Shown here: in pieces, positions 1-64,000 of the stretch
How positions within the stretch are numbered: position 1 is the first letter of the stretch
How the letters are laid out: each line of letters begins with the position of its first letter
NCBI GenBank assembly: GCA_021463645.1
Contig: JAJTYI010000009.1
Location: forward strand, 29,343-93,342
From: a bacterium
GTDB taxonomy: Bacteria > Patescibacteriota > Dojkabacteria > B142 > OLB20
Length of the DNA: 64,000 nt
Reading direction: 5' to 3'
Made by a program: the position numbers and the translations under genes
The notes under the pieces: generated by a model
Seen by the model: only the letters and a program-made list of their open reading frames with translations
Database searches by the model: none
Told to the model about the DNA's origin: nothing

Positions 1-68
1 TGCTCATATTACTTGTGTTAAAGATATAAAATAGTGAATACTATATGTAGTTATAATTAAATCCTATT

Positions 69-698
69 ATGGACGATTTTCAAAACGCTGACAATACTTT
101 GGTTTCAAATACCACTGAAACTCTACAGACACCAGTACCAACTACACCAAATCCAAATGATAAAACACCAACTAAGAAACCCCCAGCAGTTTCCAAACCT
201 GTATTAATTTTGGCTGTCATTGTAGTGATTGCCATAATAGGGCTATTAGGTTACAAATTTCTCTTTTCTGATTCAACCGATACTTTAGATGAAGAACTTG
301 AAGTTATACCAACAGAGACGGTGGTAAGTGACCAATCAGGAATGCCAATAGACCCAACAGAAGGTTCTGATCTGAACTCAGATGAGGCTCTTGGAAATTA
401 CACTAATTATTCATTGGAGAAATTACAATCAACCACAGGTAACAAAGCTGTGTTATTTTTTGCTGCTAGTTGGTGCCCGACTTGTAAAGCGCTGGAACTC
501 GATATTCGTAACAATATATCAAGTATTCCCTCAAATTTAGCAATTCTTAGAGTAGATTATGATACTTCTACTACATTGAAAACAAAATATGGGGTTACTT
601 ATCAACACACGCTCATCCAAGTTGATAGTAATGGCAATGAAATCAGACGATGGTTTGGGAGTCCTACACTTGCCGAATTACAGACACAAGTTAATTAA
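69..698 (+). CDS. Membrane-anchored thioredoxin-like protein (TlpA/ResA-type thiol:disulfide oxidoreductase)
   Basis: 209-aa ORF. One N-terminal hydrophobic helix (PVLILAVIVVIAIIGLLGY), then a thioredoxin-like C-terminus with a CxxC site in 'VLFFAASWCPTCKAL'. Confidence 0.7.
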   Translation: MDDFQNADNTLVSNTTETLQTPVPTTPNPNDKTPTKKPPAVSKPVLILAVIVVIAIIGLLGYKFLFSDSTDTLDEELEVIPTETVVSDQSGMPIDPTEGSDLNSDEALGNYTNYSLEKLQSTTGNKAVLFFAASWCPTCKALELDIRNNISSIPSNLAILRVDYDTSTTLKTKYGVTYQHTLIQVDSNGNEIRRWFGSPTLAELQTQVN

Positions 699-776
699 TA
701 CTCCAACATGTATTCCAACTTTACATAGATTAGTGTTGTAACTATACTATTAATTAATCACTGCCATATTGTAGAG

Positions 777-2750
777 ATGAAATTAGCAAGAGTATTAACT
801 TTCATAATCATGATATTTTTTGGTGTCTCCTCACTTCAAATACGAGTTAACTCCTTGTCAATAACAGAATTTGAAGGGAATAATTACTTACCACTTTTAA
901 GTGAGCTTAAAATCCAATACAACAATATTGAAACTTCTAAGATATCTACTCTCGACGAAAAAGATCAGGTAAATAAGGATGAATTTACGACCTTTGTAAC
1001 ATTAGTAGAATCAGCTAATTTAGCTTGTCAATCATTTAGTAATTCCAAGGATGGACAGAGATTCCTAGATGATACAACAGAGATAACATCTAAATTGAAA
1101 AAACTTGAAGATTTAGCAGAAATAACAGAGGACTTTGAAACAGAATTGAATAGATACATTAATAACTGTGCCAAAGAAAGAGAATATTACATGAATATTG
1201 ATGCAATTAATAATATCTTGGATGATAAGATTAATTTGAATATAATCGATGGAGTTCTGAATGGATCTATCCAATGTGAATCTCCTTCCTTACAAACCAT
1301 TACTTCCTCAACTAAATACATAAACGAAAGTTATGACAAAGTAAGAACATATACGGATAGTCTTACCTCTATTTATAATACCTCCTCCTTAAAACTTACA
1401 GAATCTGATGAGATTATAACTAAACTAAGCAAAGAGAATATTGACCTAGGGGAAGAAACGAAAAAAATTATGCAAGATTTACAATTTTTAAAATCTAAAA
1501 AAACTACTGAGCAACAAGAAATTGCGATACTACAAAGAGATTTAAACGAAGATTACCAAGCATTAACAACTTTAGATACTTATAATTACTACGGAGCTCA
1601 GACGGAAACATTTCAAAATAATAAAATGATATCTTTAAGTTTGGACGACAAGAATACTTGGTATGCTTTCGAAGACCAAGACGACTTTTTTCAATTCCTA
1701 AAATTACTTAATAATAGTAATGCGGAAGTGAGACTCATACAAGAAAAATCACTTGATATTATCGAAAAAAGAAACTCAATTGTGAAGATAAATGCTTCAG
1801 AAATCTCTAAAGCTGTTATGATTGACTTAACAACCGAGAACATTCGTAACAACAATAGTCAAATATCTGCTTTAAATGAAGAACAAAATGAAATTAAACC
1901 CAAAATTAATCAATACAATGAATATGTAAAGCAACTAAAAGTAACAGACACGCAACTTAGAAAGAATATCGCAAGTATGACTTCTGCCTTAGATCAGTGT
2001 AAAGATTACGCTATTGATAAGATAACATCATTAAAATCAAATTCAGATAATCTTAATGAAGAAATAAAATCAGAAATGAAGAAAATATATACAGAGGAAA
2101 TTTCTGATAAAGACTATTTTGTAATAGAAAACCCAACATCTGCAATAAATTTAGATGTTGCAGAATTATTAAGAATTATTGACGACTACTCAAAATTTGA
2201 ATCAAGATTCACAAATTGTAGACAATCTGATCGTATTGATATAGTGACCAATTCGAAGTTATTAGAGAGCAATGTATCTACTGGACTCAGTAATTTTACA
2301 GTTATAACCAATCCCATTAAACCTTTAGATAAGTTTCTAGATAATTCGAATACAAGATATTTAACACTTCAACCAATGACTCAAATTGATGTTAATCATT
2401 ATTCTAGTTTTTTAAATAAAAGTTTTATTGAAGATAAAAATCAATATATATCAGTTGAAGAAAATAACTTTACAATTACTTTATACCCAAATAATTACTG
2501 GTCGCAAGAAATTAAAAGTATGGAAGAAACGCACAAGATTTTTGAATGCAACAATTCGAGTTGGGAGGAACTTGAGGGGAAAAAAGAATTAGTCCTAGAG
2601 TATGGTGATTGTAAAAGCATGACAGTAGAACCGATTGTCATGGAATATACTCCTGACAAAGGAGAAGTAAATCAACTAATCATGAATGAAATTAATAGAT
2701 TTATCCAAACAAAACAAATTAAGGTTAAGGGCGAATGCAAAAATTCATAA
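777..2750 (+). CDS. Secreted or surface coiled-coil-like protein, unknown family
   Basis: 657-aa ORF with a signal-like N-terminus (MKLARVLTFIIMIFFGVSSLQ). Long N/K/E/I/L-rich heptad-like stretches and eight Cys. No family motif recognised. Confidence 0.6.
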   Translation: MKLARVLTFIIMIFFGVSSLQIRVNSLSITEFEGNNYLPLLSELKIQYNNIETSKISTLDEKDQVNKDEFTTFVTLVESANLACQSFSNSKDGQRFLDDTTEITSKLKKLEDLAEITEDFETELNRYINNCAKEREYYMNIDAINNILDDKINLNIIDGVLNGSIQCESPSLQTITSSTKYINESYDKVRTYTDSLTSIYNTSSLKLTESDEIITKLSKENIDLGEETKKIMQDLQFLKSKKTTEQQEIAILQRDLNEDYQALTTLDTYNYYGAQTETFQNNKMISLSLDDKNTWYAFEDQDDFFQFLKLLNNSNAEVRLIQEKSLDIIEKRNSIVKINASEISKAVMIDLTTENIRNNNSQISALNEEQNEIKPKINQYNEYVKQLKVTDTQLRKNIASMTSALDQCKDYAIDKITSLKSNSDNLNEEIKSEMKKIYTEEISDKDYFVIENPTSAINLDVAELLRIIDDYSKFESRFTNCRQSDRIDIVTNSKLLESNVSTGLSNFTVITNPIKPLDKFLDNSNTRYLTLQPMTQIDVNHYSSFLNKSFIEDKNQYISVEENNFTITLYPNNYWSQEIKSMEETHKIFECNNSSWEELEGKKELVLEYGDCKSMTVEPIVMEYTPDKGEVNQLIMNEINRFIQTKQIKVKGECKNS

Positions 2751-3310
2751 AACCATTATTAAATATTATCAAAGTCTTCCTACCAGCAGTAGTTTTATCC
2801 GTTTTAGTGATGGCTTATAATCTCTTGGGTGTATTTATTGAAGAAGAACCACTTTTGATGATAAGAGGTGGTTTCGATAATTCTTATGTTTCAATCTCTT
2901 TTTTTGTAATTTCAAATTTATTAACATGGTTTATAGTTGCGTATATATTCAAATATTCCAAATTATTTAATAGAAGATTTAATTATATTCTAGTTCCAAT
3001 AATTTCAACTGCATCGATTATTTTCTTTTTAGTAACATACTATGTAATTGCATTTTACTATTTAACCGGATTATTTATTTTTGAGGTAGATTTTCTATTC
3101 TCAAAAGAACTTGAAAAATCATTAGCAACATCAATATTAATTCTCCTTAATTCTGCAATCTTCATATCTTTATTCGCCAATTTGATATTAATTTTGATTG
3201 AAAGAAAAAAACCAGCACTCAAAAATGATCCGGGAACTAAGAAGGAAGAAAAAAACAATAATGAATCAGAGTCTTCAGGAGGAACGTTTGAAGACTCAAT
3301 TAGTATCTAA
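2735..3310 (+). CDS. Multi-pass membrane protein, unknown function
   Basis: 191-aa ORF overlapping the upstream gene by 16 nt. Several hydrophobic helices and a charged C-terminal tail. Confidence 0.6.
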   Translation: MQKFIKPLLNIIKVFLPAVVLSVLVMAYNLLGVFIEEEPLLMIRGGFDNSYVSISFFVISNLLTWFIVAYIFKYSKLFNRRFNYILVPIISTASIIFFLVTYYVIAFYYLTGLFIFEVDFLFSKELEKSLATSILILLNSAIFISLFANLILILIERKKPALKNDPGTKKEEKNNNESESSGGTFEDSISI

Positions 3311-3312
3311 CT

Positions 3313-5070
3313 ATGAAAATCTTAAGAAAATTTTACAGTTACGTTTGGAAATTTAAGTATTATTTTGTCACAGCGACAGTTTTGAATATTTTCATGGCAA
3401 TTTTAAGTAATATATTGCCTCTCTTATTCCGTGATGTAGTTAATTTTGCCCTTGAAGGAGAAACAGAATTCTTATTCAGATCCATACTACTGATATCTTC
3501 AATCGTTTTGGTCACATATTTGGGTGACACATTTACGATGTACATCTCCGACTTTGCTTTATTTGGAGCAGCAGCGAAATTAAAGAAAGACGTACTCAGA
3601 CACTTGCATGATTTAGATTTTAGCTATCATGCAAATAAATCTTCAGGCAAATTAATTAGCATTTTCAAAAGGGGTGAGGGTGCATTTTTTTCTTTTTATG
3701 ATGAACTGAATATTTGGATGTCTCGTGTAGTTTTCGACTTCGTCATTATAGTAGCTATCTACTCTACAATCTATCCTAAATTAATAATCATCACTGTAAT
3801 TGCATTCTTTGTAAATGCAACAGTCATGTATTTCACAGTAAAGAACAATGTAAACAAAAGAAAGGTTTTAAATAAGACTGAGGATGATGTTAATTCTCAG
3901 ATTGTTGACAATATGATTGCATTTGACTCTGTGAAATATTTCGCAAATGAGAAATACGAGCAAAAACGATTTTCTAAAGTTGTTGATAAGTGGTATCAAG
4001 ACTGTATCAACTACGCAAAGACTTTCAGAGTGATTGATTTGAGTAATGGTGGAATCAGTAACTTTGCATTTTTAGTGACTATAATTGTAGCAATAGTTGA
4101 TTTAGTAAATGGTGTTATAAACGCAGGAGACTTTATACTTGCAATATCCTTTGCTAATACGTTCTATCCCAAAATCAAATACCTAGTATTTCAATTCCGT
4201 GAACTCGCAAAAAATTATGAGGATTTAAAATCATATATGAGCATATTGGACGAAGAGGTTACTGTGGTTGATAAAGTTAAGCGAATATCATCAGAAAACC
4301 AAAAATTACTCGATGATAAAGATGGCAAGTTGGAAATCGAATTTAGAAATCTTACTTTCGGATATGATATACAAAGACCAATTTTTAATAATTTAAACCT
4401 CACAATCCGTGAAGGAGAATCTGTCGCACTTGTAGGACATTCTGGTGTCGGGAAGACTACTATTGTGAAATTATTAATGCGCTTTTTCGACCCAACTTCT
4501 GGAGATATTTTCATTAATGGAGTAAACATCAGGGAAATCCCTAAACAATCACTTCGTAAATTAATTGCTATGGTTCCACAGGAAGCTTCCTTATTTAATA
4601 ACACTATTGGTTATAACATTGGTTATGGGAATGCTGGGAAATATTCGGCAGACCAGTTAGATCAAGCTTCCCGAAAAGCTTATCTAACGAGTTTCATTAC
4701 GCAGCTTCCACGCAAATACGAAACTGAAATTGGAGAAAGAGGAGTCAAACTCTCAGGTGGTCAAAAACAGAGATTAGCTATTGCTCGGGCTTTCATAAAA
4801 GAAGCTCCAATAATCATCCTCGATGAAGCAACGAGTAACTTGGATTCAATTTCTGAACGTGAAATCCAGCAAGCATTCTGGGAACTTTCGGCAGATAAAA
4901 CCACAATAGTCATCGCACACAGACTCTCGACAATTGAGAAAGTTGATAGAATCCTCGTTTTCGATAAAGGCCAAATCGTTGAAGAAGGGAATCACAGAGA
5001 TCTAATACATCGCGAAAATGGCATCTACAAATACCTCTGGGAACTTCAATCCAGTGGGGCGATTAGTTAA
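3313..5070 (+). CDS. ABC exporter, fused permease and ATPase (MsbA/MdlB-like type I exporter)
   Basis: 585 aa. N-terminal 6-TM-like region, Walker A 'GHSGVGKTT', signature 'LSGGQKQRLAIARA', Walker B 'IIILDEATSNLD'. Starts 2 nt after the previous gene. Confidence 0.9.
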   Translation: MKILRKFYSYVWKFKYYFVTATVLNIFMAILSNILPLLFRDVVNFALEGETEFLFRSILLISSIVLVTYLGDTFTMYISDFALFGAAAKLKKDVLRHLHDLDFSYHANKSSGKLISIFKRGEGAFFSFYDELNIWMSRVVFDFVIIVAIYSTIYPKLIIITVIAFFVNATVMYFTVKNNVNKRKVLNKTEDDVNSQIVDNMIAFDSVKYFANEKYEQKRFSKVVDKWYQDCINYAKTFRVIDLSNGGISNFAFLVTIIVAIVDLVNGVINAGDFILAISFANTFYPKIKYLVFQFRELAKNYEDLKSYMSILDEEVTVVDKVKRISSENQKLLDDKDGKLEIEFRNLTFGYDIQRPIFNNLNLTIREGESVALVGHSGVGKTTIVKLLMRFFDPTSGDIFINGVNIREIPKQSLRKLIAMVPQEASLFNNTIGYNIGYGNAGKYSADQLDQASRKAYLTSFITQLPRKYETEIGERGVKLSGGQKQRLAIARAFIKEAPIIILDEATSNLDSISEREIQQAFWELSADKTTIVIAHRLSTIEKVDRILVFDKGQIVEEGNHRDLIHRENGIYKYLWELQSSGAIS

Positions 5071-5100
5071 GTACCCCTCATCGCTGTCTCTCCGCGGCTT

Positions 5101-5152
5101 GACCGCGGAGTCTCGTATATCCTCTCAAACGTACTAATCAGGAAAGCTCAGG
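5101..5152 (+). repeat. 52-nt perfect direct repeat, copy 1
   Basis: 'gaccgcggagtctcgtatatcctctcaaacgtactaatcaggaaagctcagg' is identical to 5237-5288. Confidence 0.95.
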
Positions 5153-5236
5153 TTCCCGTGGTCAAGCCACGGGAAGACTAAGAAGAACGAACCTCGCGCT
5201 GTTTCTCCGTGCTTGCCTGCCCTGCCGAAAGGGAGG

Positions 5237-5288
5237 GACCGCGGAGTCTCGTATATCCTCTCAAACGTACTAATCAGGAAAGCTCAGG
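5237..5288 (+). repeat. 52-nt perfect direct repeat, copy 2
   Basis: Identical to 5101-5152. Confidence 0.95.
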
Positions 5289-5315
5289 ATTCCGTGCTTA
5301 AAGCACGGAATGACT

Positions 5316-6254
5316 TCAGAAATCAAAATCAATCCACTTCTGAATCGCCTTCACCATCTCAACATCAGTACTCCCATGGTGACCTGCTAGATGAACTATG
5401 TCTAAAATGGAATGGGGAAGTGCCTTATGCAATTTCCAGGCAGAAATCATCGGTGTGACAATGTCGTACCGACCATTTACAATAACCATTGGAATATCTT
5501 TTAATTTCTGAATATTTTCATCCTTTAATATTTCTTCATCTTCTAGGAAATAATTGTTAACTGAATAATGAAGCATTATTGATGATGAAACAATTTCTTT
5601 CTCGATATCAATTTCATTCTCTTCATCTTCTTCGGGGAACAAACTAAGAATTGAACCCTCCCACTTCCCAAAGTTTGTAAATAACTTTTCTTTTAGTTCT
5701 TTATTATTACCTTTTGCGATTTCATATAAATATTCTAAATAATCTTCTCTTTTATCACTTGGGATAATATTCATCAAATCTTCAAATTTATCAGGAAATA
5801 GTTGATTAGCACCGTACTTAAAGAGCCAATCATTTTCTGTTTCTGATGCGAAGAAAACTCCTCTTAATAATAATTTCTTTACAGTTTCAGGATGTTTCTG
5901 AGCATACAGCAAAGCTAAGGTTGACCCCCAACTCGGTCCGTGAATGTACCATTTTTCGATATTTAAGTGTCTTCTGAGTTTCTCAATATCCTCAACTGTA
6001 TCTGACGTGGTATTTTCATCAAGTAAACCGGCAGGCTGTGACTTACCACAACCTCTTTGATCGAATAAAACTACTCTGAATCGTTTCAAATCATACGGAT
6101 TGACATGTTTAGGTTTTGAGTTTGACCCTGGTCCACCATGGATTTGAAGTACAACCTCACCCTCTGGATTGCCGTATTGGTGGTAATAAAGTTTGTGTTT
6201 TTCGCTTACTTGGAGGTAGCCGTCGTTATAGGGAGTTGGTTCTTCCTCTTTCAT
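5316..6254 (-). CDS. pip: Proline iminopeptidase (alpha/beta hydrolase, S33 family)
   Basis: 312 aa. 'HGGPGS' oxyanion motif, nucleophile elbow 'GPSWGSTLAL', and C-terminal 'AGH' typical of prolyl aminopeptidases. Confidence 0.85.
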   Translation of the reverse strand: MKEEEPTPYNDGYLQVSEKHKLYYHQYGNPEGEVVLQIHGGPGSNSKPKHVNPYDLKRFRVVLFDQRGCGKSQPAGLLDENTTSDTVEDIEKLRRHLNIEKWYIHGPSWGSTLALLYAQKHPETVKKLLLRGVFFASETENDWLFKYGANQLFPDKFEDLMNIIPSDKREDYLEYLYEIAKGNNKELKEKLFTNFGKWEGSILSLFPEEDEENEIDIEKEIVSSSIMLHYSVNNYFLEDEEILKDENIQKLKDIPMVIVNGRYDIVTPMISAWKLHKALPHSILDIVHLAGHHGSTDVEMVKAIQKWIDFDF

Positions 6255-6273
6255 TTTTAATTTTGTAGTTAAA

Positions 6274-6474
6274 TTATTCGTCTAAATCGCCTACAACTGC
6301 ATCATTATAGGCTTCCTGAGGATTCTTATTCCACTTTTCCTCAGGTATATCATTTATTCTATTTTCGAATCTCCATTGATCGGGGGAAATTTCTATTGGT
6401 TGGTCCTCTCCAGATATAATATTCTTTTCTTCCCATTCTTTATTTGGGTTTACATCCCCTTCTTTGCCTGCCAT
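6274..6474 (-). CDS. Small acidic hypothetical protein
   Basis: 66-aa ORF, 19 nt upstream of pip on the same strand. No motif recognised, so it may not be coding. Confidence 0.4.
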   Translation of the reverse strand: MAGKEGDVNPNKEWEEKNIISGEDQPIEISPDQWRFENRINDIPEEKWNKNPQEAYNDAVVGDLDE

Positions 6475-6608
6475 ATTTTGAAATAATAATAAATAAACTT
6501 AAGAAAATTTTAGCAATAAATTATTAATTTATACAGTTTTCTGAATACTTTAGCTTTATTCCGTATTTCAAGTTCATCTGAAAAATGAGACTTACTTATA
6601 AATTTCTC

Positions 6609-6658
6609 TTGACATTTTTGTATACCCTGTATACCATATTAAATATATTAAGTATACC
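6609..6658 (+). promoter_or_regulatory. Putative lexA promoter with three GTATACC repeats (candidate operator)
   Basis: TTGACA at 6609-6614. Possible -10 at 6632-6637 (TACCAT, 17-nt spacer). GTATACC at 6620-6626, 6629-6635 and 6652-6658. The ATG is at 6662, so the leader is very short. Confidence 0.35.
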
Positions 6659-6661
6659 AAT

Positions 6662-7324
6662 ATGACACATACTATAACCACAAGACAAAACGAAATATTA
6701 TCCCTTATCAAGTCCTTCATTATCGAAACTGGCCAAGCACCCACGCTTACAGAGATGGAGCGAGCACTTGGTATCACTCGTCGAGCAGTTGTTAAGCACC
6801 TACAAGCACTCGAGAAGAAGGGATTAATAAATCGATCTTCATCATCTCGAGGCATCGCTCTCCGAGAGACACAGTCAGGACAGATGTTTATAGATGTAAA
6901 TATCCTCGGTTATGCAAATGCTGGAGCACCTATGGTGATAGCCCAGGAACAACAACTCGGATATCTACGAATAAACCGCAGTCTACTTCCAGTTACAAAA
7001 GACGTCTTCGCCCTTATGATAAAAGGAGACTCCATGAATATGCGCGAAGTCGATGGAGGCACACTCGAGGATGGTAAGTATGCAGTCATTGCCAAGAATG
7101 TCGATATAAAAAACGGAGATGTTGTACTAGCCATTATTGATAACTGCGCAACTATCAAAACCATAAAAAAAGACCGAAACATTGTGGTTCTTTACCCAGA
7201 GTCTACCAACACACGACACAAACCATTCTACCTAGATGCATCTTCTCTAGGAGATACAGATATCTACGGCAAAGTCGTAGCAGTTTTAGATAACCCTAAC
7301 TTCTCAACGAAACATGCAGAATAA
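6662..7324 (+). CDS. lexA: LexA repressor (S24 peptidase)
   Basis: 220 aa. N-terminal winged-HTH ('LTEMERALGITRRAVVKHLQALEKKGLI'), Ala-Gly cleavage site in 'NAGAPM', catalytic Ser in 'KGDSMN', Lys in 'TIKTIKK'. Confidence 0.9.
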   Translation: MTHTITTRQNEILSLIKSFIIETGQAPTLTEMERALGITRRAVVKHLQALEKKGLINRSSSSRGIALRETQSGQMFIDVNILGYANAGAPMVIAQEQQLGYLRINRSLLPVTKDVFALMIKGDSMNMREVDGGTLEDGKYAVIAKNVDIKNGDVVLAIIDNCATIKTIKKDRNIVVLYPESTNTRHKPFYLDASSLGDTDIYGKVVAVLDNPNFSTKHAE

Positions 7325-7784
7325 TATCTACGCACCCGAAACAACATTTTTAGACTATCAGGAGGACTTTCGTTCGACTAGATTGTACGAAGAACAGAAA
7401 AACGAATCTCGAAAGGATCTTGAACTTTCTACAGTAGCTTTTTCGACTCCTATTCGAAACGAATCTGACCTGAAACTCGACATTCAGTCATACCTTATAA
7501 AAAAGCCTTCTAGCACATTTTTTATGAAAGCAGGGGATAATGACCTTCGAAAATGGGGAATTCACAAGGGAGATTTACTTGTGGTGGATCGTTCGTTACC
7601 CATTACAGATAAATCAATAGTTGTCGTGAGCCTAGATGGTGAGTTATTAATCAAAAAGATATTAATATCGAAACACATCACCTACCTAACACCTTGGAAC
7701 ACAAGATCCACACTTTATCGTATCACTCCGGAGAATGACTTCGAGATATGGGGAGTAGTTGCCTACAATATTCATGAACTCTGA
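7314..7784 (+). CDS. umuD: UmuD-like S24-fold protein with the catalytic Ser replaced by Asn
   Basis: 156 aa. Aligns by eye to E. coli UmuD: 'FMKAGDNDLRKWGIHKGDLLVVD' against '[23 protein letters not shown]'. The Lys in 'LLIKKI' is retained. Overlaps lexA by 11 nt. Confidence 0.75.
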   Translation: MQNNIYAPETTFLDYQEDFRSTRLYEEQKNESRKDLELSTVAFSTPIRNESDLKLDIQSYLIKKPSSTFFMKAGDNDLRKWGIHKGDLLVVDRSLPITDKSIVVVSLDGELLIKKILISKHITYLTPWNTRSTLYRITPENDFEIWGVVAYNIHEL

Positions 7785-9073
7785 TGTCCTCGGATATCTA
7801 TGGTATCGTCGATTGCAATAATTTCTACGTTTCTTGCGAGAGAGTTTTTGATCCGACACTCCGCAACCGTCCCACTGCAGTCTTATCAAATAACGACGGA
7901 TGTGTCATCGCCAGATCAAACGAATTGAAAGCAATGGGAGTCCCTATGGGCGCACCTTTGTTTGAATGGAAAGATCGATTTATCGAGAACAACGTCGCTG
8001 TGCGTTCCGCAAATTTCACACTTTATCAAGATATGTCCGAGAGAGTATTTCGTTCACTCCACGAGTTTTGTCAGGAAATTGAAATATATTCGATTGATGA
8101 AGCGTTTTTGCGTATACCTATAACATCACCTGAAAGGATACTTCGAAACTCCATAGAGATGAAAGAAACGATTTATCGCTGGACAGGAATCCCGATATCT
8201 ATTGGAATAGCAAATACCAAAACATTAGCCAAACTCGCCAACAAAATCGCGAAGAAATTCATCGAAAATGATGGGGTTTATCAGATAGATGACATTACAG
8301 ACTATAGACATAATAAGTATTTAGAACATCTCGACATTGATGACATTTGGGGAATAGGTGGACGCATTGCTCGAAGACTCAAAATCTTCGATATTGCGGA
8401 CATCCCAAGTCTCCTACAAGCTGATAGACATCTACTTCGACAAGAATATGGAGTTATGTTGGAGCGAACTTGGCTCGAACTCCATAGTATCCGATGTTAC
8501 CCAATCAACCCACATCGTAGCTCGAAAAAAGGCATACTCTGTAGCCGTACGTTCAAGAAAGCATACACCGAATACAATCAAGTTGCTCAGGCAGTTGCGA
8601 GATTTACAGATAGTGCATCCAGAAGCCTAAGGGCACAGGGTTCGGTAACGTCTAGAATTTGGGTTTTCCTTACAACCGATAGATTTACTCCAGAAGGGCG
8701 TTACTCTAATTCATATCTGATAAAGCTCGAAACACCTTCTGATTACACACCACTGTTAACGAAGAGTGCACTAAATGGATTAAAGCAAATTTTCCGTTCA
8801 GGGTATAAATACAAAAGGGCAGGGGTGTTTTTAGAGAATTTCTACAATAAAGGCGAATACCAACAAAATATTTTTACTACATCCAATGCTCAGGAAGAAA
8901 TAAAACAAACCATTTTAATGAGGTCCTTTGATAAACTCAACTCTATCTGGGGCAAAGGTACAGTGAAGTTTGCAAATCAGATGGTTTTCTTGAACCCAAT
9001 CAAAGAACAAGCACTTCGTTCACCAAGATATACTACAAGATGGGAGGAGATACCGGTTATAAGGAGTCGATGA
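7784..9073 (+). CDS. umuC: Y-family DNA polymerase, UmuC type (Pol V catalytic subunit)
   Basis: 429 aa. 'DCNNFYVSCERVFDP' and 'VLSNNDGCVIARS' match the UmuC N-terminus. Its ATG overlaps the umuD TGA (TGATG). Confidence 0.9.
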   Translation: MSSDIYGIVDCNNFYVSCERVFDPTLRNRPTAVLSNNDGCVIARSNELKAMGVPMGAPLFEWKDRFIENNVAVRSANFTLYQDMSERVFRSLHEFCQEIEIYSIDEAFLRIPITSPERILRNSIEMKETIYRWTGIPISIGIANTKTLAKLANKIAKKFIENDGVYQIDDITDYRHNKYLEHLDIDDIWGIGGRIARRLKIFDIADIPSLLQADRHLLRQEYGVMLERTWLELHSIRCYPINPHRSSKKGILCSRTFKKAYTEYNQVAQAVARFTDSASRSLRAQGSVTSRIWVFLTTDRFTPEGRYSNSYLIKLETPSDYTPLLTKSALNGLKQIFRSGYKYKRAGVFLENFYNKGEYQQNIFTTSNAQEEIKQTILMRSFDKLNSIWGKGTVKFANQMVFLNPIKEQALRSPRYTTRWEEIPVIRSR

Positions 9074-9076
9074 AAT

Positions 9077-12000
9077 TTACCTCAAGAATGAGAACACCCT
9101 AGACAAACTACTGATTACTAGTTCTATTGCGCTATTAGACTCTTTCGGAGTGATTGCTACATAGTCTAATGAGTATGTCGTGTTCTCTGCATCGTCAGTC
9201 GAGACTGCTCTCAAATGATAGACCTTTCCAGGTGCGAGCCCGGAGATTACGATGGTATGATCAAGTGTAAAATTGCTATCTAACTGTGATCTCTGAGGAT
9301 AGCTACTTCCAGTTCCTTCTCCATATTCAACCTGTGAAGTTGTAGGTTCGTCTGTCGTCCAAGTCACGATAAACTGAGAGCTGTCTGTGACATTACCTTT
9401 GCCAGCTTCAATCTGTACATTTGAGATTGCAGGTGGTCTGGTGTCAGTAGCAGTTGTTATTCTCTGTGCTGTCGATGTTGCTTGATTTCCTAATTTATCA
9501 GAGCCCTTAACTAATAACTCGTAAACCGTATTTGGTAATAATCCACGGATAATCATTTGATGTTCACCACTCATTAAGTCTAGATTAACTTCTTCTCTGA
9601 TTAACTCAACATTACCTTCAGGGAAGAGACTTACCACGGATGTGACTTCTGTATTAGACTCCCAAGACACTAAAACAGTTGGTTGTGCAGCATTCTTCAC
9701 TTGTTGAATTCGTACATTCGATAATTTTGGTTGTGGCAATGTAGTGAAATCAAGAACTGTGCCTTCATAAACATAACCTTCATCATCTTCAGTATCAACT
9801 CTGAAATAATATTTACTGCCTTCACTCAACCCATCGAGAAGAGTAGTGTATCTAGACTCAAGTGGACTTGTAGCGATTTCTTTACTCGAACCAAATCCTA
9901 CCGACGTTCCGTAGAGGAAATTCACCTTTGAAGACCCTGTAGTTGTAAAATTAATAACTGCTGTACTAATTCCCACACTACTTACAACAACATCCTTAAC
10001 ACTTGGGGGTGGGGCAGTAGTAAAGGTGTATTCATCCGACAGTCCGAGATTACCGTCTTCGTCAGTCCATTTAGCTTGGAAGTAGTACGTAGTGCCCGGT
10101 TCTAGGTTTGTAAGTATTAAATCATGATCAATTCTTTGTTCAGAGTTTCCAACTTCTTCCTTGAAGTAGTCATTACTTGCAAGTCCATAAGAAATCCTTG
10201 AGTCTGAATCACGATCAGTTATCCAACTAATCCTAGCATTTCTCGTCGAAACACTACTTACAACTGGTGCTGATTCGAGGATTGCGGGACTTGTGAATTT
10301 ACCGTCAGGGAAGTTACTTCCTGTAGACGATACAGCAGAGCAGTTGTTTGTCGAATCGCATGCTCTCACACAGTAATAATGATCTTTTTGTTGAAGATTT
10401 GTATCGACATATGATCCACCTGCCGTTTCCCCAACTTTTGCGAATAGTGAGAAATTTTCACTACAGTTTGCATTTTCGGCAAACGATCTATAGATAAAAT
10501 ATTTTGCAACTCCAGCCCCTAAATCCTCAGGTTCATCCCATGATACGGTAAGTCTCCAATTCTTAGTTGTTTTAACAGATATGTCTGCAACATCTAAATT
10601 TCTAGGAACACCAGGGGCTGATGTGTTGGCGTAGAATTTGATAGAAGCATAATCTCCATAATTAATATTTGATGCTTCATCACGACTCACCACATAGAAG
10701 GTATTTTCACCAGGTTGTGTTGCAAATGCATCAGGATTTAATGAGTTACTACTTGTGAAGATACAGGTTCCAGATGTAGGAAGAGTATTAACTGTATAAC
10801 AATACGATAGGTTGGACTCCGCGCCTTGGTAGATTTCTGGGGTCAACCATGTGAATGAGAACTCATTTTTATCGTTAGTTACTGGAGTAACCGACAGATC
10901 TCGCGGTGCTGACGGTGCAGTCGAGTTGTATTTCAATATTGCCGAAATAGCGGAAGCAGATGTGTTACATGCATAGTCAAGAGTTCTTAGGTAAAATGGT
11001 GTTTCTCCAGAAGGTAGATTATCAAAATCCGCATCAAGCGCGTAAGTATTTGTAGTCAAAACATCATTACAATCTTGATCTCCGGTGTGTCCACCTCCAT
11101 ACCAAGTTCCATTGGTACCAAGTTTGTACTGATATCCTTTCACTAGTGAATGCGCATCTTGAGCCATATTTGCTCCATCGGATGGCCATGAGATAACAAA
11201 ACTATCAAATGATCTCTGATAACTTGCAGGAGCAAATAAACCTCTAGGATTTGTTGGTGGAGTATTATCAAACTTGAAGCCAAATATCTCGGGTTCTAAA
11301 TCATATACATTTCCAGTGTTATCTACTGCTCTAATGATTAAGTAATACGAATCAGTGGTTGATTGCAACCATGTGTTTCCTCTCAGATTTGTATTGGCAA
11401 AATCGATAGAATTTGTAGTCACAACAAAAGGACAAGTAGTATTTGCTGTTGAACCAGGGCTAGATCCTAGAAGCCCCTTATCGTTTGTTGGATTTCCTGC
11501 AATGTCTGGCCCAAGATATAAACAATAACCTCGAAGACCTGATCCATCGACATCATCGACACCTGCAACCCAGCTGAAATACGGCGCTTGAGAATTTGTG
11601 TAGTTATTTTCAGCGATAGTATCGCCTGATACCGTTCTTTTCAAAGTAGTTTCAGTAGCGTTAACCTCTGGTGGTATTGCATCTTGTACATAGTTGATTT
11701 GAGCACCATTAAATACTGGGGTTGTGTTTTGATTTGGTGAATTTAGAGTTGCTTTCATTTGCAAGTAACGTTTTGGAGGACTCGATATGGATAAATTCGG
11801 TGTGCTACCTGTAACTGGAGCATAATCAGACCACACGAGATTGTCTTCAGAAGTTCTAGTTTGGTAATTAATTGTGTTTCCATTTAACAATTCTGTGATT
11901 AGGAGGTTCGGGTTATTTCCCCATTGGCCTGCGTTCCCTAGGTCGAGAATGTCTGTTTCGTAGTCTCCAGTGGTTCTGTACTTATTATCATCCTCTGAAC

Positions 12001-15000
12001 CAGATTGATGGTTGGCAAGTCCAGAGTTGTAGAGTGACAATACAGCAGTATCGCTTAGAGGTGCATTAAAAATTCTTAGGTCTGAGATTGATCCATTAAG
12101 ATGCCCTACGGGCCAATTCCAAACTTGTCCTATTTTTTGGACCAGAGTTGAATTGTTTGCAGTAGTCGAGGAAAAATCTAGTGCACTTGAATTTTTTAAA
12201 ATACCATTTTCATATATAGCAGCACCAGATGCTCCAAAAGTGAATACAAAGTGCCTCCAACCTTTTCCTGTGCCAGAAAGTGTATACGATAAACCCCTGG
12301 CAGTCGCTGCAGTATCGACCCATTTAGCTGCAGTAAATTGTCCAGAAGGATTGAATGTCATGTCGTATCTACCCCAACCAGTACCCATTATTCCAAAAGA
12401 GTCTGTCCATGTTGTTTTCGTTGACAATTCATTCCAACTCCAGTTTTCTGGTCGAATCCAAACGCTCCATGTTCCCTCCTGCATTGGGAAGTCGGAACCA
12501 GCATCTGGGTCAGGAAAATATATTTCAGTTGAAGCCCTAGTAGATACAGAATTGTGAGCTTCGCCTGACCATGTATAATTACCTCCTAGACTTCCATCGG
12601 CATAGCTCGTTACTAGCAATGCTTTTGCCTCTAACTGCACGCCATCTACGTAAATCGTTTTCCCTGCCAACGCTTGAACACCGTAGGAAAGTGATGCATC
12701 AGCTGTAGCAGCTGAATATATCAATCGCCACCAGCCTCCTCCTGCATCTGTGTAACTCGTGGGAGTTACAACATTACCGCCAAAAATAAGTTTAGCTACT
12801 GTTGCTGAAACTGTTCCTCCAATATTTCCTGTGGTGCCATCGTATACATATGCAGAAAAAGTATGTGTTGAAGTAGCGTTAGGATCTATGGCGATTGTGT
12901 ATTCATCCGGCATTGTTCCGGCATTTACTAACTTTACGCTTTTACTTCCAAATTTGTAGTATGGGCTAGTGGTGTTCTCGGTGGGTGTCAGCGCAGTGAA
13001 GTTGGAAATGGTACCATCATATTGATTCAACGCTCCATGGCTACCAAAATTAATAGGGGTTGGAATGGATGAAAAACTTACAACACCTGTATTCGTTGCA
13101 ACTTGAATTCCATTAATCAATAAGTTTAAACTACCTCCACTTGTATAGTTGACTTCTATATCGTAAGTAGTTCCTGCATTTAATGTAGGGTTTGACCAGT
13201 CCGCAACTACAGTTGTTCCGTTAAATTGTCCCGCGACTCTCAATAAGGTAGATGATTCCTTTCTCAGATACAAGTAATTCGAACCAGCACCATAGGTTGC
13301 AAATATTGTTGGATTTGCTGAACCAAACTTGTCGGCATCGGCAAAATTGTGCCTAGGAGTATATTTAAACTTAATCACACCTCTATCAGCACTAAGTTCA
13401 GTTGTCGTTTGAGTCAAAGTATCTGCTCCGTCTACTCGTAATCCGGTAGTTTCACTAGAATTAGCTTCTGAAGCCGATGTTACTGTAAGTGAGACGTTTG
13501 TTAACTCAAATGAATATAGATCATCCACATAAGACGTACCCGTACCACCAACTCTAACCCATTTATTTGTCACACCGACTTTCCTAAAAACCAACGGGTA
13601 ATGTTTATAAAGGTCACCAGAAGCACCAATTGTTAAACTCGCAGTACCCCCATCATTAGCTGTAGCATTTTCCCCATATGAAAGTTGTTGACTTCCTGCT
13701 GTTTCCCTCATCCACGCACCAAGAGAATAAAAATTATTAATTGTTCCTCCATGATCATATAAGATAGTGAGTTGGCTATTAAATCTGACTCCAGAAGTTC
13801 CAGAATGAACAACTGTGGTTTCCTGGGATGAATCCCCAGCATTAGAGTATTCAGTAGTAGTATGCCCTGATGGCAACCATGGATCACCCGAACCTGTCTC
13901 AAATGAAGGATTGCTAATTTTATTAGTAAGCATTTCTACCTGATGCCAATAACACGTACCTAAACTGGCTGTATTTACTAACTTTATTCTCAAAGTTGTC
14001 ATCCCAGTAGGTGCTTCTCCTGTGAAAATGAAAGTATTTGGTGCTGTTCTGACTGATGTTGTCGTTCCTGTTAAGCTACCGATCTCGGCACCTCCAGTCT
14101 GGTTATACAGAATAATTTTTGGGACACATGTTCCATCACTATGCGCTAGTCCTCTTACTACCCAATCATTGCCTGCTGCTACTGTTTTTTCATAATAGAT
14201 ACCCTCATCAGCTGCGTCACTTGTTATTTTATATCCTCCCGAAAAAATCTTTTCATTCGAAGCTAGCGCAGTGACCGAACTTGGCGTTCCTTCGCTTACC
14301 CATCCATCAGTCGTATACGTTCCGTTAAGCATAAATCCACCAGTATTTGTCGTGCTCGTGTAAAGGAGATTCGAAGAGTGAGGATGACTCCAAGCATTTC
14401 CATTTCCAGTTGCCAATTCACCAACAGTTCCATTAGTAGGTAGTGCGAAAACAACATCCCAACTTCCAGTAATCAATGTTGGATCTTTGCCCGTTCCCGA
14501 GTTGTATATTAAATTAAGTTCATCACCATTCCCTACATCGATTCCATTGGTTCCATCAAAAAGTGGACGACGGTAAATTGTGAGGCCCTCGATGAGTGCT
14601 TCAGCTGGATTCTTATAAACAACTTCTGGTGATCTATCATCATTTCCTATTTCAAATAAAGACTGGCTACTTGGAGAACCAGAAATTACCGTATTAGCAA
14701 ATACATGTGTATCATTTATACTTACTGAAAAATAATTTGCACCACTTAAAGTCGCATATCGACTCCACCTAAATACAACATTGTAAGTTGTTCCTGCCGT
14801 CCAACTCGATACACTCGTACAAACTATATTTGACCAACCTTGGTCAAAACATAGGTTACCATCAGCTGCTTTATATATGCCATTCACCGAATAAGCATTT
14901 GTATTGTATATTATATGTAATTTCCCATCGTTTCCATTCCACTCCGGTGTTATCCAAAAGGCTATTGAGCCTTGATTTTGATCAAAAGTCTGTTTAAATG

Positions 15001-16759
15001 TACCAGCTGAATCTATATTTGAGCCAGTACTTGCTTGTATCGAATCCTGGTTAGTCGTATTATATTGCCCCTGTATGAGAACGCCAGCAGTAAACGGACC
15101 TGCACTATTCCTCTTCGCCATTTTCGCTGTAAACGTATCAAGCGTATTGTCGTAGTTGAAGTAGTTCAGTCCCCAGTTCGTGCTGTAAGTACCATGCTCG
15201 AAACTTGGATTTGTGATCAGATTAGTTGTACCTTCTTCGATAAATACTCCTTCATGTCCTGCGTAACTCTGACCCTTAACTTGTCCTGAACTTGTCGAAG
15301 AATCTATCCCGGCCACACCACTGACATATTTAGCTCCGGTGATTGTTCCATGATTTCCATTCCCACTCGCATCGATAGCTTTTCCAGAATTTCTGGGATC
15401 ATCGCCATTTTCATCCATATGGTAAACAAGTACCACATTACTATCTATCAGATCGTTCGCCGAATCTGATTCACTATATAATCTGGATACTTCTGTTTGT
15501 GTTAAATAGTTTTTCGAAATAAATACTTCATCTATCAGACCATTGTAACCTCTAGTACTCCACTGTAAATCATTAATTCTAAAAGTAGCACTTGCATCTG
15601 TAAATGTTCTATTAGTCGTTTGTGTCGTCTTAAGCACTCCATCTAAATATATCTTCTGTTCATTAGCTTTCAAAGTAAGTACTAAATGATGCCAATCAGT
15701 ATAGTTTTGTAAATTGCCAGCACTGATATGACCCCCTCCTGCTCCACTAAACCAAAAATTCATACTTCCCGAGGCATACCACTCCATATATCCAAAGTCT
15801 AGTCTCCATAATTGTGCCGATGTTGGATGCATAGGTTTCCCTTTAAACCATATAGATATACTCAACTCGTCTCCGTGGCTGAAGGTCGTACTATTCACAT
15901 AGTCGTCACTACCGTCAAAACTCAGTGAGCTCCCTCCTGAATACCTCAATGCACCCCCCTGTGCGCTCGGTATCTCCCCATCGATACATGTTGTGGTCCC
16001 ATTAAACGGACAGACCATGGTTGCTTCAGCGTCGCCGATATTGTAACCATTATCTCCAAAACCAGGGTTAGTTGCTCCAGGATTTTTATAGTAAAGATAG
16101 TAATTCCCACTTGATGCTCCTGCTGTCATCTCTGCTTGAATTGGGAATGTTACTACAGTCGCAGTAGAATCAGAACAATCCGTGGCACCACTTGCTTTGT
16201 AATAGCTTCTCGCAAGTTCAGTATGATTACCAACTCCAGTAGAATAAATAATTCTCAAGTCGTCGCAATCATTTTGAAGGTTTGAAGCGTCGAATAGTTC
16301 TTTTGTGTTTAAGGTTACTTGTATTGGTGTATTCGCAGGCAATGTAACTGCTGATAGATTTTTAACTGTTAGCTGTTTCTTGAGGTTCCAGCCCATATCA
16401 TACCAATTATCATCTTTACCCAAAGACACAGCAGAAGATGAAATCACAACATCAGTTCCACTACCAGCAGTTAATTCACTATCACCGCCTTCGACTAATG
16501 TATAGCTGGTTTCATCGAGTGCTCTCAGAATAGGAACAAGTTCAGTAACCATAGCATACGTTCCCAAGACAAAACCCAAACCCAGCATCATGACTGTAAA
16601 AGTATTCAACTGCCACCTAGCTATAGTAATCTTCTTAAAGAATAAAAATTTGGTGATTTGCTTAAGTTTTTTGCGCACGAAATTCTTTCGTACACGAAAT
16701 ATACGAGAATAGTCTCGATGCATTCTCTGCAAGGTTTTATTGGAACGCGAAACGCGCAT
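9077..16759 (-). CDS. Giant membrane-anchored surface protein (DUF2341-like, LamG/ConA-like lectin, CBM-like and FN3-like modules)
   Basis: Uninterrupted 2560-aa ORF. Basic N-terminus plus one TM (FTVMMLGLGFVLGTYAMV). LamG_3-type signatures ('LSFDGSDDYVNS', 'DASGNGNHGTITGAKYVSG'). CBM4/9-like 'NPSFEHG' and 'NPSFETG'. About 870 C-terminal aa of FN3-like modules. Confidence 0.9.
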   Translation of the reverse strand: MRVSRSNKTLQRMHRDYSRIFRVRKNFVRKKLKQITKFLFFKKITIARWQLNTFTVMMLGLGFVLGTYAMVTELVPILRALDETSYTLVEGGDSELTAGSGTDVVISSSAVSLGKDDNWYDMGWNLKKQLTVKNLSAVTLPANTPIQVTLNTKELFDASNLQNDCDDLRIIYSTGVGNHTELARSYYKASGATDCSDSTATVVTFPIQAEMTAGASSGNYYLYYKNPGATNPGFGDNGYNIGDAEATMVCPFNGTTTCIDGEIPSAQGGALRYSGGSSLSFDGSDDYVNSTTFSHGDELSISIWFKGKPMHPTSAQLWRLDFGYMEWYASGSMNFWFSGAGGGHISAGNLQNYTDWHHLVLTLKANEQKIYLDGVLKTTQTTNRTFTDASATFRINDLQWSTRGYNGLIDEVFISKNYLTQTEVSRLYSESDSANDLIDSNVVLVYHMDENGDDPRNSGKAIDASGNGNHGTITGAKYVSGVAGIDSSTSSGQVKGQSYAGHEGVFIEEGTTNLITNPSFEHGTYSTNWGLNYFNYDNTLDTFTAKMAKRNSAGPFTAGVLIQGQYNTTNQDSIQASTGSNIDSAGTFKQTFDQNQGSIAFWITPEWNGNDGKLHIIYNTNAYSVNGIYKAADGNLCFDQGWSNIVCTSVSSWTAGTTYNVVFRWSRYATLSGANYFSVSINDTHVFANTVISGSPSSQSLFEIGNDDRSPEVVYKNPAEALIEGLTIYRRPLFDGTNGIDVGNGDELNLIYNSGTGKDPTLITGSWDVVFALPTNGTVGELATGNGNAWSHPHSSNLLYTSTTNTGGFMLNGTYTTDGWVSEGTPSSVTALASNEKIFSGGYKITSDAADEGIYYEKTVAAGNDWVVRGLAHSDGTCVPKIILYNQTGGAEIGSLTGTTTSVRTAPNTFIFTGEAPTGMTTLRIKLVNTASLGTCYWHQVEMLTNKISNPSFETGSGDPWLPSGHTTTEYSNAGDSSQETTVVHSGTSGVRFNSQLTILYDHGGTINNFYSLGAWMRETAGSQQLSYGENATANDGGTASLTIGASGDLYKHYPLVFRKVGVTNKWVRVGGTGTSYVDDLYSFELTNVSLTVTSASEANSSETTGLRVDGADTLTQTTTELSADRGVIKFKYTPRHNFADADKFGSANPTIFATYGAGSNYLYLRKESSTLLRVAGQFNGTTVVADWSNPTLNAGTTYDIEVNYTSGGSLNLLINGIQVATNTGVVSFSSIPTPINFGSHGALNQYDGTISNFTALTPTENTTSPYYKFGSKSVKLVNAGTMPDEYTIAIDPNATSTHTFSAYVYDGTTGNIGGTVSATVAKLIFGGNVVTPTSYTDAGGGWWRLIYSAATADASLSYGVQALAGKTIYVDGVQLEAKALLVTSYADGSLGGNYTWSGEAHNSVSTRASTEIYFPDPDAGSDFPMQEGTWSVWIRPENWSWNELSTKTTWTDSFGIMGTGWGRYDMTFNPSGQFTAAKWVDTAATARGLSYTLSGTGKGWRHFVFTFGASGAAIYENGILKNSSALDFSSTTANNSTLVQKIGQVWNWPVGHLNGSISDLRIFNAPLSDTAVLSLYNSGLANHQSGSEDDNKYRTTGDYETDILDLGNAGQWGNNPNLLITELLNGNTINYQTRTSEDNLVWSDYAPVTGSTPNLSISSPPKRYLQMKATLNSPNQNTTPVFNGAQINYVQDAIPPEVNATETTLKRTVSGDTIAENNYTNSQAPYFSWVAGVDDVDGSGLRGYCLYLGPDIAGNPTNDKGLLGSSPGSTANTTCPFVVTTNSIDFANTNLRGNTWLQSTTDSYYLIIRAVDNTGNVYDLEPEIFGFKFDNTPPTNPRGLFAPASYQRSFDSFVISWPSDGANMAQDAHSLVKGYQYKLGTNGTWYGGGHTGDQDCNDVLTTNTYALDADFDNLPSGETPFYLRTLDYACNTSASAISAILKYNSTAPSAPRDLSVTPVTNDKNEFSFTWLTPEIYQGAESNLSYCYTVNTLPTSGTCIFTSSNSLNPDAFATQPGENTFYVVSRDEASNINYGDYASIKFYANTSAPGVPRNLDVADISVKTTKNWRLTVSWDEPEDLGAGVAKYFIYRSFAENANCSENFSLFAKVGETAGGSYVDTNLQQKDHYYCVRACDSTNNCSAVSSTGSNFPDGKFTSPAILESAPVVSSVSTRNARISWITDRDSDSRISYGLASNDYFKEEVGNSEQRIDHDLILTNLEPGTTYYFQAKWTDEDGNLGLSDEYTFTTAPPPSVKDVVVSSVGISTAVINFTTTGSSKVNFLYGTSVGFGSSKEIATSPLESRYTTLLDGLSEGSKYYFRVDTEDDEGYVYEGTVLDFTTLPQPKLSNVRIQQVKNAAQPTVLVSWESNTEVTSVVSLFPEGNVELIREEVNLDLMSGEHQMIIRGLLPNTVYELLVKGSDKLGNQATSTAQRITTATDTRPPAISNVQIEAGKGNVTDSSQFIVTWTTDEPTTSQVEYGEGTGSSYPQRSQLDSNFTLDHTIVISGLAPGKVYHLRAVSTDDAENTTYSLDYVAITPKESNSAIELVISSLSRVFSFLR

Positions 16760-16826
16760 TGTTAGTGAAAATGGTTTATATAATTTAACTTTTTTTGGAG
16801 ATGTTTACAAATTTTTTGTAACGAAA

Positions 16827-18353
16827 TTATTCGTAACGGAGTGCATTTAGAGCAGATATTTTCGTAGCTCTTCTAGCGGGAAATAATCCAGTCAAATAAC
16901 CTACCATTACAGACAATGCTATTACTAAGAACACGAATGTGAAAGGTATACTACTAACACTTATAACATTACCACCTTTACTTATAGAATATGAAGTTAA
17001 TATCAAACTGATTAATTTCCCGCCTAAGTAACCTAACAACAACCCCGACACTCCTCCAAGAAAACCCATTAATAAAGATTCGATAAGAAAGAGTAACCTA
17101 ACTTCAGCAGATTTCATTCCTATTGTCTTCATCAATCCGATTTCTTTAGTCCTCTCAAGAAGTGAAACAGTTAAAGTATTAAACATTCCAAGAGAAGCAA
17201 TAGCTAAACCAAAAGCTCCAATTAATCCTAATCCTATCCTCACGCTACTAAACAATTGTTCAATTTCTGCAACTGTATCTTGAACCGATGTGGTTAAATA
17301 TCCCTGCGCTTCAACTTGTTCTCGAATTCTTTGAACATTATTTTGATCATCGGTAATTATGCGAACTTCGGTGAAATTTACTACACCAAGTGTACGAAGG
17401 TTGAAAAATGGCGTGTATATTGCTGGTTCTGAGTTATCAGAGAGTACCCCTACAATAGTGAAATTTTCTGGCAGTGACACGACTTTTATTCCTTCTCTAT
17501 TCAAGTGTTGACTAGTCACAGTAAATGCAAGACTTACGTTTTCTCCTACAGCGTCATCAAAAGGTAATCCAATAATCTCAATTGCAGACCTGTTCATCAC
17601 GATTTCTTTTAAAGCGGTATTTGGTAAATTTATTTCATCAACGTCAATTTTCTCTCCGTCTGTATTTTCTGTATCAAGTTCGATAAACTCCTCACCTTCG
17701 GAAACCTCTACTGGATTTTCCAGTAAGTTTGCACTTTCTGTGTTCTTTGTTTCATTCTCTTCAGTTAAATTCTCAGCTTGCTTAACTTCGTAGTAAGTTT
17801 CATTACTTTCGAATAGTTTTCCATAAACAGGTTGTATTGCAGACTCTTTGAGATAGTCAGTAGTCACTCCATAGACAGGAATCGCCGCGTTTGATTGTTT
17901 GTAGGACATATCACCCACAATTGCAACCACGGGCAAGGTCTTTTGGACATTTGGAATCTTTTTCAGGTCGGCTAGAACAGTATCATTAAGTCGTAACTTA
18001 CTTCCAGCTTGAGTTGAGACTTGCACTTGTTTCAACTCTTCAAGTCTAGTTGCCTCTGAAATAACCAAATCCTGCATCCCATAGCCAATAGAAACTAAAA
18101 ATACAATCGAAGCGATACCTATCGACATACCAATTATCGTAACCAGAGTCCTAGTTCTACGTACCATTAAATTGACTCCGGCGATATAGAGCAAATCGAT
18201 TAATGAAACTTTAATCCTATATTTCCTAAACCTCTGAATATTGATAACAACTAATATAATCACTATTAAAATGATAGCGATCTCTATAAAGACAGAGCTG
18301 AAAAGTGTCTCAAATAATGGTTCAAATTTTACTCTTAATTCATTTAAATTCAT
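16827..18353 (-). CDS. ABC transporter permease, MacB/FtsX family, with a large extracytoplasmic domain
   Basis: 508 aa. 'RRTRTLVTIIGMSIGIASIVF' is a MacB-type TM1. A roughly 290-aa loop follows, then a C-terminal FtsX domain ('LLERTKEIGLMKTIGMKSAEV'). There is an extra N-terminal helix. Confidence 0.85.
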   Translation of the reverse strand: MNLNELRVKFEPLFETLFSSVFIEIAIILIVIILVVINIQRFRKYRIKVSLIDLLYIAGVNLMVRRTRTLVTIIGMSIGIASIVFLVSIGYGMQDLVISEATRLEELKQVQVSTQAGSKLRLNDTVLADLKKIPNVQKTLPVVAIVGDMSYKQSNAAIPVYGVTTDYLKESAIQPVYGKLFESNETYYEVKQAENLTEENETKNTESANLLENPVEVSEGEEFIELDTENTDGEKIDVDEINLPNTALKEIVMNRSAIEIIGLPFDDAVGENVSLAFTVTSQHLNREGIKVVSLPENFTIVGVLSDNSEPAIYTPFFNLRTLGVVNFTEVRIITDDQNNVQRIREQVEAQGYLTTSVQDTVAEIEQLFSSVRIGLGLIGAFGLAIASLGMFNTLTVSLLERTKEIGLMKTIGMKSAEVRLLFLIESLLMGFLGGVSGLLLGYLGGKLISLILTSYSISKGGNVISVSSIPFTFVFLVIALSVMVGYLTGLFPARRATKISALNALRYE

Positions 18354-19153
18354 TTACTTGCTTTTTCTAGTTTAAATATTGATTTCCCTTTGTTTAGAAC
18401 ATCATTAATCAATTCTTTCGTTTCATCCTGCAAATAAATTCCAGCTAAATTTCCATCTTTAATATAGAAAGTCCTATCTGCGTATGATAAATACTGTAAA
18501 TCATGCGTTACCACAATCACAGTTCTCCCAATTATGTTCAATTCTTTAAGACCTTCAACTAATCTCTTGCTCGAATCTATATCAAGATTACCTGTAGGCT
18601 CGTCAGCGATTAGTATCTCAGGCTCTGTAATTAAAGCACGTATCAATGATATCTTTTGTTGTTGACCTGATGATAACTCGGTTGGCTTGTATTTAGCCCA
18701 CTTATCCATAGCATAACTCTTTAACTTTTCTTCGGCAATTTTCATAGCTTCTCTATGAGGTGTACCCAATAAATTCAAAGGCAAGGCAACATTATGAGCT
18801 ACATTCATTGCTTTTACCCAAATTGGTTGTTGATACATAATTCCAATTTTTTCCAATCTTGTCATTGACCTTTCGTCCTCGTTTTCTGCATAAAGATCCT
18901 TGTTAAATAGTTCAACTCTTCCTTTGGTGGGGTTTTCTAGTCCAATCATTGAATGGAGAAGGGTAGATTTACCTGAGCCAGATGGTCCAAATATGATGAT
19001 AAATTCACCTCTTTTAATTTCCAAATCTATTCCATGCAGAACTCGGGTTTCACCAACACCAGTATAGAAGTATTTATGCAATCCATACGTTGCAATAATA
19101 TTCTCCTCTTTTTTCCTAGGTGTTTTAGGTATAGAAACAGAAATTGCCATCAA
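18350..19153 (-). CDS. ABC transporter ATP-binding protein (MacB/LolD-like)
   Basis: 267 aa. Walker A 'GPSGSGKST', signature 'LSSGQQQKISL', Walker B 'ILIADEPTGNLD'. Overlaps the permease gene by 4 nt. Confidence 0.9.
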   Translation of the reverse strand: MMAISVSIPKTPRKKEENIIATYGLHKYFYTGVGETRVLHGIDLEIKRGEFIIIFGPSGSGKSTLLHSMIGLENPTKGRVELFNKDLYAENEDERSMTRLEKIGIMYQQPIWVKAMNVAHNVALPLNLLGTPHREAMKIAEEKLKSYAMDKWAKYKPTELSSGQQQKISLIRALITEPEILIADEPTGNLDIDSSKRLVEGLKELNIIGRTVIVVTHDLQYLSYADRTFYIKDGNLAGIYLQDETKELINDVLNKGKSIFKLEKASK

Positions 19154-19283
19154 ACAATATTTAATATTTCTATTATGAACTTAAATGAGTTTTTTATCAA
19201 AATTCTATTTCACTCTCTCTTTTACATAAATCTATACTAACTTTCCCCATTTCGCTATATAATCAATTCTGTTTTACTCAATA

Positions 19284-20543
19284 ATGGTAAATCAAAAATC
19301 TATAACAGCTGTAAACTCAAGTATAGTAGGAGAAGGATTTCGGAAACCACTCTATGATTCGTATTGTTTTGGAAATATTCCAGCAACAGTTGAAAAAATC
19401 CTTACCGGGAAGAGCAATCAAATAATATTACCTTCGGACACGCTTCCAAAAGAGCTATCAAAATATAGAAATGTGGTGGTAATTTTAGTAGATGCTATGG
19501 GATGGAACTTGATTGAAGAAAAGATAAACACTCATCCAACCCTCAAACATATAAATGAAAATGGAATAATTTCCAAACTGACTGCAATATTTCCATCTAC
19601 AACCGCAAATTGTGTTACCTGTATGAATACTGGTTTAACCTCACTGGATACTGGTGTGATAGGTTGGAGTTATTTTGTTCCAGAACTTGACGGACTAGTT
19701 CGCCCGCTTCCATACATCTACATAGAACCCTATCAATACAAAGGGATGTTGAATCCTGAGGATTTCGATTATATTTTAAACAAAGGAAATTTTTATGATA
19801 GGCTTCACGATTCAGGTATTGAATCTCATCTTGTAATTTTAAACACTTACGCGGAAAGTAAGTACAATAAAAAGATATCTAATATAAGAAATATATTTGG
19901 ATTTAAAAAACTGAATGATGGATTACAATATGTGAAAGATAAAATGAAAAAATCAAAAAATAAAAACTATTTCTATGTTTACTTTGATGACATAGATAAA
20001 AATTCACACGTTTTTGGTCCACACTCTGAAGAAATTGCTAATTTAACCGAAAAAACTTTGAATGAAATTTACGAGAATCTAGTGAAAGATAAATCGGAGG
20101 ACACTTTGATAATGATTACAGCCGATCACGGTCATACTCAGTTTGATATGACAAAAACGATAATGCTAAACAAGGAAATCCCAGAACTCGAAGATTGGGT
20201 CAGAACAAATTCAGACGGAGTTAAACTAATAAGTGATGGCTCAATACGACACTATTATTTGTATTTAAAAGATGAATTTATTAATTCAGCCAGGGAACGA
20301 ATTACTGAATTACTAGGAAATCATGCCTTAGTTCTCAACAAACAAGAAGCGATAGATAGTGGTTATTATGGGAATACTAAACCCAGCCAAAAGTTCATAG
20401 AGCATATTGGTGATTTAATGATAATAACCGATCCTGATAGAACTGTATTCTGGGAACACCCGTTGCTACCTCAGCACAAAAATAAAGGGACTCATGGAGG
20501 GATGAGTCCAGACGAAATGGAAATACCTTTACTTGTTATTTAA
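19284..20543 (+). CDS. Alkaline-phosphatase-superfamily enzyme (type I phosphodiesterase / nucleotide pyrophosphatase-like)
   Basis: 419 aa. 'VVVILVDAMGWN', 'FPSTTANC' (nucleophile Thr region), 'DKNSHVFGPHS', 'TADHGHT'. Confidence 0.7.
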   Translation: MVNQKSITAVNSSIVGEGFRKPLYDSYCFGNIPATVEKILTGKSNQIILPSDTLPKELSKYRNVVVILVDAMGWNLIEEKINTHPTLKHINENGIISKLTAIFPSTTANCVTCMNTGLTSLDTGVIGWSYFVPELDGLVRPLPYIYIEPYQYKGMLNPEDFDYILNKGNFYDRLHDSGIESHLVILNTYAESKYNKKISNIRNIFGFKKLNDGLQYVKDKMKKSKNKNYFYVYFDDIDKNSHVFGPHSEEIANLTEKTLNEIYENLVKDKSEDTLIMITADHGHTQFDMTKTIMLNKEIPELEDWVRTNSDGVKLISDGSIRHYYLYLKDEFINSARERITELLGNHALVLNKQEAIDSGYYGNTKPSQKFIEHIGDLMIITDPDRTVFWEHPLLPQHKNKGTHGGMSPDEMEIPLLVI

Positions 20544-20548
20544 TAAGT

Positions 20549-21052
20549 ATGCGAAAAGATAGAACCAAATATTTCGTTTTACCCCGAGTTGTTGTCTTTG
20601 TTTATCATCGAGATAAACTTTTATTAATCGAAAAATCGATAGAAGACGAAGAGGGAAATAGCACACCTATATTTTATCCAATAGGAGGGCACGTAGAGCC
20701 TGGAGAGGATATAAAGAATGCATGTATTAGAGAAGTATATGAAGAAACTGGAATTGATAATTCAAGCCCTAAATTGAAGGCATTAATTTACAATACTGGC
20801 TTTGACAATTATCAAATAATTCTTTTCATTTTCAGACTTTATGTAAATGACGACTTTTCAAAAGAATCAAAAGAAGGGAGATTGAAATGGATTGAACTGA
20901 GCAAGCTAAGCAAAACAAATGTATTCAAAGATGTAGAAATCTTTCATAATTCAATGGAGAAAAGCGAGGAAAACGAAATTTTATTCGGTACGTCAGTTTT
21001 TAAGGATTTCAATCTAATGGAGGTCGTAATTAATCAGAAGAAGCTGTTTTAA
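20549..21052 (+). CDS. NUDIX hydrolase
   Basis: 167 aa with a Nudix box 'GGHVEPGEDIKNACIREVYEETGI'. Confidence 0.8.
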   Translation: MRKDRTKYFVLPRVVVFVYHRDKLLLIEKSIEDEEGNSTPIFYPIGGHVEPGEDIKNACIREVYEETGIDNSSPKLKALIYNTGFDNYQIILFIFRLYVNDDFSKESKEGRLKWIELSKLSKTNVFKDVEIFHNSMEKSEENEILFGTSVFKDFNLMEVVINQKKLF

Positions 21053-21461
21053 GCTTCGAGTTATCAAAATTAAACTCTTTCCCTGTTAATTTCGATAAAA
21101 TTGCAATTAATGAATGCTCTTGGCCATCAGAAGATTTAATTGCTAAGTAATCTCCCCAATCAGCTTCATCGTCAGCAGTGTAGGCGATAATTTTTGTATT
21201 TGGACTAATTTGCCGTAGTTTTTCAGCTAAATTTCTACCATCCTGACTTCCTTTTCCGAGATAACTTGATATCAAAGCAATGTCAGGATAGTTTTTCTCA
21301 CGACTCATTATCATTAAATACTTTTCGGCATCAGCGTTATTTCGGAAATATTTACCACTATCAATTCCCAGATTGAAACATATCAAATCCACTACTGTTG
21401 CGTAGTTTTCATCGAAATCGAACTGTACAAGAACCTGATCTTTTTTCATATTAAAAAACAA
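21030..21461 (-). CDS. Single-domain receiver-like (pseudo-REC) protein
   Basis: 143 aa in a CheY-like pattern: 'VLVQFDFDEN' (acidic pair), 'PDIALISSYLG' (Ser where the phospho-acceptor Asp is expected), 'KIIAYTADDE' (Thr), 'LAIKSS' (Lys). Overlaps the helicase gene by 11 nt. Confidence 0.5.
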   Translation of the reverse strand: MFFNMKKDQVLVQFDFDENYATVVDLICFNLGIDSGKYFRNNADAEKYLMIMSREKNYPDIALISSYLGKGSQDGRNLAEKLRQISPNTKIIAYTADDEADWGDYLAIKSSDGQEHSLIAILSKLTGKEFNFDNSKLKTASSD

Positions 21462-24400
21462 AGTTTATATTATGGAGCTCCTGATTATAACAATTTTTAG
21501 TATTTTTCCTAGAGAATTCCAAATTCATAATCGAATCATAGACATTCTTGATTTCTAATTTCAACCATTCGATATCTTCATCTGGTAGATCAAACACCTT
21601 GTCATCTTGCGATTTGTTAGTACTATCAAGATCAACGTAAACAATTTTTCCAGAATTCACCTTCCAATTATATTTAGGGAAGTTTTGTATAAGCAATTTA
21701 TAAAACAATAACTGCACATAATAGTCGCCACGGTTTTTAACACTAATATTATCGGAACCTGCTCTCCCAGTTTTGTAATCAATCACATCAACTACACCTC
21801 CAAGTTCATCAACAAAGTCGATTCTATCAATCATACCTTTCACAGGTACATCTCCCACCCTGATTTTGTAAGTTCCGAAATTCATTTCTGGAAGAGATGT
21901 TTCTTTAATTTTTATTAATTCGTTCTCATAAAACTCTTCTAAGTTTTTAATTCCCAAGGTGAATAAATCCTCAATATCTCCTTCGGTAAGAAATTGTTTA
22001 TGGAGAGAAGCTTTAAAATCATCCCTCAAAAACTCCAAGGTAGGAATATTCTTTGTTCTTTTGTATTTGCTAAGATAATTTTTCAATGTGTTATGAACCG
22101 CATTACCATAAGCTAGATTCGTACTCATTGCTTCAGGGAGTCGAAGGATTGTGTTAATAAAGAAGCAATGTGGGCATTTTCTGTAACTATTAAATGATGT
22201 TGGACTTAAAACAAAATTATCCAAGAAGACTTTTAGGTAATCTGCACCCTTAGAGGTAAATGGTTTCTCAGAAGTACTTAAATTAAATAAAATCATTTTT
22301 TTATGTATCTCTTCGTCAATTTTTACTTCAACTTTTTCAATCAGTTCTTCATTAATAGAACTTGTAAACATACTTGGACGATTTTCTTTGCCAGATTCGG
22401 AATAATTAGGATAGGAAAGATAGATATTTTCTTTTGCCCGAGTAAGTGCTACAAAAAATACTCTAATTTTCTCATCCAAATCATTTGTCGAATAATCCTC
22501 TTTGTTAATACTTCGAGGTAATTTAATCTTTTCTGCACCACGTTTTTTCTCCCATTCCCCCTCGGTTAATGTGGGAATGAATACATGCTTAAATTCTAAA
22601 CCTTTTGCCTTATAAACAGTCAACACGCTAACTCTTGAGTCATCAATCAAGTTTTTCTCAGACATCAATTCGATATTGTATTCTCTTGCTATCCGAATAT
22701 TTTCTAGATAATTTTTAATATTAAAATTCTTGTCCAATCTTATGTGATTCTTTAGGAATGTGTAGAGATTATTAAATTTTACTAATTCCTGGTAGTTTTC
22801 AGTTTTATCCAAAAGGTATTTCAGTACACCCGTTTCTTCTAGTAGTATCGGGATTAATTGTGCAGGATGAAGATTCTGGTATTTATTTTGGAAATCTGAC
22901 AACAAGTTTCCAAAAAACATAAATTTCTTTCTATCATGGACCCCAGCTTCAGTTAGCTCATATTCACTCAAAATACACTTAACGTAATCTTTTTTGTTTT
23001 GCGAACAATGTCTGAAAAGTTTATACAAGTCTAAATTATCAAATCCCCAATAAGGCATATATAAGATTCTCGCTAGTATTTGGTCGTTCATAGGATTGTC
23101 AACGTATTCCAGTATCAAAAGAAAGTTATTAATGTGTTCTGAATTGAGAAGGTTTCCAGTTTTTGAAACAGAGTGGGGGATTTTATGTCTAGTTAGTGTT
23201 TCTGCATACAAATCCATCTGACGATTTGTGCTCATAATGACAGCGATGTCACTTGGATCATTTTCTTTGAGTAGTTCTTTGATGGATTTTGCTATGTATT
23301 CTGCTTCAACTTCAAAACTTGGGTAAACTTTAAGTTCTATCTTATTTTCTGGTAGTTTAGACATGGGCACCAAGTCTTTATTTACTCCTTCGAACTCATC
23401 TTCAAGTCGATTTTCTGATTGTGTAATAATATCTCTGGAAGCTTTAAGCACCGTAGGTTGACTTCGATAGTTATTCCGTAATGTCACGATTTTTGCATTC
23501 ACAAATCGTTTGGTAAATTGAAGAATATTCTCTAGAGAAGCACCTTGGAATTTAAATATTGATTGATCATCATCACCAACCACAAAAAGATTTGGACTTT
23601 CAAAATACGAACTTAAAAGATATATCAATTCATTCTGAGCCGAATTTGTATCTTGATACTCATCAACCAAGATGTACTGAAACTGTTCCTGAAGAGATAC
23701 TAGAAGCTCCTCATCCTGAGTAAGCTTCTCCAAGACAAACATTATCATATCTTCATAATCATATTGATTCTTCTCACGTAGTGCATTTTGGTACTTCTCA
23801 AAAATCCCTAAAAGTGATTCGAGTTTTTCGAAATAATTTGCACTACTAAGTCGAGTATAAATTTTCTTGATACCAGCTTTTATTTGATTCCTATCTTCAA
23901 TTGTATATTCATCCAATATCTCAATGACTCCTTTTGTGTAAATACTATTCTTATCTGCTTTATCCAAAAGATTAATCCTCAATTTCTCAACATCTTCAGT
24001 TTTTATAGTGTTTGATCTTAGTTTTAAAAATTCTTCGTAGTATTCACTGGTTTTTTCAAAATATGTTTTCTCTTTATCTATAATTATTCTGAGGTCTTCA
24101 ACAGATATACCTTCTTTTTTTAATTTAGATATACTTTGAATAATGTCCTTTGCATAAAGACCTTCATTTTTTATGTTGCGTAGAGGATCATTTACAGATA
24201 ATTTAGACAAAATTTCTAAAATAATTTTAATCTTGTCTGTCTCGTCGATACTTTGGGAATTATCTGCGAGCTGTGGAAATTTCTCTAAATTGCTTTGCAT
24301 TACATACTCACAAAACGAATGGAAAGTGCTTATTTTGACTTTATATGCATCTGTACCGATGAAAGACGTCAATCTGGTAAGCATTTCAACCGCTCCGTTG

Positions 24401-24594
24401 TCGGTAAAGGTCAAACAGAGAATGTTTGATGGATTTACTTGAGTGATTTTGAGAATATTTGCGATCCGAAGTGCTAGAGTTTGTGTTTTGCCAGTTCCAG
24501 GACCAGCTATCACCATCACAGGTCCTTCAATCGTATCTACAGCCTCTTTTTGTTCATTATTTAATCTTGAGTACTCTTCGGTGAATTTATCCAA
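21451..24594 (-). CDS. UvrD/PcrA-family helicase fused to a C-terminal PD-(D/E)XK (RecB/AddA-like) nuclease
   Basis: 1047 aa. Walker A 'AGPGTGKTQTL', 'ILVDEYQDTN', 'NYRS'. C-terminal 'GMIDRIDFV', 'DVIDYKTG' and 'YYVQLLFY' are nuclease motifs. Confidence 0.85.
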   Translation of the reverse strand: MDKFTEEYSRLNNEQKEAVDTIEGPVMVIAGPGTGKTQTLALRIANILKITQVNPSNILCLTFTDNGAVEMLTRLTSFIGTDAYKVKISTFHSFCEYVMQSNLEKFPQLADNSQSIDETDKIKIILEILSKLSVNDPLRNIKNEGLYAKDIIQSISKLKKEGISVEDLRIIIDKEKTYFEKTSEYYEEFLKLRSNTIKTEDVEKLRINLLDKADKNSIYTKGVIEILDEYTIEDRNQIKAGIKKIYTRLSSANYFEKLESLLGIFEKYQNALREKNQYDYEDMIMFVLEKLTQDEELLVSLQEQFQYILVDEYQDTNSAQNELIYLLSSYFESPNLFVVGDDDQSIFKFQGASLENILQFTKRFVNAKIVTLRNNYRSQPTVLKASRDIITQSENRLEDEFEGVNKDLVPMSKLPENKIELKVYPSFEVEAEYIAKSIKELLKENDPSDIAVIMSTNRQMDLYAETLTRHKIPHSVSKTGNLLNSEHINNFLLILEYVDNPMNDQILARILYMPYWGFDNLDLYKLFRHCSQNKKDYVKCILSEYELTEAGVHDRKKFMFFGNLLSDFQNKYQNLHPAQLIPILLEETGVLKYLLDKTENYQELVKFNNLYTFLKNHIRLDKNFNIKNYLENIRIAREYNIELMSEKNLIDDSRVSVLTVYKAKGLEFKHVFIPTLTEGEWEKKRGAEKIKLPRSINKEDYSTNDLDEKIRVFFVALTRAKENIYLSYPNYSESGKENRPSMFTSSINEELIEKVEVKIDEEIHKKMILFNLSTSEKPFTSKGADYLKVFLDNFVLSPTSFNSYRKCPHCFFINTILRLPEAMSTNLAYGNAVHNTLKNYLSKYKRTKNIPTLEFLRDDFKASLHKQFLTEGDIEDLFTLGIKNLEEFYENELIKIKETSLPEMNFGTYKIRVGDVPVKGMIDRIDFVDELGGVVDVIDYKTGRAGSDNISVKNRGDYYVQLLFYKLLIQNFPKYNWKVNSGKIVYVDLDSTNKSQDDKVFDLPDEDIEWLKLEIKNVYDSIMNLEFSRKNTKNCYNQELHNINFVF

Positions 24595-24686
24595 GTTGAG
24601 AAATTTAATTGATTTAATTATAGCTTATTGCACAAGCATGCAGACACGATGGTTTTGTATATTGTCAGTTTACAAAATACACCTTT

Positions 24687-26804
24687 TTAATTAAGACCTA
24701 GATAATCAATAACACCTGTTTGATATTTGGCACTAAATGCTTTGTCAATTTTCTTCACAGGATCGGCTCCAAGGAAAGTTAGTAACTTGTCTAATTCAGC
24801 TTTTCTTCTAAATGGATCTTGAATTGATTTTAATTCTGCGATTTTAGGCTCTATTTCAAAGTATTTTAATTTATCCCATGCTGGTAGTTGCCAGAAGAGT
24901 AGGAAACCTCTATCGGGGAAATCAATTCCAATAATTTTGTAACAGTATTTCAAAACTGCTTTCTCTAATCTTTCTCTCATTTCTTCTGCCATGGTCTTTA
25001 ATTCCTGAAGCGATTTATCAGGGTTTGCTTTTACTCCGATTTCGAAATAAGTTTTCAATTTAGGTTCAGTTCCAGAAGGTCTAACTATTGCCTGAAGTTG
25101 ATGGTAATTATCATCGGTTTTGAAATTTATGATTAATACATTCCTGGATTCTTTATCAGTTTGAGAAACAAAAGGTTCACCATCCCATTTATCGGTAAAT
25201 TTCTCTACCTCGAATTCCCCGATTTTGATAGGTCTTTCCTCTCTTAAATTGGTCTGGATTTTAGCAATTGAGGACATTCCCTCTGCTCCAGGAAGTCTAA
25301 TCTCTGTGAGGTAGTTTAAGAAATATCCATTTTCTTCATAAATTTGATCCAAATATTGAGCCAAAGTTTTACCTTCACCTTTTAATTTCGAAGCTAATTC
25401 TGAAAGTAGAATCCCAGCTACCAAAGCATCTTTTTCTCGGATATAATTACCTGCTATATATCCGTGACTTTCTTCTACACCAAGTAGAAAATCAGAAATT
25501 TTACCTGAGACCTGCAAACTATCCATAATTTCTCCTATATACTTAAACCCGACTAGCAAGTCATCTGTGATTTCTACGCCATATTTTTCAGCTAATACAG
25601 TAATCAAGTTAGTTGTCACTACTGTTTTTAAGATAATATTGGTTGGCTTTAATTTATTATTTGCTTTAAGTTCCGAAAGTAGATAATCGGTAATTAATAC
25701 CCCTATTTCATTTCCATTATAAAATTTCCAGTTATCTTTTTCTTTGGACATTATCCCAATTCGATCTGCGTCAGGGTCCGAAGCTAATATAATATCGGAT
25801 TCACTTCCATCGGCAGAAGGAATTAAATTTAGGAAAGATTCTTGTACTTCGGGGTTCGGAATATTGAAGGTGATACTAGAGAATCTAGGATCTGGTTCAC
25901 TTGAGATATTATCAGATGTAACATGGAATCCTAATTCACGAAAAACTTGAGGGATGATTTTGTATGCTGTCCCGTGAAATGGACTGTAAAATATTTTAAT
26001 GCCTCTATATTTGTGATTCAGAGAAATCTCTTTAACCGCGTCCAAATACTTACGATGATCTTTTTCAGAGACGTATACCACAAGTCTTTTATCAATAGCC
26101 TCTTGGAAATCCATCGATTTGATTTCTTTTACCTCATTAACAACAGTGTCCACTAATTCTTGATCATAAGGAGGAATAAGTTGGCCACCAGTGTCATTAA
26201 AGACTTTCTGTCCATTATGCTCTGGTGGATTATGACTAGCACTTATCATATTTCCTGATACTGCATTTAAATTTCTAACCATAAACGAGAGTTCAGGAGT
26301 AGGAGTATAGTCACTAAATAGAAAAACTTTTATTCCATTTGCGCTATATACTTCAGACGCTTTCTTGGCAAGATCTTTGCAACTTAATCCTTTTACTGGG
26401 TTTGGCCTCTTGTCATCATATTCTCCTTCCTTTAGATAAGCTCTAACATCGTATGAAATTACAATTCCTCTTTCTTTTGCTTCTTCTCCGAATTGTTTTA
26501 ATAAATATTGACTATGTCCTTGCGCTGAAGCCTGGATTGTCCAAACATTTATTCTATTTGGTCCAACTCCAACAGGACCACGTCTGCCTCCAGTTCCAAA
26601 TGGAATAATTTGATAGAATGCATCAAGCAGTAAATCCCACTTTTCAGATTCAATTAAGTAGTCAATTTGTGGTTGATAATCAATAAAATCCCCATCGGTC
26701 AACCAATGTTCAATATGTTTCAATGCGCTGTCTTTGTATTTTTGTTCTACATTTAAATTTGAGAAACCTTTTATAACTAAATTTAGTTTTTCTTCAATTG
26801 TCAT
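24687..26804 (-). CDS. Phosphoglucomutase / phospho-sugar mutase (PgcA-like), long form
   Basis: 705 aa. 'FGTGGRRG', active-site 'SASHNPPEHNG', 'ASDPDADR'. About 100 extra C-terminal residues. Confidence 0.85.
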   Translation of the reverse strand: MTIEEKLNLVIKGFSNLNVEQKYKDSALKHIEHWLTDGDFIDYQPQIDYLIESEKWDLLLDAFYQIIPFGTGGRRGPVGVGPNRINVWTIQASAQGHSQYLLKQFGEEAKERGIVISYDVRAYLKEGEYDDKRPNPVKGLSCKDLAKKASEVYSANGIKVFLFSDYTPTPELSFMVRNLNAVSGNMISASHNPPEHNGQKVFNDTGGQLIPPYDQELVDTVVNEVKEIKSMDFQEAIDKRLVVYVSEKDHRKYLDAVKEISLNHKYRGIKIFYSPFHGTAYKIIPQVFRELGFHVTSDNISSEPDPRFSSITFNIPNPEVQESFLNLIPSADGSESDIILASDPDADRIGIMSKEKDNWKFYNGNEIGVLITDYLLSELKANNKLKPTNIILKTVVTTNLITVLAEKYGVEITDDLLVGFKYIGEIMDSLQVSGKISDFLLGVEESHGYIAGNYIREKDALVAGILLSELASKLKGEGKTLAQYLDQIYEENGYFLNYLTEIRLPGAEGMSSIAKIQTNLREERPIKIGEFEVEKFTDKWDGEPFVSQTDKESRNVLIINFKTDDNYHQLQAIVRPSGTEPKLKTYFEIGVKANPDKSLQELKTMAEEMRERLEKAVLKYCYKIIGIDFPDRGFLLFWQLPAWDKLKYFEIEPKIAELKSIQDPFRRKAELDKLLTFLGADPVKKIDKAFSAKYQTGVIDYLGLN

Positions 26805-26890
26805 GGAGTATAATTAATAACTAAAGAGAGAGAAGTACTTTTTATTAAAAGTTACCCTAGATTATAATAGAATCTAGTCATATTACAAGT

Positions 26891-28147
26891 ATGTCACAAC
26901 AAAGCTTATTTTCAGAGAGTATTAGGGTCAGTGTTGACCAGTTTAACGAATTAATAAATTTGCAACTGCAATCTATTGGTGAGGTTATTGTAGAAGGCGA
27001 AATCACTGAGATGAACATATCAAAAAGAGGTGGTGTAAACCTAGTGCTTAAAGACAAAAACAAACAAGCTGTATTAAACGTCAGCGGTTATGCTCCCCGA
27101 ATTCAAGGAATCAATATGATAGAAATCGGAATGGAAGTAGCCATCTGGGGTGTTCCACAGCTTTATTCCCCGTACGGGAAATTCAGTGTTTCAATATACA
27201 AAATCTTACCCATAGGTGCTGGAGCACTAGCGAAAGCACTTGAGCTACTTAAAGAACAGTTAGAAAAAGAAGGACTATTCGATCCAACACGAAAAAGACC
27301 ACTTCCTGAACTTATTACAAACATTGCTTTAATCACAGCAAAAAATTCTGCCGCAGAAAGCGATTTCTTGAAAATTTTAAAGGAAAACAACACAGGACTA
27401 AATATCGATTTCTATGCAGTGTCCGTTCAGGGAAAACACTCTGTTGGAGAGATTTTATCCGCAATTCAAAATGCACAAAATAAAAACTATGACTGTATTG
27501 TTATGATTCGTGGAGGAGGTAGTCTGGAGGACCTGAGTTCTTTTAATGACGAAAAGATTTCTAAAGCAATTTTTGCAAGTAAAATCCCCACATTAGTTGC
27601 AGTAGGACACGAAAGAGATGAATCCATCGCCGAGCTTGTCTCGGATGTTAGAGCATCAACACCTTCACAAGCTGCTTACTATATCGTAGTAAACAACACT
27701 AATTTTATTAAAAGTATTGAATTACAAGCAGACCAGATTTATCTACAAATTCAGGAAATTATCAATTTAAATAAAAATAGGATTTCCGGAATAAATATCT
27801 TCGAGAAAGTTCTATTGATATTGAATAACTACAAATATAAGGTTAGTAGCCATGATGTAGATTTTGAATCAAAAATCCTTAGAAATATCTCGAATTTCCA
27901 AAATGCTATTGAGAAGAGCACTCACGAATTATCAAATTTCAGTTACAGAATCAACCAATTACTAAATGACGTAATGCACATGCAAAGTACTATTGAAAAT
28001 CTTAATCCCGAGAAAATAGTTCAAAAAGGTTATGCAATAATTAAAAATTCAAAAGGAAATATCATCACGAGCGTGAAAGATACCAAAACAAATGATTTAC
28101 TTACTCTAAAAGTTCGTGATGGCGATCTCAATACAAAAGTAATATAA
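26891..28147 (+). CDS. xseA: Exodeoxyribonuclease VII large subunit
   Basis: 418 aa. N-terminal OB-fold pattern ('VIVEGEITEMN'), 'MIRGGGSLEDL', 'VGHERDESI'. Followed by xseB. Confidence 0.85.
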   Translation: MSQQSLFSESIRVSVDQFNELINLQLQSIGEVIVEGEITEMNISKRGGVNLVLKDKNKQAVLNVSGYAPRIQGINMIEIGMEVAIWGVPQLYSPYGKFSVSIYKILPIGAGALAKALELLKEQLEKEGLFDPTRKRPLPELITNIALITAKNSAAESDFLKILKENNTGLNIDFYAVSVQGKHSVGEILSAIQNAQNKNYDCIVMIRGGGSLEDLSSFNDEKISKAIFASKIPTLVAVGHERDESIAELVSDVRASTPSQAAYYIVVNNTNFIKSIELQADQIYLQIQEIINLNKNRISGINIFEKVLLILNNYKYKVSSHDVDFESKILRNISNFQNAIEKSTHELSNFSYRINQLLNDVMHMQSTIENLNPEKIVQKGYAIIKNSKGNIITSVKDTKTNDLLTLKVRDGDLNTKVI

Positions 28148-28170
28148 ATTAATTATTTAAATTTTCATAA

Positions 28171-28392
28171 ATGCCAAATAAAAAACCTACATTACAAGAG
28201 AAGATTAATAAATTAGAAAAGCTTAGTAATTTCTTCACAAATCAGGACGACCTGGATTTAGATGAAGCTGTTAAGAAATACGAGGAAGCCTCGAAATTAG
28301 CAGTGGAGATTAAAAAAGAACTTACCTCAATCGAGTTAAAAATAAAAGAAATCAAAGCGACTTATGAGGAAACAGAAGACTCCGATTTTTGA
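28171..28392 (+). CDS. xseB: Exodeoxyribonuclease VII small subunit
   Basis: 73-aa helical protein ('LEKLSNFFTNQDDLDLDEAVKKYEEASKL') directly after xseA. Confidence 0.7.
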   Translation: MPNKKPTLQEKINKLEKLSNFFTNQDDLDLDEAVKKYEEASKLAVEIKKELTSIELKIKEIKATYEETEDSDF

Positions 28393-28607
28393 TCTTTCTT
28401 GTTTATGATTTCTTCGATTTGTTTCATCATATTGTCAAAATCTTCACCTATAATTCCATGAACGCTGGCACCTTCTTCGAGGCTTTCGAACTCTGACACA
28501 AAGCAACCAATGCAGTGAAACCCATATTCATATATGAGGAAATCAACAACCTCAGGATATCTGAGTGCCAACTCTGAGATATTTATTGCAGGATCAATTG
28601 TTACCAT
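28362..28607 (-). CDS. DUF1858-type small redox-disulfide protein
   Basis: 81 aa. 'ISELALRYPEVVDFL' and 'FHCIGC' (CxxC). The 3' end overlaps xseB by 31 nt. Confidence 0.6.
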   Translation of the reverse strand: MVTIDPAINISELALRYPEVVDFLIYEYGFHCIGCFVSEFESLEEGASVHGIIGEDFDNMMKQIEEIINKKDQKSESSVSS

Positions 28608-28655
28608 AAGAAATCAATATTTGATAGGATATTATAGTATATTTATAGTTAATAA

Positions 28656-29948
28656 TTGCACTTAACTAAAATGCTTTCATTTAGGAGAGAAAAAACCGTT
28701 AACAAACATCTTGATTTCCCACTTTTTTCAACAGTTAGTTTACTTACAGCTTTTGGCTCTGTGATGGTATACAGTGGAAGTGTTATCGTCGCCACGAAAC
28801 AAGGCTTTGAACCACAGCATTATTTCATAAGACAGATTATTTGGATTGCGATTGGACTCTTTACCGGATATGTAGCATATAGAATAAATTACAGAATATT
28901 ACCCAAACTAGCTCCATTTCTTTTAGGAGCCTCTATCATTTTATTAATATCAGTACTTATCATTAACATAGGTAGTCCAATCAAACGATGGATTGACCTA
29001 GGATTCTTCGACATACAACCTTCCGAAATTGCCAAACTTGTTTTCTTGATTTATCTATCTTCCTGGCTTGCTAGTAGAAAAGAATCTAGCCGTATCACAA
29101 AAGAAAATATTAAAAATCATTTTATCAAAGACCTTTTGCCGTTTTTATTATTGTTATCGGTTGTTTCATTTCTGATTCTTTTAGAACCTGACCTTGATAC
29201 TACTATCATCCTAGGTGCTACTAGCGTTCTTGTATACTTTATTGCTGGAAATGATTTGTTACACTTGCTTGGTTCAGGTTCGATTTTCATGCTTATCATG
29301 ACATTGTTTGGTATTGCAACTCAAACTGCTTCGTATCGACTTGAAAGATTCATTAACTGGAAGGACTTTTGGGTCAACTCTACAATTCAAGACCCTTATG
29401 GTGCGGGTTATCAATTAAAACAAATTTTAGTTGCAGTGTCATCTGGAGGACTTATGGGGGTAGGATTTGGAGAATCGCGTCAAAAATTTCACTATCTTGG
29501 AGACACAGCCTTTAGTGATACAATCTTCGCAATTTTTGCTGAAGAATTCGGTTTTCTTGGTTCCGTAATACTAATATCTGGCTTCTTTTTTTTACTTTAT
29601 CGCGGATTTGTAATTGCGAAAAGGGCACCAGATAAACTAGGCTTCTTACTTGCAACATCCATCACAATATGGATAACGATACAAGCCACTCTTCACATTG
29701 CTTCTAATGTCGCGCTCATTCCAATAAATGGAAACACATTACCATTTATAAGTTATGGTGGAAGTTCTACGATAGTTAATTTAACAGCCATTGGACTGTT
29801 ATTAAATATAAGTCGATCTAATAAAGATGGGAAGAAAAGAGTAGTCAGCCATAGAGTAAAAGAAGTAAGGAGTAAACGAAGAGGTAAGAAATCTTCAAAA
29901 CTTTCGCAAATCAACCCGAAAAAATGGATAACAAACGTATTCGATTAA
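28656..29948 (+). CDS. ftsW: SEDS-family peptidoglycan glycosyltransferase (FtsW-like)
   Basis: 430 aa, about 10 TM. 'QPSEIAKL' and 'LPFISYGGSS'. Context includes murG. The track start is TTG, and the ATG at 28671 is an alternative. Confidence 0.85.
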   Translation: MHLTKMLSFRREKTVNKHLDFPLFSTVSLLTAFGSVMVYSGSVIVATKQGFEPQHYFIRQIIWIAIGLFTGYVAYRINYRILPKLAPFLLGASIILLISVLIINIGSPIKRWIDLGFFDIQPSEIAKLVFLIYLSSWLASRKESSRITKENIKNHFIKDLLPFLLLLSVVSFLILLEPDLDTTIILGATSVLVYFIAGNDLLHLLGSGSIFMLIMTLFGIATQTASYRLERFINWKDFWVNSTIQDPYGAGYQLKQILVAVSSGGLMGVGFGESRQKFHYLGDTAFSDTIFAIFAEEFGFLGSVILISGFFFLLYRGFVIAKRAPDKLGFLLATSITIWITIQATLHIASNVALIPINGNTLPFISYGGSSTIVNLTAIGLLLNISRSNKDGKKRVVSHRVKEVRSKRRGKKSSKLSQINPKKWITNVFD

Positions 29949-30574
29949 ACACCTATATATTTTCATTATTAATTGGAATAATATTTCTGCTTACACCATT
30001 AATATTCTTTGCTAACGCATCGCAGTATTACATCCATAGATTTGAAAATTTTGGTGTATATGAAGAATTTAAAGATATTTCAATAGATAGAGAAATAGTA
30101 AATGAAAAATTCAGAAGCCTGCTTTTGAACTTATCACCTTTCTCGGATGAATTAGATATGAACTTTTATTCTAACGAAGATGTTCTCCATTTATACGATG
30201 TGGAAAATATTCTCACAGGAATTTATTTTGTCTATATAATTTCACTTGTTTCTGTATATGGAATTTACAAAAACAAAAAAATTAAAATAAATTTTAACCA
30301 AGTAAAGGGACATAGCCTAATCTATATATCGCTTTCCACAATTATTTGTTTCATAATCTACTTGGATTTCGATTTTTTCTTCACACTTGCTCACAAGGTC
30401 GCTTTTCAAAACGATTATTGGTTGTTGAACCCAGAATCTTCAAACTTAATCAAATTTTTTCCACAGGAATTGTTTTTCGAGGTTTTCGTACTTGTAATTA
30501 TCATTAACCTATTGATGCATATTTCATTTATAATGCTATCAAATAAAATCAATGAGAAAAGAAATTCGAAATAA
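29924..30574 (+). CDS. TIGR01906/DUF1461-like integral membrane protein (Lit-like)
   Basis: 216 aa. Pattern 'NEDVLHLYDVENIL' and 'FQNDYWLLNPESSNLIKFFPQELF' resembles DUF1461. Overlaps both neighbours. Confidence 0.45.
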   Translation: MDNKRIRLNTYIFSLLIGIIFLLTPLIFFANASQYYIHRFENFGVYEEFKDISIDREIVNEKFRSLLLNLSPFSDELDMNFYSNEDVLHLYDVENILTGIYFVYIISLVSVYGIYKNKKIKINFNQVKGHSLIYISLSTIICFIIYLDFDFFFTLAHKVAFQNDYWLLNPESSNLIKFFPQELFFEVFVLVIIINLLMHISFIMLSNKINEKRNSK

Positions 30575-31718
30575 AAAGATAGCGATAATTGGGGGACATC
30601 TAACACCTGCTCTCGCAGTACTCAATGAATTAAAGGCACAAGGTTTTGATGATATTATTTGGATTGGGACGAAATATGCTCAAACCAGAAATAAAAATGT
30701 AAGCCTGGAATATCAAATCGTTCAGAAAACCAATACTCCCTTTATTACTTTAAAAGCGGGAAAACTATGGCGTAAATATACGCTCAGAACTATAATCCCG
30801 GCCCTACAAAACCTGATTTTAATTCCTTATGGTTTCATCAAATCATTTCAAATTCTATCTAAACAAAGACCTGCAGTTGTTGTGTCTTTCGGTGGACATT
30901 TAGCACTACCTATGGTTTTTATGGCCAAGTTGATAGGTATTAAATCTATTACACACGAGCAAACAGTTGTACTGGGACTTACAAATAAAATCATTTCTAA
31001 ATTTGCAGATACTGTGTGCGTTTCTTGGGAAAATTCTCTTAAATTTTTTCCTGAAGAAAAAACAGTCTATACAGGTTTGCCAATTAGGGAAGAACTATTT
31101 CCCAAGGCTCATGAAATTAAATATTTCAAAAATAATTTACCTGTTCTGCTTGTCATGGGAGGTAATCAAGGTTCTAACACTATCAATTGGAGGTTAACGA
31201 AAATCCTCCCAGACTTACTAAAAACCACAAATATCATTCATTTAACAGGTAATTCGACTTTAACACATGACTATCGTAAGGCAATAGAATCAAAATCGCT
31301 TCTTGATTCAGATCAAGCAAGTAGATATGTCGTTAAAGAAAATGCCTATTTTGAGGAATATGCCAATTATTTAAATTCAGCAGACATAGTTTTATCTCGA
31401 GCGGGTGCGAATGCTGTTTCAGAGCTTCTTTTACATGGGAAATTGAGTGTTTTGATTCCCATCCCATGGGCTTCGAATAACGAACAGTTAAAGAATGCAA
31501 AAATGCTAGAGGAAACGGGCTTAGGATTGGTAGTTGAACAGTATGATGAAATGCCACCTATTGAAATCTTTAATGCACTCAATAAAGTCTTAGATGCGTA
31601 TAACAAAAACGAAGATTTACTGGGTAATAGTCTCAGTTCAGCCCGAGAAAAGTCAAAAAGCTTCATCAAATTAGACGCAACTAAAAACATTGTCGAAGAA
31701 ATAAAAAAACTCCTCTAA
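30552..31718 (+). CDS. murG: Undecaprenyldiphospho-muramoylpentapeptide beta-N-acetylglucosaminyltransferase
   Basis: 388 aa. 'IAIIGGHLTPALAV' and 'SRAGANAVSELLLHGKLSVLIPIPWASNNEQLKNA'. Confidence 0.85.
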   Translation: MRKEIRNKKIAIIGGHLTPALAVLNELKAQGFDDIIWIGTKYAQTRNKNVSLEYQIVQKTNTPFITLKAGKLWRKYTLRTIIPALQNLILIPYGFIKSFQILSKQRPAVVVSFGGHLALPMVFMAKLIGIKSITHEQTVVLGLTNKIISKFADTVCVSWENSLKFFPEEKTVYTGLPIREELFPKAHEIKYFKNNLPVLLVMGGNQGSNTINWRLTKILPDLLKTTNIIHLTGNSTLTHDYRKAIESKSLLDSDQASRYVVKENAYFEEYANYLNSADIVLSRAGANAVSELLLHGKLSVLIPIPWASNNEQLKNAKMLEETGLGLVVEQYDEMPPIEIFNALNKVLDAYNKNEDLLGNSLSSAREKSKSFIKLDATKNIVEEIKKLL

Positions 31719-31728
31719 ACATTTTAAG

Positions 31729-32607
31729 TTACAAATTCTCTAAAAAAGACTTAACTTTATCCTTATATTCATCATTTGCAAGATAAAATCTTGTCAATGC
31801 TTCAAAGTAATTCGAAGGATCTCCAGTAGTGTACCAATCTCCATCAATCACCTTATACATGAGTTTTCCGGTTTGTGCGATTTGATGATTAACATCTGGT
31901 AACCACAATTCATTGTCTAAACCTGTGTGAACCTCGGCTAGAAGATCCATAGCTCTGTACGGTAAGACGTATCTTCCATAAGTGACTAAATCACTAGGTG
32001 CATTCTCTGGTTCAGGCTTCTCAACGATAAAATCAACCTGACCATGATGATCATCGATTACGTCTTTCGCTTTTATAATCCCATATTTATTTACTTTGCT
32101 GTGTTCGACAGATTGAGCACTAATTACGCCATCCACATCCGAATTCTCAAAATATTCGAGCAGTTGTGCAATTCCGCTTTTACCCCTTGAGAGTATCAAA
32201 TCATCAGCAAACAGCACTGCGAAAGGTCTATCTTTTTCAATATAAGGCATTGCGGATAAAACAGGAGACCCATTTCCATATGGCAAATCTGTTCTCTGAG
32301 TAATAATTTCAATCCCTTCATATGTCATTAATCTATCAACCTCTTGAAATCTTTTTTCCTTGCCAACACTCGCTAATAAGTCTCTCACCTCTGGTACAGA
32401 TTTATTGAAGTAGTTTTTTATTACATTATTTCCTTCTCTAACTACGATAATGATTTTCTCAATACCTGCATCTAGACATTCTTCAACTACATATTGAATA
32501 ATCGGTTTATCAACAATGGGTAACATCTCTTTCGGAATTTCCTTTACAATAGGTAGAAATCTCGTACCAAATCCCGCGGCAGTAATAATTGCTGTATTTA
32601 CTTTCAT
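31729..32607 (-). CDS. galU: UTP--glucose-1-phosphate uridylyltransferase
   Basis: 292 aa. 'ITAAGFGTRFLPIVKEIPKEMLPIVDKP'. Confidence 0.85.
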   Translation of the reverse strand: MKVNTAIITAAGFGTRFLPIVKEIPKEMLPIVDKPIIQYVVEECLDAGIEKIIIVVREGNNVIKNYFNKSVPEVRDLLASVGKEKRFQEVDRLMTYEGIEIITQRTDLPYGNGSPVLSAMPYIEKDRPFAVLFADDLILSRGKSGIAQLLEYFENSDVDGVISAQSVEHSKVNKYGIIKAKDVIDDHHGQVDFIVEKPEPENAPSDLVTYGRYVLPYRAMDLLAEVHTGLDNELWLPDVNHQIAQTGKLMYKVIDGDWYTTGDPSNYFEALTRFYLANDEYKDKVKSFLENL

Positions 32608-32743
32608 TAATAAAATTTAAAAAATGAATAACAAACCATTATTCCTTACTATACGTGGAATTGCAAGTAAAATTCATATCTGATATATTGTTTAATCGCA
32701 ATATTTAGTATGATTTTAGTGTTTTGACTTATTGCCTATCTAA

Positions 32744-33385
32744 GTGAAAATAAATAGAAATACAAACTTTAGACTTTCAATACTTGGGCGATATTTTATT
32801 GTCTTTGCAATATTAATTTCGACAATTTCATTCGCATTTATACCCGAAAAAAACACTGCCAATGCAGATAACATTCACCTATATAACTATAATTTTAACT
32901 CTCCAGTAACAAAAACCTATATCCCTAAACCTGACAGAGAAATCTACATTGAAGCACAAGAAAATCTTAACCAATTCCAAGAAGAACAAGCAAAAGTAGA
33001 AGCCAGAAGGAAAGAACTTGCAGAAAGAGTCAATCGAACACTCAATTACCTTAGGCGAGTTAACTCTCCTGTAGCAAACGAAGAAATCGCCACAATTCTT
33101 GTAGATTTATCCGATCAAAACAATGCGGACTATCGTGTATTGTTAGCAATTATGACAATAGAGTCTGGTTCATGCAGACAGTCTTTTTCCTATAATTGTT
33201 TTGGGTATTTAAACGGTAGGAAATACCCTTCCTATGAAGTTGCATTCAAAGATTTGGTTCCAAAAATCTCAAGACAATACGCAGCAAAATATGGATGGGA
33301 TTTTGTAGCTTTATCAAAAGCATACGGACAACACAACTGGGAGCTACATTCGAAGAATATGTTAAAAGTTGCAAGTAGTATTTGA
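32744..33385 (+). CDS. Membrane-anchored protein with a possible glucosaminidase/muramidase-like C-terminus
   Basis: 213 aa. N-terminal TM. 'LLAIMTIESGSCRQSFSYNCFGY' resembles the Glu-containing motif of glucosaminidase/SLT-type domains. This is a weak call. Confidence 0.4.
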   Translation: MKINRNTNFRLSILGRYFIVFAILISTISFAFIPEKNTANADNIHLYNYNFNSPVTKTYIPKPDREIYIEAQENLNQFQEEQAKVEARRKELAERVNRTLNYLRRVNSPVANEEIATILVDLSDQNNADYRVLLAIMTIESGSCRQSFSYNCFGYLNGRKYPSYEVAFKDLVPKISRQYAAKYGWDFVALSKAYGQHNWELHSKNMLKVASSI

Positions 33386-33462
33386 CTCGAATTTTTTGAT
33401 TATAAAGTACCTCATTAGGTATACTTTTTTTACCCAAGGTTAAAATACTCTTCAGTTTTTTT

Positions 33463-36400
33463 ATGAGCCAGAATTTCATACATTTACATGCACATTCCGA
33501 ATATTCACTACTGGATGGAGTAGCCAAAATTCCTGCATATGTTGGAAAAGTAAAATCCTACGGAATGAACTCTGCAGCACTTACCGATCATGGTGTGATG
33601 TATGGAGCATTTGAATTTTGGCAAGAATGTAATTACCAAGGAATCAAACCTATCATTGGTTGCGAGATATACGTTGCCGAGAGAACCAGATTCGATAAAA
33701 CACCAGGAATTGATGATAAAAGATATCACTTGACACTGTTAGCGAAAAACAAAGAAGGATATCATAATCTCCTAAAACTAGTATCTCACGCTTTTATGGA
33801 AGGTTTTTATTATAAACCTCGAGCGGATAGAGAATTAATCGAAAAATATGGAAAAGGTTTGATTGCATTAAGCGGTTGCCTAGGTAGCAATTTTAATAAA
33901 TATCTAATGGCTGGTGATGAACAAAAGGCAATTAAATGGATTAAATTTTTACAAAGTAGTGTTGATGATGTGTATATTGAACTACAAAGGAATGGAATTA
34001 AAGAAGCAGAAGATTTAGTTGAGAAACAAGTAGAAATTGCCAAAAAACTTAAATTACCTTATGTTGCTACTTGTGACACACATTATATTGAAAAAGAAGA
34101 CCATAAAGTCCAAGAAATTGTCTGGTGTATTAGTGATGGGAAAAAACTTGAAGATCCAGCACGTCGTCAATACTCCTCCACCGAGTTTTATATTAAAAGC
34201 CAAGATCAGCTAGCAAAGCTCTTTCCAGATTATCCTGAAGCTCTCGAGAATACACAAAAAATTGCTGACTCAGTAGAAAAATACGATATTTTATTTGAAA
34301 GAGTACAGCCTAAATATGACTTAAAACTCTCACCTGAAAAAACGAAAGATTCTTTGAGAAAGAAAGTAATGGATTCTCTTAAAAACCGCTATTCTGAGTT
34401 AACTAAAGAACTGCAAGAACGTATTGATTACGAATTAGAAATAATCAATAACAAAGGTTACAACGACTATTTCTTAGTTGTTGAAGATTATGTTACGTGG
34501 GCGAGGAGCCAAGGTATATTGGTTGGACCAGGCAGAGGTTCTGGTGCTGGTAGTGTAGTTGCGTACATACTTGGTATAACAGATTTAGATCCATTCAAAT
34601 TTGGACTGATTTTTGAGAGATTCTTAAATCCGGAAAGACCATCCCCACCTGATTTTGATATTGATTTCCAAGACGATAGACGTGATGAATTGTTTCATTA
34701 CATGAGCAAAAAGTATGGTCATGAAAACACTAGTTTTATCGGAACATTTGGAAGATTAAAAACGAAAGCAGCGATTCGAGACGTTGCAAGAGTAATGGGA
34801 ATTGATCTCCAAATCGCAGATAGATTGTCAAAGATGGTTATTGTAAAGTTTGGTAGGGTACATACGATCCAAAAAATGCGTGATGAAGTCGAGGAGTTTG
34901 ATGAAATTATTAAAGGTTCCACTCAGCTTGAAGAATTAGCAAAATACGTTGAAAAACTTGAAAACATTGCTAGACACGTATCTATCCATGCATGCGGATA
35001 TTTAGTAACACCGACTCCGATTACAGATTATGTTCCGATACAAAAAGAAGTTCGAGGAGACAAACTTATAACTCAAGTAGAAGGTCACAATATCGAATAT
35101 TTAGGATTAATGAAGTTCGACTTCCTAGGTCTATCCAATCTTACAGTTATTCAAAATACACTTAAAAAGATTAAACAAACAAAAGATATTGATTTAGACA
35201 TATCTTCAATCAGCTTGGAGGATAAAAAAACTTACGAATTATTTCAAAAAGGAGATACCACAGGAATCTTTCAATTTGAATCAGAAGGAATGAAAAAATA
35301 CTTACGTGATTTGAAACCAACAGAATTTGAAGACTTGGTGTTTTTGAATGCAGCGTATAGACCAGGACCTATGAAATACATCCCTGATTATATTTTACGA
35401 AAAAGAGGAGAACAAGAAATTGATTACATTCATCCTAGCCTCGAGCCAATTTTGAAGACTACTTTCGGATTTGCGATTTATCAAGAGCAAGTCATCAACA
35501 TAGCTGTGGAATTCGCAAACTACTCACTTGGAGAAGCCGATATGCTTAGAAGAGCTATGGGTAAGAAAAAACCAGAAGTAATGGCAAAAGAAAAAGAATT
35601 ATTTTTTGAGAGGGCAGTTAAAAATAAAAGAGATAAAAAAACAGCTGAAAAAATCTTTTCATATCTTGAACCCTTCGCTGATTACGGTTTCAATAAGTCA
35701 CACAGCGCTTGCTATTCAATGATTGCTTATCAAACAGCATATTTAAAAACACATCATCCTTTGGAATTTTTAGCTGGATTGATGGAAACCGACATTAACT
35801 CAATCGATAAACTTGAGCGTGATCTGAAAGAGGCGAAGAACATGAAAATCAAACTACTACCACCCGACATTAACAGAAGCCATTTGGAATTTATTATCGA
35901 AGGTGACAAAGAGATTCGTTTTGGAATGGGAGGAGTAAAAGGTGTTTCAACTAAATCACTTGAGAATATTGTGGAAGCGCGAAATAAAAAAGGCGAGTTT
36001 AAAAACCTTGATGATTTAATCACTAAAGTGGGAACCCATGGACTCACTAAAAAAGACCTAGAGAATTTAATCAAAGTAGGAGCGCTAGACGAATTTGGTT
36101 CTAGAACACAACTAATTGAAGTTGCACCACTCGTGTATGCCAAAATACAACGAAGTGAAGAAGCTCTCAAAGGAGGTCAATCTACATTGTTTGGCATTTC
36201 AAGCGAAGAAACTGAAACTCCAGCTACTCCATTACCTCTACTACCTCAAGAAACTGACAAAGAAAAAACTGGTTGGGAAAAAGAGTTGTTAGGTATTTAT
36301 CTCAGTAAACATCCTCTAGAAGCTTTCTCTGATGTGATATTACTCAATAAATTTATTGATTTGCGTCAAGCACAAAAAATGAAATCAGGTACCAAAATAA

Positions 36401-36844
36401 AAATTATTGTATTGATTTCTAAAGTAAAAAAAATATATACCAAAAAAGGCTCCAAACCAATGGCTTTCTTGGATATTGAAGACATGGAAGGTAAAGGAAG
36501 TGCAGTTGTTTTTCCAGATATTTTTGAGAAGGCAAACAATTTCTTAGTAGAAAATAGGTCTGTGTTCGTTCAAGCATCGGTGAATTTCAGAAATGATGAA
36601 TTCAGTCTTATAATTGAAGATATAGCGGATGCAAGCGACATCGATAAACAGGATCAACTTAGCATCGATATATCAAGAGAGAAGGATAAATCTAGACTTA
36701 TGGAGATCAAAAAAGCTATAATTCAAAACCCCGGAAATATTAAATTAACAATAATATATGGAGATTTGGGTGCAAAAAAAAGTATTGAAAGATTCGTCAG
36801 AGTATCTCCGGAGTTTATCACTACTGTGAAAAAATATATCTATA

Positions 36845-36852
<8 letters not shown>
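33463..36852 (+). CDS. dnaE: DNA polymerase III alpha subunit
   Basis: 1129 aa. PHP start 'HLHAHSEYSLLDG', 'GPGRGSGAGS', 'MKFDFLGL'. Confidence 0.95.
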
Positions 36853-40905
<4,053 letters not shown>

Positions 40906-40909
<4 letters not shown>

Positions 40910-42012
40910 ACCTCCTCAGGGCTATCATTCATGTGTTGTTCAACCAGGTTGTTTATTTCATTACCGAGTAAGATTCTCATTACAGCAATTAAAGGTACTA
41001 CAAATATTGCTCCAACAATTCCAAATAATATGTATGCTCCGATCACACTAACGATTGTAACAATAGGGTCCACACCAACGACTTTTGCCATAACATTTGG
41101 GAATATTAGTGTTGCTTCAAGTTGTTGGATTAAATAGAACAAGATGACAATAAAGATGACAGTACCCAGACTAGAACCTGACCCCAAAGCAATTATAATT
41201 GCGATAACTGCAGTTGCAATAGGGCCCAATGTCGGAATCGCTTCTAAGATAGCTGCAATAAAAGAGATTGGAAGTGCATACTGATTCATTTGGTAACTTT
41301 CAAAGAAGAGTGATGGTGTGACTAGACCAACCCATGTCAAAACGCCAATGAAACCCATCATAAACAACTGTGCTCGAACCCATTCTCCCAGTTTCTCTTC
41401 TACAAGCATCAACTTTTTATTATATTTAAGTTTTTGACGATTTGAAATCGGCAGAAAATTAATCAGACTTGAATAGATTTCTTGTTTTCTAACCAACATA
41501 TAAATTGAAAGCATTGTTATAGTAACGACACCCCCCAATGTTGTAATTGCTGAATTCAAGATATTATAAGCACTTGATATTCCAGATGAGAAAATGCCTC
41601 CTGCACTCGTTAATTCTTCTAAAAATTGAGTTTTGAATTCTTGTAAATCTATCAAGTCTTTCAGCCAAGGGAATATTAAAAATAGTTCCGACAAAATATT
41701 GGTGAGGAGCTGAGGCATAAGCATAACAAGGTTTTTGAATTGTTCTACTGTCTCGCTAAATACCGTAACTGTCATCAGACTTAATATTAGGAATAATGTC
41801 AGGAAAATAAAAACCGTAGAAACAATCCTTGGTATTCTCTTCGTTTGGAAATAATCTACATAAGCCCTAAGTGCAGAATTAACTATGAAAGAAAAGAATA
41901 GAAAGATAAAAACCAACCTAAGTTCCCACAGCGCAGTAATTCCCAGAATAAATACCAAAATCAGAATTAGGGACTTCAGAGTAATTTCGATTTTTACGCT
42001 ATCTGCTTTCAT
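40906..42012 (-). CDS. AI-2E/PerM-family transporter
   Basis: 368 aa, multi-pass, with AI-2E-like topology and 'IPTLGPIATAVIAI'. Confidence 0.75.
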
Positions 42013-42539
42013 AAATCATTATTAAAAACTTTTGTCTTAGCGAGATGTATTTCTCGCTTAAGATCATAATAAAAATATAATGTGAGTGAAACTGTTAACA
42101 TCAAGACCAAGAGATAAATCCATAGATATGTTTTACCAGTCAATGTATTGAAAAGTACATACAAGTTAGTTAACCATATTGAAATTAACCAATGGAGTGC
42201 ACTCCCATATAACTTATTTGCTACCAATGTGATGTTCTTTTGATTTGATGTTAAATATTTATCTAAATCTTCCTTGCTAATTTGTTTTTTTTCATTTTTA
42301 GAATGCATCATCAGACTTATTACCAAGATTAAACTAATAAAAGTGAACATAAACAAATCTGAGTAGGAGGAGAGTAATATCATATCAGTCTGATTATCGA
42401 GATTTCCTAGACCGAATAACGATAATATTCCATTAAATTCGAAGCTTATTCCAAATACTAGCGACGCAAATATAATTCCTAAAAGTTTACTAATAATAAT
42501 AGCAACGATTGGGGTAATGGGGAGATTAGTTACTTTCAT
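42009..42539 (-). CDS. Hypothetical membrane protein
   Basis: 176 aa with 4-5 hydrophobic helices. 4-nt overlap with the downstream gene. Confidence 0.5.
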   Translation of the reverse strand: MKVTNLPITPIVAIIISKLLGIIFASLVFGISFEFNGILSLFGLGNLDNQTDMILLSSYSDLFMFTFISLILVISLMMHSKNEKKQISKEDLDKYLTSNQKNITLVANKLYGSALHWLISIWLTNLYVLFNTLTGKTYLWIYLLVLMLTVSLTLYFYYDLKREIHLAKTKVFNNDL

Positions 42540-42608
42540 AATAAAACATAGTCAATATGAAATAGTATCAGTAAATCAGACAAAATGAAAGTTGACTAAA
42601 TTCAATGT

Positions 42609-42875
42609 TTATTTAGAAATCTTGTTTACTTGAGTTGCAAGTCTAGACTTGTATCTTGATACTGTATTCTTGTGAAGAGTTTTCTTCTTTGATGCCGTAT
42701 CTAGCGCACTATATGCTTTCACTAATAACTTCTTCGCTTGTGCTGGTTTGTTATCTGAGACAGCCTTTAAAACTGCTTTTTTTGCAGTTCTGTAATTTTC
42801 TTTATTGATTGAATTTACTTTTTTCTTTCTAGCGCTAACTCTTATCGCTTTTTTTGCAGAACTTGTATTTGCCAT
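42609..42875 (-). CDS. rpsT: 30S ribosomal protein S20
   Basis: 88 aa. 'MANTSSAKKAIRVSARKK' is a typical S20 start. Confidence 0.9.
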   Translation of the reverse strand: MANTSSAKKAIRVSARKKKVNSINKENYRTAKKAVLKAVSDNKPAQAKKLLVKAYSALDTASKKKTLHKNTVSRYKSRLATQVNKISK

Positions 42876-43057
42876 CTTGTTTTAATATTGAATTATCTAA
42901 ATGAATAGCCCTGATTTTAACAATTTAAGCTCTCTTTAGCAAGAAAACATAAACTACTTAAGAATATATATCGCTTTACTTGCAAACAGTAGTAAAATTA
43001 AGTTATATTTAAACATATTGTTTCTGCCCCGAGACTTTAATTTTCATATTACTAAAA

Positions 43058-43768
43058 ATGGCCAAGAATTCTGTAAAGGTTAAACAGAAAATCGCTCCTA
43101 CCCCAAAAAAAGACACGCCAAACCCAAAAGAGTTTGAGAAATCGGTTATTAAAGATATGGAAAATTCCAAATTAAGAATTAAGCCATGGGTACTCAAGTT
43201 ATTGGGAGGAGTTTTTATTCTGGCTGGTATTGGGTTCATTATTTACCCATTGATATCTGACCGAGTGAGTATCAATCTTCCTGATGTCTTTGATAGGAAC
43301 GAAGAGGTTGCAGAAGAAAATAACGATGGCGAAGAAGATGACGACAACAGCGAAAACGAAGATTCAGAAGATAGTGAAGATAGTGAAAATAGTGATGATG
43401 AAAGTGACGGTGACAAAGATAGTACTAATGAAAATTCAGATGAGGATGAAGATGGAAAAATTGCAGGTGGAAATTCTACAAGAAGAGATGACTCAACAAC
43501 TGAAACAGCACAAACAAAGTCCACTCAAATTCAAACAACTATTAACCAAACAGGTGTTTGGAGAGCTACTGATTATGTCAAAGGAGATATAAAAGCAGGT
43601 ACTTATCAGATTAAACTCGGAGATACACTTTGGGAAATATCAGAAGCTGTATATGGAGATGGTTCACAGTGGACAAAGATACTAGCGAATAACTCTGGTT
43701 CGATAGGATTTCTAGCGGATGGAAGTCAGGCATTGATAGTACCCGGCCAATTTTTAACAATAGAATAA
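43058..43768 (+). CDS. Membrane-anchored LysM-domain protein with an acidic low-complexity linker
   Basis: 236 aa. One TM (VLKLLGGVFILAGIGFIIYPL), a D/E/S/N-rich linker, and a C-terminal LysM ('YQIKLGDTLWEISEAVYGDGSQWTKILANN'). Confidence 0.75.
   Translation: MAKNSVKVKQKIAPTPKKDTPNPKEFEKSVIKDMENSKLRIKPWVLKLLGGVFILAGIGFIIYPLISDRVSINLPDVFDRNEEVAEENNDGEEDDDNSENEDSEDSEDSENSDDESDGDKDSTNENSDEDEDGKIAGGNSTRRDDSTTETAQTKSTQIQTTINQTGVWRATDYVKGDIKAGTYQIKLGDTLWEISEAVYGDGSQWTKILANNSGSIGFLADGSQALIVPGQFLTIE
43358..43393 (+). repeat. Imperfect 9-bp tandem repeat (4 units) encoding (E-D/N-S)n
   Basis: 'gaagattca gaagatagt gaagatagt gaaaatagt' inside the LysM protein linker. Confidence 0.8.
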
Positions 43769-43812
43769 AATTCTGTTAGAATAGATTTATAAATTAAAGT
43801 TTAAATACAGAA

Positions 43813-44265
43813 ATGCTTTATATTGCTGCCGACCACAGAGGTTTTGATGAAAAAGAAAAGTTAAAGCATTTCTTAGATTTGTCTAATATTGAGTTTGTAG
43901 ATATCGGAGCAAAAGAATATGACCCAGATGATGATTACCCAGATTACGCATTTATGCTCGGAGAGTTAGTTGTGAAAGAAAACGCAAAAGGCATTATTTT
44001 ATGTGGATCAGGAATCGGAGTGTGTGTAGCATGCAACAAAGTTAAGGGAGTACGTGCAGGATACGCAGAATCTATAGAACATGCAGTAAAAGCTAGAGAA
44101 GACGACGACACAAACATTTTAGTCCTCGATGATATGACATTCGAAGAAGACGAAGATTTCCCAATCATTACTGCTTGGTTAAATACAGATTTTTCAGGAG
44201 AAAAAAGACATATAAGAAGATTGAAAAAAATCTCAGATTACGAAGATAACTGGAAAAATTTATAA
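43813..44265 (+). CDS. rpiB: Ribose-5-phosphate isomerase B
   Basis: 150 aa. 'IAADHRGF' and '[21 protein letters not shown]'. Confidence 0.85.
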
Positions 44266-45363
44266 TTTAATCTCAGCCTCAATAAATTCCTCTAAACCAC
44301 CATCTAAAACTGATTCAGGATGTTGGCTCTCAGTGTTTGTTCTTAAATCCTTTACTAGTTTATATGGATGTAACACATAATTTCTAATTTGATTTCCCCA
44401 ACCTGCAATTTTGTGTTCTCCTTTCAGACTACTTTTTTCCTTTGACTGCCTTTCCATTTCAATTTGGAAAAGTTTACCTCTCAACATGTTCATCGCAGAC
44501 GTTTTATTTCTCAGCTGACTTCTCTCTACAGAACATGCTACCACGATACCGGTTGGTATATGTGTTAACCTCACCGCAGTAGCCACTTTATTTACATTTT
44601 GACCTCCTGCTCCTGAGGAACGGACTGCCGTGAATTCAATGTCTTCAGGTTTTAGGTTTACCTCGAAGTCATCTTCGATTATTGGCATTACTTCTACTAA
44701 TGCAAAAGATGTTTGGCGCAAGCCTTGTGCATTAAATGGTGATACTCGCACTAATCTGTGTGTTCCGTGTTCGTGTTTCAAATATCCATACGCAAATCTA
44801 CCTTTGACTTCAATTGTTACAGTCCCTATACCAGCTTCATTACCTTTAATAATATTAGTGATTTCAGTTTCGAAACCTTGCTTCTGGAAATATTTTAGAT
44901 ACATACGCATAAGCATTTCTGACCAATCATTCGCTTCCGTTCCACCTTGCCCGGCATGAATTGATAAAATTGCATCATTTTCATCATACTTTCCATGTAG
45001 ATATGTTGTAATTTCAATCTTATCAAGCTTTTTATCAAGTGTATCGCACATATCGATAATTTCCTGCCAAACATCGGGATCTGGTTCTCCAGGAGTGTTG
45101 TCCTTATCTTCAACCATTTCTAACATCAACTTTATCTCTTCAAGCTCTTCATCATTTTTATTTAACATTTCAATATCACCTTCCAAAGTACTCAAGGTCT
45201 TCATAACCTTCTGTGCATTTTCCTGATTGTTCCATAAACCTTCTTCTGATGATTGTGCTTTAACTACTTCTAGTTTGGACTCCAATGCTTCTGGATTCTT
45301 CTTCTTTTTAATGTCACTGATTCTTTGTTCAAGAATTTTTATTTTTTCTTTAACTTCTTGCAT
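44260..45363 (-). CDS. prfB: Peptide chain release factor 2 (no programmed frameshift)
   Basis: 367 aa in one frame. 'SPF' tripeptide in '[10 protein letters not shown]' and GGQ in '[10 protein letters not shown]'. Confidence 0.9.
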
Positions 45364-45401
45364 AATATTTATAAATTTCAGGTTGATTATAACAAATGTA
45401 A

Positions 45402-46886
45402 CTAATACATCGCTTTCTCTAGAAGGAATTTTGTTAAATATTCGTCATTTGTAGAACTTTGATAATTTCTGTTAAATAATTCTGTTGCCAATTCAACACC
45501 AATGTAACGGATATGCCATGGTTCATAGGTGTAGCCAGTAAGATGTTGTTTGCCAGCAGGGTAGGAGATTACAAATCCATATTTATGTGCATGCTCCTGT
45601 AAAAATTGATAAACAGGGTTGCTAGCAACATCTTTGGAAAAAGCACTACAATCTTCACAACGAATATCAAGTGTAGTTCCAAGTTGATGTTCAGAGTGCC
45701 CTGGGAATGCCGAGTATACATTTGCTTTTGCTCTAGCAGTTTGCAGATCCAAACCCGTGGCTAATTCTCTATTCACCCAATAATTGAACGCTTCTTGTTG
45801 TTGCTGATAGGATCTAAATGCTGAAGTAACATAAACATTTACACCTTCTTTTTTCAATTCATCTGCAATTTGCTTTAAAGCCACTACTGTTTCGTTCGTC
45901 AAATATCCCCCACCAGGTAAATTAGTTGGAACCAAACCTGGTGAATAAGTACTTGGAAGGAAATATGTTTTATCTACAGGAGCGTATTTACAATCAACAC
46001 AAGTTAACATTTTGGTTTCTTTCGGTTGTGAGAATGATTGAACCACACTACAGTCTTTCAATTCGAGATTAGTCAAATCATAAATTGTATATTTATCAAT
46101 ATCAACTTGATAACCATACTTGAGGTTATAATTACTAGCGCATTTAGTATCTATTAAGCTAATTTCGCCTGAAATTACTTTTTCATCTTGAACGAAGTCA
46201 ATGTTGAGGTCTTGGAATTTTAACTTTTTTAGAGTATCTGAATCTCGAACTGTCTCATCAAAATAGTCAGTTAAAATTTCGGTATTATTTTGTATAGCCG
46301 AAAGTTCATTCGTTAAATCTACTCTAAATTGTTCTCTAGGTAGATTCCCGTAAAGAACTATTTTTGGTGATTTTACATCTTCAATATTATCTACAATAAT
46401 TAGAGTCCCATTTTCAAATAAAACATGTGTTTCATTTTGGAGATATTTTTCACCCACATCTGATATTATTCTTTCACCTTGCGGAATCCTATTACTACTA
46501 GCGTATTCAGTAGGCGGGTCAATCTCTCTTTCATATTTTTCAATGTTGATTATTTCTAATATTGGCAACTCTATAAATATTCTCTTATTATTTTCATCTA
46601 GTGACTGGTTGTAATTAATAAATGAATCAATTAATGCATTTTTATTCATTTCTTCACTAAGAGGTGGGCTATCAGTTGAAACTATTGCATAAGCCTTAAG
46701 CCATTTCTCTAAATTTTGATAAGTTAGTTCTCTATTTAATTCATTCACACTATTTTTTAATTGATAGATAGGATGAATATTGATATAAAAAAAACCAAAT
46801 AGTTGAAATATCAGAACTACAAGTAATAAAATCAATAAGTATTGATTTTTTAGGAAATTCTGTATTTTATACGAGAGCTTTTTCAA
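45402..46886 (-). CDS. VanY-type D-alanyl-D-alanine carboxypeptidase (peptidase M15B) with a large N-terminal domain
   Basis: 494 aa. N-terminal TM. C-terminal 'SAFRSYQQQ', '[13 protein letters not shown]', 'EPWHIRY'. Confidence 0.8.
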
Positions 46887-46973
46887 GATTTAAACGAATG
46901 TTCTTACTATTATATTTTGTTTTGTGACATAATAACATCTTTGTAGTTTATAATTGGATGATTAAGAAATAAT

Positions 46974-48092
46974 ATGAAACAATTAAAAATAAAACTGTAC
47001 GGTAGAATCCAAGGTGTAAATTTTCGCAGAAGACTCGCTAATTTAGCAAACGAGCTTAAATTAAAAGGTTCTGTCGAGAAATTTGGAGATGATGGTTTGG
47101 TAATTTATGTACAAGGAGAAGAACAGTGCCTGAACGAATTCCTCAATTGGTGCCAAAAGGGGTTTTTTCCTGCCAAAATCAAAGGTATGAGCTTCGAATG
47201 GCAAAATCCAAAAGAGAAGTTTGGAAAATTTAAAATTAAAAAAGAGAAATCATTTTTAGCTGATGAAGCTAATAGTATTTATAACCTTAGCAAGGAAATC
47301 CTCACTAATGAAATATTAAAACTTGATAAGGAAAATCAAATTCCCACCCATGTAGCAATTATTGCTGATGGAAACCGTAGATGGGCGAGAGAACAAGGTT
47401 GGCTACCATGGGTCGGTCACAGGAAAGCTGTAAAATTCGAGCGACTAAACGAGATTTTCGACGAGTGCAGAGAAATTGGGGTTGAGTATCTCAGCTTCTG
47501 GGCATTCTCGACAGAAAACTGGAGTCGAGATGAGAGAGAGATAAATGAAATCTTTAATCTGATTAGAAACTCATACTCAACATGGTTGGGGAAATTTATG
47601 GAGGAAGGAATCCGTTTCCGACATATTGGTAGAAAGGACCGATTACCCAAAGATATAATGAAAATATTAAATGACTTCACTGAAGAAACAAAAGCAAATG
47701 ATTTACTAAATTTTCAACTTTGTCTAGACTACAACGGAAGGGATGATATCGTCAGAGCGATTAATAAAATTATTGCTGAGAAAGTTAAAGTCATCGATGA
47801 AGACACATTCAAGAACTACTTGGACACGCATGATATCCCAGAACCCGACTTGATAATTAGAACATCTGGAGAAATAAGAACTAGCGGAATAATGGCATAC
47901 GAGTCAGCTTATGCTGAATTATACTTTACAAACGTTTATTTCCCAGATTTTGACGCAATGCATTTTAAACGGGCAATTCTGGATTATGCTGCAAGAAATA
48001 GAAACTTTGGAGGAACTAATAAAAAAATCCATAAACAAAATGAAGGGTTATTTGATCCAGATTTAATTGAAAACGCTAATTTATCTAGTTGA
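46974..48092 (+). CDS. uppS: Acylphosphatase-like domain fused to undecaprenyl-diphosphate synthase
   Basis: 372 aa. N-terminal 'LYGRIQGVNFRR' (acylphosphatase signature 1). C-terminal 'HVAIIADGNRRWA' and 'RTSGEIRTSG' (cis-prenyltransferase). Confidence 0.85.
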   Translation: MKQLKIKLYGRIQGVNFRRRLANLANELKLKGSVEKFGDDGLVIYVQGEEQCLNEFLNWCQKGFFPAKIKGMSFEWQNPKEKFGKFKIKKEKSFLADEANSIYNLSKEILTNEILKLDKENQIPTHVAIIADGNRRWAREQGWLPWVGHRKAVKFERLNEIFDECREIGVEYLSFWAFSTENWSRDEREINEIFNLIRNSYSTWLGKFMEEGIRFRHIGRKDRLPKDIMKILNDFTEETKANDLLNFQLCLDYNGRDDIVRAINKIIAEKVKVIDEDTFKNYLDTHDIPEPDLIIRTSGEIRTSGIMAYESAYAELYFTNVYFPDFDAMHFKRAILDYAARNRNFGGTNKKIHKQNEGLFDPDLIENANLSS

Positions 48093-48663
48093 TTGAAATT
48101 TCGTTGCAAAGGAAGTCATTAAAAACTAAGTCGAGTTGACCTAATTCTTCATCGTTAAATTTTTTCAAAACATAAGATAATCCTGGAATTGGAACACCTT
48201 TTCTATTCTCGACCCCAATTCTTAATCTGTAAAATTCTTTATCTGCAAGTATTCTCTCGACTGAGGATATTCCATTATGTAATTTAGGGGATTTTGAAAT
48301 TTGTAGTTTATATTTGCCTAAGGCAATATCGAGATCATCGTGAACAACCAAAATTTCTGAAAGTGAATAATCCTTGTATTTAATATATTCCATAAGAGCC
48401 TCGCCTGATCGGTTCATCATCAACGAGGGCTTTATACAAACAATATCCAAATTCTGAAAATTATAGCTTTTGTATGATTTATTCTCTTGAGTTTCAGAAT
48501 CAAATCCCTTGCTTTTTAGATAAAAGTGAACAAGGTAATCTATAAAAAGAAAACCTGCATTATGTCTAGTATGTGAATATTTTTCTCCAACATTACCTAG
48601 ACCAACAATAAGCTTAATAATATTTTTATCACGTTTTAATGAGAGTGAATTCACAATATGCAA
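48085..48663 (-). CDS. pth: Peptidyl-tRNA hydrolase
   Basis: 192 aa. 'LIVGLGNVGEKYSHTRHNAGF'. Confidence 0.85.
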   Translation of the reverse strand: MHIVNSLSLKRDKNIIKLIVGLGNVGEKYSHTRHNAGFLFIDYLVHFYLKSKGFDSETQENKSYKSYNFQNLDIVCIKPSLMMNRSGEALMEYIKYKDYSLSEILVVHDDLDIALGKYKLQISKSPKLHNGISSVERILADKEFYRLRIGVENRKGVPIPGLSYVLKKFNDEELGQLDLVFNDFLCNEISIN

Positions 48664-48712
48664 TGTTAATAAGGTTATTATCTAACAATAAGGGGAATAT
48701 GACAATTTAATG

Positions 48713-49030
48713 TCATTTTGTAGCCTTCTTTTTTGTAACTGGAGCTTTTTTGACGGGTTTTTTTACTTCTTCGATAACTACATCGATATATTTCTGAGCT
48801 CTATGAGCACCTGTCATATCTCTGAATCTAACGACTCCTTCTGTGGTTGCAAAAATAGTGAAATCTTTTCCCATCTTGGTATTTATTCCTGGGTGGAATT
48901 TCGTACCTCTCTGTCTCACAAGAATATTACCGGATCGTACAACTTGACCTGCATATTTTTTAATTCCAAGTCTTTTTCCAACAATATTTACTGTTCTATT
49001 TGCTGCTCCTTGTGCCTTTGTATGTGCCAT
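48713..49030 (-). CDS. rpmA: 50S ribosomal protein L27
   Basis: 105 aa. '[24 protein letters not shown]' and '[13 protein letters not shown]'. Confidence 0.95.
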
Positions 49031-49344
49031 TAGTTAATTTTAAGAATTTTAAGTTTAGTTAGTTCTTTTCTGCTACCAAATCTTCTTCTGGTTCTAGCTT
49101 TCGCTTTATAAGTCAAACTTTCTACTTTTTCTCCCTTAAATTGTTCGATAATTTCAACACTAACTTCAGAATCTTTGATTATAGGTGTTCCGACAACAAC
49201 ATTATCTTGTTCTGCCTTTAACAAGACTTCATTGAATTTTAATTTGTCTCCAGCTTTACCAGCAAGTTTGTCAACTTCAATCACATCACCTTCTGATACT
49301 TTGTATTGAGAATTATTTACCTTTATTACTGCGAATTTTTCCAT
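49030..49344 (-). CDS. rplU: 50S ribosomal protein L21
   Basis: 104 aa. '[24 protein letters not shown]'. Directly upstream of rpmA with a 1-nt overlap. Confidence 0.9.
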
Positions 49345-49414
49345 TTATATTCATTTAGGGAAATTAAGTAAAATCTAGTTCAAACCGATAAATTTTCCAA
49401 TGAAATATTAAAAT

Positions 49415-50845
49415 CTACTCGGATTTATTCCCTGCTAAGGATGTTAACATCAAACTGTCTGCCATGTCAACGGGACGACGTGACGCATGAACAGATTGTA
49501 TTAATCCTAAGACAATCAAAGTCATAAGAACTGAGCTACCCCCATAACTAACTAATGGGAGTGGAATACCTGTAACTGGTAATTTACCGAGATTCATACC
49601 AATATTAATAAAAATATGTATTAGTAATAATCCAACAACTCCAAAAGACATATTTCTTCCAAAATCACTTTTTGTTTCTTTTGCAATCTTTAATATCCTA
49701 AATAATAGTGTTAGATATGTTGATAATAACAATAACGCACCAACAAATCCGAATTGTTCACTCATCGAAGCAAAGGCAAAATCCGTATGTGCCTGAGTCA
49801 AAATATGTAGACTACTTTGTGTTCCTTGTAAAAAGCCTCTTCCAAATAATTGACCAGAGCCAATTGCAATCTTAGATTGAATTATCTGGTAACCGCTCCC
49901 TAGCGGATCTGCTTCAGGACCTTCGATAAAAGTAAGCACACGTTCTCTTTGGTAATTTCCTAATAGTTGATTCCAAGCAAAGATTGAACCAAACAAGAAA
50001 ATTGTCGTAGTCAAAACCACACCTATTACTACCCACCATTTGACTTTCATAAAATATGCCAAAAGTAAAAATATTAGAACAGTAATTATTAAAAAATATA
50101 GATTATTTATATTTGTTGAAAATGAAAACGACGCGGTTCCGGTATCAAAGCTTATAAAATTTCTAATAAATAGAAACGTTAATAGTCCTAAAATCAATAT
50201 TTTCAGAATTTGTGTTTGATATTTTGTTGAGAAAAATAATGTGAATAATGTTAAACCTATAATTATGATAGTGTTGCCGAGTGATGGTTGTATAAAGGTC
50301 AATATGACAATAGGAAAAACATATAATGCAACATAGAACAGTCCTCGAAACTCTCGATCATTAGCTATTTTTTTAAGAGTTTCTTTAAAATTATTTTTTA
50401 AACCATACTCTTTCTGAAATCTACTTTGTATTTCTTTTAAATTTTCTTTCAGAGGGAGATTTTCACTACTAAATATTAGTGAAATAAACATAATTATCAA
50501 TACTTTTGAATACTCTGATGGCTGAAATGCAAAAAATCCAAGATCAATCCACCGATTTGTACCAGCAATGGTGGATCCAAATAAAACCGCATACAGTAAT
50601 GTCGCAATAATTATTAGATATAGTATTAATTGGATACTGAAAACTTTAAACCAATCGATATCGATTAAAATAAGAGTGAAGTATATTATCAGACCTATAG
50701 TTATTAATATAATTTGTTTATTTAAGAGGTCTGCGCCCTCTGTATTATATGTTGTTGAAAAAATCACCAAGCTCCCAATACCTAGTAAAACTAATATTAC
50801 AAAAGTAATAATAAAATCCTGTTTTAGTAATTTTTTAAAATTCAT
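49415..50845 (-). CDS. SEDS-family protein (RodA/FtsW-like), second copy
   Basis: 476 aa. 'FQPSEYSKVLII' and 'IPLPLVSYGGSS'. Confidence 0.8.
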   Translation of the reverse strand: MNFKKLLKQDFIITFVILVLLGIGSLVIFSTTYNTEGADLLNKQIILITIGLIIYFTLILIDIDWFKVFSIQLILYLIIIATLLYAVLFGSTIAGTNRWIDLGFFAFQPSEYSKVLIIMFISLIFSSENLPLKENLKEIQSRFQKEYGLKNNFKETLKKIANDREFRGLFYVALYVFPIVILTFIQPSLGNTIIIIGLTLFTLFFSTKYQTQILKILILGLLTFLFIRNFISFDTGTASFSFSTNINNLYFLIITVLIFLLLAYFMKVKWWVVIGVVLTTTIFLFGSIFAWNQLLGNYQRERVLTFIEGPEADPLGSGYQIIQSKIAIGSGQLFGRGFLQGTQSSLHILTQAHTDFAFASMSEQFGFVGALLLLSTYLTLLFRILKIAKETKSDFGRNMSFGVVGLLLIHIFINIGMNLGKLPVTGIPLPLVSYGGSSVLMTLIVLGLIQSVHASRRPVDMADSLMLTSLAGNKSE

Positions 50846-50945
50846 ATAATCATATTATCAAACTATACAAAGATACCTCAATTTAGAACCCATAAAGAGC
50901 CTTTATCCGCCTAAAGTGTCCTAGTATTTTTTACTGATTTTCTCT

Positions 50946-50975
50946 TTGACAATTTTGAATTTTATGGCTTATCAT
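50946..50975 (+). promoter_or_regulatory. Possible sigma70-type promoter for the class A PBP gene
   Basis: TTGACA at 50946-50951, an 18-nt spacer, and TATCAT at 50970-50975. The match is by eye only. Confidence 0.3.
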
Positions 50976-51062
50976 ATAAGTAGATAACCCACAACTTTCA
51001 ACACTCCCCGAGGATTGGATGTTACTTTTACTTCATAAAGTTAACTGCTTCAAAATTAGTAT

Positions 51063-53234
51063 ATGACTCAAAAGAAATCAATCAAAATAAAGAATTTAAG
51101 CAAGAAAGAAAAGGTTAGATTAAAACGCACCCCAAAAAATTTTAAAAAAAATGGAACAATCACCAAGAGAGACACAATAAGCAGATTATTGGTACTTATT
51201 TTTGTCATTATTTCGTCAGTAACTATCTTTTCATTTATTGCATCACTGAAATATCTTCAAAATGTCTCTAAAGATCTTCCAAGCCCTGATAAACCATTTG
51301 GACGGAAGCAAACCGCCACCGAGATTTACGATAGAAATGGAGAACTACTTTATAGGGTTTTTGATAATGAAGATAGAGACCCAGTTGATCTGGAGACAAT
51401 TCCTCCACAAATAATATGGACTTATCTGGCAGCAGAAGATTTAAGATTTTTTGAACATCAAGGAGTTGATTTAGAAGCACTCGCTAGATGCAGTTTCCGA
51501 TATTTAGAAGAAAGAACTATCGTTTGTGGAGGTAGTACAATCACTCAACAACTAATCAGAAAAACTGCGCTCACGGACGAAGTTGCAATTGCAAGAAAAA
51601 TCAAAGAAATGTTACTCGCCTTGAAAATCGAACAAGTACGATCAAAAGAGGAGATATTAGAAATGTATCTTACGGTTGTACCGAGCGGAAGTAATATTTA
51701 TGGAGTAACTAGAGCATCTAAGTTCTATTTCGGAAAAGCACCTGAAGAACTTTCACTTGGAGAAATGGCTGTGCTTGCTTCAATTCCACAAAATCCTTCA
51801 ATACTTTCACCCACCAAGTCAACAAATCCAGAAATTTCGAAAGAGTTACTCGAATCACGCAAGAATTATGTTTTAAATCAGATAGAATCAAATCTCGATT
51901 TCATAAATAATAATTTGATAGAAATTTATGGACCAGATACAGAACTTTTTACCAAAGACATGATTGAAATTGCGCGAAAAGAAGAAATCGCATACCAAGA
52001 TCCCTCGTTTCGAATAAATGCTCCTCATTTTGTATTTTATGCATTAGAGCAACTACAGAAAAATGGTTACAACGATGGGAAACCCTTAACTCTTGAACAA
52101 ATCGAAACCGAAGGATTAAGAATTCACACAACATTAGACATGGATTATCAAAGAATAGCGGAATCACAAGTTAAAAAGGCAGTCTCCACATATGGAAAAC
52201 AGTTTGGTGCTGACAATGCTGCAATGGTTGTATTAAACCCTAAAAATGGTGATGTACTGGCTATGGTTGGTTCATACGACTACTTTGGCAAAGCTAGTCC
52301 AGAAGGATGTCAGATAGGGTTAAATTGTAGGTATGAACCCCAAGTAAATGTTCCTGATACCCTTCAGGCGTATGGTTCTACACTCAAACCTATGATTTAT
52401 TACAATGCATTTATGCGTGGGATAATGACACCAGAAACACTTGTATATGATGCTCCGATTACAATTGGCAAGTACACTCCGAAAAATTATGATGGACAAT
52501 TCTCTGGACTACATCCATATAGGTATATGCTTGTCCAATCGAGGAACATTCCTGCGATAATTCTTCTTGAGAAAATTGGCTATACAAGCTTGATAGAACA
52601 AATGAAAACCTGGGGTTACACCACAATGAACAATCCGAATGGTTATGGTTTATCGTTAGCAGTAGGAGGTGGAGAATTAAAATTAATTGAACATGCGCAG
52701 GGTTATGCAGTTTTCGCGAATAATGGAAAATTCACACAACATGAAGTAATTAGCAAAATAGTTGATAGGAATGGTGAAATTTTATACGAACATCAACCTA
52801 AAACAACACAAGTGGCTGATCCTAGAGGAGTTTATTTAGTTAACGACATATTAAATGGTAATAAAGGTGGTCCTGGATTTTCTTTCGATGGTCGTGATAT
52901 GGCTGGTAAAACAGGAACTTCTGAAGATCAAACAGAAACACTCTACATAGGTTATTCACCTGAAATAGTTGTTGCAGGAATGCTCATTAATAATGATAAT
53001 ACCCCGATGAGATACGGAGCGACAGGTCAAACTTCTGTCAGACCTTGGGTAGGGGAGTATCTCCAACTTGCTTCGTCTAAATATCCCCCAACGCCCTTCG
53101 AATATCCAAACGGTATTGAAATCAGAACCGACGGCAATCTATATATAACTGGAATAAGCCCCGAGACAACTAAGCCAGATTTTAATTATCAATACTATAC
53201 ACAAAAGAATTTACAACCATACCCATCATTTTGA
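51063..53234 (+). CDS. Class A penicillin-binding protein (glycosyltransferase plus transpeptidase)
   Basis: 723 aa. N-terminal TM. GT51 motifs 'EDLRFFEHQGVD' and 'GGSTITQQL'. TPase 'STLKP', 'SRN', 'KTGTS'. Confidence 0.9.
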   Translation: MTQKKSIKIKNLSKKEKVRLKRTPKNFKKNGTITKRDTISRLLVLIFVIISSVTIFSFIASLKYLQNVSKDLPSPDKPFGRKQTATEIYDRNGELLYRVFDNEDRDPVDLETIPPQIIWTYLAAEDLRFFEHQGVDLEALARCSFRYLEERTIVCGGSTITQQLIRKTALTDEVAIARKIKEMLLALKIEQVRSKEEILEMYLTVVPSGSNIYGVTRASKFYFGKAPEELSLGEMAVLASIPQNPSILSPTKSTNPEISKELLESRKNYVLNQIESNLDFINNNLIEIYGPDTELFTKDMIEIARKEEIAYQDPSFRINAPHFVFYALEQLQKNGYNDGKPLTLEQIETEGLRIHTTLDMDYQRIAESQVKKAVSTYGKQFGADNAAMVVLNPKNGDVLAMVGSYDYFGKASPEGCQIGLNCRYEPQVNVPDTLQAYGSTLKPMIYYNAFMRGIMTPETLVYDAPITIGKYTPKNYDGQFSGLHPYRYMLVQSRNIPAIILLEKIGYTSLIEQMKTWGYTTMNNPNGYGLSLAVGGGELKLIEHAQGYAVFANNGKFTQHEVISKIVDRNGEILYEHQPKTTQVADPRGVYLVNDILNGNKGGPGFSFDGRDMAGKTGTSEDQTETLYIGYSPEIVVAGMLINNDNTPMRYGATGQTSVRPWVGEYLQLASSKYPPTPFEYPNGIEIRTDGNLYITGISPETTKPDFNYQYYTQKNLQPYPSF

Positions 53235-53294
53235 TAAGTTACTCTGAATATGTTTGTCTGTTATAATGACTAGTTTAATTCGTTTACCAGCGTA

Positions 53295-54137
53295 ATGTCT
53301 AACGATTATAAAATTAACATAGTACATAGGGATGAATACGGCAGACCAAGTGGAATTGTTGCTTTGAATAAGCCCAAAGACATCACTTCCCACGACCTAG
53401 TGAATGCACTCCGAAAGAAATTGAACACAAAAAAGGTTGGACATGCAGGAGCCCTAGATGTTTTTGCTGATGGAGTTATGATTTATCTAATTGGAAAAGC
53501 AACAAAATTATCAGACAAGTTGATGCATTTGGATAAAGAGTATACAACTCAAGTAATATTTGGAATTGCAACCAACACACAGGATCCGGAAGGAGATATA
53601 ACAGAAGTAAAAACAGGTTACAATCTAGATGATATGGGTGATATTAATTCAATCTTGATGGATTTCAAAGGCGAATACGATCAATATGTATCACTTTATA
53701 GTTCAGTAAAAGTTGACGGAAAGAAACTCAGGGTGATTATGAGGGACAACAACTATGATAAACATATAGAAATCGATGATAACAATAGAAAGAGGATTGT
53801 ATTTACACCAAAATCTGAAACCTCACATTTGAAGTCATTCACTTTGCAATTACCTTCCAAGAAAGTGAAAATATTCGATATTGAACTTTTAGAGAAAGGT
53901 GAGATAGGAGTTGATGAAATGGGCGAATTCAAGAAAAAGCTTACAAGTTTCCCAAAGTCTCAAAAATTTCCATACATCAAAATACGTGTAAATAGTTCAA
54001 AAGGAACTTATATTAGACAACTTGCTGAAGATATTGGTGAAAAATTAAACATGCCCGCAATGTTGATTAACTTGACGAGAACTAGGGTAGGGAATACATC
54101 ATTAAATGACTGTATGAGTCTTGAGGAAGTTAATTAG
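53295..54137 (+). CDS. truB: tRNA pseudouridine(55) synthase
   Basis: 280 aa. 'GIVALNKPKDITSHD' and 'GHAGALDVFADGVM'. Confidence 0.85.
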   Translation: MSNDYKINIVHRDEYGRPSGIVALNKPKDITSHDLVNALRKKLNTKKVGHAGALDVFADGVMIYLIGKATKLSDKLMHLDKEYTTQVIFGIATNTQDPEGDITEVKTGYNLDDMGDINSILMDFKGEYDQYVSLYSSVKVDGKKLRVIMRDNNYDKHIEIDDNNRKRIVFTPKSETSHLKSFTLQLPSKKVKIFDIELLEKGEIGVDEMGEFKKKLTSFPKSQKFPYIKIRVNSSKGTYIRQLAEDIGEKLNMPAMLINLTRTRVGNTSLNDCMSLEEVN

Positions 54138-54138
54138 T

Positions 54139-55152
54139 TTAGATCCCGATATAGTCTTCGACTTTATAAAAAATAGGCTTTTTAAGTATTTCATAAATCG
54201 ATTTATTATCAGATTCTGTGTTTATTGACCCTACCTCGGGAACATCAATTAAAATTTTTTCTTCTACGATATCTTCTTCATCCCCTGAGATTTGATGCTT
54301 ATCATTTTCCGAGACAACTTGATCTTTAGTTACTTTTCCGTATTTGTATGAATCTATTAATTTATTTTGTGGATCATATAAATTGATTGTATCTCCATCA
54401 TTGTTTAAAGATATTGTGGTTGGAAATATTCTAGTTTTTGCATTTGAATTGAGTATTAGCTCTGGAATCTTAAATGATTTGTTACTTTCGTCTTTGATTA
54501 TCCAACCATTTAAATTTATCTCTGAACCAGAAGTGTTCGATATCTCCACCCATTCAGAACCCTGAGAAGGATAAGGAGAAAGTGCGGATATGATAAGGTC
54601 GCGGTAATTGTATGTTGTGAAATATATTACAGTGGGCAAAGGTGTGACAGTTGGGTTTTGGACTACATCACAAGAAGTGTTTTCAAGACCCATAGTATGT
54701 GTATGGTTATTAATCGCGATGGTAGAACAAGCACCAGTTAATAACTCGAAACTTTTTCCTTCGATTGATTGTACATAACTGAACTTGTGCTCGATAGAGG
54801 TATCATTTTCAAGCAGAACCAATGTTGCTCCTGAGTTTACTAAATTAAATGAAAAATCCACCATTTTGTTTGATAATTCAAAAGAACTTTTGTCTCTTGT
54901 GAGTATGATAAATTCGTTTGAATTTATCTCTAAATCAGGTAAAGCAACTCCGTTGAATTTCCATTGATTTAAATTGACCGACTCTGAAGATGTATTCTTT
55001 ATTTCAATCCACTCATATTTTGAATCGTCGCCGACTGGATTTGGCATGACTTCATTTATAATCAATTTGGGTTTTTCTTCGGACGCAAAAGAATTGTTTG
55101 TCACCCAAAGTAATGTAGTGAAGATTATTATTACGTAGATTAAAATTTTCAT
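54139..55152 (-). CDS. Secreted protein with two lamin-tail (LTD) domains
   Basis: 337 aa with a signal-like N-terminus. 'LIINEVMPNPVGDDSKYEWIEIKNTSSESVNLNQWKF' and 'SPYPSQGSEWVEISNTSGSEINLNGWII'. Confidence 0.75.
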   Translation of the reverse strand: MKILIYVIIIFTTLLWVTNNSFASEEKPKLIINEVMPNPVGDDSKYEWIEIKNTSSESVNLNQWKFNGVALPDLEINSNEFIILTRDKSSFELSNKMVDFSFNLVNSGATLVLLENDTSIEHKFSYVQSIEGKSFELLTGACSTIAINNHTHTMGLENTSCDVVQNPTVTPLPTVIYFTTYNYRDLIISALSPYPSQGSEWVEISNTSGSEINLNGWIIKDESNKSFKIPELILNSNAKTRIFPTTISLNNDGDTINLYDPQNKLIDSYKYGKVTKDQVVSENDKHQISGDEEDIVEEKILIDVPEVGSINTESDNKSIYEILKKPIFYKVEDYIGI

Positions 55153-55209
55153 GATTAGTAACTCTATGTGCAGAGTGTATTAAATTATTATGGGGAAATC
55201 CTGAATAAA

Positions 55210-56544
55210 TTAGTTTTTACAGCTTCGGGCTGATCCGTTGGGTTCTGATGTACAGGCTAAATGATAATAGAGAGTTCTCAATCCGCTACCACAACCATTA
55301 ACTGCACATACTTTTGCCCAAATTGCCGGTCCATTATTGCAAACTGCCCATGAGGGACATGCCTCGTAGCCAAAATAAACATAACCACTATGTGCTGCTA
55401 CAACTGCTCCACCTCCTGCTGCGATGTCAATGGCGTTATGAGTAGGTCTATATGATGTTCTAAATCCACTTGTCATAACACCTTTAGGTGCTATTGGCAA
55501 TTGTATTGAACCGTTACCCCCACAGGATGCACCATTTACAGGATCCACATAGGAACCAGCAGGAAGAGAATTACAAGGGTTAGTAATAACGCCATTATTA
55601 TACGTCATGAAATGAAGATGTCTACCAGCTGGACTTGATGGAATTACATATCCAGTCCAACCTTCGTAACCTAGAAAATCCCCAGCTTTAACTGGGAAAC
55701 CATTCGCAAGCTCACCTCTCGCAATAATTTGTGCAATTATTTGATTATACTTAACATCTAATTCTTTTTCTTCTTCGGTCAATTGGTTAATAGTGTTAGA
55801 GTTACTTTCAACTTTTGCGATACTTTGTTGTCTTTTCGAGCTATAAATACTCCTCGTAGAATTCAAATCAGCCTCATCACGTTCAAGGGCTAATAACTCT
55901 TCTTTTAATTGTACTTCGTCTCTAAGTACTTTAATCTTATCCTCTTCCAGAGTTACTTTTTTGCCTTCAAGAATAACTCTTTTATCCTTCAGGCTAGCGA
56001 CAAGTGAATTCGTAGTATCTTGGATGGTATTATGATAAAGATTGTATTTTATAACATCTGATTGACCTTTTGGGGTAACAATCATGTTTAGTTCGGAGAA
56101 TGTTTTTTGTGATAGGTACATATCTACAAGTCGGGTATTTGTCTCATTTTCAAGATCATATAATTCTGTTTCGGCCGTGTTGATTTCTGCTTCAGTTTCT
56201 TCTAATTTATTTGAGAGTAATTCAATTTCTAATTCCAATTCCTTTATAACAAGTCGTTTTTCATCAATCTTATTTGAGAGAAGATCTATTTTGTTTTTTA
56301 AATTTACAAGTTCTTGTTCGTATGTGTTTTGGAGGGTCTTTTCTTTATTAATATCTTGTTCAAGATTTTGCTTCGTGTTCCGGATTTGTTCTAATTCTTT
56401 CTTGACTTGCTCAAGTTCTTCTTCGAGAGAAAGAGCATCAACTACTATGGGAATATTTACACTTAAGAAAGAAAAAGTAAAAATAATTATGGAGAATAAT
56501 TTTAGAAGAGTGACGAATTTTGACTTAATTGGCAGTAATCTCAT
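55210..56544 (-). CDS. EnvC-like coiled-coil protein with an M23/LytM-type metallopeptidase region (motif order permuted) and a Cys-rich tail
   Basis: 444 aa. N-terminal TM or signal and about 270 aa of coiled coil. Then 'VKAGDFLGYEGWTGY...GRHLHF', followed by 'PTHNAIDIAAGGGAVVAAHSG' and 'LYYHL'. Eight Cys in the last ~130 aa. Confidence 0.8.
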   Translation of the reverse strand: MRLLPIKSKFVTLLKLFSIIIFTFSFLSVNIPIVVDALSLEEELEQVKKELEQIRNTKQNLEQDINKEKTLQNTYEQELVNLKNKIDLLSNKIDEKRLVIKELELEIELLSNKLEETEAEINTAETELYDLENETNTRLVDMYLSQKTFSELNMIVTPKGQSDVIKYNLYHNTIQDTTNSLVASLKDKRVILEGKKVTLEEDKIKVLRDEVQLKEELLALERDEADLNSTRSIYSSKRQQSIAKVESNSNTINQLTEEEKELDVKYNQIIAQIIARGELANGFPVKAGDFLGYEGWTGYVIPSSPAGRHLHFMTYNNGVITNPCNSLPAGSYVDPVNGASCGGNGSIQLPIAPKGVMTSGFRTSYRPTHNAIDIAAGGGAVVAAHSGYVYFGYEACPSWAVCNNGPAIWAKVCAVNGCGSGLRTLYYHLACTSEPNGSARSCKN

Positions 56545-56568
56545 GATACAAACCAGTATAACATATAC

Positions 56569-57489
56569 TTAATTTATGTATCTACGTATCGCAACTATAC
56601 TGTTGAATGCACCTATCAGAGCTCCCAAAACAGCTACTGCTAGTACACCTAATACTACATCAAGTAAATTTATACTAGGCCATTTTAATCCACCAAGTAA
56701 ATTGTAGACAAATGTCACAGCATTACTGTTTCGTTCAACTACCAAAACATAATAACCAATAAGTGAGAGTGTGAGAGTAGAAATCAGAGCTCCGACTAAA
56801 CCATAAATCATACCTTCAATAATGAAGGGTAGACGAATAAACCAAAGACTCCCACCAACTAATTGCATGATTCCAATCTCCTCTGAACGTATAAATGTTC
56901 TGAATTCTACTGTTAAGAGTGTAAAGAAGAAAATTACGAGTAAAAGTAATCCCATGAGTATTCCACCTCCAAGCCTAATCCAGTAAAAAAGAGTTCTAAT
57001 AGTATCGATAGTTTCTTTACTAAACCGAATGGCAAATATGTTTTCGTTGGTTTCTTGCTCCTCTGTTACAAGATTGATTATATTTTCAGCATCAGAAATC
57101 GAATAAAGTCTAATTCCAAGGCTAGCGGGGAGGACATCAGATCTGATAGTTTCTGCAATATCAGGATTTACTCTTTCCTGCACATCTTTGAATTCCTCTA
57201 GTGCTTGGCTTTCCGTAGTGTATTCAATAGTTGCTACTTCAGGTAAATTTTGCCATTCATTTTGCTTTTTAATAATTTCTTCCTCTGAAGTTCCAGATTT
57301 GAAGAAAACATATATATGTGGCTTATTTTCGATTGAATTTAGAAAGAGGTTAGAAGTAAATGCGATTATTGTAAAAATAGAAGAAATGAAAAATGCCAAT
57401 GTCATAACGAAGACCGACGCAATGGCAAGCCAACCACTTCTCTTGATCTGTTTAGTCGTGTTTTTAAAAGCTCGTTTAAATGATGACAT
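56569..57489 (-). CDS. ftsX: Cell-division ABC permease-like protein FtsX
   Basis: 306 aa. FtsX topology (TM1, extracytoplasmic loop, 3 TM). Directly abuts ftsE. Confidence 0.85.
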   Translation of the reverse strand: MSSFKRAFKNTTKQIKRSGWLAIASVFVMTLAFFISSIFTIIAFTSNLFLNSIENKPHIYVFFKSGTSEEEIIKKQNEWQNLPEVATIEYTTESQALEEFKDVQERVNPDIAETIRSDVLPASLGIRLYSISDAENIINLVTEEQETNENIFAIRFSKETIDTIRTLFYWIRLGGGILMGLLLLVIFFFTLLTVEFRTFIRSEEIGIMQLVGGSLWFIRLPFIIEGMIYGLVGALISTLTLSLIGYYVLVVERNSNAVTFVYNLLGGLKWPSINLLDVVLGVLAVAVLGALIGAFNSIVAIRRYIN

Positions 57490-58545
57490 TTATAAATTAT
57501 TAACAAATGTAGTAATTACTTTTGCGATACGTTTGATTTCACTGTCATTCAGACCTTTAATTTCACTGATTTTCCCAATTCCGCTCTCCATAATATCTGC
57601 TAATGTCTCGTAACCTTCGGTAAGTAGAATTTTCTTAACTTTTGCACTAAATTTAATCTCCGAAATATCAATCTTTTTTGCCTTCGCAAGAAGCTCTTTT
57701 TCATCTAAATCGTTTTTCTTATCTTTCTTTTTCTTTGGAGTAGGTTTCTTTACCTCAATCTCAGGTTCAACCTTATCAACAAGAACTTCTTTTTCTAGAG
57801 GAACTTCAACTTTGACTGCCTCATCTGAGTCTTTTTGTAGAATTTTAATTGAAAACTCGTCCAAATCTTCAAAATAGTTCCCTTTTTTGTCATCTCGAAT
57901 AATTTTGCCATTTTCTAACTTTAAGACTCTCTTATGAAGGGTATTTACAAAGTCAGATTCGTGTGTCGACATAATTACTGTAGTTCCCCAACTATTGATT
58001 TTGGATAAAATTTGTAATATATCCCAAGCGGAATCTGGATCCAAGTTTCCTGTTGGTTCATCCGCAATCAAGAGTTTGGGATTGTTAGCCATAGCTCGTG
58101 CGATAGCAACACGCTGTTTTTCACCTCCCGACAATTGATATGGGAATGACTTAAAACGATTTTCCAAGCCAACGATTTCTAGTAAATAAGGGACTTTATC
58201 CTGGATCTCTTTGTCATTACGACCTGCAGCTTCCATAGCAAATGCAATATTTTCATACGCAGTTAGCTCTGGTATTAATTTAAAATCTTGGAAAATAACT
58301 CCGACTTTTCGTCGGAGGTTGTAAATATGTTTTCTTTTTAGATTGGTGACTTCAGCATCTTCAAAATAAATCTTACCTGAAGTGGGTTTTTCTTCCCTAA
58401 TGAGTAATCTGATGACTGTAGTCTTACCAGATCCCGATGAACCTACAAGAAAAAGGAATTCACCTTCATCAATTTGAAATGTTATATCATCAATAGCAAT
58501 GATGTCTCCATCGTATTTTTTTGATACATTAAGGTATTGAATCAT
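57490..58545 (-). CDS. ftsE: Cell-division ATP-binding protein FtsE with a ~125-aa C-terminal extension ending in a helix-hairpin-helix-like module
   Basis: 351 aa. 'GSSGSGKTT', 'LSGGEKQRVAIARA', 'LLIADEPTGNLD'. The tail 'FSAKVKKILLTEGYETLADIMESGIGKISEIKGLNDSEIKRIAKVI' resembles the RpoA alpha-CTD HhH pattern. Confidence 0.9.
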   Translation of the reverse strand: MIQYLNVSKKYDGDIIAIDDITFQIDEGEFLFLVGSSGSGKTTVIRLLIREEKPTSGKIYFEDAEVTNLKRKHIYNLRRKVGVIFQDFKLIPELTAYENIAFAMEAAGRNDKEIQDKVPYLLEIVGLENRFKSFPYQLSGGEKQRVAIARAMANNPKLLIADEPTGNLDPDSAWDILQILSKINSWGTTVIMSTHESDFVNTLHKRVLKLENGKIIRDDKKGNYFEDLDEFSIKILQKDSDEAVKVEVPLEKEVLVDKVEPEIEVKKPTPKKKKDKKNDLDEKELLAKAKKIDISEIKFSAKVKKILLTEGYETLADIMESGIGKISEIKGLNDSEIKRIAKVITTFVNNL

Positions 58546-58695
58546 TTCAAAAACAGGTTATAAGAATATAGTTTATTTTAAATGAAATCTTTATACAACT
58601 ATACAGTCTATAACAGTTTATGTCGTATAAACAAGTTGAATTCTTATTAACATTGTAAATTTATTCTGATAATATTAGATAATTATCAAATATAA

Positions 58696-59037
58696 ATGAC
58701 CAATTCCAACTCAGACAATCTTGAAAACCACACAGAAGAAACCAAGTTGCTATTCAAACATTTACTACTTTTTCTAGTTATAAATTTCGGAATGAAATTT
58801 TGGAACATGGCGATGTTTCCTGAATTTTCTTGGTCAAGTATAATTATTTTCATTTGGACTATAATTTTAGGTCTTCATTTGTTATTATTCTTTCTATCTA
58901 CAGGTGTTTTTGGGCAAGAATTTGAAAATGTACCCGTAAAAGTAATTGCAAATCAATTACTTGATATGATTAAAGAACGAAATACCAACTTCAGGAAAAA
59001 CATATCTAAACAAAAACCAGTACAGCCAAACCCTTGA
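58696..59037 (+). CDS. Small 2TM-domain membrane protein
   Basis: 113 aa with two hydrophobic helices ('LLFKHLLLFLVINFGM', 'SSIIIFIWTIILGLHLLLFF'). Confidence 0.5.
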   Translation: MTNSNSDNLENHTEETKLLFKHLLLFLVINFGMKFWNMAMFPEFSWSSIIIFIWTIILGLHLLLFFLSTGVFGQEFENVPVKVIANQLLDMIKERNTNFRKNISKQKPVQPNP

Positions 59038-59079
59038 TTCACCGTCGATAATATTTAGCCAAATTTTTAAGATTTAAGA

Positions 59080-60459
59080 ATGCAAAAGAATTCTGTATGG
59101 GAAAATAAGAAATTAGAAGAGAAGCATCTCCCTCGTATTAAAAATGTTAAAGAGCTAAGGGATTCTATACAAATTAATGAAATCGGGAAGAAAATTGGTG
59201 AGGAAGTGTCAATCAATGGTTGGGTAAAGAGTCTACGCTCATCTGGAAAAATTTCTTTTATACAATTTAGAGATGGTAGGGGAGATATTCAGGTGGTTGC
59301 AGAGGAGAAAAATCTTACACCCGAAATGTGGAATCAAGTTTCAGAACTGACACAAGAATCTTCAATACAAATTACTGGTATCGTAAAGGAAGATAAAAGA
59401 TCCGATTCAGGATTCGAGATTTCAATGACTGATTTGAGAGTAATTCAAATCTCTCCAGAATTCCCAATATCTAATAAAGAGCACGGTCCTGATTTCCTAC
59501 TTGATAATAGACATTTATGGCTCAGATCGAACAAACAACGTGCAATTTTACTGGTACGTGACGAAATATTCTTCTCAATTACATCATTTCTCAGAGAACA
59601 AGGCTTTATAAGGATTGATACCCCAATTTTTCAACCAGTGTCATGTGAAGATACATCCGAACTTTTCCAAGTTGATTATTTTGGAGAAAAAACATATCTA
59701 ACTCAATCTGGTCAACTTTACTGCGAATCCGCTGAAATCGCTCTAGGAAGAACCTACGATTTTGGACCAGTTTTTAGAGCAGAAAAGTCCAAAACCAGAA
59801 AACATTTAATTGAATTCTGGATGATGGATGCAGAATTACCGTTTACTGATTTGAAAGGATTGATGGACTTTGAAGAAAAGATGCTGAAGAGAATTATTTC
59901 CGACTGTCTAAAAAATTGCAAAAAAGAATTACAATTATTAGAGAGAGACACAGAAGCACTTGCAAGATATGTTAATAATGATTTCGTTAGGTTGACCCAC
60001 AAAGACACAATCGAATTACTCAACAAAAAATATAACCAAAGTCTGACTTATCTTGATGACATAGGTGCCCCTGAAGAAGCAAATTTATCTAAAGAGTTTG
60101 ATATGCCAGTCTTTATTACTGATTGGCCAGCTGAAATTAAGGCATTTTATATGCCTCGATATAAGGATGGTGATATGGAACGTGTCAGGGCAGTAGACTT
60201 AGTCGCTCCAGAGGGTTTTGGTGAACTGATGGGTGGTTCCGAGAGGATATTTGACTATAATGAGATGATTACTATCCTAGAAAAATTAAATTACAGATAC
60301 GAAGACTACGAATGGTATCTTGATTTAAGAAAATACGGAACTATTCCACATAGTGGATTTGGTATAGGACTTGAGCGAACCATAAGATTCATCACGGGAA
60401 TTCAGCACATCAGAGAAACCATACCATTCCCAAGAATGTTGAATAGGTTATATCCCTAA
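59080..60459 (+). CDS. asnS: Class IIb aminoacyl-tRNA synthetase, most likely asparagine--tRNA ligase
   Basis: 459 aa. OB-fold N-terminus, 'FRAEKSKTRKHLIEFWMMDAE' (the EFWM pattern favours AsnRS), 'GFGIGLERT', 'FPR'. An archaeal-type AspRS is not excluded. Confidence 0.65.
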   Translation: MQKNSVWENKKLEEKHLPRIKNVKELRDSIQINEIGKKIGEEVSINGWVKSLRSSGKISFIQFRDGRGDIQVVAEEKNLTPEMWNQVSELTQESSIQITGIVKEDKRSDSGFEISMTDLRVIQISPEFPISNKEHGPDFLLDNRHLWLRSNKQRAILLVRDEIFFSITSFLREQGFIRIDTPIFQPVSCEDTSELFQVDYFGEKTYLTQSGQLYCESAEIALGRTYDFGPVFRAEKSKTRKHLIEFWMMDAELPFTDLKGLMDFEEKMLKRIISDCLKNCKKELQLLERDTEALARYVNNDFVRLTHKDTIELLNKKYNQSLTYLDDIGAPEEANLSKEFDMPVFITDWPAEIKAFYMPRYKDGDMERVRAVDLVAPEGFGELMGGSERIFDYNEMITILEKLNYRYEDYEWYLDLRKYGTIPHSGFGIGLERTIRFITGIQHIRETIPFPRMLNRLYP

Positions 60460-60461
60460 GA

Positions 60462-61652
60462 CTATCTCTTGATTTCGAGTGACATTGTCCCACCTTCCTC
60501 ATCAGCATTGAGTTTGAAATCACGTGCACCGTCTAGCGTAAAGACGTATTTGGAAGTGCCATCTGAGTTAGATATGTCTACTTTTTGTACGTGTACCACA
60601 CCTGTTGCTGACAAATCTGTGCTTCCACTTCCTCCATTACCAACGACCCCATCAAGCGCCAAGTTGGACACTTCTAAGGTCAAGATGTTGCCTTCGAGAG
60701 ATGCCACCGCATTCGGAATACCATCTGAAAGAATCAAGTTATAGGTGAATCTATCCGAGGAGTCAAAATAATTATACTTTGTAATTTTTACGCTTTTATC
60801 AGTGACTGATGAAACAATTTTCTGTTCGTTTTGGCTGTATTCATTACTATAATTCTCAGCTCCTGCAGGTAGTGGAGTAGGAGATACCCCTGATGTCGGG
60901 GTTGGAGTTGACTGTGTCGTAGGTACAACCTCATCCTCGATAGGATTTAAAACGTCTAGAATTACTAATTTTTTTTCATCCTCTACTTTCGAATACAAAG
61001 CGAATGACTTCTTTTCGAGTAAATCTATTAAATACATATCAACTTTTTCACTATACTCAGTCCTGGTTAAAGATAAAACAGATCCGAGGTTGAGTGTTAC
61101 TGTTTCATCTACTTCGAGAGAGGAACTGTTAAGAGAGATGTTCTCAAAAGTCAGAATGATATCATCTAACATTTCAGCTGTAACCTGAGGAAAATCTGAA
61201 ACTGATCCCCCTGACAATTCAAAAACAAAACTGATATACGATTTATGTGGTTGTACTTTTACATTTTGGATAATAAATGCATCTTCAGTCGAAGTAGATT
61301 GAATTTGTTTAGAATTTTGATTCCAATATGTAGTATTTGTAAATGGTTCGATAGGATCATCATCTAATACCGTTGTCGATACAATATTTGGTGAAACCTC
61401 AGCCGAAGTTGGTGTAAGTGTAGGCTCTAGAGTTTCTTCAGGGCTATCTGTAAGATATGTTTTCAAACCTAAATATGTAATTAGGGCTAGCACAATCACA
61501 ACCAAAAACCAAACAACAGATTTCATTGGTGAAGCATTGGTCTCTGGTGCTACATCAGGGTCTGATACTAGCCTTGTTCTTTCAAGTGAACTCTCTTTGG
61601 GAACTCTTCCACTTCGCCTAGCACGAAGAGTCGGGACAGATTTTGAGGGCAT
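60462..61652 (-). CDS. Bitopic membrane protein with two beta-rich extracytoplasmic domains joined by a P/T linker; unknown function
   Basis: 396 aa. Basic N-terminus, one TM (VVWFLVVIVLALITYLGL), and a 'PTTQSTPTPTSGVSPTPLP' linker. No motif recognised. Confidence 0.5.
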   Translation of the reverse strand: MPSKSVPTLRARRSGRVPKESSLERTRLVSDPDVAPETNASPMKSVVWFLVVIVLALITYLGLKTYLTDSPEETLEPTLTPTSAEVSPNIVSTTVLDDDPIEPFTNTTYWNQNSKQIQSTSTEDAFIIQNVKVQPHKSYISFVFELSGGSVSDFPQVTAEMLDDIILTFENISLNSSSLEVDETVTLNLGSVLSLTRTEYSEKVDMYLIDLLEKKSFALYSKVEDEKKLVILDVLNPIEDEVVPTTQSTPTPTSGVSPTPLPAGAENYSNEYSQNEQKIVSSVTDKSVKITKYNYFDSSDRFTYNLILSDGIPNAVASLEGNILTLEVSNLALDGVVGNGGSGSTDLSATGVVHVQKVDISNSDGTSKYVFTLDGARDFKLNADEEGGTMSLEIKR

Positions 61653-61750
61653 TTTAATAATAGTAAAAGCTTATACAATTAGTATAGGTAAAAAGACTTT
61701 AGAGAGCAAGTCATTGTGTGATATAGTTATAGATGGTTTTTGAATAACTT

Positions 61751-64000
61751 GTGGAAAATCTAATAATTAGAGGTGCGAGAGTTCACAACCTTAAAAACGT
61801 CTCTCTTACACTTCCCAAAAACAAACTCATAGTATTTACTGGACTTTCGGGATCAGGTAAATCTTCTTTGGCTTTCGACACTATATACGCCGAAGGACAA
61901 AGACGCTATGTTGAATCACTTTCAAGTTACGCACGTCAGTTCCTAGGTATGATGGATAAAGCTGACGTAGACTCTATAGAAGGTTTATCACCTGCTATCT
62001 CAATAGATCAAAAAGGTAGCGGTCATAACCCCCGTTCCACAGTTGGCACAATCACAGAGATTTACGATTATTTGAGATTGCTATTTGCAAGAGCAGGACA
62101 TCCTCATTCTCCAAAATCTGGGAATAGATTAATTTCACAAACGGTTCAACAAATCGTAGACAGAATTTTAAACTTTCCAACTGAATTCTCAAGTGAAAAT
62201 TTAAAGATTCTTATACTAGCTCCAATTGTTAAGGCACGTAAAGGTACTTATGAAGAATTATTTCAAAGACTACTTAATCAAGGATATCTAAGAGTTAGAG
62301 TTGATGGAGAAATTTTTAATCTTGAAGAAGATATTAAACTTGATAGATATAAGATTCATAATATAGAGCTAGTTGTTGACAGACTTGTAGTAAAAACCGA
62401 CTCCAAAAGTGATAACGAATTCATGAAAAGATTAACAGATTCTGTGGAATTGGCGTTGAATATGGGAAATAGAGAAATTTATGTAAACCTAGTTGATCAA
62501 AAAAACGATATATTCTTCAGTGAAAAATTAGTTGATCCAGATACTGGAGAATCGTTTCCTGAAGTTGAACCTCACACATTTTCGTTTAATTCTCCTTTTG
62601 GAGCGTGCCCTGGATGTAACGGTCTTGGAACAATTTTCGAGATAGACCCTGGTTTAGTTTACAATCCACGACTTACAATCGCCGAAGGTGGTTTATTCCC
62701 CTGGTCAAGAATGAGCGACAACATGAACTCATGGAATATGAAAGTATTACAAAGTGTTGCCGAAGACGAAGGATTTTCATTGAGAACCGAACTTGGCAAG
62801 TTAGATGAACAATCTTTAAATAAAGTTCTTTACGGAACTAAAGAAAAAAAGCACACGGTTCATTATTATAGTAAATCCAGACAAACCAATCACACTTTAC
62901 AAGCCAAATTCGAAGGACTTATTCCTTCGTTGCAAAGAAGATACTCTCAAACAGACTCAGATTATATTAGAAAAGAAATTGAACAATATATGCTTGAAAC
63001 ACCATGTTCTCAGTGTGAAGGCAAGCGACTAAACAACACAGCTCTTAGTGTAACCATCCTAAGTAGTAATATTCATCAAGTAACTTCATTACCTTTAAAA
63101 GACTTTTTAAATTGGATTAACAAACTCAAGAAAAGCAGTGAAAGTGATAATCAAGATGCTCTAACAAAACAAGAAAAGTTAATAGCAAATCAAGTTATAA
63201 AAGAAATCGAAACAAGAGCAAATTTCCTAATTTCAGTAGGACTCGATTATTTAACTCTAAATCGTAGCTCAAAAACACTCTCTGGAGGTGAATCTCAAAG
63301 AATCCGACTAGCTTCTCAAATCGGTACAGGATTAAGTGGCGTTCTTTACGTCTTGGATGAACCATCTATCGGATTACACCAAAGAGATAATGAAAAACTT
63401 ATCTCAACACTTCGGAATCTTAAAAAACTTGGCAATACTATAATTGTTGTAGAACATGACGAGGATACCATGCTAGCAGCTGATCACCTTGTAGATATTG
63501 GACCTGGTGCTGGAGAGCATGGAGGTGAAATCATATACACAGGAGAACCATCAGGGATTTTAAAAGATGAAAGTTCATTAACAGGAAAATACCTTTCCCA
63601 TAAATTAACAATAGATAGGAAAGAGATAATTCAAAGCGCTAAACAACTTATCAACGTGAAAATTGAAAACGTAGATAAATCAAATACTGACAAAGCCATT
63701 ACCCTTGAAGGTGCAAGTCACAACAATTTAAAAAATGTTAGTGTAAATATTCCCTTGGGAAAATTTGTCGCAATCACAGGTGTATCAGGGAGTGGCAAAT
63801 CATCCTTGATTAATGAAACACTCGTAAAAGCAATACGCCAAGATTTGTATAAATCGAAGGATCAACCAGGACCATATAGTAGCATTGAAGGAATTGAAAA
63901 CATTGATAAAATCATTGATATTGACCAATCTCCGATTGGTAGGACACCCAGATCTAATCCTGCTACCTACACAGGAGTCTTCACTCACATTCGCGAACTG
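61751..64000 (+). CDS. uvrA: Excinuclease ABC subunit A (3'-partial, runs off the window)
   Basis: Not in the ORF track. My translation from GTG 61751 (in-frame TAA at 61745-61747 upstream) reads '[66 protein letters not shown]'. A second P-loop '[14 protein letters not shown]' lies near 63781. The frame stays open to 64000. Confidence 0.9.

Follow-up and report, generated by a model that had tools for sequence, protein, structure and literature searches.

The element described here fills a 245-nt intergenic gap (5071-5315) in a 64-kb stretch of DNA from a Dojkabacteria genome; the whole 64,000-nt stretch that was analysed is called the window. To the left of the gap lies an MsbA-like ABC exporter gene, the final gene of a + strand operon, with its stop codon 15 nt ahead of the first repeat. 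To the right, a prolyl aminopeptidase gene (pip) runs convergently and ends in a stop codon at 5316-5318, 1 nt off the GAC (5312-5314) that flanks the last hairpin. The synteny of the two genes is kept in all relatives compared, and the aminopeptidase homologues carry the name Candidatus Dojkabacteria. An earlier reading of this DNA, made from the letters alone (the sequence-only reading), had described the gap as GC-richer than its surroundings and as the sole convergent junction in the window that is not collapsed. Both observations hold: the GC content of the element is 0.51-0.57 against approximately 0.24-0.45 nearby (window mean approximately 0.35), and the eight other convergent junctions all have 10 nt or less or overlap. 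GC skew has no turning point of the kind that would mark a replication terminus or dif.

The surrounding genes offer some observations of their own. A thioredoxin-like gene (69-698) lies upstream of two conserved genes (777-3310) without a Pfam or NCBIfam match, which in turn precede the ABC exporter gene; the first encodes a 657-aa, N/K/E-rich protein with an N-terminal hydrophobic segment and the second a 191-aa hydrophobic protein, probably a multi-pass membrane protein. On the other side, the region 6662-9073 comprises, in this order, a lexA-like gene, a second S24 peptidase gene (umuD-like) and a Y-family polymerase gene (umuC-like). In one relative (L025; comparison loci are given L numbers throughout) a single 368-aa ORF combines the lexA-like gene and the second S24 peptidase gene, and this relative also has a split ABC gene. 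A giant ORF of 2560 aa occupies 9077-16759 on the - strand, for which the annotation in relatives is Laminin_G_3 plus fn3-type domains. Shine-Dalgarno (SD)-like sequences are missing from the 30-nt stretches ahead of 44 ORF starts (19284, 26891 and 44260-45363 among them), and many genes of the window have a TATAAT-like box 10-25 nt ahead of the start codon. Together, these features suggest that translation in this Dojkabacteria genome is mostly leaderless or SD-independent.

Architecture of the element

The element consists of two units (5079-5185 and 5194-5321) with a period of 136 nt, each made up of a hairpin A, a 42-nt spacer and a hairpin B. The features are listed below, with the hairpins numbered SRM-1 to SRM-4 after the repeat family to which they probably belong.

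3313-5070, + strand: MsbA-like ABC exporter gene, permease fused to ATPase (Pfam ABC_membrane and ABC_tran; NCBIfam MsbA-like)
5085-5115, + strand: candidate SRM-1 (hairpin A1); GTC at 5086-5088, stem 5090-5097/5103-5110, loop CTTGA, trailing TC at 5111-5112
5111-5152, no strand: spacer or core 1, 42 nt, identical to 5247-5288
5149-5178, - strand: candidate SRM-2 (hairpin B1); reads GTCTTCCCGTGGCTTGACCACGGGAACC on the - strand, GTC at 5178-5176, stem 5153-5161/5167-5175
5179-5200, no strand: linker between the units, TAAGAAGAACGAACCTCGCGCT, missing in one-unit alleles
5201-5251, + strand: candidate SRM-3 (hairpin A2); GTC decayed to GTT (5201-5203), stem 5205-5211/5240-5246
5247-5288, no strand: spacer or core 2, identical to core 1
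5285-5314, - strand: candidate SRM-4 (hairpin B2); reads GTCATTCCGTGCTTTAAGCACGGAATCC on the - strand, GTC at 5314-5312, stem 5289-5299/5301-5311
5316-6254, - strand: prolyl aminopeptidase gene, pip (NCBIfam TIGR01249, 323 bits, above the cut-off; Pfam Abhydrolase_1)

Tandem units with an identical core had been noted from the letters and were recovered as a direct repeat of period 136 (5101-5179 and 5237-5315), the first 52 nt of which are identical at 52 of 52 positions; a 43-nt core occurs only twice in the 64 kb, against 0 expected. The most conserved block of the spacer reads GTATAYCCTCTCAA on the + strand (TTGAGAGGRTATAC on the - strand). Stem length in the four hairpins ranges from 7 to 11 bp. 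A1, previously described as a stem with a CTTGA loop, is indeed a perfect 8-bp palindrome (dG -15.4 kcal/mol), and B1 and B2 are perfect palindromes of 9 and 11 bp. Compensatory changes reported for the B stem are also real, with pairs 5153/5175, 5155/5173 and 5161/5167 altered on both sides in unit 2. For A2, the 22-nt loop insertion (5216-5237) and one T.G pair in the stem (5210/5241) were found as described, but the inner stem at 5220-5237 has six Watson-Crick pairs and a G.G mismatch instead of the 7 bp claimed, and this GAAA-capped mini-hairpin is a weak fold only (ViennaRNA).

Each unit is strand-symmetric, in that hairpin A plus flanks (GTCW-CTCCGYG..CRCGGAG-TCCCG) and hairpin B plus flanks (CGGGA-TTCCGTG..CACGGAA-WGAC) are reverse complements. 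The 3' part of the linker repeats the left flank CCTC..CGCTGT. Small ORFs inside the unit were considered and rejected, their length not being conserved.

Alleles and copy number

Comparison of 24 syntenic loci, representing 11 distinct versions, places the element at the same ABC-exporter/pip junction in approximately ten Dojkabacteria lineages, with one to three units. Alleles with one, two or three units differ by exactly 136 nt (109 versus 245 nt; 157, 293 and 429 nt), and the one-unit allele L006 equals the window minus exactly 136 nt. One-unit alleles are composed of the A of unit 1, the core and the B of unit 2, which is the expected product of recombination between identical cores. Unequal recombination or slippage between the identical cores of 52-77 nt would be a plausible way of adding or removing one 136-nt unit.

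The 22-nt insertion is also present inside the A loop of L002, L004, L005, L021 and L027, and in reversed orientation inside the B loop of L027 and L014. The core is lost in L014 and L025, in which a single hairpin is left, and decayed in L024. The B1 and B2 types are old alleles found in distant lineages (B2 type in L017, B1 type in L024), which rules out a recent B duplicate pair that later co-evolved. At least one hairpin is retained in every lineage in which the two genes are directly convergent. In the more distant relatives L020 and L026, other small genes occupy the junction and the element is missing. The junction cargo consists of a YezG-like ORF in L020 (3937-4257) and a HicA-like toxin with its partner in L026 (3478-3976). 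The ABC/pip junction is a hot spot for accessory DNA.

Degenerate material is seen around the element in some relatives. On the - strand of the L017 locus (4065-4194), the unit has an extra AT-rich stretch upstream of it, approximately 135 nt long, with the half-repeat remnants CGCTGTTACTCCGCGG and CATTCCGCG, which look like traces of a decayed second unit. In L002 (4940-4968) and L010 (4940-4966), both on the - strand, a third, weaker hairpin (GGTGGCACAAGCCACAGG and GGTGGCACAAGTCACGGG) stands between B and the stop codon of pip; it may be a degenerate extra palindromic unit and is absent from the window. In the flanking genes, the ABC gene of the window is 100% identical to L006 at the DNA level and pip is a mosaic, with an L006-like 3' third and an L002-like middle; this pattern places the predicted recombination breakpoints at or near the repeat cluster.

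The sequence-only reading had named an assembly artefact as something that would undo the duplication. A 136-nt period with 52-77 nt of identity can confuse de Bruijn assemblers, and the difference between two and three units (L002 versus L004) could be affected. However, independent assemblies (L002/L003) carry two units, the alleles hold a unique junction and two different B hairpins, the two cores of L021 (a GTDB MAG) differ at five positions, and a k=31 contig of another run stops precisely 30 nt short of the branch point between unit 1 and unit 2. An artefact is hardly credible.

Conservation and covariation

For the window lineage against L010, L017, L024 and L027, four-fold degenerate sites in the two flanking genes have reached saturation (0.30-0.38 identity). 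Despite this, the element is 63-81% identical in lineages with saturated flanking four-fold sites, and no local identity peak that would signal recent transfer is seen along the region. Hence, judging from the alignments, the element is maintained by purifying selection. Conservation extends into the spacer: over its first 24 columns, four of the five lineages compared have 18-23 identities and L024 has 13. The near-invariant columns of the alignment are GTC/GAC (8-10, 142-144) and the trailing TC/GG(A) (55-56, 95-96).

Two local hairpins are supported by RNAalifold and by pair counting, with 94% of cells paired across ten units. Four pairs covary, with 14 cells changed on both sides, a level matched in 0 of 500 shuffles. 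A long hairpin that pairs A-left with B-right, the single-sequence MFE structure, shows no covariation and was rejected. RNAalifold leaves the spacer unpaired on the raw alignment and predicts two short helices (3 + 4 bp) on a corrected alignment, which is compatible with a modelled four-way junction with short spacer helices that rests on one covarying pair (57/94).

Relation to NTS/SRM repeats

Oriented hairpin repeats termed NTS/SRM have been described as targets of small GIY-YIG Ssn ssDNA nucleases (Chenal et al., Nat Commun 2025, PMC11893778). The repeat is a hairpin-forming semi-palindrome of 20-50 nt, oriented by an upstream (H)GTCW(Y) and followed by RNCY, and the described families usually number tens to hundreds of copies (PMC11893778). 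Ssn nucleases are 94 aa long and bind and cut the repeats as ssDNA, on one strand only, and ssn genes are typically flanked by the repeats (PMC11893778). In mutagenesis, the 3 nt upstream of the palindrome mattered for SsnA cleavage and the C after it for binding, the identity of the loop was dispensable, and extensions at the loop position were tolerated (PMC11893778).

We consider it probable, at roughly 60%, that the four hairpins of the element are NTS/SRM-family repeats in a small cluster, a DNA-level element and not a new RNA gene. The near-invariant alignment columns coincide with the positions that matter for SsnA cleavage and binding. Forward hairpins follow the order GTCW-palindrome-(N)C, with A on the + strand, B on the - strand and GTT in A2 of the window; the C after the palindrome is present as GGAG-TC following A and as GGAAT-CC or GGGAA-CC following B on the - strand. 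A1 (5085-5115) matches the published SRM search sequence, HGTCWYN(0-2)YYVSBRHN(0-5)WNVSBRGN(0-2)RNCYNB, for which 0.07 matches are expected per 64-kb window. A2, B1 and B2 miss this strict motif because of GTG/CAC in the stem or a long loop or insertion, and 24 of 63 reference sites that have the same flanks and loop miss it for such reasons too (39 pass). Beyond the element, the search sequence finds no further SRM-like hairpin in the 64-kb window. A relaxed scanner for GTCW plus a hairpin was discarded as too permissive (3.8 hits per simulated window), and literature searches for the motif strings returned no relevant match.

Resemblances to Neisseria repeats were found as well. On the - strand, B2 shares GTCATTCC...GGAATC with the Neisseria NTS consensus CGTCATTCCCGCGMAVGCGGGAATCYRG, and its GTCATTCCGTG..CACGGAATCC resembles Neisseria NTS CGTCATTCCCGCG..GCGGGAATC. 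The palindromic core of NTS is the Neisseria dRS3 repeat, ATTCCC-N8-GGGAAT; B2 reads ATTCCGTG...CACGGAAT and so has the same ATTCC/GGAAT arms, although the stem of the element is longer and the loop is different. Recombination mosaics are known from dRS3-adjacent genes in Neisseria, and the genes flanking the element are likewise mosaic between strains.

Related copies also occur in phages and plasmids. A scan of viral contigs with the B1 hairpin found GTCATCCCGTGGCTTGACCACGGGATCC in a GC-rich Mu-like phage, a copy that is 26/28 identical to B1 and 26/28 to the B of L002, both read on the - strand. Plasmid BLAST of the phage 39-mer recovered Rhizobium copies with a compensated stem, GTCATCCCAGGGCTTGACCCTGGGATCC; in L039, a locus on a Rhizobium plasmid, a 94-aa GIY-YIG gene lies between two such copies in convergent orientation. 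The stem-free pattern GTCATCC-N5-CTTGA-N5-GGATCC occurs in 44 viral contigs (63-64 sites), compared with two contigs for a permuted-loop control. Among the 60 sites listed, the two N5 segments are fully complementary in 47, with at least eight stem variants, and inverted doublets are frequent. Gene-less convergent SRM doublets exist elsewhere, with spacers of 25 and 121-125 nt. Set against the SRM-ssn-SRM layout of a cassette, each unit has the same layout minus the gene and looks like a MITE/REPIN-like derivative; each is predicted to be a gene-less, convergent SRM doublet of REPIN/BIME-like form, and the locus a putative small BIME-like cluster. By analogy with these repeats, the hairpin covariation is not an argument for RNA, because compensatory stem change with constant flanks is normal for SRM DNA repeats.

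The element thus shares with NTS/SRM repeats the upstream GTCW, the C after the palindrome, compensatory stem variation, a dispensable loop, an A1 that passes the search sequence, and the occurrence of copies in inverted pairs and clusters next to membrane-protein genes. It differs in being confined to one locus with 2-6 copies, not tens to hundreds, in having no ssn gene seen nearby, in the conservation of its position and spacer across deeply diverged lineages, and in its host, a CPR bacterium (CPR is unmentioned in the main text of PMC11893778). Further copies elsewhere in the genome, which the sequence-only reading had looked to, did not appear: the core is at one locus per genome record matched (once in each of two genome records and once in one metagenome contig, with one genome per species searched), and nhmmer, a custom covariance model with filters off and PU regexes found no further copies in the window or in relatives. 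Pfam and tblastn searches for a GIY-YIG/Ssn gene found none, either in the 64-kb window or in the flanks of relatives (approximately 150 kb). The element as a whole had no BLAST match among phages and plasmids, and in viral contigs the core pattern gave chance coding matches only and the 23-nt insert pattern none.

Alternative explanations

The alternative offered by the sequence-only reading was an unknown structured RNA. In a lineage-specific version of this idea, the RNA would be a 3'UTR, belonging to the ABC-exporter operon (+ strand) or to pip (- strand), or else a processed sRNA of approximately 100 nt; its two stable stem-loops would protect a conserved core, mostly unpaired, with a protein or a target RNA as binding partner. 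Such an RNA would suit a GC-rich intergenic region within a 33% GC genome, purifying selection that covers the unpaired core, the covarying hairpins and the RNAalifold four-way junction, as well as the GNRA loops on hairpin A in L017 (GUAA) and L025 (GAAA). G.U cells also somewhat outnumber A.C cells on the + strand, and the GNRA loop and G.U pair had been said to make sense for a + strand RNA only. That argument does not carry: a wobble census gives 5-10 events on the + strand versus 2-5 on the - strand, the RNAalifold energy is slightly better on the - strand (-25.3 versus -21.8), and the strand evidence is therefore ambiguous. Rfam 15 has no match at gathering score in the window, only chance matches (E>1, permissive filters) in the region, and none at E<=1 in seven homologous loci, in line with the earlier remark that no known RNA family is recognizable; a tRNA/tmRNA search was also negative. 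Neither strand of 4600-5800 has a sigma70-like promoter or an intrinsic terminator, no target of the core at 44 gene starts beats shuffles, and an anti-SD seed makes no sense because the genome lacks SD sequences. Moreover, L014 and L025 have lost the core and keep one hairpin only, and the hairpins bear the oriented flanks of a DNA repeat family, with one forward copy per strand. The element does resemble 3'UTR-derived or tandem sRNAs (csRNAs, LhrC), in which two stem-loops bracket a conserved pyrimidine-rich stretch and copies are in tandem, but it differs from them in having no promoter, U-tract terminator or strand signal and in its genome without SD use. With no Rfam match, promoter, terminator or clear strand, a structured RNA is not the best reading, and we regard it as unlikely; such an RNA could also be a secondary exaptation of an SRM doublet.

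The other half of the original description, a REP/BIME-like element, stands in outline: palindromic units alternate in orientation around a conserved spacer, at an extragenic convergent junction and in variable tandem number. What does not stand is membership of the RAYT-associated family, and dispersal. Like REP, BIME and REPIN elements with RAYT in E. coli and Pseudomonas, the element has inverted palindrome doublets, predicted ssDNA hairpins and variable tandem clusters, and in outline the partner would in both cases be a small nuclease, of HUH or GIY-YIG type. Mobilization by a RAYT (IS200/IS605-like Y1 transposase) is nonetheless very improbable, given that the conserved 5' tetranucleotide is GTCW and not the GTAG typical of REP, that no dispersal is seen in the window or relatives, that the RAYT gene suggested as a check has no counterpart among the window ORFs (no Y1 transposase), and that the signature, with its other conserved flank and other enzyme family, fits the Ssn-linked repeats instead. 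MITEs (Correia, ERIC, RUP) are similar in size (approximately 100-150 nt) and in having terminal inverted repeats around a short core, but the element has no target-site duplication, is single-copy and is syntenically conserved. Another proposal is that generic bidirectional terminator or insulator hairpins serve the convergent genes and resemble SRMs by chance. Each transcript would then meet a strong hairpin right after its stop codon, and the retention of at least one hairpin wherever the genes are directly convergent agrees with this. U-tracts are absent, however, as are hairpins from all eight other convergent junctions of the window and from relatives with other junction cargo, and identity of flank and loop to a dispersed family (26/28 nt; 44 contigs versus 2 in the control) makes chance unlikely; we judge the proposal improbable.

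Several named motifs were rejected. An IHF site (WATCAANNNNTTR) is absent from the core on inspection; a hammerhead-like CUGAUUAG...GAGAC on the - strand has two core mismatches and no Rfam match; and for box C/D, neither the motifs nor the neighbour genes fit. TIGR (Tas) arrays and CRISPR, for which we looked for direct repeats of 8-12 nt or 25-36 nt, variable spacers and an adjacent Nop-domain or Cas gene, do not agree with a period of 136 nt, identical and lineage-conserved spacers, inverted repeats, and an ABC exporter and pip as neighbours.

Possible function and significance

The element is best classed with a repeat family described recently, as a new but atypical member, and not as a new RNA class; what is unusual is that it keeps to one conserved site and is not dispersed over the genome. 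Ssn recognition does not account for the conservation of the spacer. One possibility is that the spacer is a fossil of the 5' end of a lost ssn gene: the window reads PU - 22 nt - TTG AGA GGA TAT and the Rhizobium cassette of L039 reads PU - 21 nt - ATG GCA GGA TAT, a likeness without statistical support (tblastn for a GIY-YIG relic in the spacer, E=15, not significant). More tentatively, at well below even odds, the element would be a domesticated single-locus SRM doublet, in which the convergent pair and its 42-nt spacer are kept by purifying selection for a host function, the repeat family not having spread in this streamlined CPR genome. That function may be a two-strand ssDNA cleavage or recombination boundary beside an exporter operon in a naturally transformable episymbiont, or it may lie in an RNA exapted from the doublet.

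By analogy with the published system, an SRM would fold into a hairpin when the DNA is single-stranded, during replication, transformation or repair (Chenal et al. 2025, PMC11893778). An Ssn-type nuclease would then bind the hairpin and cut a few nucleotides upstream of GTC, on the forward strand of the SRM alone (PMC11893778). With a convergent doublet, cutting could take place regardless of which strand is unwound or taken up. Within the Dojkabacteria clade, selection has kept the putative doublet at one site beside a membrane-exporter operon. Its likely role there would be to delimit or modulate the recombination of incoming DNA or, alternatively, to form the fixed ends of a former mobile cassette.

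Patescibacteria are thought to depend on the uptake of host DNA. The first description of SRM/NTS repeats and Ssn nucleases dates from 2025, and the identification proposed here would extend the SRM family to Patescibacteria. A single, syntenic doublet under selection in a CPR bacterium would be a clean natural case in which to study the role of a single SRM pair, free of the background that hundreds of copies bring. The locus also illustrates how a DNA hairpin repeat can mimic an ncRNA gene through compensatory stem changes and a high GC content in an AT-rich genome.

Related repeats in other contigs

The contigs that carry related repeats show further arrangements. In L055 (1789-1969 and 9923-10102) and L082 (5772-5948 and 8298-8475), gene-less convergent doublets with a conserved spacer of approximately 122 nt are repeated within the contig, and these look like a REPIN/MITE-like subfamily of Ssn-related repeats. 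The Mu-like phage contig L038 has two SRM copies (928-959 and 1381-1412) in inverted, divergent orientation 421 nt apart, one of which lies inside a 288-aa ORF and encodes VDPVIKSRDD. In L039, the flank CCCCACTCTCC and part of an SRM are included in a 31-nt inverted repeat (233-263/392-422, 97% complementary) beside the end of a transposase gene of the IS4 family; this may reflect the insertion of an IS into an SRM.

What the first reader, a model, noticed from the sequence alone, without database searches (positions are those of the whole stretch)
6662..9073. Overlapping lexA-umuD-umuC operon whose UmuD-like protein lacks both the catalytic Ser and the cleavage site
The three genes are translationally coupled, by an 11-nt overlap and then a TGATG overlap. 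LexA keeps the full self-cleavage apparatus (Ala-Gly in NAGAP, Ser in GDSM, Lys in IKTIKK). The UmuD-like protein aligns well with E. coli UmuD but differs in two places:
- It has 'GDND' where UmuD has 'GDSM', so Ser60 is replaced by Asn.
- It has 'TVAFSTP' where UmuD has 'QCGFPSP', so Cys24-Gly25 is replaced by Val-Ala.
The Lys is retained.

In E. coli, RecA*-stimulated autocleavage of UmuD to UmuD' switches Pol V from a checkpoint state to an active state. A UmuD that cannot cleave, encoded directly behind its own repressor, suggests two possibilities. Pol V may be controlled only at the transcriptional level, or this protein may act as a permanent UmuD-like or UmuD'-like accessory factor.
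Basis: partly seen in the sequence, partly recalled or inferred. Interest (0 to 1): 0.6.

Follow-up and report, generated by a model that had tools for sequence, protein, structure and literature searches.

The report
Protease-dead UmuD in a lexA-umuDC operon
A Candidatus Dojkabacteria (CPR) genome carries a conserved lexA-umuD-umuC operon in which the small subunit of the error-prone DNA polymerase V has lost the serine and the cut site needed for its self-cleavage "on switch", so the polymerase must be controlled some other way.

Summary
Three overlapping genes at 6662-9073 encode a fully cleavage-competent LexA, a UmuD homologue and a UmuC. The UmuD homologue has the UmuD' fold but no nucleophilic Ser and no Ala/Cys-Gly scissile bond. 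One correction: profile and multiple alignments put Asp77, not Asn76, in the Ser60 column.

This is not an error or a pseudogene. All 14 protein clusters of the clade (56-98% identity) carry Asp or Glu at that column, keep the Lys, and have Val/Ile-Ser/Ala at the cut site. Core dN/dS is 0.02. The lexA-umuD*-umuC order, with overlaps, recurs in every clade locus, behind an invariant TTGACA-N5-GTATACC-N2-GTATACC...GTATACC promoter/operator.

The N-terminus (1-36) is predicted disordered and varies from about 9 to 40 residues. The arm motif ATVSF[SA]TP is conserved.

Best reading: a permanently uncleaved, UmuD'-like accessory subunit. Pol V would then be gated by LexA-controlled transcription, and presumably by RecA* and turnover, not by UmuD processing.

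Dead UmuD homologues next to umuC recur elsewhere (several Saccharimonadia lineages, Chitinophagaceae, Terriglobia), so this is one case of an apparently undescribed but widespread variant. Function is inferred, not shown.

The parts
6609..6658 (+). Promoter and candidate LexA operator. It comprises -35 TTGACA (6609-6614), GTATACC box 1 (6620-6626), box 2 (6629-6635, overlapping -10 TACCAT at 6632-6637) and box 3 (6652-6658, 3 nt before the lexA ATG). Boxes 1 and 2 form GTATAC-N3-GTATAC.
   Evidence: It is the best sigma-70-like match in 6250-9300 (10 of 12, spacer 17). TTGAC, both GTATACC boxes with the following AT, and the third GTATACC are invariant in 7 loci whose flanks are otherwise unconserved (A5). 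Three of the 8 GTATACC copies in the 64 kb window lie here. GTATACCNNGTATACC has its only exact match in the window here. Binding by LexA is inferred, not tested.
6662..7324 (+). lexA: a winged-HTH domain plus an S24 domain with an intact Ala-Gly site, Ser (GDSM) and Lys.
   Evidence: TIGR00498 scores 132.7 bits, above the 110.95 cut-off. PF01726 and PF00717 both hit. The alignment to E. coli LexA is.
7314..7784 (+). umuD-like gene (156 aa), an S24 pseudo-peptidase. It overlaps lexA by 11 nt and umuC by 1 nt.
   Evidence: Core dN/dS is 0.023 against L002, with dS 0.63.
7314..7421 (+). N-terminal extension (residues 1-36). It is predicted disordered and is variable in length and sequence across the clade. 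Long forms share a short conserved start, MQxxxYxxxT.
   Evidence: AF2 pLDDT is below 50 for residues 1-36. About 9 to 40 residues precede the ATVSF motif in clade members. dN is 0.6-1.2 between distant members, but dN/dS is 0.038 between close ones.
7428..7451 (+). Arm motif STVAFSTP (residues 39-46; clade consensus ATVSF[SA]TP). It is the homologue of UmuD VQCGFPSP. Val41-Ala42 (7434-7439) replace the Cys24-Gly25 scissile bond.
   Evidence: Alignments are. Within the clade, T40, F43 and P46 are invariant and V41 nearly so.
7542..7544 (+). Asp77 codon (GAC), in the column of the catalytic Ser60.
   Evidence: The column is D in 13 clade clusters and E in one.
7653..7655 (+). Lys114 codon (AAA), in the column of the general base Lys97. 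It is retained.
   Evidence: It is invariant in A1 and A2.
7784..9073 (+). umuC: a Y-family polymerase with IMS, IMS_HHH, IMS_C and the UmuC-type C-terminal region.
   Evidence: PF00817 scores 5e-36, PF11799 1.5e-17 and DUF4113 8.6e-13. The best NCBIfam hit is UmuC, NF002955, at 346 bits. The DCNNFY and SIDEAF catalytic motifs and QQNIF (aligned to the E. coli QLNLF clamp motif) can be read.

Best explanation
The middle gene encodes a UmuD orthologue that has become a non-catalytic subunit.

What the sequence shows:
- It keeps the UmuD' beta-fold and the arm motif. It has lost the Ser nucleophile (now Asp/Glu, probably paired with the retained Lys) and the Ala/Cys-Gly bond. RecA*-stimulated self-cleavage is therefore not possible.

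Proposed role (inferred):
- It is made in fixed proportion with UmuC by overlapping, reinitiating translation, and serves as a permanent, unprocessed UmuD'-like partner of UmuC.
- The conserved ATVSF[SA]TP arm would dock on UmuC. The variable, disordered N-terminal extension would be tolerated, or used as a degradation tag.

Proposed control (inferred):
- Control of mutagenic synthesis moves from UmuD processing to the operon's own repressor. LexA binds the GTATAC-N3-GTATAC operator over the -10 element, plus a third box at the start of the mRNA.
- RecA* triggers LexA self-cleavage. The operon then fires, and newly made LexA shuts it off again.
- Activation of the polymerase by RecA*, and proteolytic turnover, probably remain as further layers.

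Shown here: the gene anatomy, the loss of catalytic and cleavage residues, the fold, the conservation, the purifying selection and the operator footprint. Inferred: non-cleavability, binding to UmuC, LexA binding to the boxes, and UmuD'-like activity.
For: Loss is complete and conserved:
- The Ser60 column is D/E and the cut site is V/I-S/A in the query, P0001-P0012 and P0166. All neighbouring canonical homologues (about 40% identity) have GDSM and AG.

It is a real, constrained gene:
- Core dN/dS is 0.023 at dS 0.63. Distant pairs have saturated dS and core dN of about 0.2.
- The 90% cluster has 19 member sequences from many assemblies.

The fold is intact:
- AF2 core pLDDT is about 90-96, and the best PDB matches are UmuD' and UmuD.

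The partner is intact:
- UmuC has its catalytic motifs, a clamp motif and a UmuC-type C-terminal domain.

The linkage is obligatory:
- lexA-umuD*-umuC, with overlaps, is present in all clade loci examined: window, L001-L004 and L071-L075.
- Flanking chromosomal synteny is conserved in the four loci with gene tables: ABC transporter, hydrolase, then the operon, then an AddA-like helicase.

The arm is conserved while the upstream extension is not:
- The extension shrinks to about 9 residues in P0011 and P0012. This fits an arm that still works and an extension that does not need to be removed.
- Published AlphaFold models of Pol V place the UmuD' arm inside UmuC, and the UmuC C-terminal carboxylate on UmuD' S36/T71/K73 (PMC11791011). 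By my arithmetic these are Ser60/Thr95/Lys97.

Precedents for cleavage being dispensable:
- Phage P1 HumD is born truncated (PMC7092418; sequence).
- Many metagenomic homologues start at GFPSP and lack Ser and/or Lys.

Against: - No experiment or complex model supports binding to UmuC or activity.
- In E. coli the engineered non-cleavable UmuD(S60A) blocks mutagenesis (PMC3901139). By analogy alone, an uncleaved protein would be inhibitory.
- The published Pol V model puts the free N-terminus of UmuD' near the UmuC active site. Even the shortest clade members have about 9 extra residues there.
- Asp at the Ser60 position would repel a C-terminal carboxylate bound as in that model, so the interface must differ.
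- Clade UmuC tails after RYTT are 10-21 residues, against 9-10 in most canonical loci. Canonical loci overlap this range (11, 12, 16), so the difference is only weakly suggestive.
- Co-transcription with lexA implies basal expression of the polymerase genes, which is risky for an always-active form.
- AF2 monomer models could not tell a docked arm from a free one. A canonical control had an equally low-confidence arm.
Confidence: 0.55

Rival explanations
1. It is a permanent full-length-UmuD-like factor. The uncleaved protein holds UmuC in a non-mutagenic 'checkpoint' or restrained state, or manages other polymerases. It never activates translesion synthesis as UmuD' does.
For: E. coli UmuD2C has a checkpoint role, and UmuD(S60A) suppresses mutagenesis (PMC3901139). 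The protein keeps an N-terminal extension, and long forms share a conserved MQxxxYxxxT start. Between close relatives this region is under purifying selection, with dN/dS 0.038.
Against: The extension is dispensable in part of the clade; only about 9 residues precede the arm motif in P0011 and P0012. A catalytically intact UmuC with a clamp motif and C-terminal domain is strictly co-inherited and translationally coupled. That is hard to explain if it were never activated.
Confidence: 0.17
2. It is still processed, but by another enzyme. Candidates are the co-translated LexA acting in trans through its own Ser/Lys site, or an unrelated protease. Activation would then remain post-translational.
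For: The only other S24 active site nearby is LexA, encoded 11 nt upstream in every clade member. The arm around the former cut site is strongly conserved. Tandem two-domain UmuD proteins pair a dead domain that keeps AG with a live domain. This suggests trans-type cleavage exists in the family.
Against: Where a dead domain is plausibly cut by a live partner, the AG bond is kept. Here it has changed to V/I-S/A in all members. The arm does not resemble the cognate LexA cut region, YANAGAPMV. No evidence exists for LexA cutting other proteins in trans; this last point is from my own knowledge.
Confidence: 0.1
3. It still self-cleaves, using a different nucleophile or register, for example Asp77/Lys114 or a Ser elsewhere.
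For: Lys114 is invariant and an acidic residue is conserved beside it. Two members have Ser one residue earlier: GDSDM in P0002 and ADSDL in P0005.
Against: That Ser is not conserved; the column reads N/S/D. No S24 enzyme is known to use Asp as nucleophile (my own knowledge). The scissile Ala/Cys-Gly is also gone.
Confidence: 0.03
4. It is an artefact: a sequencing or assembly error, or a decaying pseudogene.
For: None beyond the fact that the source is a metagenome-assembled genome.
Against: The same residues occur in 14 clusters and many independent assemblies. dN/dS is 0.02. The reading frame is intact, and so are its overlaps with both neighbours.
Confidence: 0.01

Closest known systems
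E. coli UmuD / UmuD' (accessory subunit of DNA polymerase V, peptidase family S24)
   Same: The fold matches (TM 0.81-0.87 on UmuD' chains). The gene sits immediately upstream of, and overlaps, umuC. It keeps the conserved arm residues (F..P), the Lys97 equivalent and Glu93, and is presumably under LexA control.
   Different: Ser60 is replaced by Asp/Glu and Cys24-Gly25 by Val-Ala/Ser. It scores 95.9 bits, below the 110-bit cut-off of NF007621. lexA lies in the same operon. The N-terminal extension is variable.
Engineered non-cleavable UmuD(S60A) of E. coli
   Same: Both lack the nucleophile and stay full length.
   Different: S60A is a laboratory mutant that blocks mutagenesis (PMC3901139). 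The protein here is a natural, conserved form that has also changed its cut site and co-evolves with its own UmuC.
Phage P1 HumD (a natural UmuD'-like protein made without the N-terminal 24 residues)
   Same: It is a natural solution that makes RecA*-mediated cleavage unnecessary (PMC7092418).
   Different: HumD starts at the Gly25 equivalent (MGFPSP) and still has Asp-Ser and Lys in the catalytic columns. The protein here keeps an N-terminal extension and has lost Ser. It scores 54.5 bits, below the 120-bit cut-off of NF051876.
YolD/YqjX small subunits of Gram-positive UmuC-like polymerases
   Same: They are non-proteolytic small partners, proposed to insert an N-terminal arm into the polymerase (PMC6511836 and PMC12926913).
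   Different: They belong to an unrelated sequence family. The protein here is a true S24/UmuD homologue.
lexA-linked mutagenesis cassettes (for example imuA-imuB-dnaE2) and UmuDAb of Acinetobacter
   Same: An SOS repressor is tied directly to an error-prone polymerase module (PMC8565304).
   Different: Here a canonical LexA is fused into one overlapping operon with umuDC, and UmuD has no DNA-binding domain. Among 70 umuD loci, lexA was adjacent only in CPR genomes.

Membership tests
UmuD (Pol V autoproteolytic subunit, peptidase S24) | S24 / UmuD' beta-fold and significant sequence similarity | tested here: met
   PF00717 scores 1.6e-15. UmuD' chains score 2e-15. Foldseek best hits are 1ay9, 1umu and 8gmt.
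UmuD (Pol V autoproteolytic subunit, peptidase S24) | Nucleophilic Ser (Ser60) | tested here: not met
   Asp77 occupies the column. It is D or E in all 14 clade clusters.
UmuD (Pol V autoproteolytic subunit, peptidase S24) | General-base Lys (Lys97) | tested here: met
   Lys114 is invariant.
UmuD (Pol V autoproteolytic subunit, peptidase S24) | Ala/Cys-Gly scissile bond in the N-terminal arm | tested here: not met
   The window has Val41-Ala42. The clade has V-S, V-A or I-S.
UmuD (Pol V autoproteolytic subunit, peptidase S24) | Curated family score (NCBIfam NF007621, 110 bits) | tested here: not met
   It scores 95.9 bits.
UmuD (Pol V autoproteolytic subunit, peptidase S24) | Encoded directly upstream of umuC in one operon | tested here: met
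   There is a 1-nt overlap with umuC. The arrangement is conserved in all clade loci.
UmuD (Pol V autoproteolytic subunit, peptidase S24) | RecA*-stimulated self-cleavage and activation of UmuC | not testable with these tools
   This needs biochemistry. The sequence predicts no self-cleavage.
HumD-type born-truncated UmuD' | Protein starts at the Gly25 equivalent; NF051876 cut-off of 120 bits | tested here: not met
   About 9 to 40 residues precede the arm motif. It scores 54.5 bits.
LexA repressor | Equivalog score, wHTH domain, Ala-Gly site, Ser and Lys | tested here: met
   TIGR00498 scores 132.7, above 110.95. PF01726 hits. AG, GDSM and K align to E. coli LexA.
LexA repressor | Binds an operator in its own promoter | tested here: inconclusive
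   Invariant GTATACC boxes overlap the -10 element in 7 loci. Binding was not tested, and no second regulon member was found in the window.
UmuC (Pol V catalytic subunit) | Y-family core, catalytic carboxylates, clamp motif and UmuC-type C-terminal region | tested here: met
   IMS, IMS_HHH, IMS_C and DUF4113 all hit. DCNNFY, SIDEAF, QQNIF and the RYTTRW tail are aligned with E. coli UmuC.
UmuC (Pol V catalytic subunit) | Curated family score (NF002955, 431 bits) | tested here: not met
   It scores 346.1 bits. This is still by far the best family; the next is Pol IV at 142.6 bits.

The most novel reading that the evidence does not exclude
UmuD self-cleavage, usually taken as the defining timer of SOS mutagenesis, may have been discarded repeatedly in nature.

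In Dojkabacteria the former active site would then be rebuilt as a binding pocket. The Asp-Lys pair would replace Ser-Lys, alongside a lengthened UmuC tail. A single autoregulated lexA-umuD-umuC transcript would provide the whole damage-sensing circuit.

A stronger version: the co-translated LexA, or RecA* itself, acts on the dead UmuD. Examples are trans-processing or heterodimer formation. LexA cleavage would then directly license the polymerase.
Probability: 0.12. Interest if true: 0.7.

Novelty: new variant of a known kind. Interest (0 to 1): 0.45.

Why it matters
The textbook model makes RecA*-mediated UmuD-to-UmuD' cleavage the late, rate-limiting licence for mutagenic synthesis. A conserved, selected UmuD that cannot cleave, always paired with an intact UmuC, would show that the accessory function can be separated from the protease function in nature.

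It offers a simple test system for what UmuD' actually contributes to Pol V: the arm, the groove for the UmuC tail, or both.

It also points to a minimal SOS circuit in a reduced CPR genome: repressor, accessory subunit and polymerase on one self-repressed transcript. It gives a candidate LexA box for Dojkabacteria.

Databases currently name these proteins 'S24 family peptidase', 'LexA family transcriptional regulator' or 'DNA polymerase V'. The first two are probably wrong for this clade.

Tried and rejected
- Docked versus free arm. I compared AF2 monomer models of the Dojkabacteria protein and of a canonical homologue, P0017, built from the same alignment. Both arms are low confidence (36-56 vs 53-62 pLDDT), so the result is uninformative. 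Multimer prediction with UmuC was not available, and the two genes are in different frames, so no fused window sequence could be submitted.
- Literature. Searches for natural Ser-less UmuD found none in the held library. The Patescibacteria SOS paper (Sanchez-Osuna 2017) and the HumD paper (PMC94175) are not held. I therefore cannot say whether the GTATACC motif or the dead UmuD was noted there.
- Further operator copies in the window. None was convincing. A GGTATAC upstream of dnaE (33418-33424) lacks the 9-bp repeat.
- UmuC tail length as a covariation signal. The clade has 10-21 residues after RYTT, against 9-10 in most canonical loci, but the Chitinophagaceae dead-UmuD partners have 9. This is suggestive only.
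- The pseudogene or sequencing-error reading was rejected.
- An internal alternative start was considered. There is no internal Met, only a TTG at codon 24. It is disfavoured because the N-terminal region shows 13 synonymous against 4 non-synonymous changes versus L002.
Full report
**1. Anatomy**

The window holds three same-strand ORFs: 6662-7324 (220 aa), 7314-7784 (156 aa) and 7784-9073 (429 aa).
- The first two overlap by 11 nt (ATG at 7314, TAA at 7322-7324).
- The last two share TGATG.
- No Shine-Dalgarno-like sequence precedes either internal start. Coupling by termination-reinitiation is therefore the natural reading; this is an inference.

Family assignments:
- ORF1 is a LexA by the NCBIfam equivalog (132.7 bits, cut-off 110.95). 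It has LexA_DNA_bind and Peptidase_S24 domains. Aligned to E. coli LexA, it keeps Ala-Gly, the Ser of GDSM and the Lys.
- ORF3 is a UmuC-type Y-family polymerase with IMS, IMS_HHH, IMS_C and DUF4113. Its best NCBIfam hit is UmuC at 346 bits, against 143 for Pol IV. It has DCNNFY and SIDEAF catalytic motifs, a QQNIF motif aligned with the E. coli QLNLF clamp motif, and the RYTTRW tail.
- ORF2 is a UmuD homologue: PF00717 1.6e-15, NF007621 95.9 bits (below its 110 cut-off), E. coli UmuD' chains 2e-15.

**2. The catalytic columns**

phmmer against UmuD/UmuD' structures aligns residues 40-152 without gaps. MAFFT alignments with 24, about 250, 12 and 71 sequences agree.

| E. coli UmuD | Window protein |
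|---|---|
| Cys24-Gly25 | Val41-Ala42 |
| Ser60 | Asp77 |
| Lys97 | Lys114 |
| Glu93 | Glu110 |

This does not matter for the conclusion. Neither column holds a conserved Ser: the Asn column reads N/S/D in relatives, and the Ser60 column reads D, or E once.

**3. It is a real, conserved form**

- A search of 5.8 billion proteins found 12 clusters at 56-98% identity. There is then a sharp drop to about 40% identity.
- A search of 50%-identity representatives found one more close relative, P0166.
- All 14 clusters share D/E at the Ser column, the Lys, and V/I-S/A (or V-N in P0166, ANF in the register) at the cut site.
- The next-best homologues nearly all show AG, G-x-S-M and K.
- The 90% cluster has 19 members from NCBI, JGI, ENA and Logan assemblies. 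Some are named Candidatus Dojkabacteria bacterium.
- Against the closest other species (L002), the core has 35 synonymous and 4 non-synonymous differences (dS 0.63, dN/dS 0.023). Distant pairs have saturated dS and a core dN of about 0.2.
- Sequencing error and pseudogene are excluded.

**4. Structure**

- AF2 with an 81-sequence alignment gives a confident core (pLDDT about 90-96 for residues 61-156). Residues 1-36 are disordered (below 50) and the arm at 37-60 is intermediate (50-66).
- Foldseek puts UmuD' (1ay9, 1umu) and RecA-bound UmuD (8gmt) first, with TM 0.81-0.87 on the target and rmsd about 2.1 A. LexA and lambda cI C-domains follow.
- Across the clade, the segment before the arm motif varies from about 9 residues (P0011, P0012) to about 40. 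It is unconserved except for a short MQxxxYxxxT start in the long forms.
- ATVSF[SA]TP and the core are strongly conserved; 44 columns are invariant.

**5. Context and regulation**

- Every clade locus I could read has lexA-umuD*-umuC with overlaps. These are the window, L001-L004 and L071-L075.
- In the four loci with gene tables, the operon is flanked by the same ABC transporter and alpha/beta hydrolase upstream. Downstream lie a 131-134-aa ORF and an AddA-like UvrD/PD-(D/E)XK helicase.
- The module is therefore chromosomal and vertically inherited.
- In the window, about 12 kb is inserted between umuC and that helicase.
- In 70 umuD loci from GTDB species representatives, tblastn found lexA adjacent only in the four clade loci and in one further CPR (Saccharibacteria) MAG, L064. 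The five additional clade loci L071-L075 show it too.

Upstream of lexA, seven diverged loci were aligned.
- They share an invariant TTGAC(A), then GTATACC-N-T-GTATACC-AT, then a third GTATACC about 17 nt later. The surrounding AT-rich sequence is not conserved.
- The consensus scan picks TTGACA-17-TACCAT (6609-6637) as the best promoter in the region. Box 2 therefore overlaps the -10 element, and box 3 lies at the start of the transcript.
- Three of the eight GTATACC copies in 64 kb are here.
- I read this as the LexA operator. It can be described as a GTATAC-N3-GTATAC palindrome or as a 9-bp direct repeat. L064 has GTGTAGTGG-GTGTAGTAT in the same place, which favours the direct-repeat description.
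- Binding by LexA is inferred.

**6. How general is a dead UmuD?**

- Among about 254 single-domain homologues from the two searches, about 48 lack Ser and/or Lys. Fourteen of these are the clade itself. Typical changes are Ser to Ala/Gly/Thr and Lys to Arg. Several begin exactly at the GFPSP arm.
- In the genome loci, a Chitinophagaceae/Sphingobacteriales group has GDAM...R with ATGFGAA. Two Terriglobia have GDGM...R.
- All five Saccharimonadia loci lack Ser and/or Lys while mostly keeping AGFPN[AP]. Four of the five have a detectable umuC beside them.
- A profile search from those Saccharimonadia sequences shows a large dead sub-lineage (G-S/G-L-H...K/R, about 22 clusters). Many CPR homologues in the same search are fully canonical.
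- Loss of the dyad is therefore recurrent, not CPR-wide.
- The Dojkabacteria clade is distinctive in three ways: an acidic residue at the Ser position with Lys kept, loss of the Gly at P1', and fusion of lexA into the operon.

**7. Mechanism**

Loss of both nucleophile and scissile bond makes self-cleavage very unlikely; this inference carries high confidence. What the protein then does is less certain.

Relevant published context:
- Cleavage activates UmuC and removes a Lon degron. The arm carries the ClpX tag (PMC5342242).
- UmuD(S60A) suppresses mutagenesis (PMC3901139).
- AlphaFold models of Pol V place one UmuD' arm in the UmuC palm/little-finger cleft. They place the UmuC C-terminal carboxylate on UmuD' S36/T71/K73, with E69 nearby (PMC11791011). 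Adding 24 gives Ser60/Thr95/Lys97/Glu93, that is, the old active site.

On that picture, the groove used for self-cleavage is re-used to hold UmuC. In this clade the groove is altered (Asp77, Leu112, Lys114, Glu110). The UmuC tail after RYTT is 10-21 residues, against 9-10 in most canonical loci. This may be co-adaptation, but the evidence is weak.

I favour a constitutive UmuD'-like subunit (0.55) for four reasons:
- The intact UmuC is strictly co-inherited and coupled.
- The arm is conserved.
- The extension is dispensable in part of the clade.
- Nature has other cleavage-independent forms: HumD and the born-truncated dead homologues.

Rivals:
- A permanent UmuD-like restraint (0.17).
- Processing by another protease or by LexA in trans (0.10). 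This is disfavoured because dead domains that plausibly get cut keep AG, whereas this clade lost it.
- An alternative nucleophile (0.03).

**8. Comparison and novelty**

It works like, and descends from, UmuD. But it fails two defining features of the autoproteolytic family (Ser, scissile bond) and the curated score. I therefore file it as a non-peptidase UmuD homologue, not as a 'Pol V autoproteolytic subunit'.

Novelty is a new variant of a known kind. Interest is moderate. It is a clean natural experiment on what UmuD cleavage is for, but it rests on sequence inference, and related dead forms are common.

Noticed in passing
Not in the window: proteins P0167-P0171, P0175, P0188, P0189, P0191, P0201, P0204, P0239, P0285, P0302, P0312: These proteins of about 245-285 aa have two UmuD-like S24 domains in tandem. 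The N-terminal domain usually keeps an Ala/Cys-Gly cut site (x-Gly in all) but has often lost Ser and/or Lys. The C-terminal domain keeps Ser and Lys but has no arm. They look like a single-chain UmuD 'substrate plus protease' pair.
   Followed up: partly
L025, L028, L029, L031, L032, L034-L037 (Chitinophagaceae/Sphingobacteriales and related Bacteroidetes MAGs); L065, L066 (Terriglobia); L059, L061-L064 (Saccharimonadia); P0315-P0375 subset: These are other, apparently independent lineages of UmuD homologues lacking Ser and/or Lys (GDAM..R, GDGM..R, GSLH..K/R). Nearly all sit next to a detectable umuC, and most keep the AG or TG of the cut site. Canonical GDSM..K forms also exist in CPR.
   Followed up: partly
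window 6609-6658; L064 3235-3285: This is a candidate Dojkabacteria LexA box: GTATACC-N2-GTATACC plus a third GTATACC, invariant in 7 loci. A different CPR lineage (L064) has GTGTAGTGG-GTGTAGTAT at the same place upstream of its lexA-umuD-umuC. That suggests a 9-bp direct-repeat operator type. I could not compare it with the published Patescibacteria motif because the paper is not held.
   Followed up: partly
window 9077-21052: Relative to related loci, about 12 kb is inserted between umuC and the AddA-like helicase (21451-24594, minus strand). The insert carries a 2560-aa LamG/FN3-repeat surface protein (9077-16759, minus strand), a MacB/FtsX-type ABC transporter pair, a phosphodiesterase and a Nudix gene. 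The 131-134-aa ORF that follows umuC in the other loci was not looked for here.
   Followed up: no
window 33463-40909: Overlapping ORFs run from dnaE (33463-36852), through two unassigned ORFs, to uvrB (38777-40909), so they look like one operon. A single GGTATAC lies 39 nt upstream of dnaE (33418-33424), but without the 9-bp repeat seen at lexA.
   Followed up: partly
window 7314-7360 (residues 1-15 of the UmuD-like protein): Long-form clade members share a short N-terminal motif, MQ[NT][ND].Y..[QE]T.[LFI][LVI].[DE]; P0166 has KQQTLLTEE. Short forms lack it. It could be a degron or a partner-binding peptide, like the ClpX/Lon signals in the E. coli UmuD arm. This was not tested.
   Followed up: no
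window 9029-9073 and the UmuC C-termini of L001-L004, L071, L073, L075: UmuC tails after the RYTT motif are 10-21 residues in the clade, with two members carrying an extra 'RKIGVISRYQT'-type extension. Most canonical loci have 9-10, and the Chitinophagaceae dead-UmuD partners have 9.
   Followed up: partly

Follow-up and report, generated by a model that had tools for sequence, protein, structure and literature searches.

A giant surface protein and a type VII ABC transporter pair form a three-gene module conserved across Patescibacteria, with possible coupling through the constant C-terminus of the giant

Type VII ABC systems typically operate by a long-stalk mechanotransmission movement, and the partners known for them comprise wall hydrolase activators as well as lipoprotein chaperones and efflux adaptors. 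Here, we consider a locus from a member of the Patescibacteria in which an ABC ATPase and a MacB/FtsX-fold permease are encoded beside a protein of 2560 aa (hereafter, the giant), and ask whether the ABC pair and the giant belong together and, if so, through which part of the giant they might be coupled. The window, i.e. the whole stretch of 64,000 nt that was analysed, carries the three genes on its minus strand:

18350-19153, minus strand: ORF of the ABC ATPase, LolD/MacB/FtsE-like, catalytic motifs intact
16827-18353, minus strand: type VII ABC permease of 508 aa, with an extra N-terminal helix, four TM helices and a MacB-type extracytoplasmic domain
9077-16759, minus strand: gene of the giant surface protein, 2560 aa

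The ORF positions and strand given in the initial annotation were reproduced, together with the 4-nt overlap of the ATPase and permease ORFs and the 67-nt gap (16760-16826) between permease and giant. The ATPase ORF had been placed correctly but read as 267 aa; the protein most likely has 266 aa and starts at the ATG at 19150 (MAISVS...), because this N-terminus is conserved in L001 and the L171 gene is called likewise. Genes for a phosphodiesterase, a NUDIX protein, LexA, UmuD and UmuC flank the triad.

Motifs, domains and fold place the ABC pair in the type VII (MacB/FtsX) superfamily. The translated ATPase has intact Walker A (GPSGSGKST), signature (LSSGQQQ), Walker B (ILIADEPT) and H-loop (VTHD) motifs, matches ABC_tran in Pfam (1.6e-29), and is closest to the LolD/FtsE/MacB type, with LolD on top. 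The permease contains MacB_PCD (residues 69-185) and FtsX (residues 377-500) domains, PF02687 and PF12704 both exceeding the cut-off. In its AlphaFold model, TM1 (66-102) is followed by an extracytoplasmic domain of ~250 aa (105-355) and then by TM2-4, with long stalk helices at residues 66-102 and 357-400. Foldseek matched this fold to MacB, LolC/E, YtrF and Spr0695 with a probability of 1.00 and E values from 1e-19 to 6e-23 (5.8e-23 for MacB, ~1e-21 for LolC/E), at target-normalised TM-scores of at most 0.69, while the top PDB sequence match is YtrF (2.9e-29). Two further elements of the permease had been singled out in the initial annotation:

18240-18305, minus strand: extra hydrophobic N-terminal helix, residues 17-38, preceding the canonical TM1 and found throughout family alignment A1
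17631-17792, minus strand: acidic insert in the extracytoplasmic domain, residues ~188-241, clade-specific and predicted to be disordered

The extra helix is indeed present in both the family alignment and the AlphaFold model, where it spans residues 3-44. As for the outside loop, the ~250-aa domain and its acidic insert are real, but the insert is restricted to one clade and predicted to be disordered (pLDDT <50 at residues 188-235), which undercuts the structural argument built on it. Most permease homologues carry an insert of 130-200 aa at the same position instead; reading this larger insert as SH3b-like on the basis of a motif was abandoned, as Pfam returned no SH3 match in five representatives.

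In sequence and fold, the triad is nearest to MacAB-TolC and the Gram-positive MacB-like pumps (Spr0693-0695, YknXYZ and YtrEF), from which it differs by the extra permease helix and the enormous adjacent protein. MacB is reported to be able to expel enterotoxin STII as a second step after its export by Sec (PMC5985334). A tripartite pump of the MacAB-TolC type was rejected, since no membrane-fusion (HlyD-type) adaptor gene occurs in the flanks of the triad within the window. LolCDE shares the permease fold, has in LolD the nearest relative of the ATPase, and offers a common idea, namely gripping a membrane anchor and expelling it on ATP binding. Nevertheless, LolCDE employs a LolC/LolE pair in place of a single permease gene, and an acyl-chain anchor in place of the putative C-terminal peptide helix of the giant; assignment of the triad to LolCDE failed on the lolCE score (69.9 against a cut-off of 362.45) and on there being only one permease gene. 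FtsEX, with its partners PcsB, EnvC, CwlO and RipC, resembles the triad in that an ATPase and an FtsX-domain permease act on an outside protein without moving a solute; its partner is bound via a helical element, a likeness that would extend to the module if the contact proposed below exists. However, the 508-aa triad permease has a full MacB-type domain, compared with ~300 aa in FtsX, and the partner in the triad is an fn3 array of 1000-4000 aa, with no hydrolase or coiled-coil domain detected in the giant, whose gene is linked to the ABC genes almost without exception. Because the window contains a separate, genuine FtsE/FtsX pair at 56569-58545 (FtsE 271.5 bits, full-length FtsX match), the triad pair is not the division system; its own scores against the division families were 171.3 for the ATPase (cut-off 264.85) and 33.9-46.6 for the permease (cut-offs 225-255).

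Conservation of the triad in relatives, on which the initially proposed tie between ABC pair and giant hinged, proved very strong in both directions. Of 63 genome loci that were seeded with the permease and extend 3 kb or more upstream, 61 have a giant homologue on that side, which is directly adjacent and on the same strand in 51. Conversely, metagenome loci seeded with the giant tail contained the ATPase or permease no more than three ORFs downstream in 76/80 cases, the remaining four comprising one without room and three with short flanks, and three additional locus look-ups agree with this linkage. The usual gene order is giant-ATPase-permease, with a median giant-to-ABC gap of 3 nt (25 nt or less in 48 of the 58) and with stop and start codons that often overlap, these figures coming from longest-ORF calls, which may have shortened some intergenic gaps. 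Tandem giants, two to four per locus, all retain the tail and have a single ABC pair in common. At the species level, at least several hundred genomes contain the module, and its proteins fall into thousands of clusters. The idea that type IV secretion genes are generally linked to it was discarded, as these lie downstream only in L004/L005 and L082.

Functional coupling of the giant and the ABC pair is therefore strongly supported by gene linkage, whereas the structural rationale originally offered for it (acidic loop, N-terminal anchor, DUF2341) is not. Taken alone, however, linkage fits a stable complex, a one-time processing step and mere co-regulation equally. Under co-regulation, the pair could work as an ordinary exporter of the MacB type, or as an immunity pump, with a peptide, a lipid, a glycan precursor or another small molecule as its substrate; it would never contact the giant and might, for example, supply a modification or protect the cell at host contact. 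Such a function would agree with the label 'ABC-type antimicrobial peptide transport system permease' that some databases attach to permease homologues, with the handling of small hydrophobic substrates by MacB, HrtBA and YbbAP (PMC5985334, PMC12646458), and with the possibly separate transcription of two units in the window. Yet it would leave the near-universal, tight and bidirectional linkage across very divergent lineages unaccounted for, while neither the other ABC pairs at these loci nor the FtsEX pair of the window is linked to giants, and, unless giant and ABC pair stand in a direct relationship, it is difficult to see why every linked giant should carry an invariant tail. We consider a small-substrate pump unlikely.

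The order in the window is a permutation of the usual one, which was confirmed in three independent assemblies. Two promoter-like sites bear on how the permuted genes may be expressed:

19172-19200, minus strand: promoter-like site TTGATA-17-CATAAT upstream of the ATPase gene, 10 of 12 positions, the best in the consensus scan and a consensus match only
16782-16810, minus strand: promoter-like element TTGTAA-17-TAAATT in the permease-giant gap, 8 of 12 positions, below the scan threshold, conserved in L171

The element in the gap has a homologue ahead of the giant gene in L001, located behind a terminator, and it corresponds to the promoter region of the operon in a relative with 77% identity. 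In a strain with a 99% identical permease the gap measures 181 nt, its length thus varying between strains. The permutation is recent, and the giant has retained its native promoter-like upstream region. Because the 67-nt gap holds this element, the window giant may be transcribed separately from the ABC pair. An independent promoter or terminator in 16760-16826, combined with uncorrelated expression, had been named as evidence against the link; a promoter-like element does lie there, and the split operon of the window counts against our preferred reading (below), but the link is not refuted by it, since the genes were ancestrally packed tightly into one operon.

The next question is which end of the giant faces the ABC pair. 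The initial annotation placed the N-terminus there, as a membrane anchor. The N-terminal two-thirds of the protein contain the following features:

16520-16759, minus strand: N-terminal export signal, residues 1-80, with a basic n-region, KKITIARWQLN, a hydrophobic core at 53-75 and a predicted cleavage site A80/L81
15485-15916, minus strand: Laminin_G_3 (concanavalin-like lectin) domain 1, residues 282-425, in the variable head
12041-12496, minus strand: Laminin_G_3 domain 2, residues ~1422-1573, in the variable head

If the giant remained anchored by an N-terminal TM helix, its membrane-proximal region could touch the acidic loop of the permease, and the ABC pair could control its extension or activation. 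The N-terminus of the giant indeed contains a single hydrophobic segment with basic residues ahead of it, the n-region motif K-K-I-T-I-A-R-W-Q-F-N is conserved in part of the family, and the extra permease helix could pair with another membrane helix. The segment is, however, probably a cleavable signal peptide and not a permanent anchor, because a signal-peptidase-I-like site follows the core in the family alignment: residue counts there give Ala at -1 in 43/48 sequences, I/V/A/L at -3 in 43/48 and Pro at -5 in 18 of the 48. The core is long (~22 residues) and could alternatively act as a signal anchor. Further arguments against N-terminal contact come from the clade-specific and disordered nature of the acidic insert and from the poor conservation of the region concerned, given that residues 1-1360 are common to only 0-18% of 64 homologues and ~1690 N-terminal residues are unconserved. 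Finally, the 'DUF2341-like' juxtamembrane region once assigned to the giant finds no counterpart in Pfam, where residues 1-300 match no family even at E<=1, DUF2341 (PF10102) included. Taking both sides together, we hold coupling through an N-terminal anchor to be very improbable. Relative L004 has a diversity-generating retroelement whose target is the N-terminal head of the giant, and this fits a distal ligand-binding head on a constant base.

The opposite end of the protein behaves differently, with conservation within the family climbing toward the C-terminus:

9080-11692, minus strand: constant C-terminal module, residues ~1690-2560 (~870 aa), a family-defining array of the fn3/PAP_N type (Pur_ac_phosph_N)
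9083-9130, minus strand: terminal helix AIELVISSLSRVFSFL, residues 2544-2559, following an ITPK motif and ending in Arg

This module is covered by 91-100% of the 64 homologues. The last 311 aa were modelled as three fn3 domains (pLDDT 90), for which Foldseek retrieved generic tandem fn3 structures only. The terminal helix, kept in all 65 aligned giants, is modelled as a helix at low confidence (pLDDT about 56-62). The tail of the window giant (...YVAITPKESNSAIELVISSLSRVFSFLR) can be aligned with all 65 others and, with the ABC pair adjacent, fits the pattern of the module, ...TITPK-x(4-7)-AL-x-LV-x-x-L-x(3)-F-x-F.... A TP[KS] motif was found in 146 of 154 giant tails, with a median of 25 residues beyond it, and 121/146 tails have K or R among their final six residues. 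Their hydropathy is low: the best 17-aa stretch has a median of 1.1, and a mean of 1.6 is reached by 10/146. The terminal helix, of ~17 residues and weakly hydrophobic, is more polar than a standard membrane anchor would allow. Because the C-terminal ~870 aa and the terminal helix constitute the invariant element of the family, its sequence conservation makes coupling through the C-terminus of the giant more likely than through its N-terminus.

Two groups of known systems resemble this arrangement. In type I secretion (LapA/LapBCE, RsaA/RsaDEF), the gene neighbouring a dedicated ABC system likewise encodes a surface protein of very large size whose C-terminal element is conserved and stays uncleaved, but those exporters are of the ABC_membrane type and thread substrates without N-terminal signals from the cytoplasm. 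The triad was not accepted as a type I pair, its permease being of the FtsX/MacB type and its giant bearing a Sec-type N-terminal signal-like segment. In the LPXTG/sortase, PEP-CTERM/exosortase and similar systems, the likeness lies in a tripartite C-terminus (here T-P-K, a ~17-residue helix and basic terminal residues), whose elements keep a constant distance from the stop codon and which is served by one dedicated partner. Hydrophobicity is, however, much lower in the helix of the giant, an ABC motor takes the place of the transpeptidase, the substrates of the module are adjacent to it and not scattered over the genome, and no cleavage is implied.

Our preferred reading, to which we give about an even chance, is that the locus is the local version, permuted in gene order, of a conserved patescibacterial three-gene module, in which the ABC complex holds or handles a constant C-terminal anchor. 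Its first component would be a large Sec-exported surface protein with a lineage-variable head, lectin-like LamG in this genome, and a constant C-terminal ~870 aa; the other two are a catalytically intact LolD/MacB-type ATPase and a permease of the MacB/LolC/YtrF fold with an extra N-terminal helix. Once the signal peptide of the giant had been removed, its constant C-terminal end would become the cell-proximal one and would lodge in, or dock on, the permease dimer, either at the extracytoplasmic domain or in a lateral cleft between TM helices. ATP binding and hydrolysis would then power the mechanotransmission movement of the long stalks, by which the anchor would be inserted, held, moved or ejected, thereby deploying the variable head.

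Alternatively, the giants may be subunits of a surface layer or sheath, and the ABC pair a one-time assembly or release factor rather than a permanent base, pulling the C-terminal helix (or the signal anchor, if uncleaved) out of the outer leaflet as LolCDE does and handing the protein over to the wall. A constant anchor module combined with a variable exposed part is generally known from surface-layer proteins, the extraction of membrane anchors, as by LolCDE, is well established among type VII systems, the permease fold matches LolC/E, and a weakly hydrophobic tail could be extracted. By contrast, coupling that is tight and of a translational type suggests that giant and ABC proteins are made in comparable amounts, as opposed to an abundant lattice served by a catalytic factor, and Pfam domain searches detected no SLH or similar wall-binding domain in the giant. 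Release by such a factor has, in our estimate, a small but appreciable chance of being correct; it and lasting docking on the permease are equally compatible with the present results.

The module of giant and ABC pair has apparently not been described before; no description of the triad was found in the literature, whose coverage here is incomplete, so that absence is not proof. The proteome annotation of Southlakia, a genetically tractable Saccharibacterium, lists no Pur_ac_phosph_N or Laminin_G_3 proteins. Its essential fn3 protein SEML1_0890 was dismissed as a counterpart, as it has 195 aa and no ABC pair among the listed neighbours SEML1_0886-0892 (PMC10633639).

Coupling through the C-terminus, as proposed here, has a short, invariant helix as its determinant, which makes the hypothesis directly testable. 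Going further, T-P-K, the helix and the basic C-terminus might constitute a new sorting or anchoring signal with a type VII ABC motor as its dedicated machinery, and the whole a phylum-wide, ATP-actuated appendage, in which the ABC complex forms the root of a constant stalk of fn3 domains carrying a fast-evolving head, retroelement-diversified in some lineages, and by which ultra-small episymbionts would grip, probe or release their hosts; we offer this broader picture as speculation that is rather doubtful at present. The module would add a new class of partner to the type VII ABC mechanotransmission family. Much of bacterial diversity belongs to Patescibacteria, most of which are thought to live attached to other cells, although little is known of how the surface used for attachment is assembled. 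The module described here would be a prime candidate for a core part of their host-contact apparatus.

All three genes of the triad lie on the minus strand, and the ORF list is identical to the initial annotation in their coordinates, in the 4-nt overlap between ATPase and permease and in the 67-nt gap preceding the giant gene:

18350-19153, minus strand, ABC ATPase
16827-18353, minus strand, permease
9077-16759, minus strand, giant protein of 2560 aa

Comparison with relatives indicates the ATG at 19150 as the likely start of the ATPase, whose motifs are intact and which, according to Pfam and NCBIfam, is closest to the LolD/FtsE/MacB type. The same databases place MacB_PCD and FtsX domains in the permease, and two Laminin_G_3 domains along with C-terminal fn3/Pur_ac_phosph_N repeats in the giant.

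The initial annotation proposed that the ABC pair controls an N-terminally anchored giant adhesin, and the triad is indeed conserved in relatives. Scanning the permease alignment against one genome per species yielded 80 loci, in which ORFs were called and searched with the three window proteins; every permease homologue is of Patescibacteria type and 500-770 aa long. The count was limited to the 63 loci in which 3 kb or more of sequence lies upstream of the ABC pair. A giant homologue is present on that side in 61 of them: directly adjacent and on the same strand in 51, with ORF-calling gaps or one to three small genes in between in eight, and divergently oriented in two. The two exceptions are both second copies, from genomes represented elsewhere in the set. 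Conversely, a metagenome scan with the aligned last 311 aa of the giant gave 80 loci, 76 of which have an ATPase or permease no more than three ORFs downstream of the tail; of the remainder, one has no room and three have at most 1.8 kb of uninformative flank. Further single-locus look-ups agree with this linkage, and independent occurrence of the pair and the giant, named at the outset as evidence against the proposal, is clearly not what is seen. The gap between giant and ABC pair has a median of 3 nt and is 25 nt or less in 48 of 58 cases, some of which may have been shortened by our simple longest-ORF calling; organism labels are unreliable on many records. At some loci two to four giants stand in tandem, keeping the same tail and sharing one ABC pair.

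Several related loci depart from the three-gene arrangement. In L074, L079, L151, L153, L155 and L160-L164, which belong to a clade with 846-872-aa permeases, giant and ATPase are separated by a 129-138-aa protein that combines an N-terminal membrane helix with one PAP_N-like fn3 domain and may be a fourth component. The same position is occupied by a 124-126-aa ORF in L089, L092 and L096-L098; two of these, L089 and L092, were read and by eye resemble four-helix-bundle proteins. One long permease-matching ORF (736-966 aa) with no separate upstream ATPase ORF is present in L008, L013, L016, L020 and L034, and also in L086, L113, L114, L121, L129, L136 and L163; in the latter group, ATPase and permease matches were confirmed on the same ORF, which resembles E. 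coli MacB. Type IV secretion genes (TrbC-like pilin, TrbL, TraC-like, VirB4-like ATPase, M23 peptidase) directly follow the triad only in L004 (9929-15161), L005 and L082, a confinement that led us to discard a general link. L079 (CP011212.1) is a complete genome carrying the module under the NCBI label candidate division TM6 (Dependentiae), not Patescibacteria; either this label is out of date or the module is not restricted to CPR.

Conservation within the giant is concentrated at its C-terminus. Of 64 homologues, 0-18% cover residues 1-1360 of the window protein, compared with 91-100% for the part that starts at about residue 1690 and runs to the C-terminus, and conservation climbs along this constant module (mean top-residue frequency 0.65-0.77 in the last 400 aa) to an almost invariant extreme end, with the consensus ...VYHLRA-S-D-AGN...TVTITPKA-x-NAL-LVI-NL---FGFL. 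Among 154 tails surveyed, 146 contain the TP[KS] motif, followed by 19-32 residues (median 25); Lys or Arg occurs among the last six residues in 121 of 146. The hydropathy of the best 17-residue stretch is low, with a median of 1.1 and only 10 tails reaching 1.6. Modelling of the last 311 aa gave three confident fn3 domains and a low-confidence terminal helix. A profile of the module matched 2,799 cluster representatives (E<=1e-30, 50%-identity library), usually at the very C-terminus of 1000-4000-aa proteins.

The N-terminus is probably of a different nature from that originally envisaged. A hydrophobic segment is present in 49 of 66 giants, most others being cut by contig ends. An alignment of 48 such N-termini has a column immediately behind the hydrophobic core that holds Ala in 43 sequences; I, V, A or L occupies position -3 in 43, and Pro occupies position -5 in 18. 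At the sequence level this is the classical signal-peptidase-I pattern, and cleavage of the window giant is predicted between A80 and L81. Residues 1-300, previously described as containing a DUF2341-like juxtamembrane region, match no Pfam family, and the idea of an N-terminal anchor beside the acidic permease loop loses ground, as neither element is conserved. L004 carries a diversity-generating retroelement (1-7001) whose reverse transcriptase (325-1434), along with an accessory gene, lies upstream of the giant homologue, and its 120-nt template repeat (17-136) matches a variable repeat (3492-3611) in the N-terminal part of that protein (about residues 351-391), with mismatches mostly at template adenines. 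This identifies the head as a putative retroelement-diversified ligand-binding region in the L004 lineage.

The AlphaFold model of the permease (24 input homologues, mean pLDDT 77) shows the extra N-terminal helix noticed earlier (3-44, hydrophobic core 17-38), an elbow helix, a long TM1 (66-102), an extracytoplasmic domain (105-355) and three more membrane helices; the acidic stretch is a disordered insert at residues 188-235. Foldseek matched this model to MacB, LolC/E, YtrF, Spr0695, HrtB and YbbP, and B. subtilis YtrF is the top sequence match among solved structures. Since the window separately encodes a genuine FtsE of 351 aa, which scores over the NCBIfam equivalog cut-off, and an FtsX of 306 aa (56569-58545, minus strand), the triad pair is a second type VII system, and its role as the division machine is ruled out. 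Next after FtsE and FtsX comes a 444-aa protein whose similarity is SMC-like (coiled-coil); together, the three genes (55210-58545, minus strand) probably encode the FtsEX division machinery and its partner. Elsewhere, a Lit-family lipoprotein intramolecular transacylase homologue (29924-30574, plus strand) is flanked by cell-wall genes of FtsW/RodA type and MurG type.

The canonical gene order is giant-ATPase-permease, held by L001 and L169 (77% and 58% identical relatives, respectively). The window order is ATPase-permease-giant. A strain whose permease is 99% identical shows it as well, in each of three independent assemblies, so that misassembly is excluded and the permutation is real and recent; the permease-giant gap is 181 nt in that strain versus 67 nt in the window. 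About 50 nt upstream of the giant are homologous among the window, this strain and L001, where the stretch comes directly after a clear terminator hairpin and has to include the operon promoter (TTGTCA-17-TAAATT). The window keeps a promoter-like TTGTAA-17-TAAATT at 16782-16810; thus, the giant moved along with its own putative expression signals, and the ABC pair gained a separate promoter-like site. A consensus promoter/terminator scan reported none inside the 67-nt gap and placed its top promoter-like site upstream of the ATPase. Co-transcription across the gap would not be required, but is conceivable because no terminator was found there. The genes flanking the triad are entirely different in L001, and G+C in 4000-18000 of the window is 0.37-0.41 against about 0.32-0.35 elsewhere; this could reflect relocation or acquisition of the region; alternatively, the giant's amino-acid composition may cause the shift. 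On its plus strand, 6662-9073 encode an SOS-mutagenesis cassette (LexA-like repressor, a second, UmuD-like S24 peptidase and a UmuC-like Y-family polymerase), with umuC convergent to the giant, stop codons 3 nt apart and no terminator detected between them.

Type VII ABC systems, such as FtsEX with EnvC/PcsB, LolCDE, HrtBA and YbbAP, act on extracytoplasmic partners or membrane-embedded anchors (PMC7668044, PMC6355983, PMC5985334, PMC12646458). The combined evidence agrees with a layout where the constant C-terminal array would form a cell-proximal stalk, the ABC complex its base or handler, and the variable head, lectin-like in the window, would be directed outward. By analogy with these known actions, we infer that the ATP cycle may insert, hold, move or eject the terminal helix, either as a stable dock or in a one-time extraction. 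A literature search, including the Southlakia genetics paper and its supplements, from which the module appears absent, returned no description of it. Type VII ABC systems with an outside partner are already known as a kind; what appears to be new here is the class of partner, its invariant tail and a linkage that spans the phylum.
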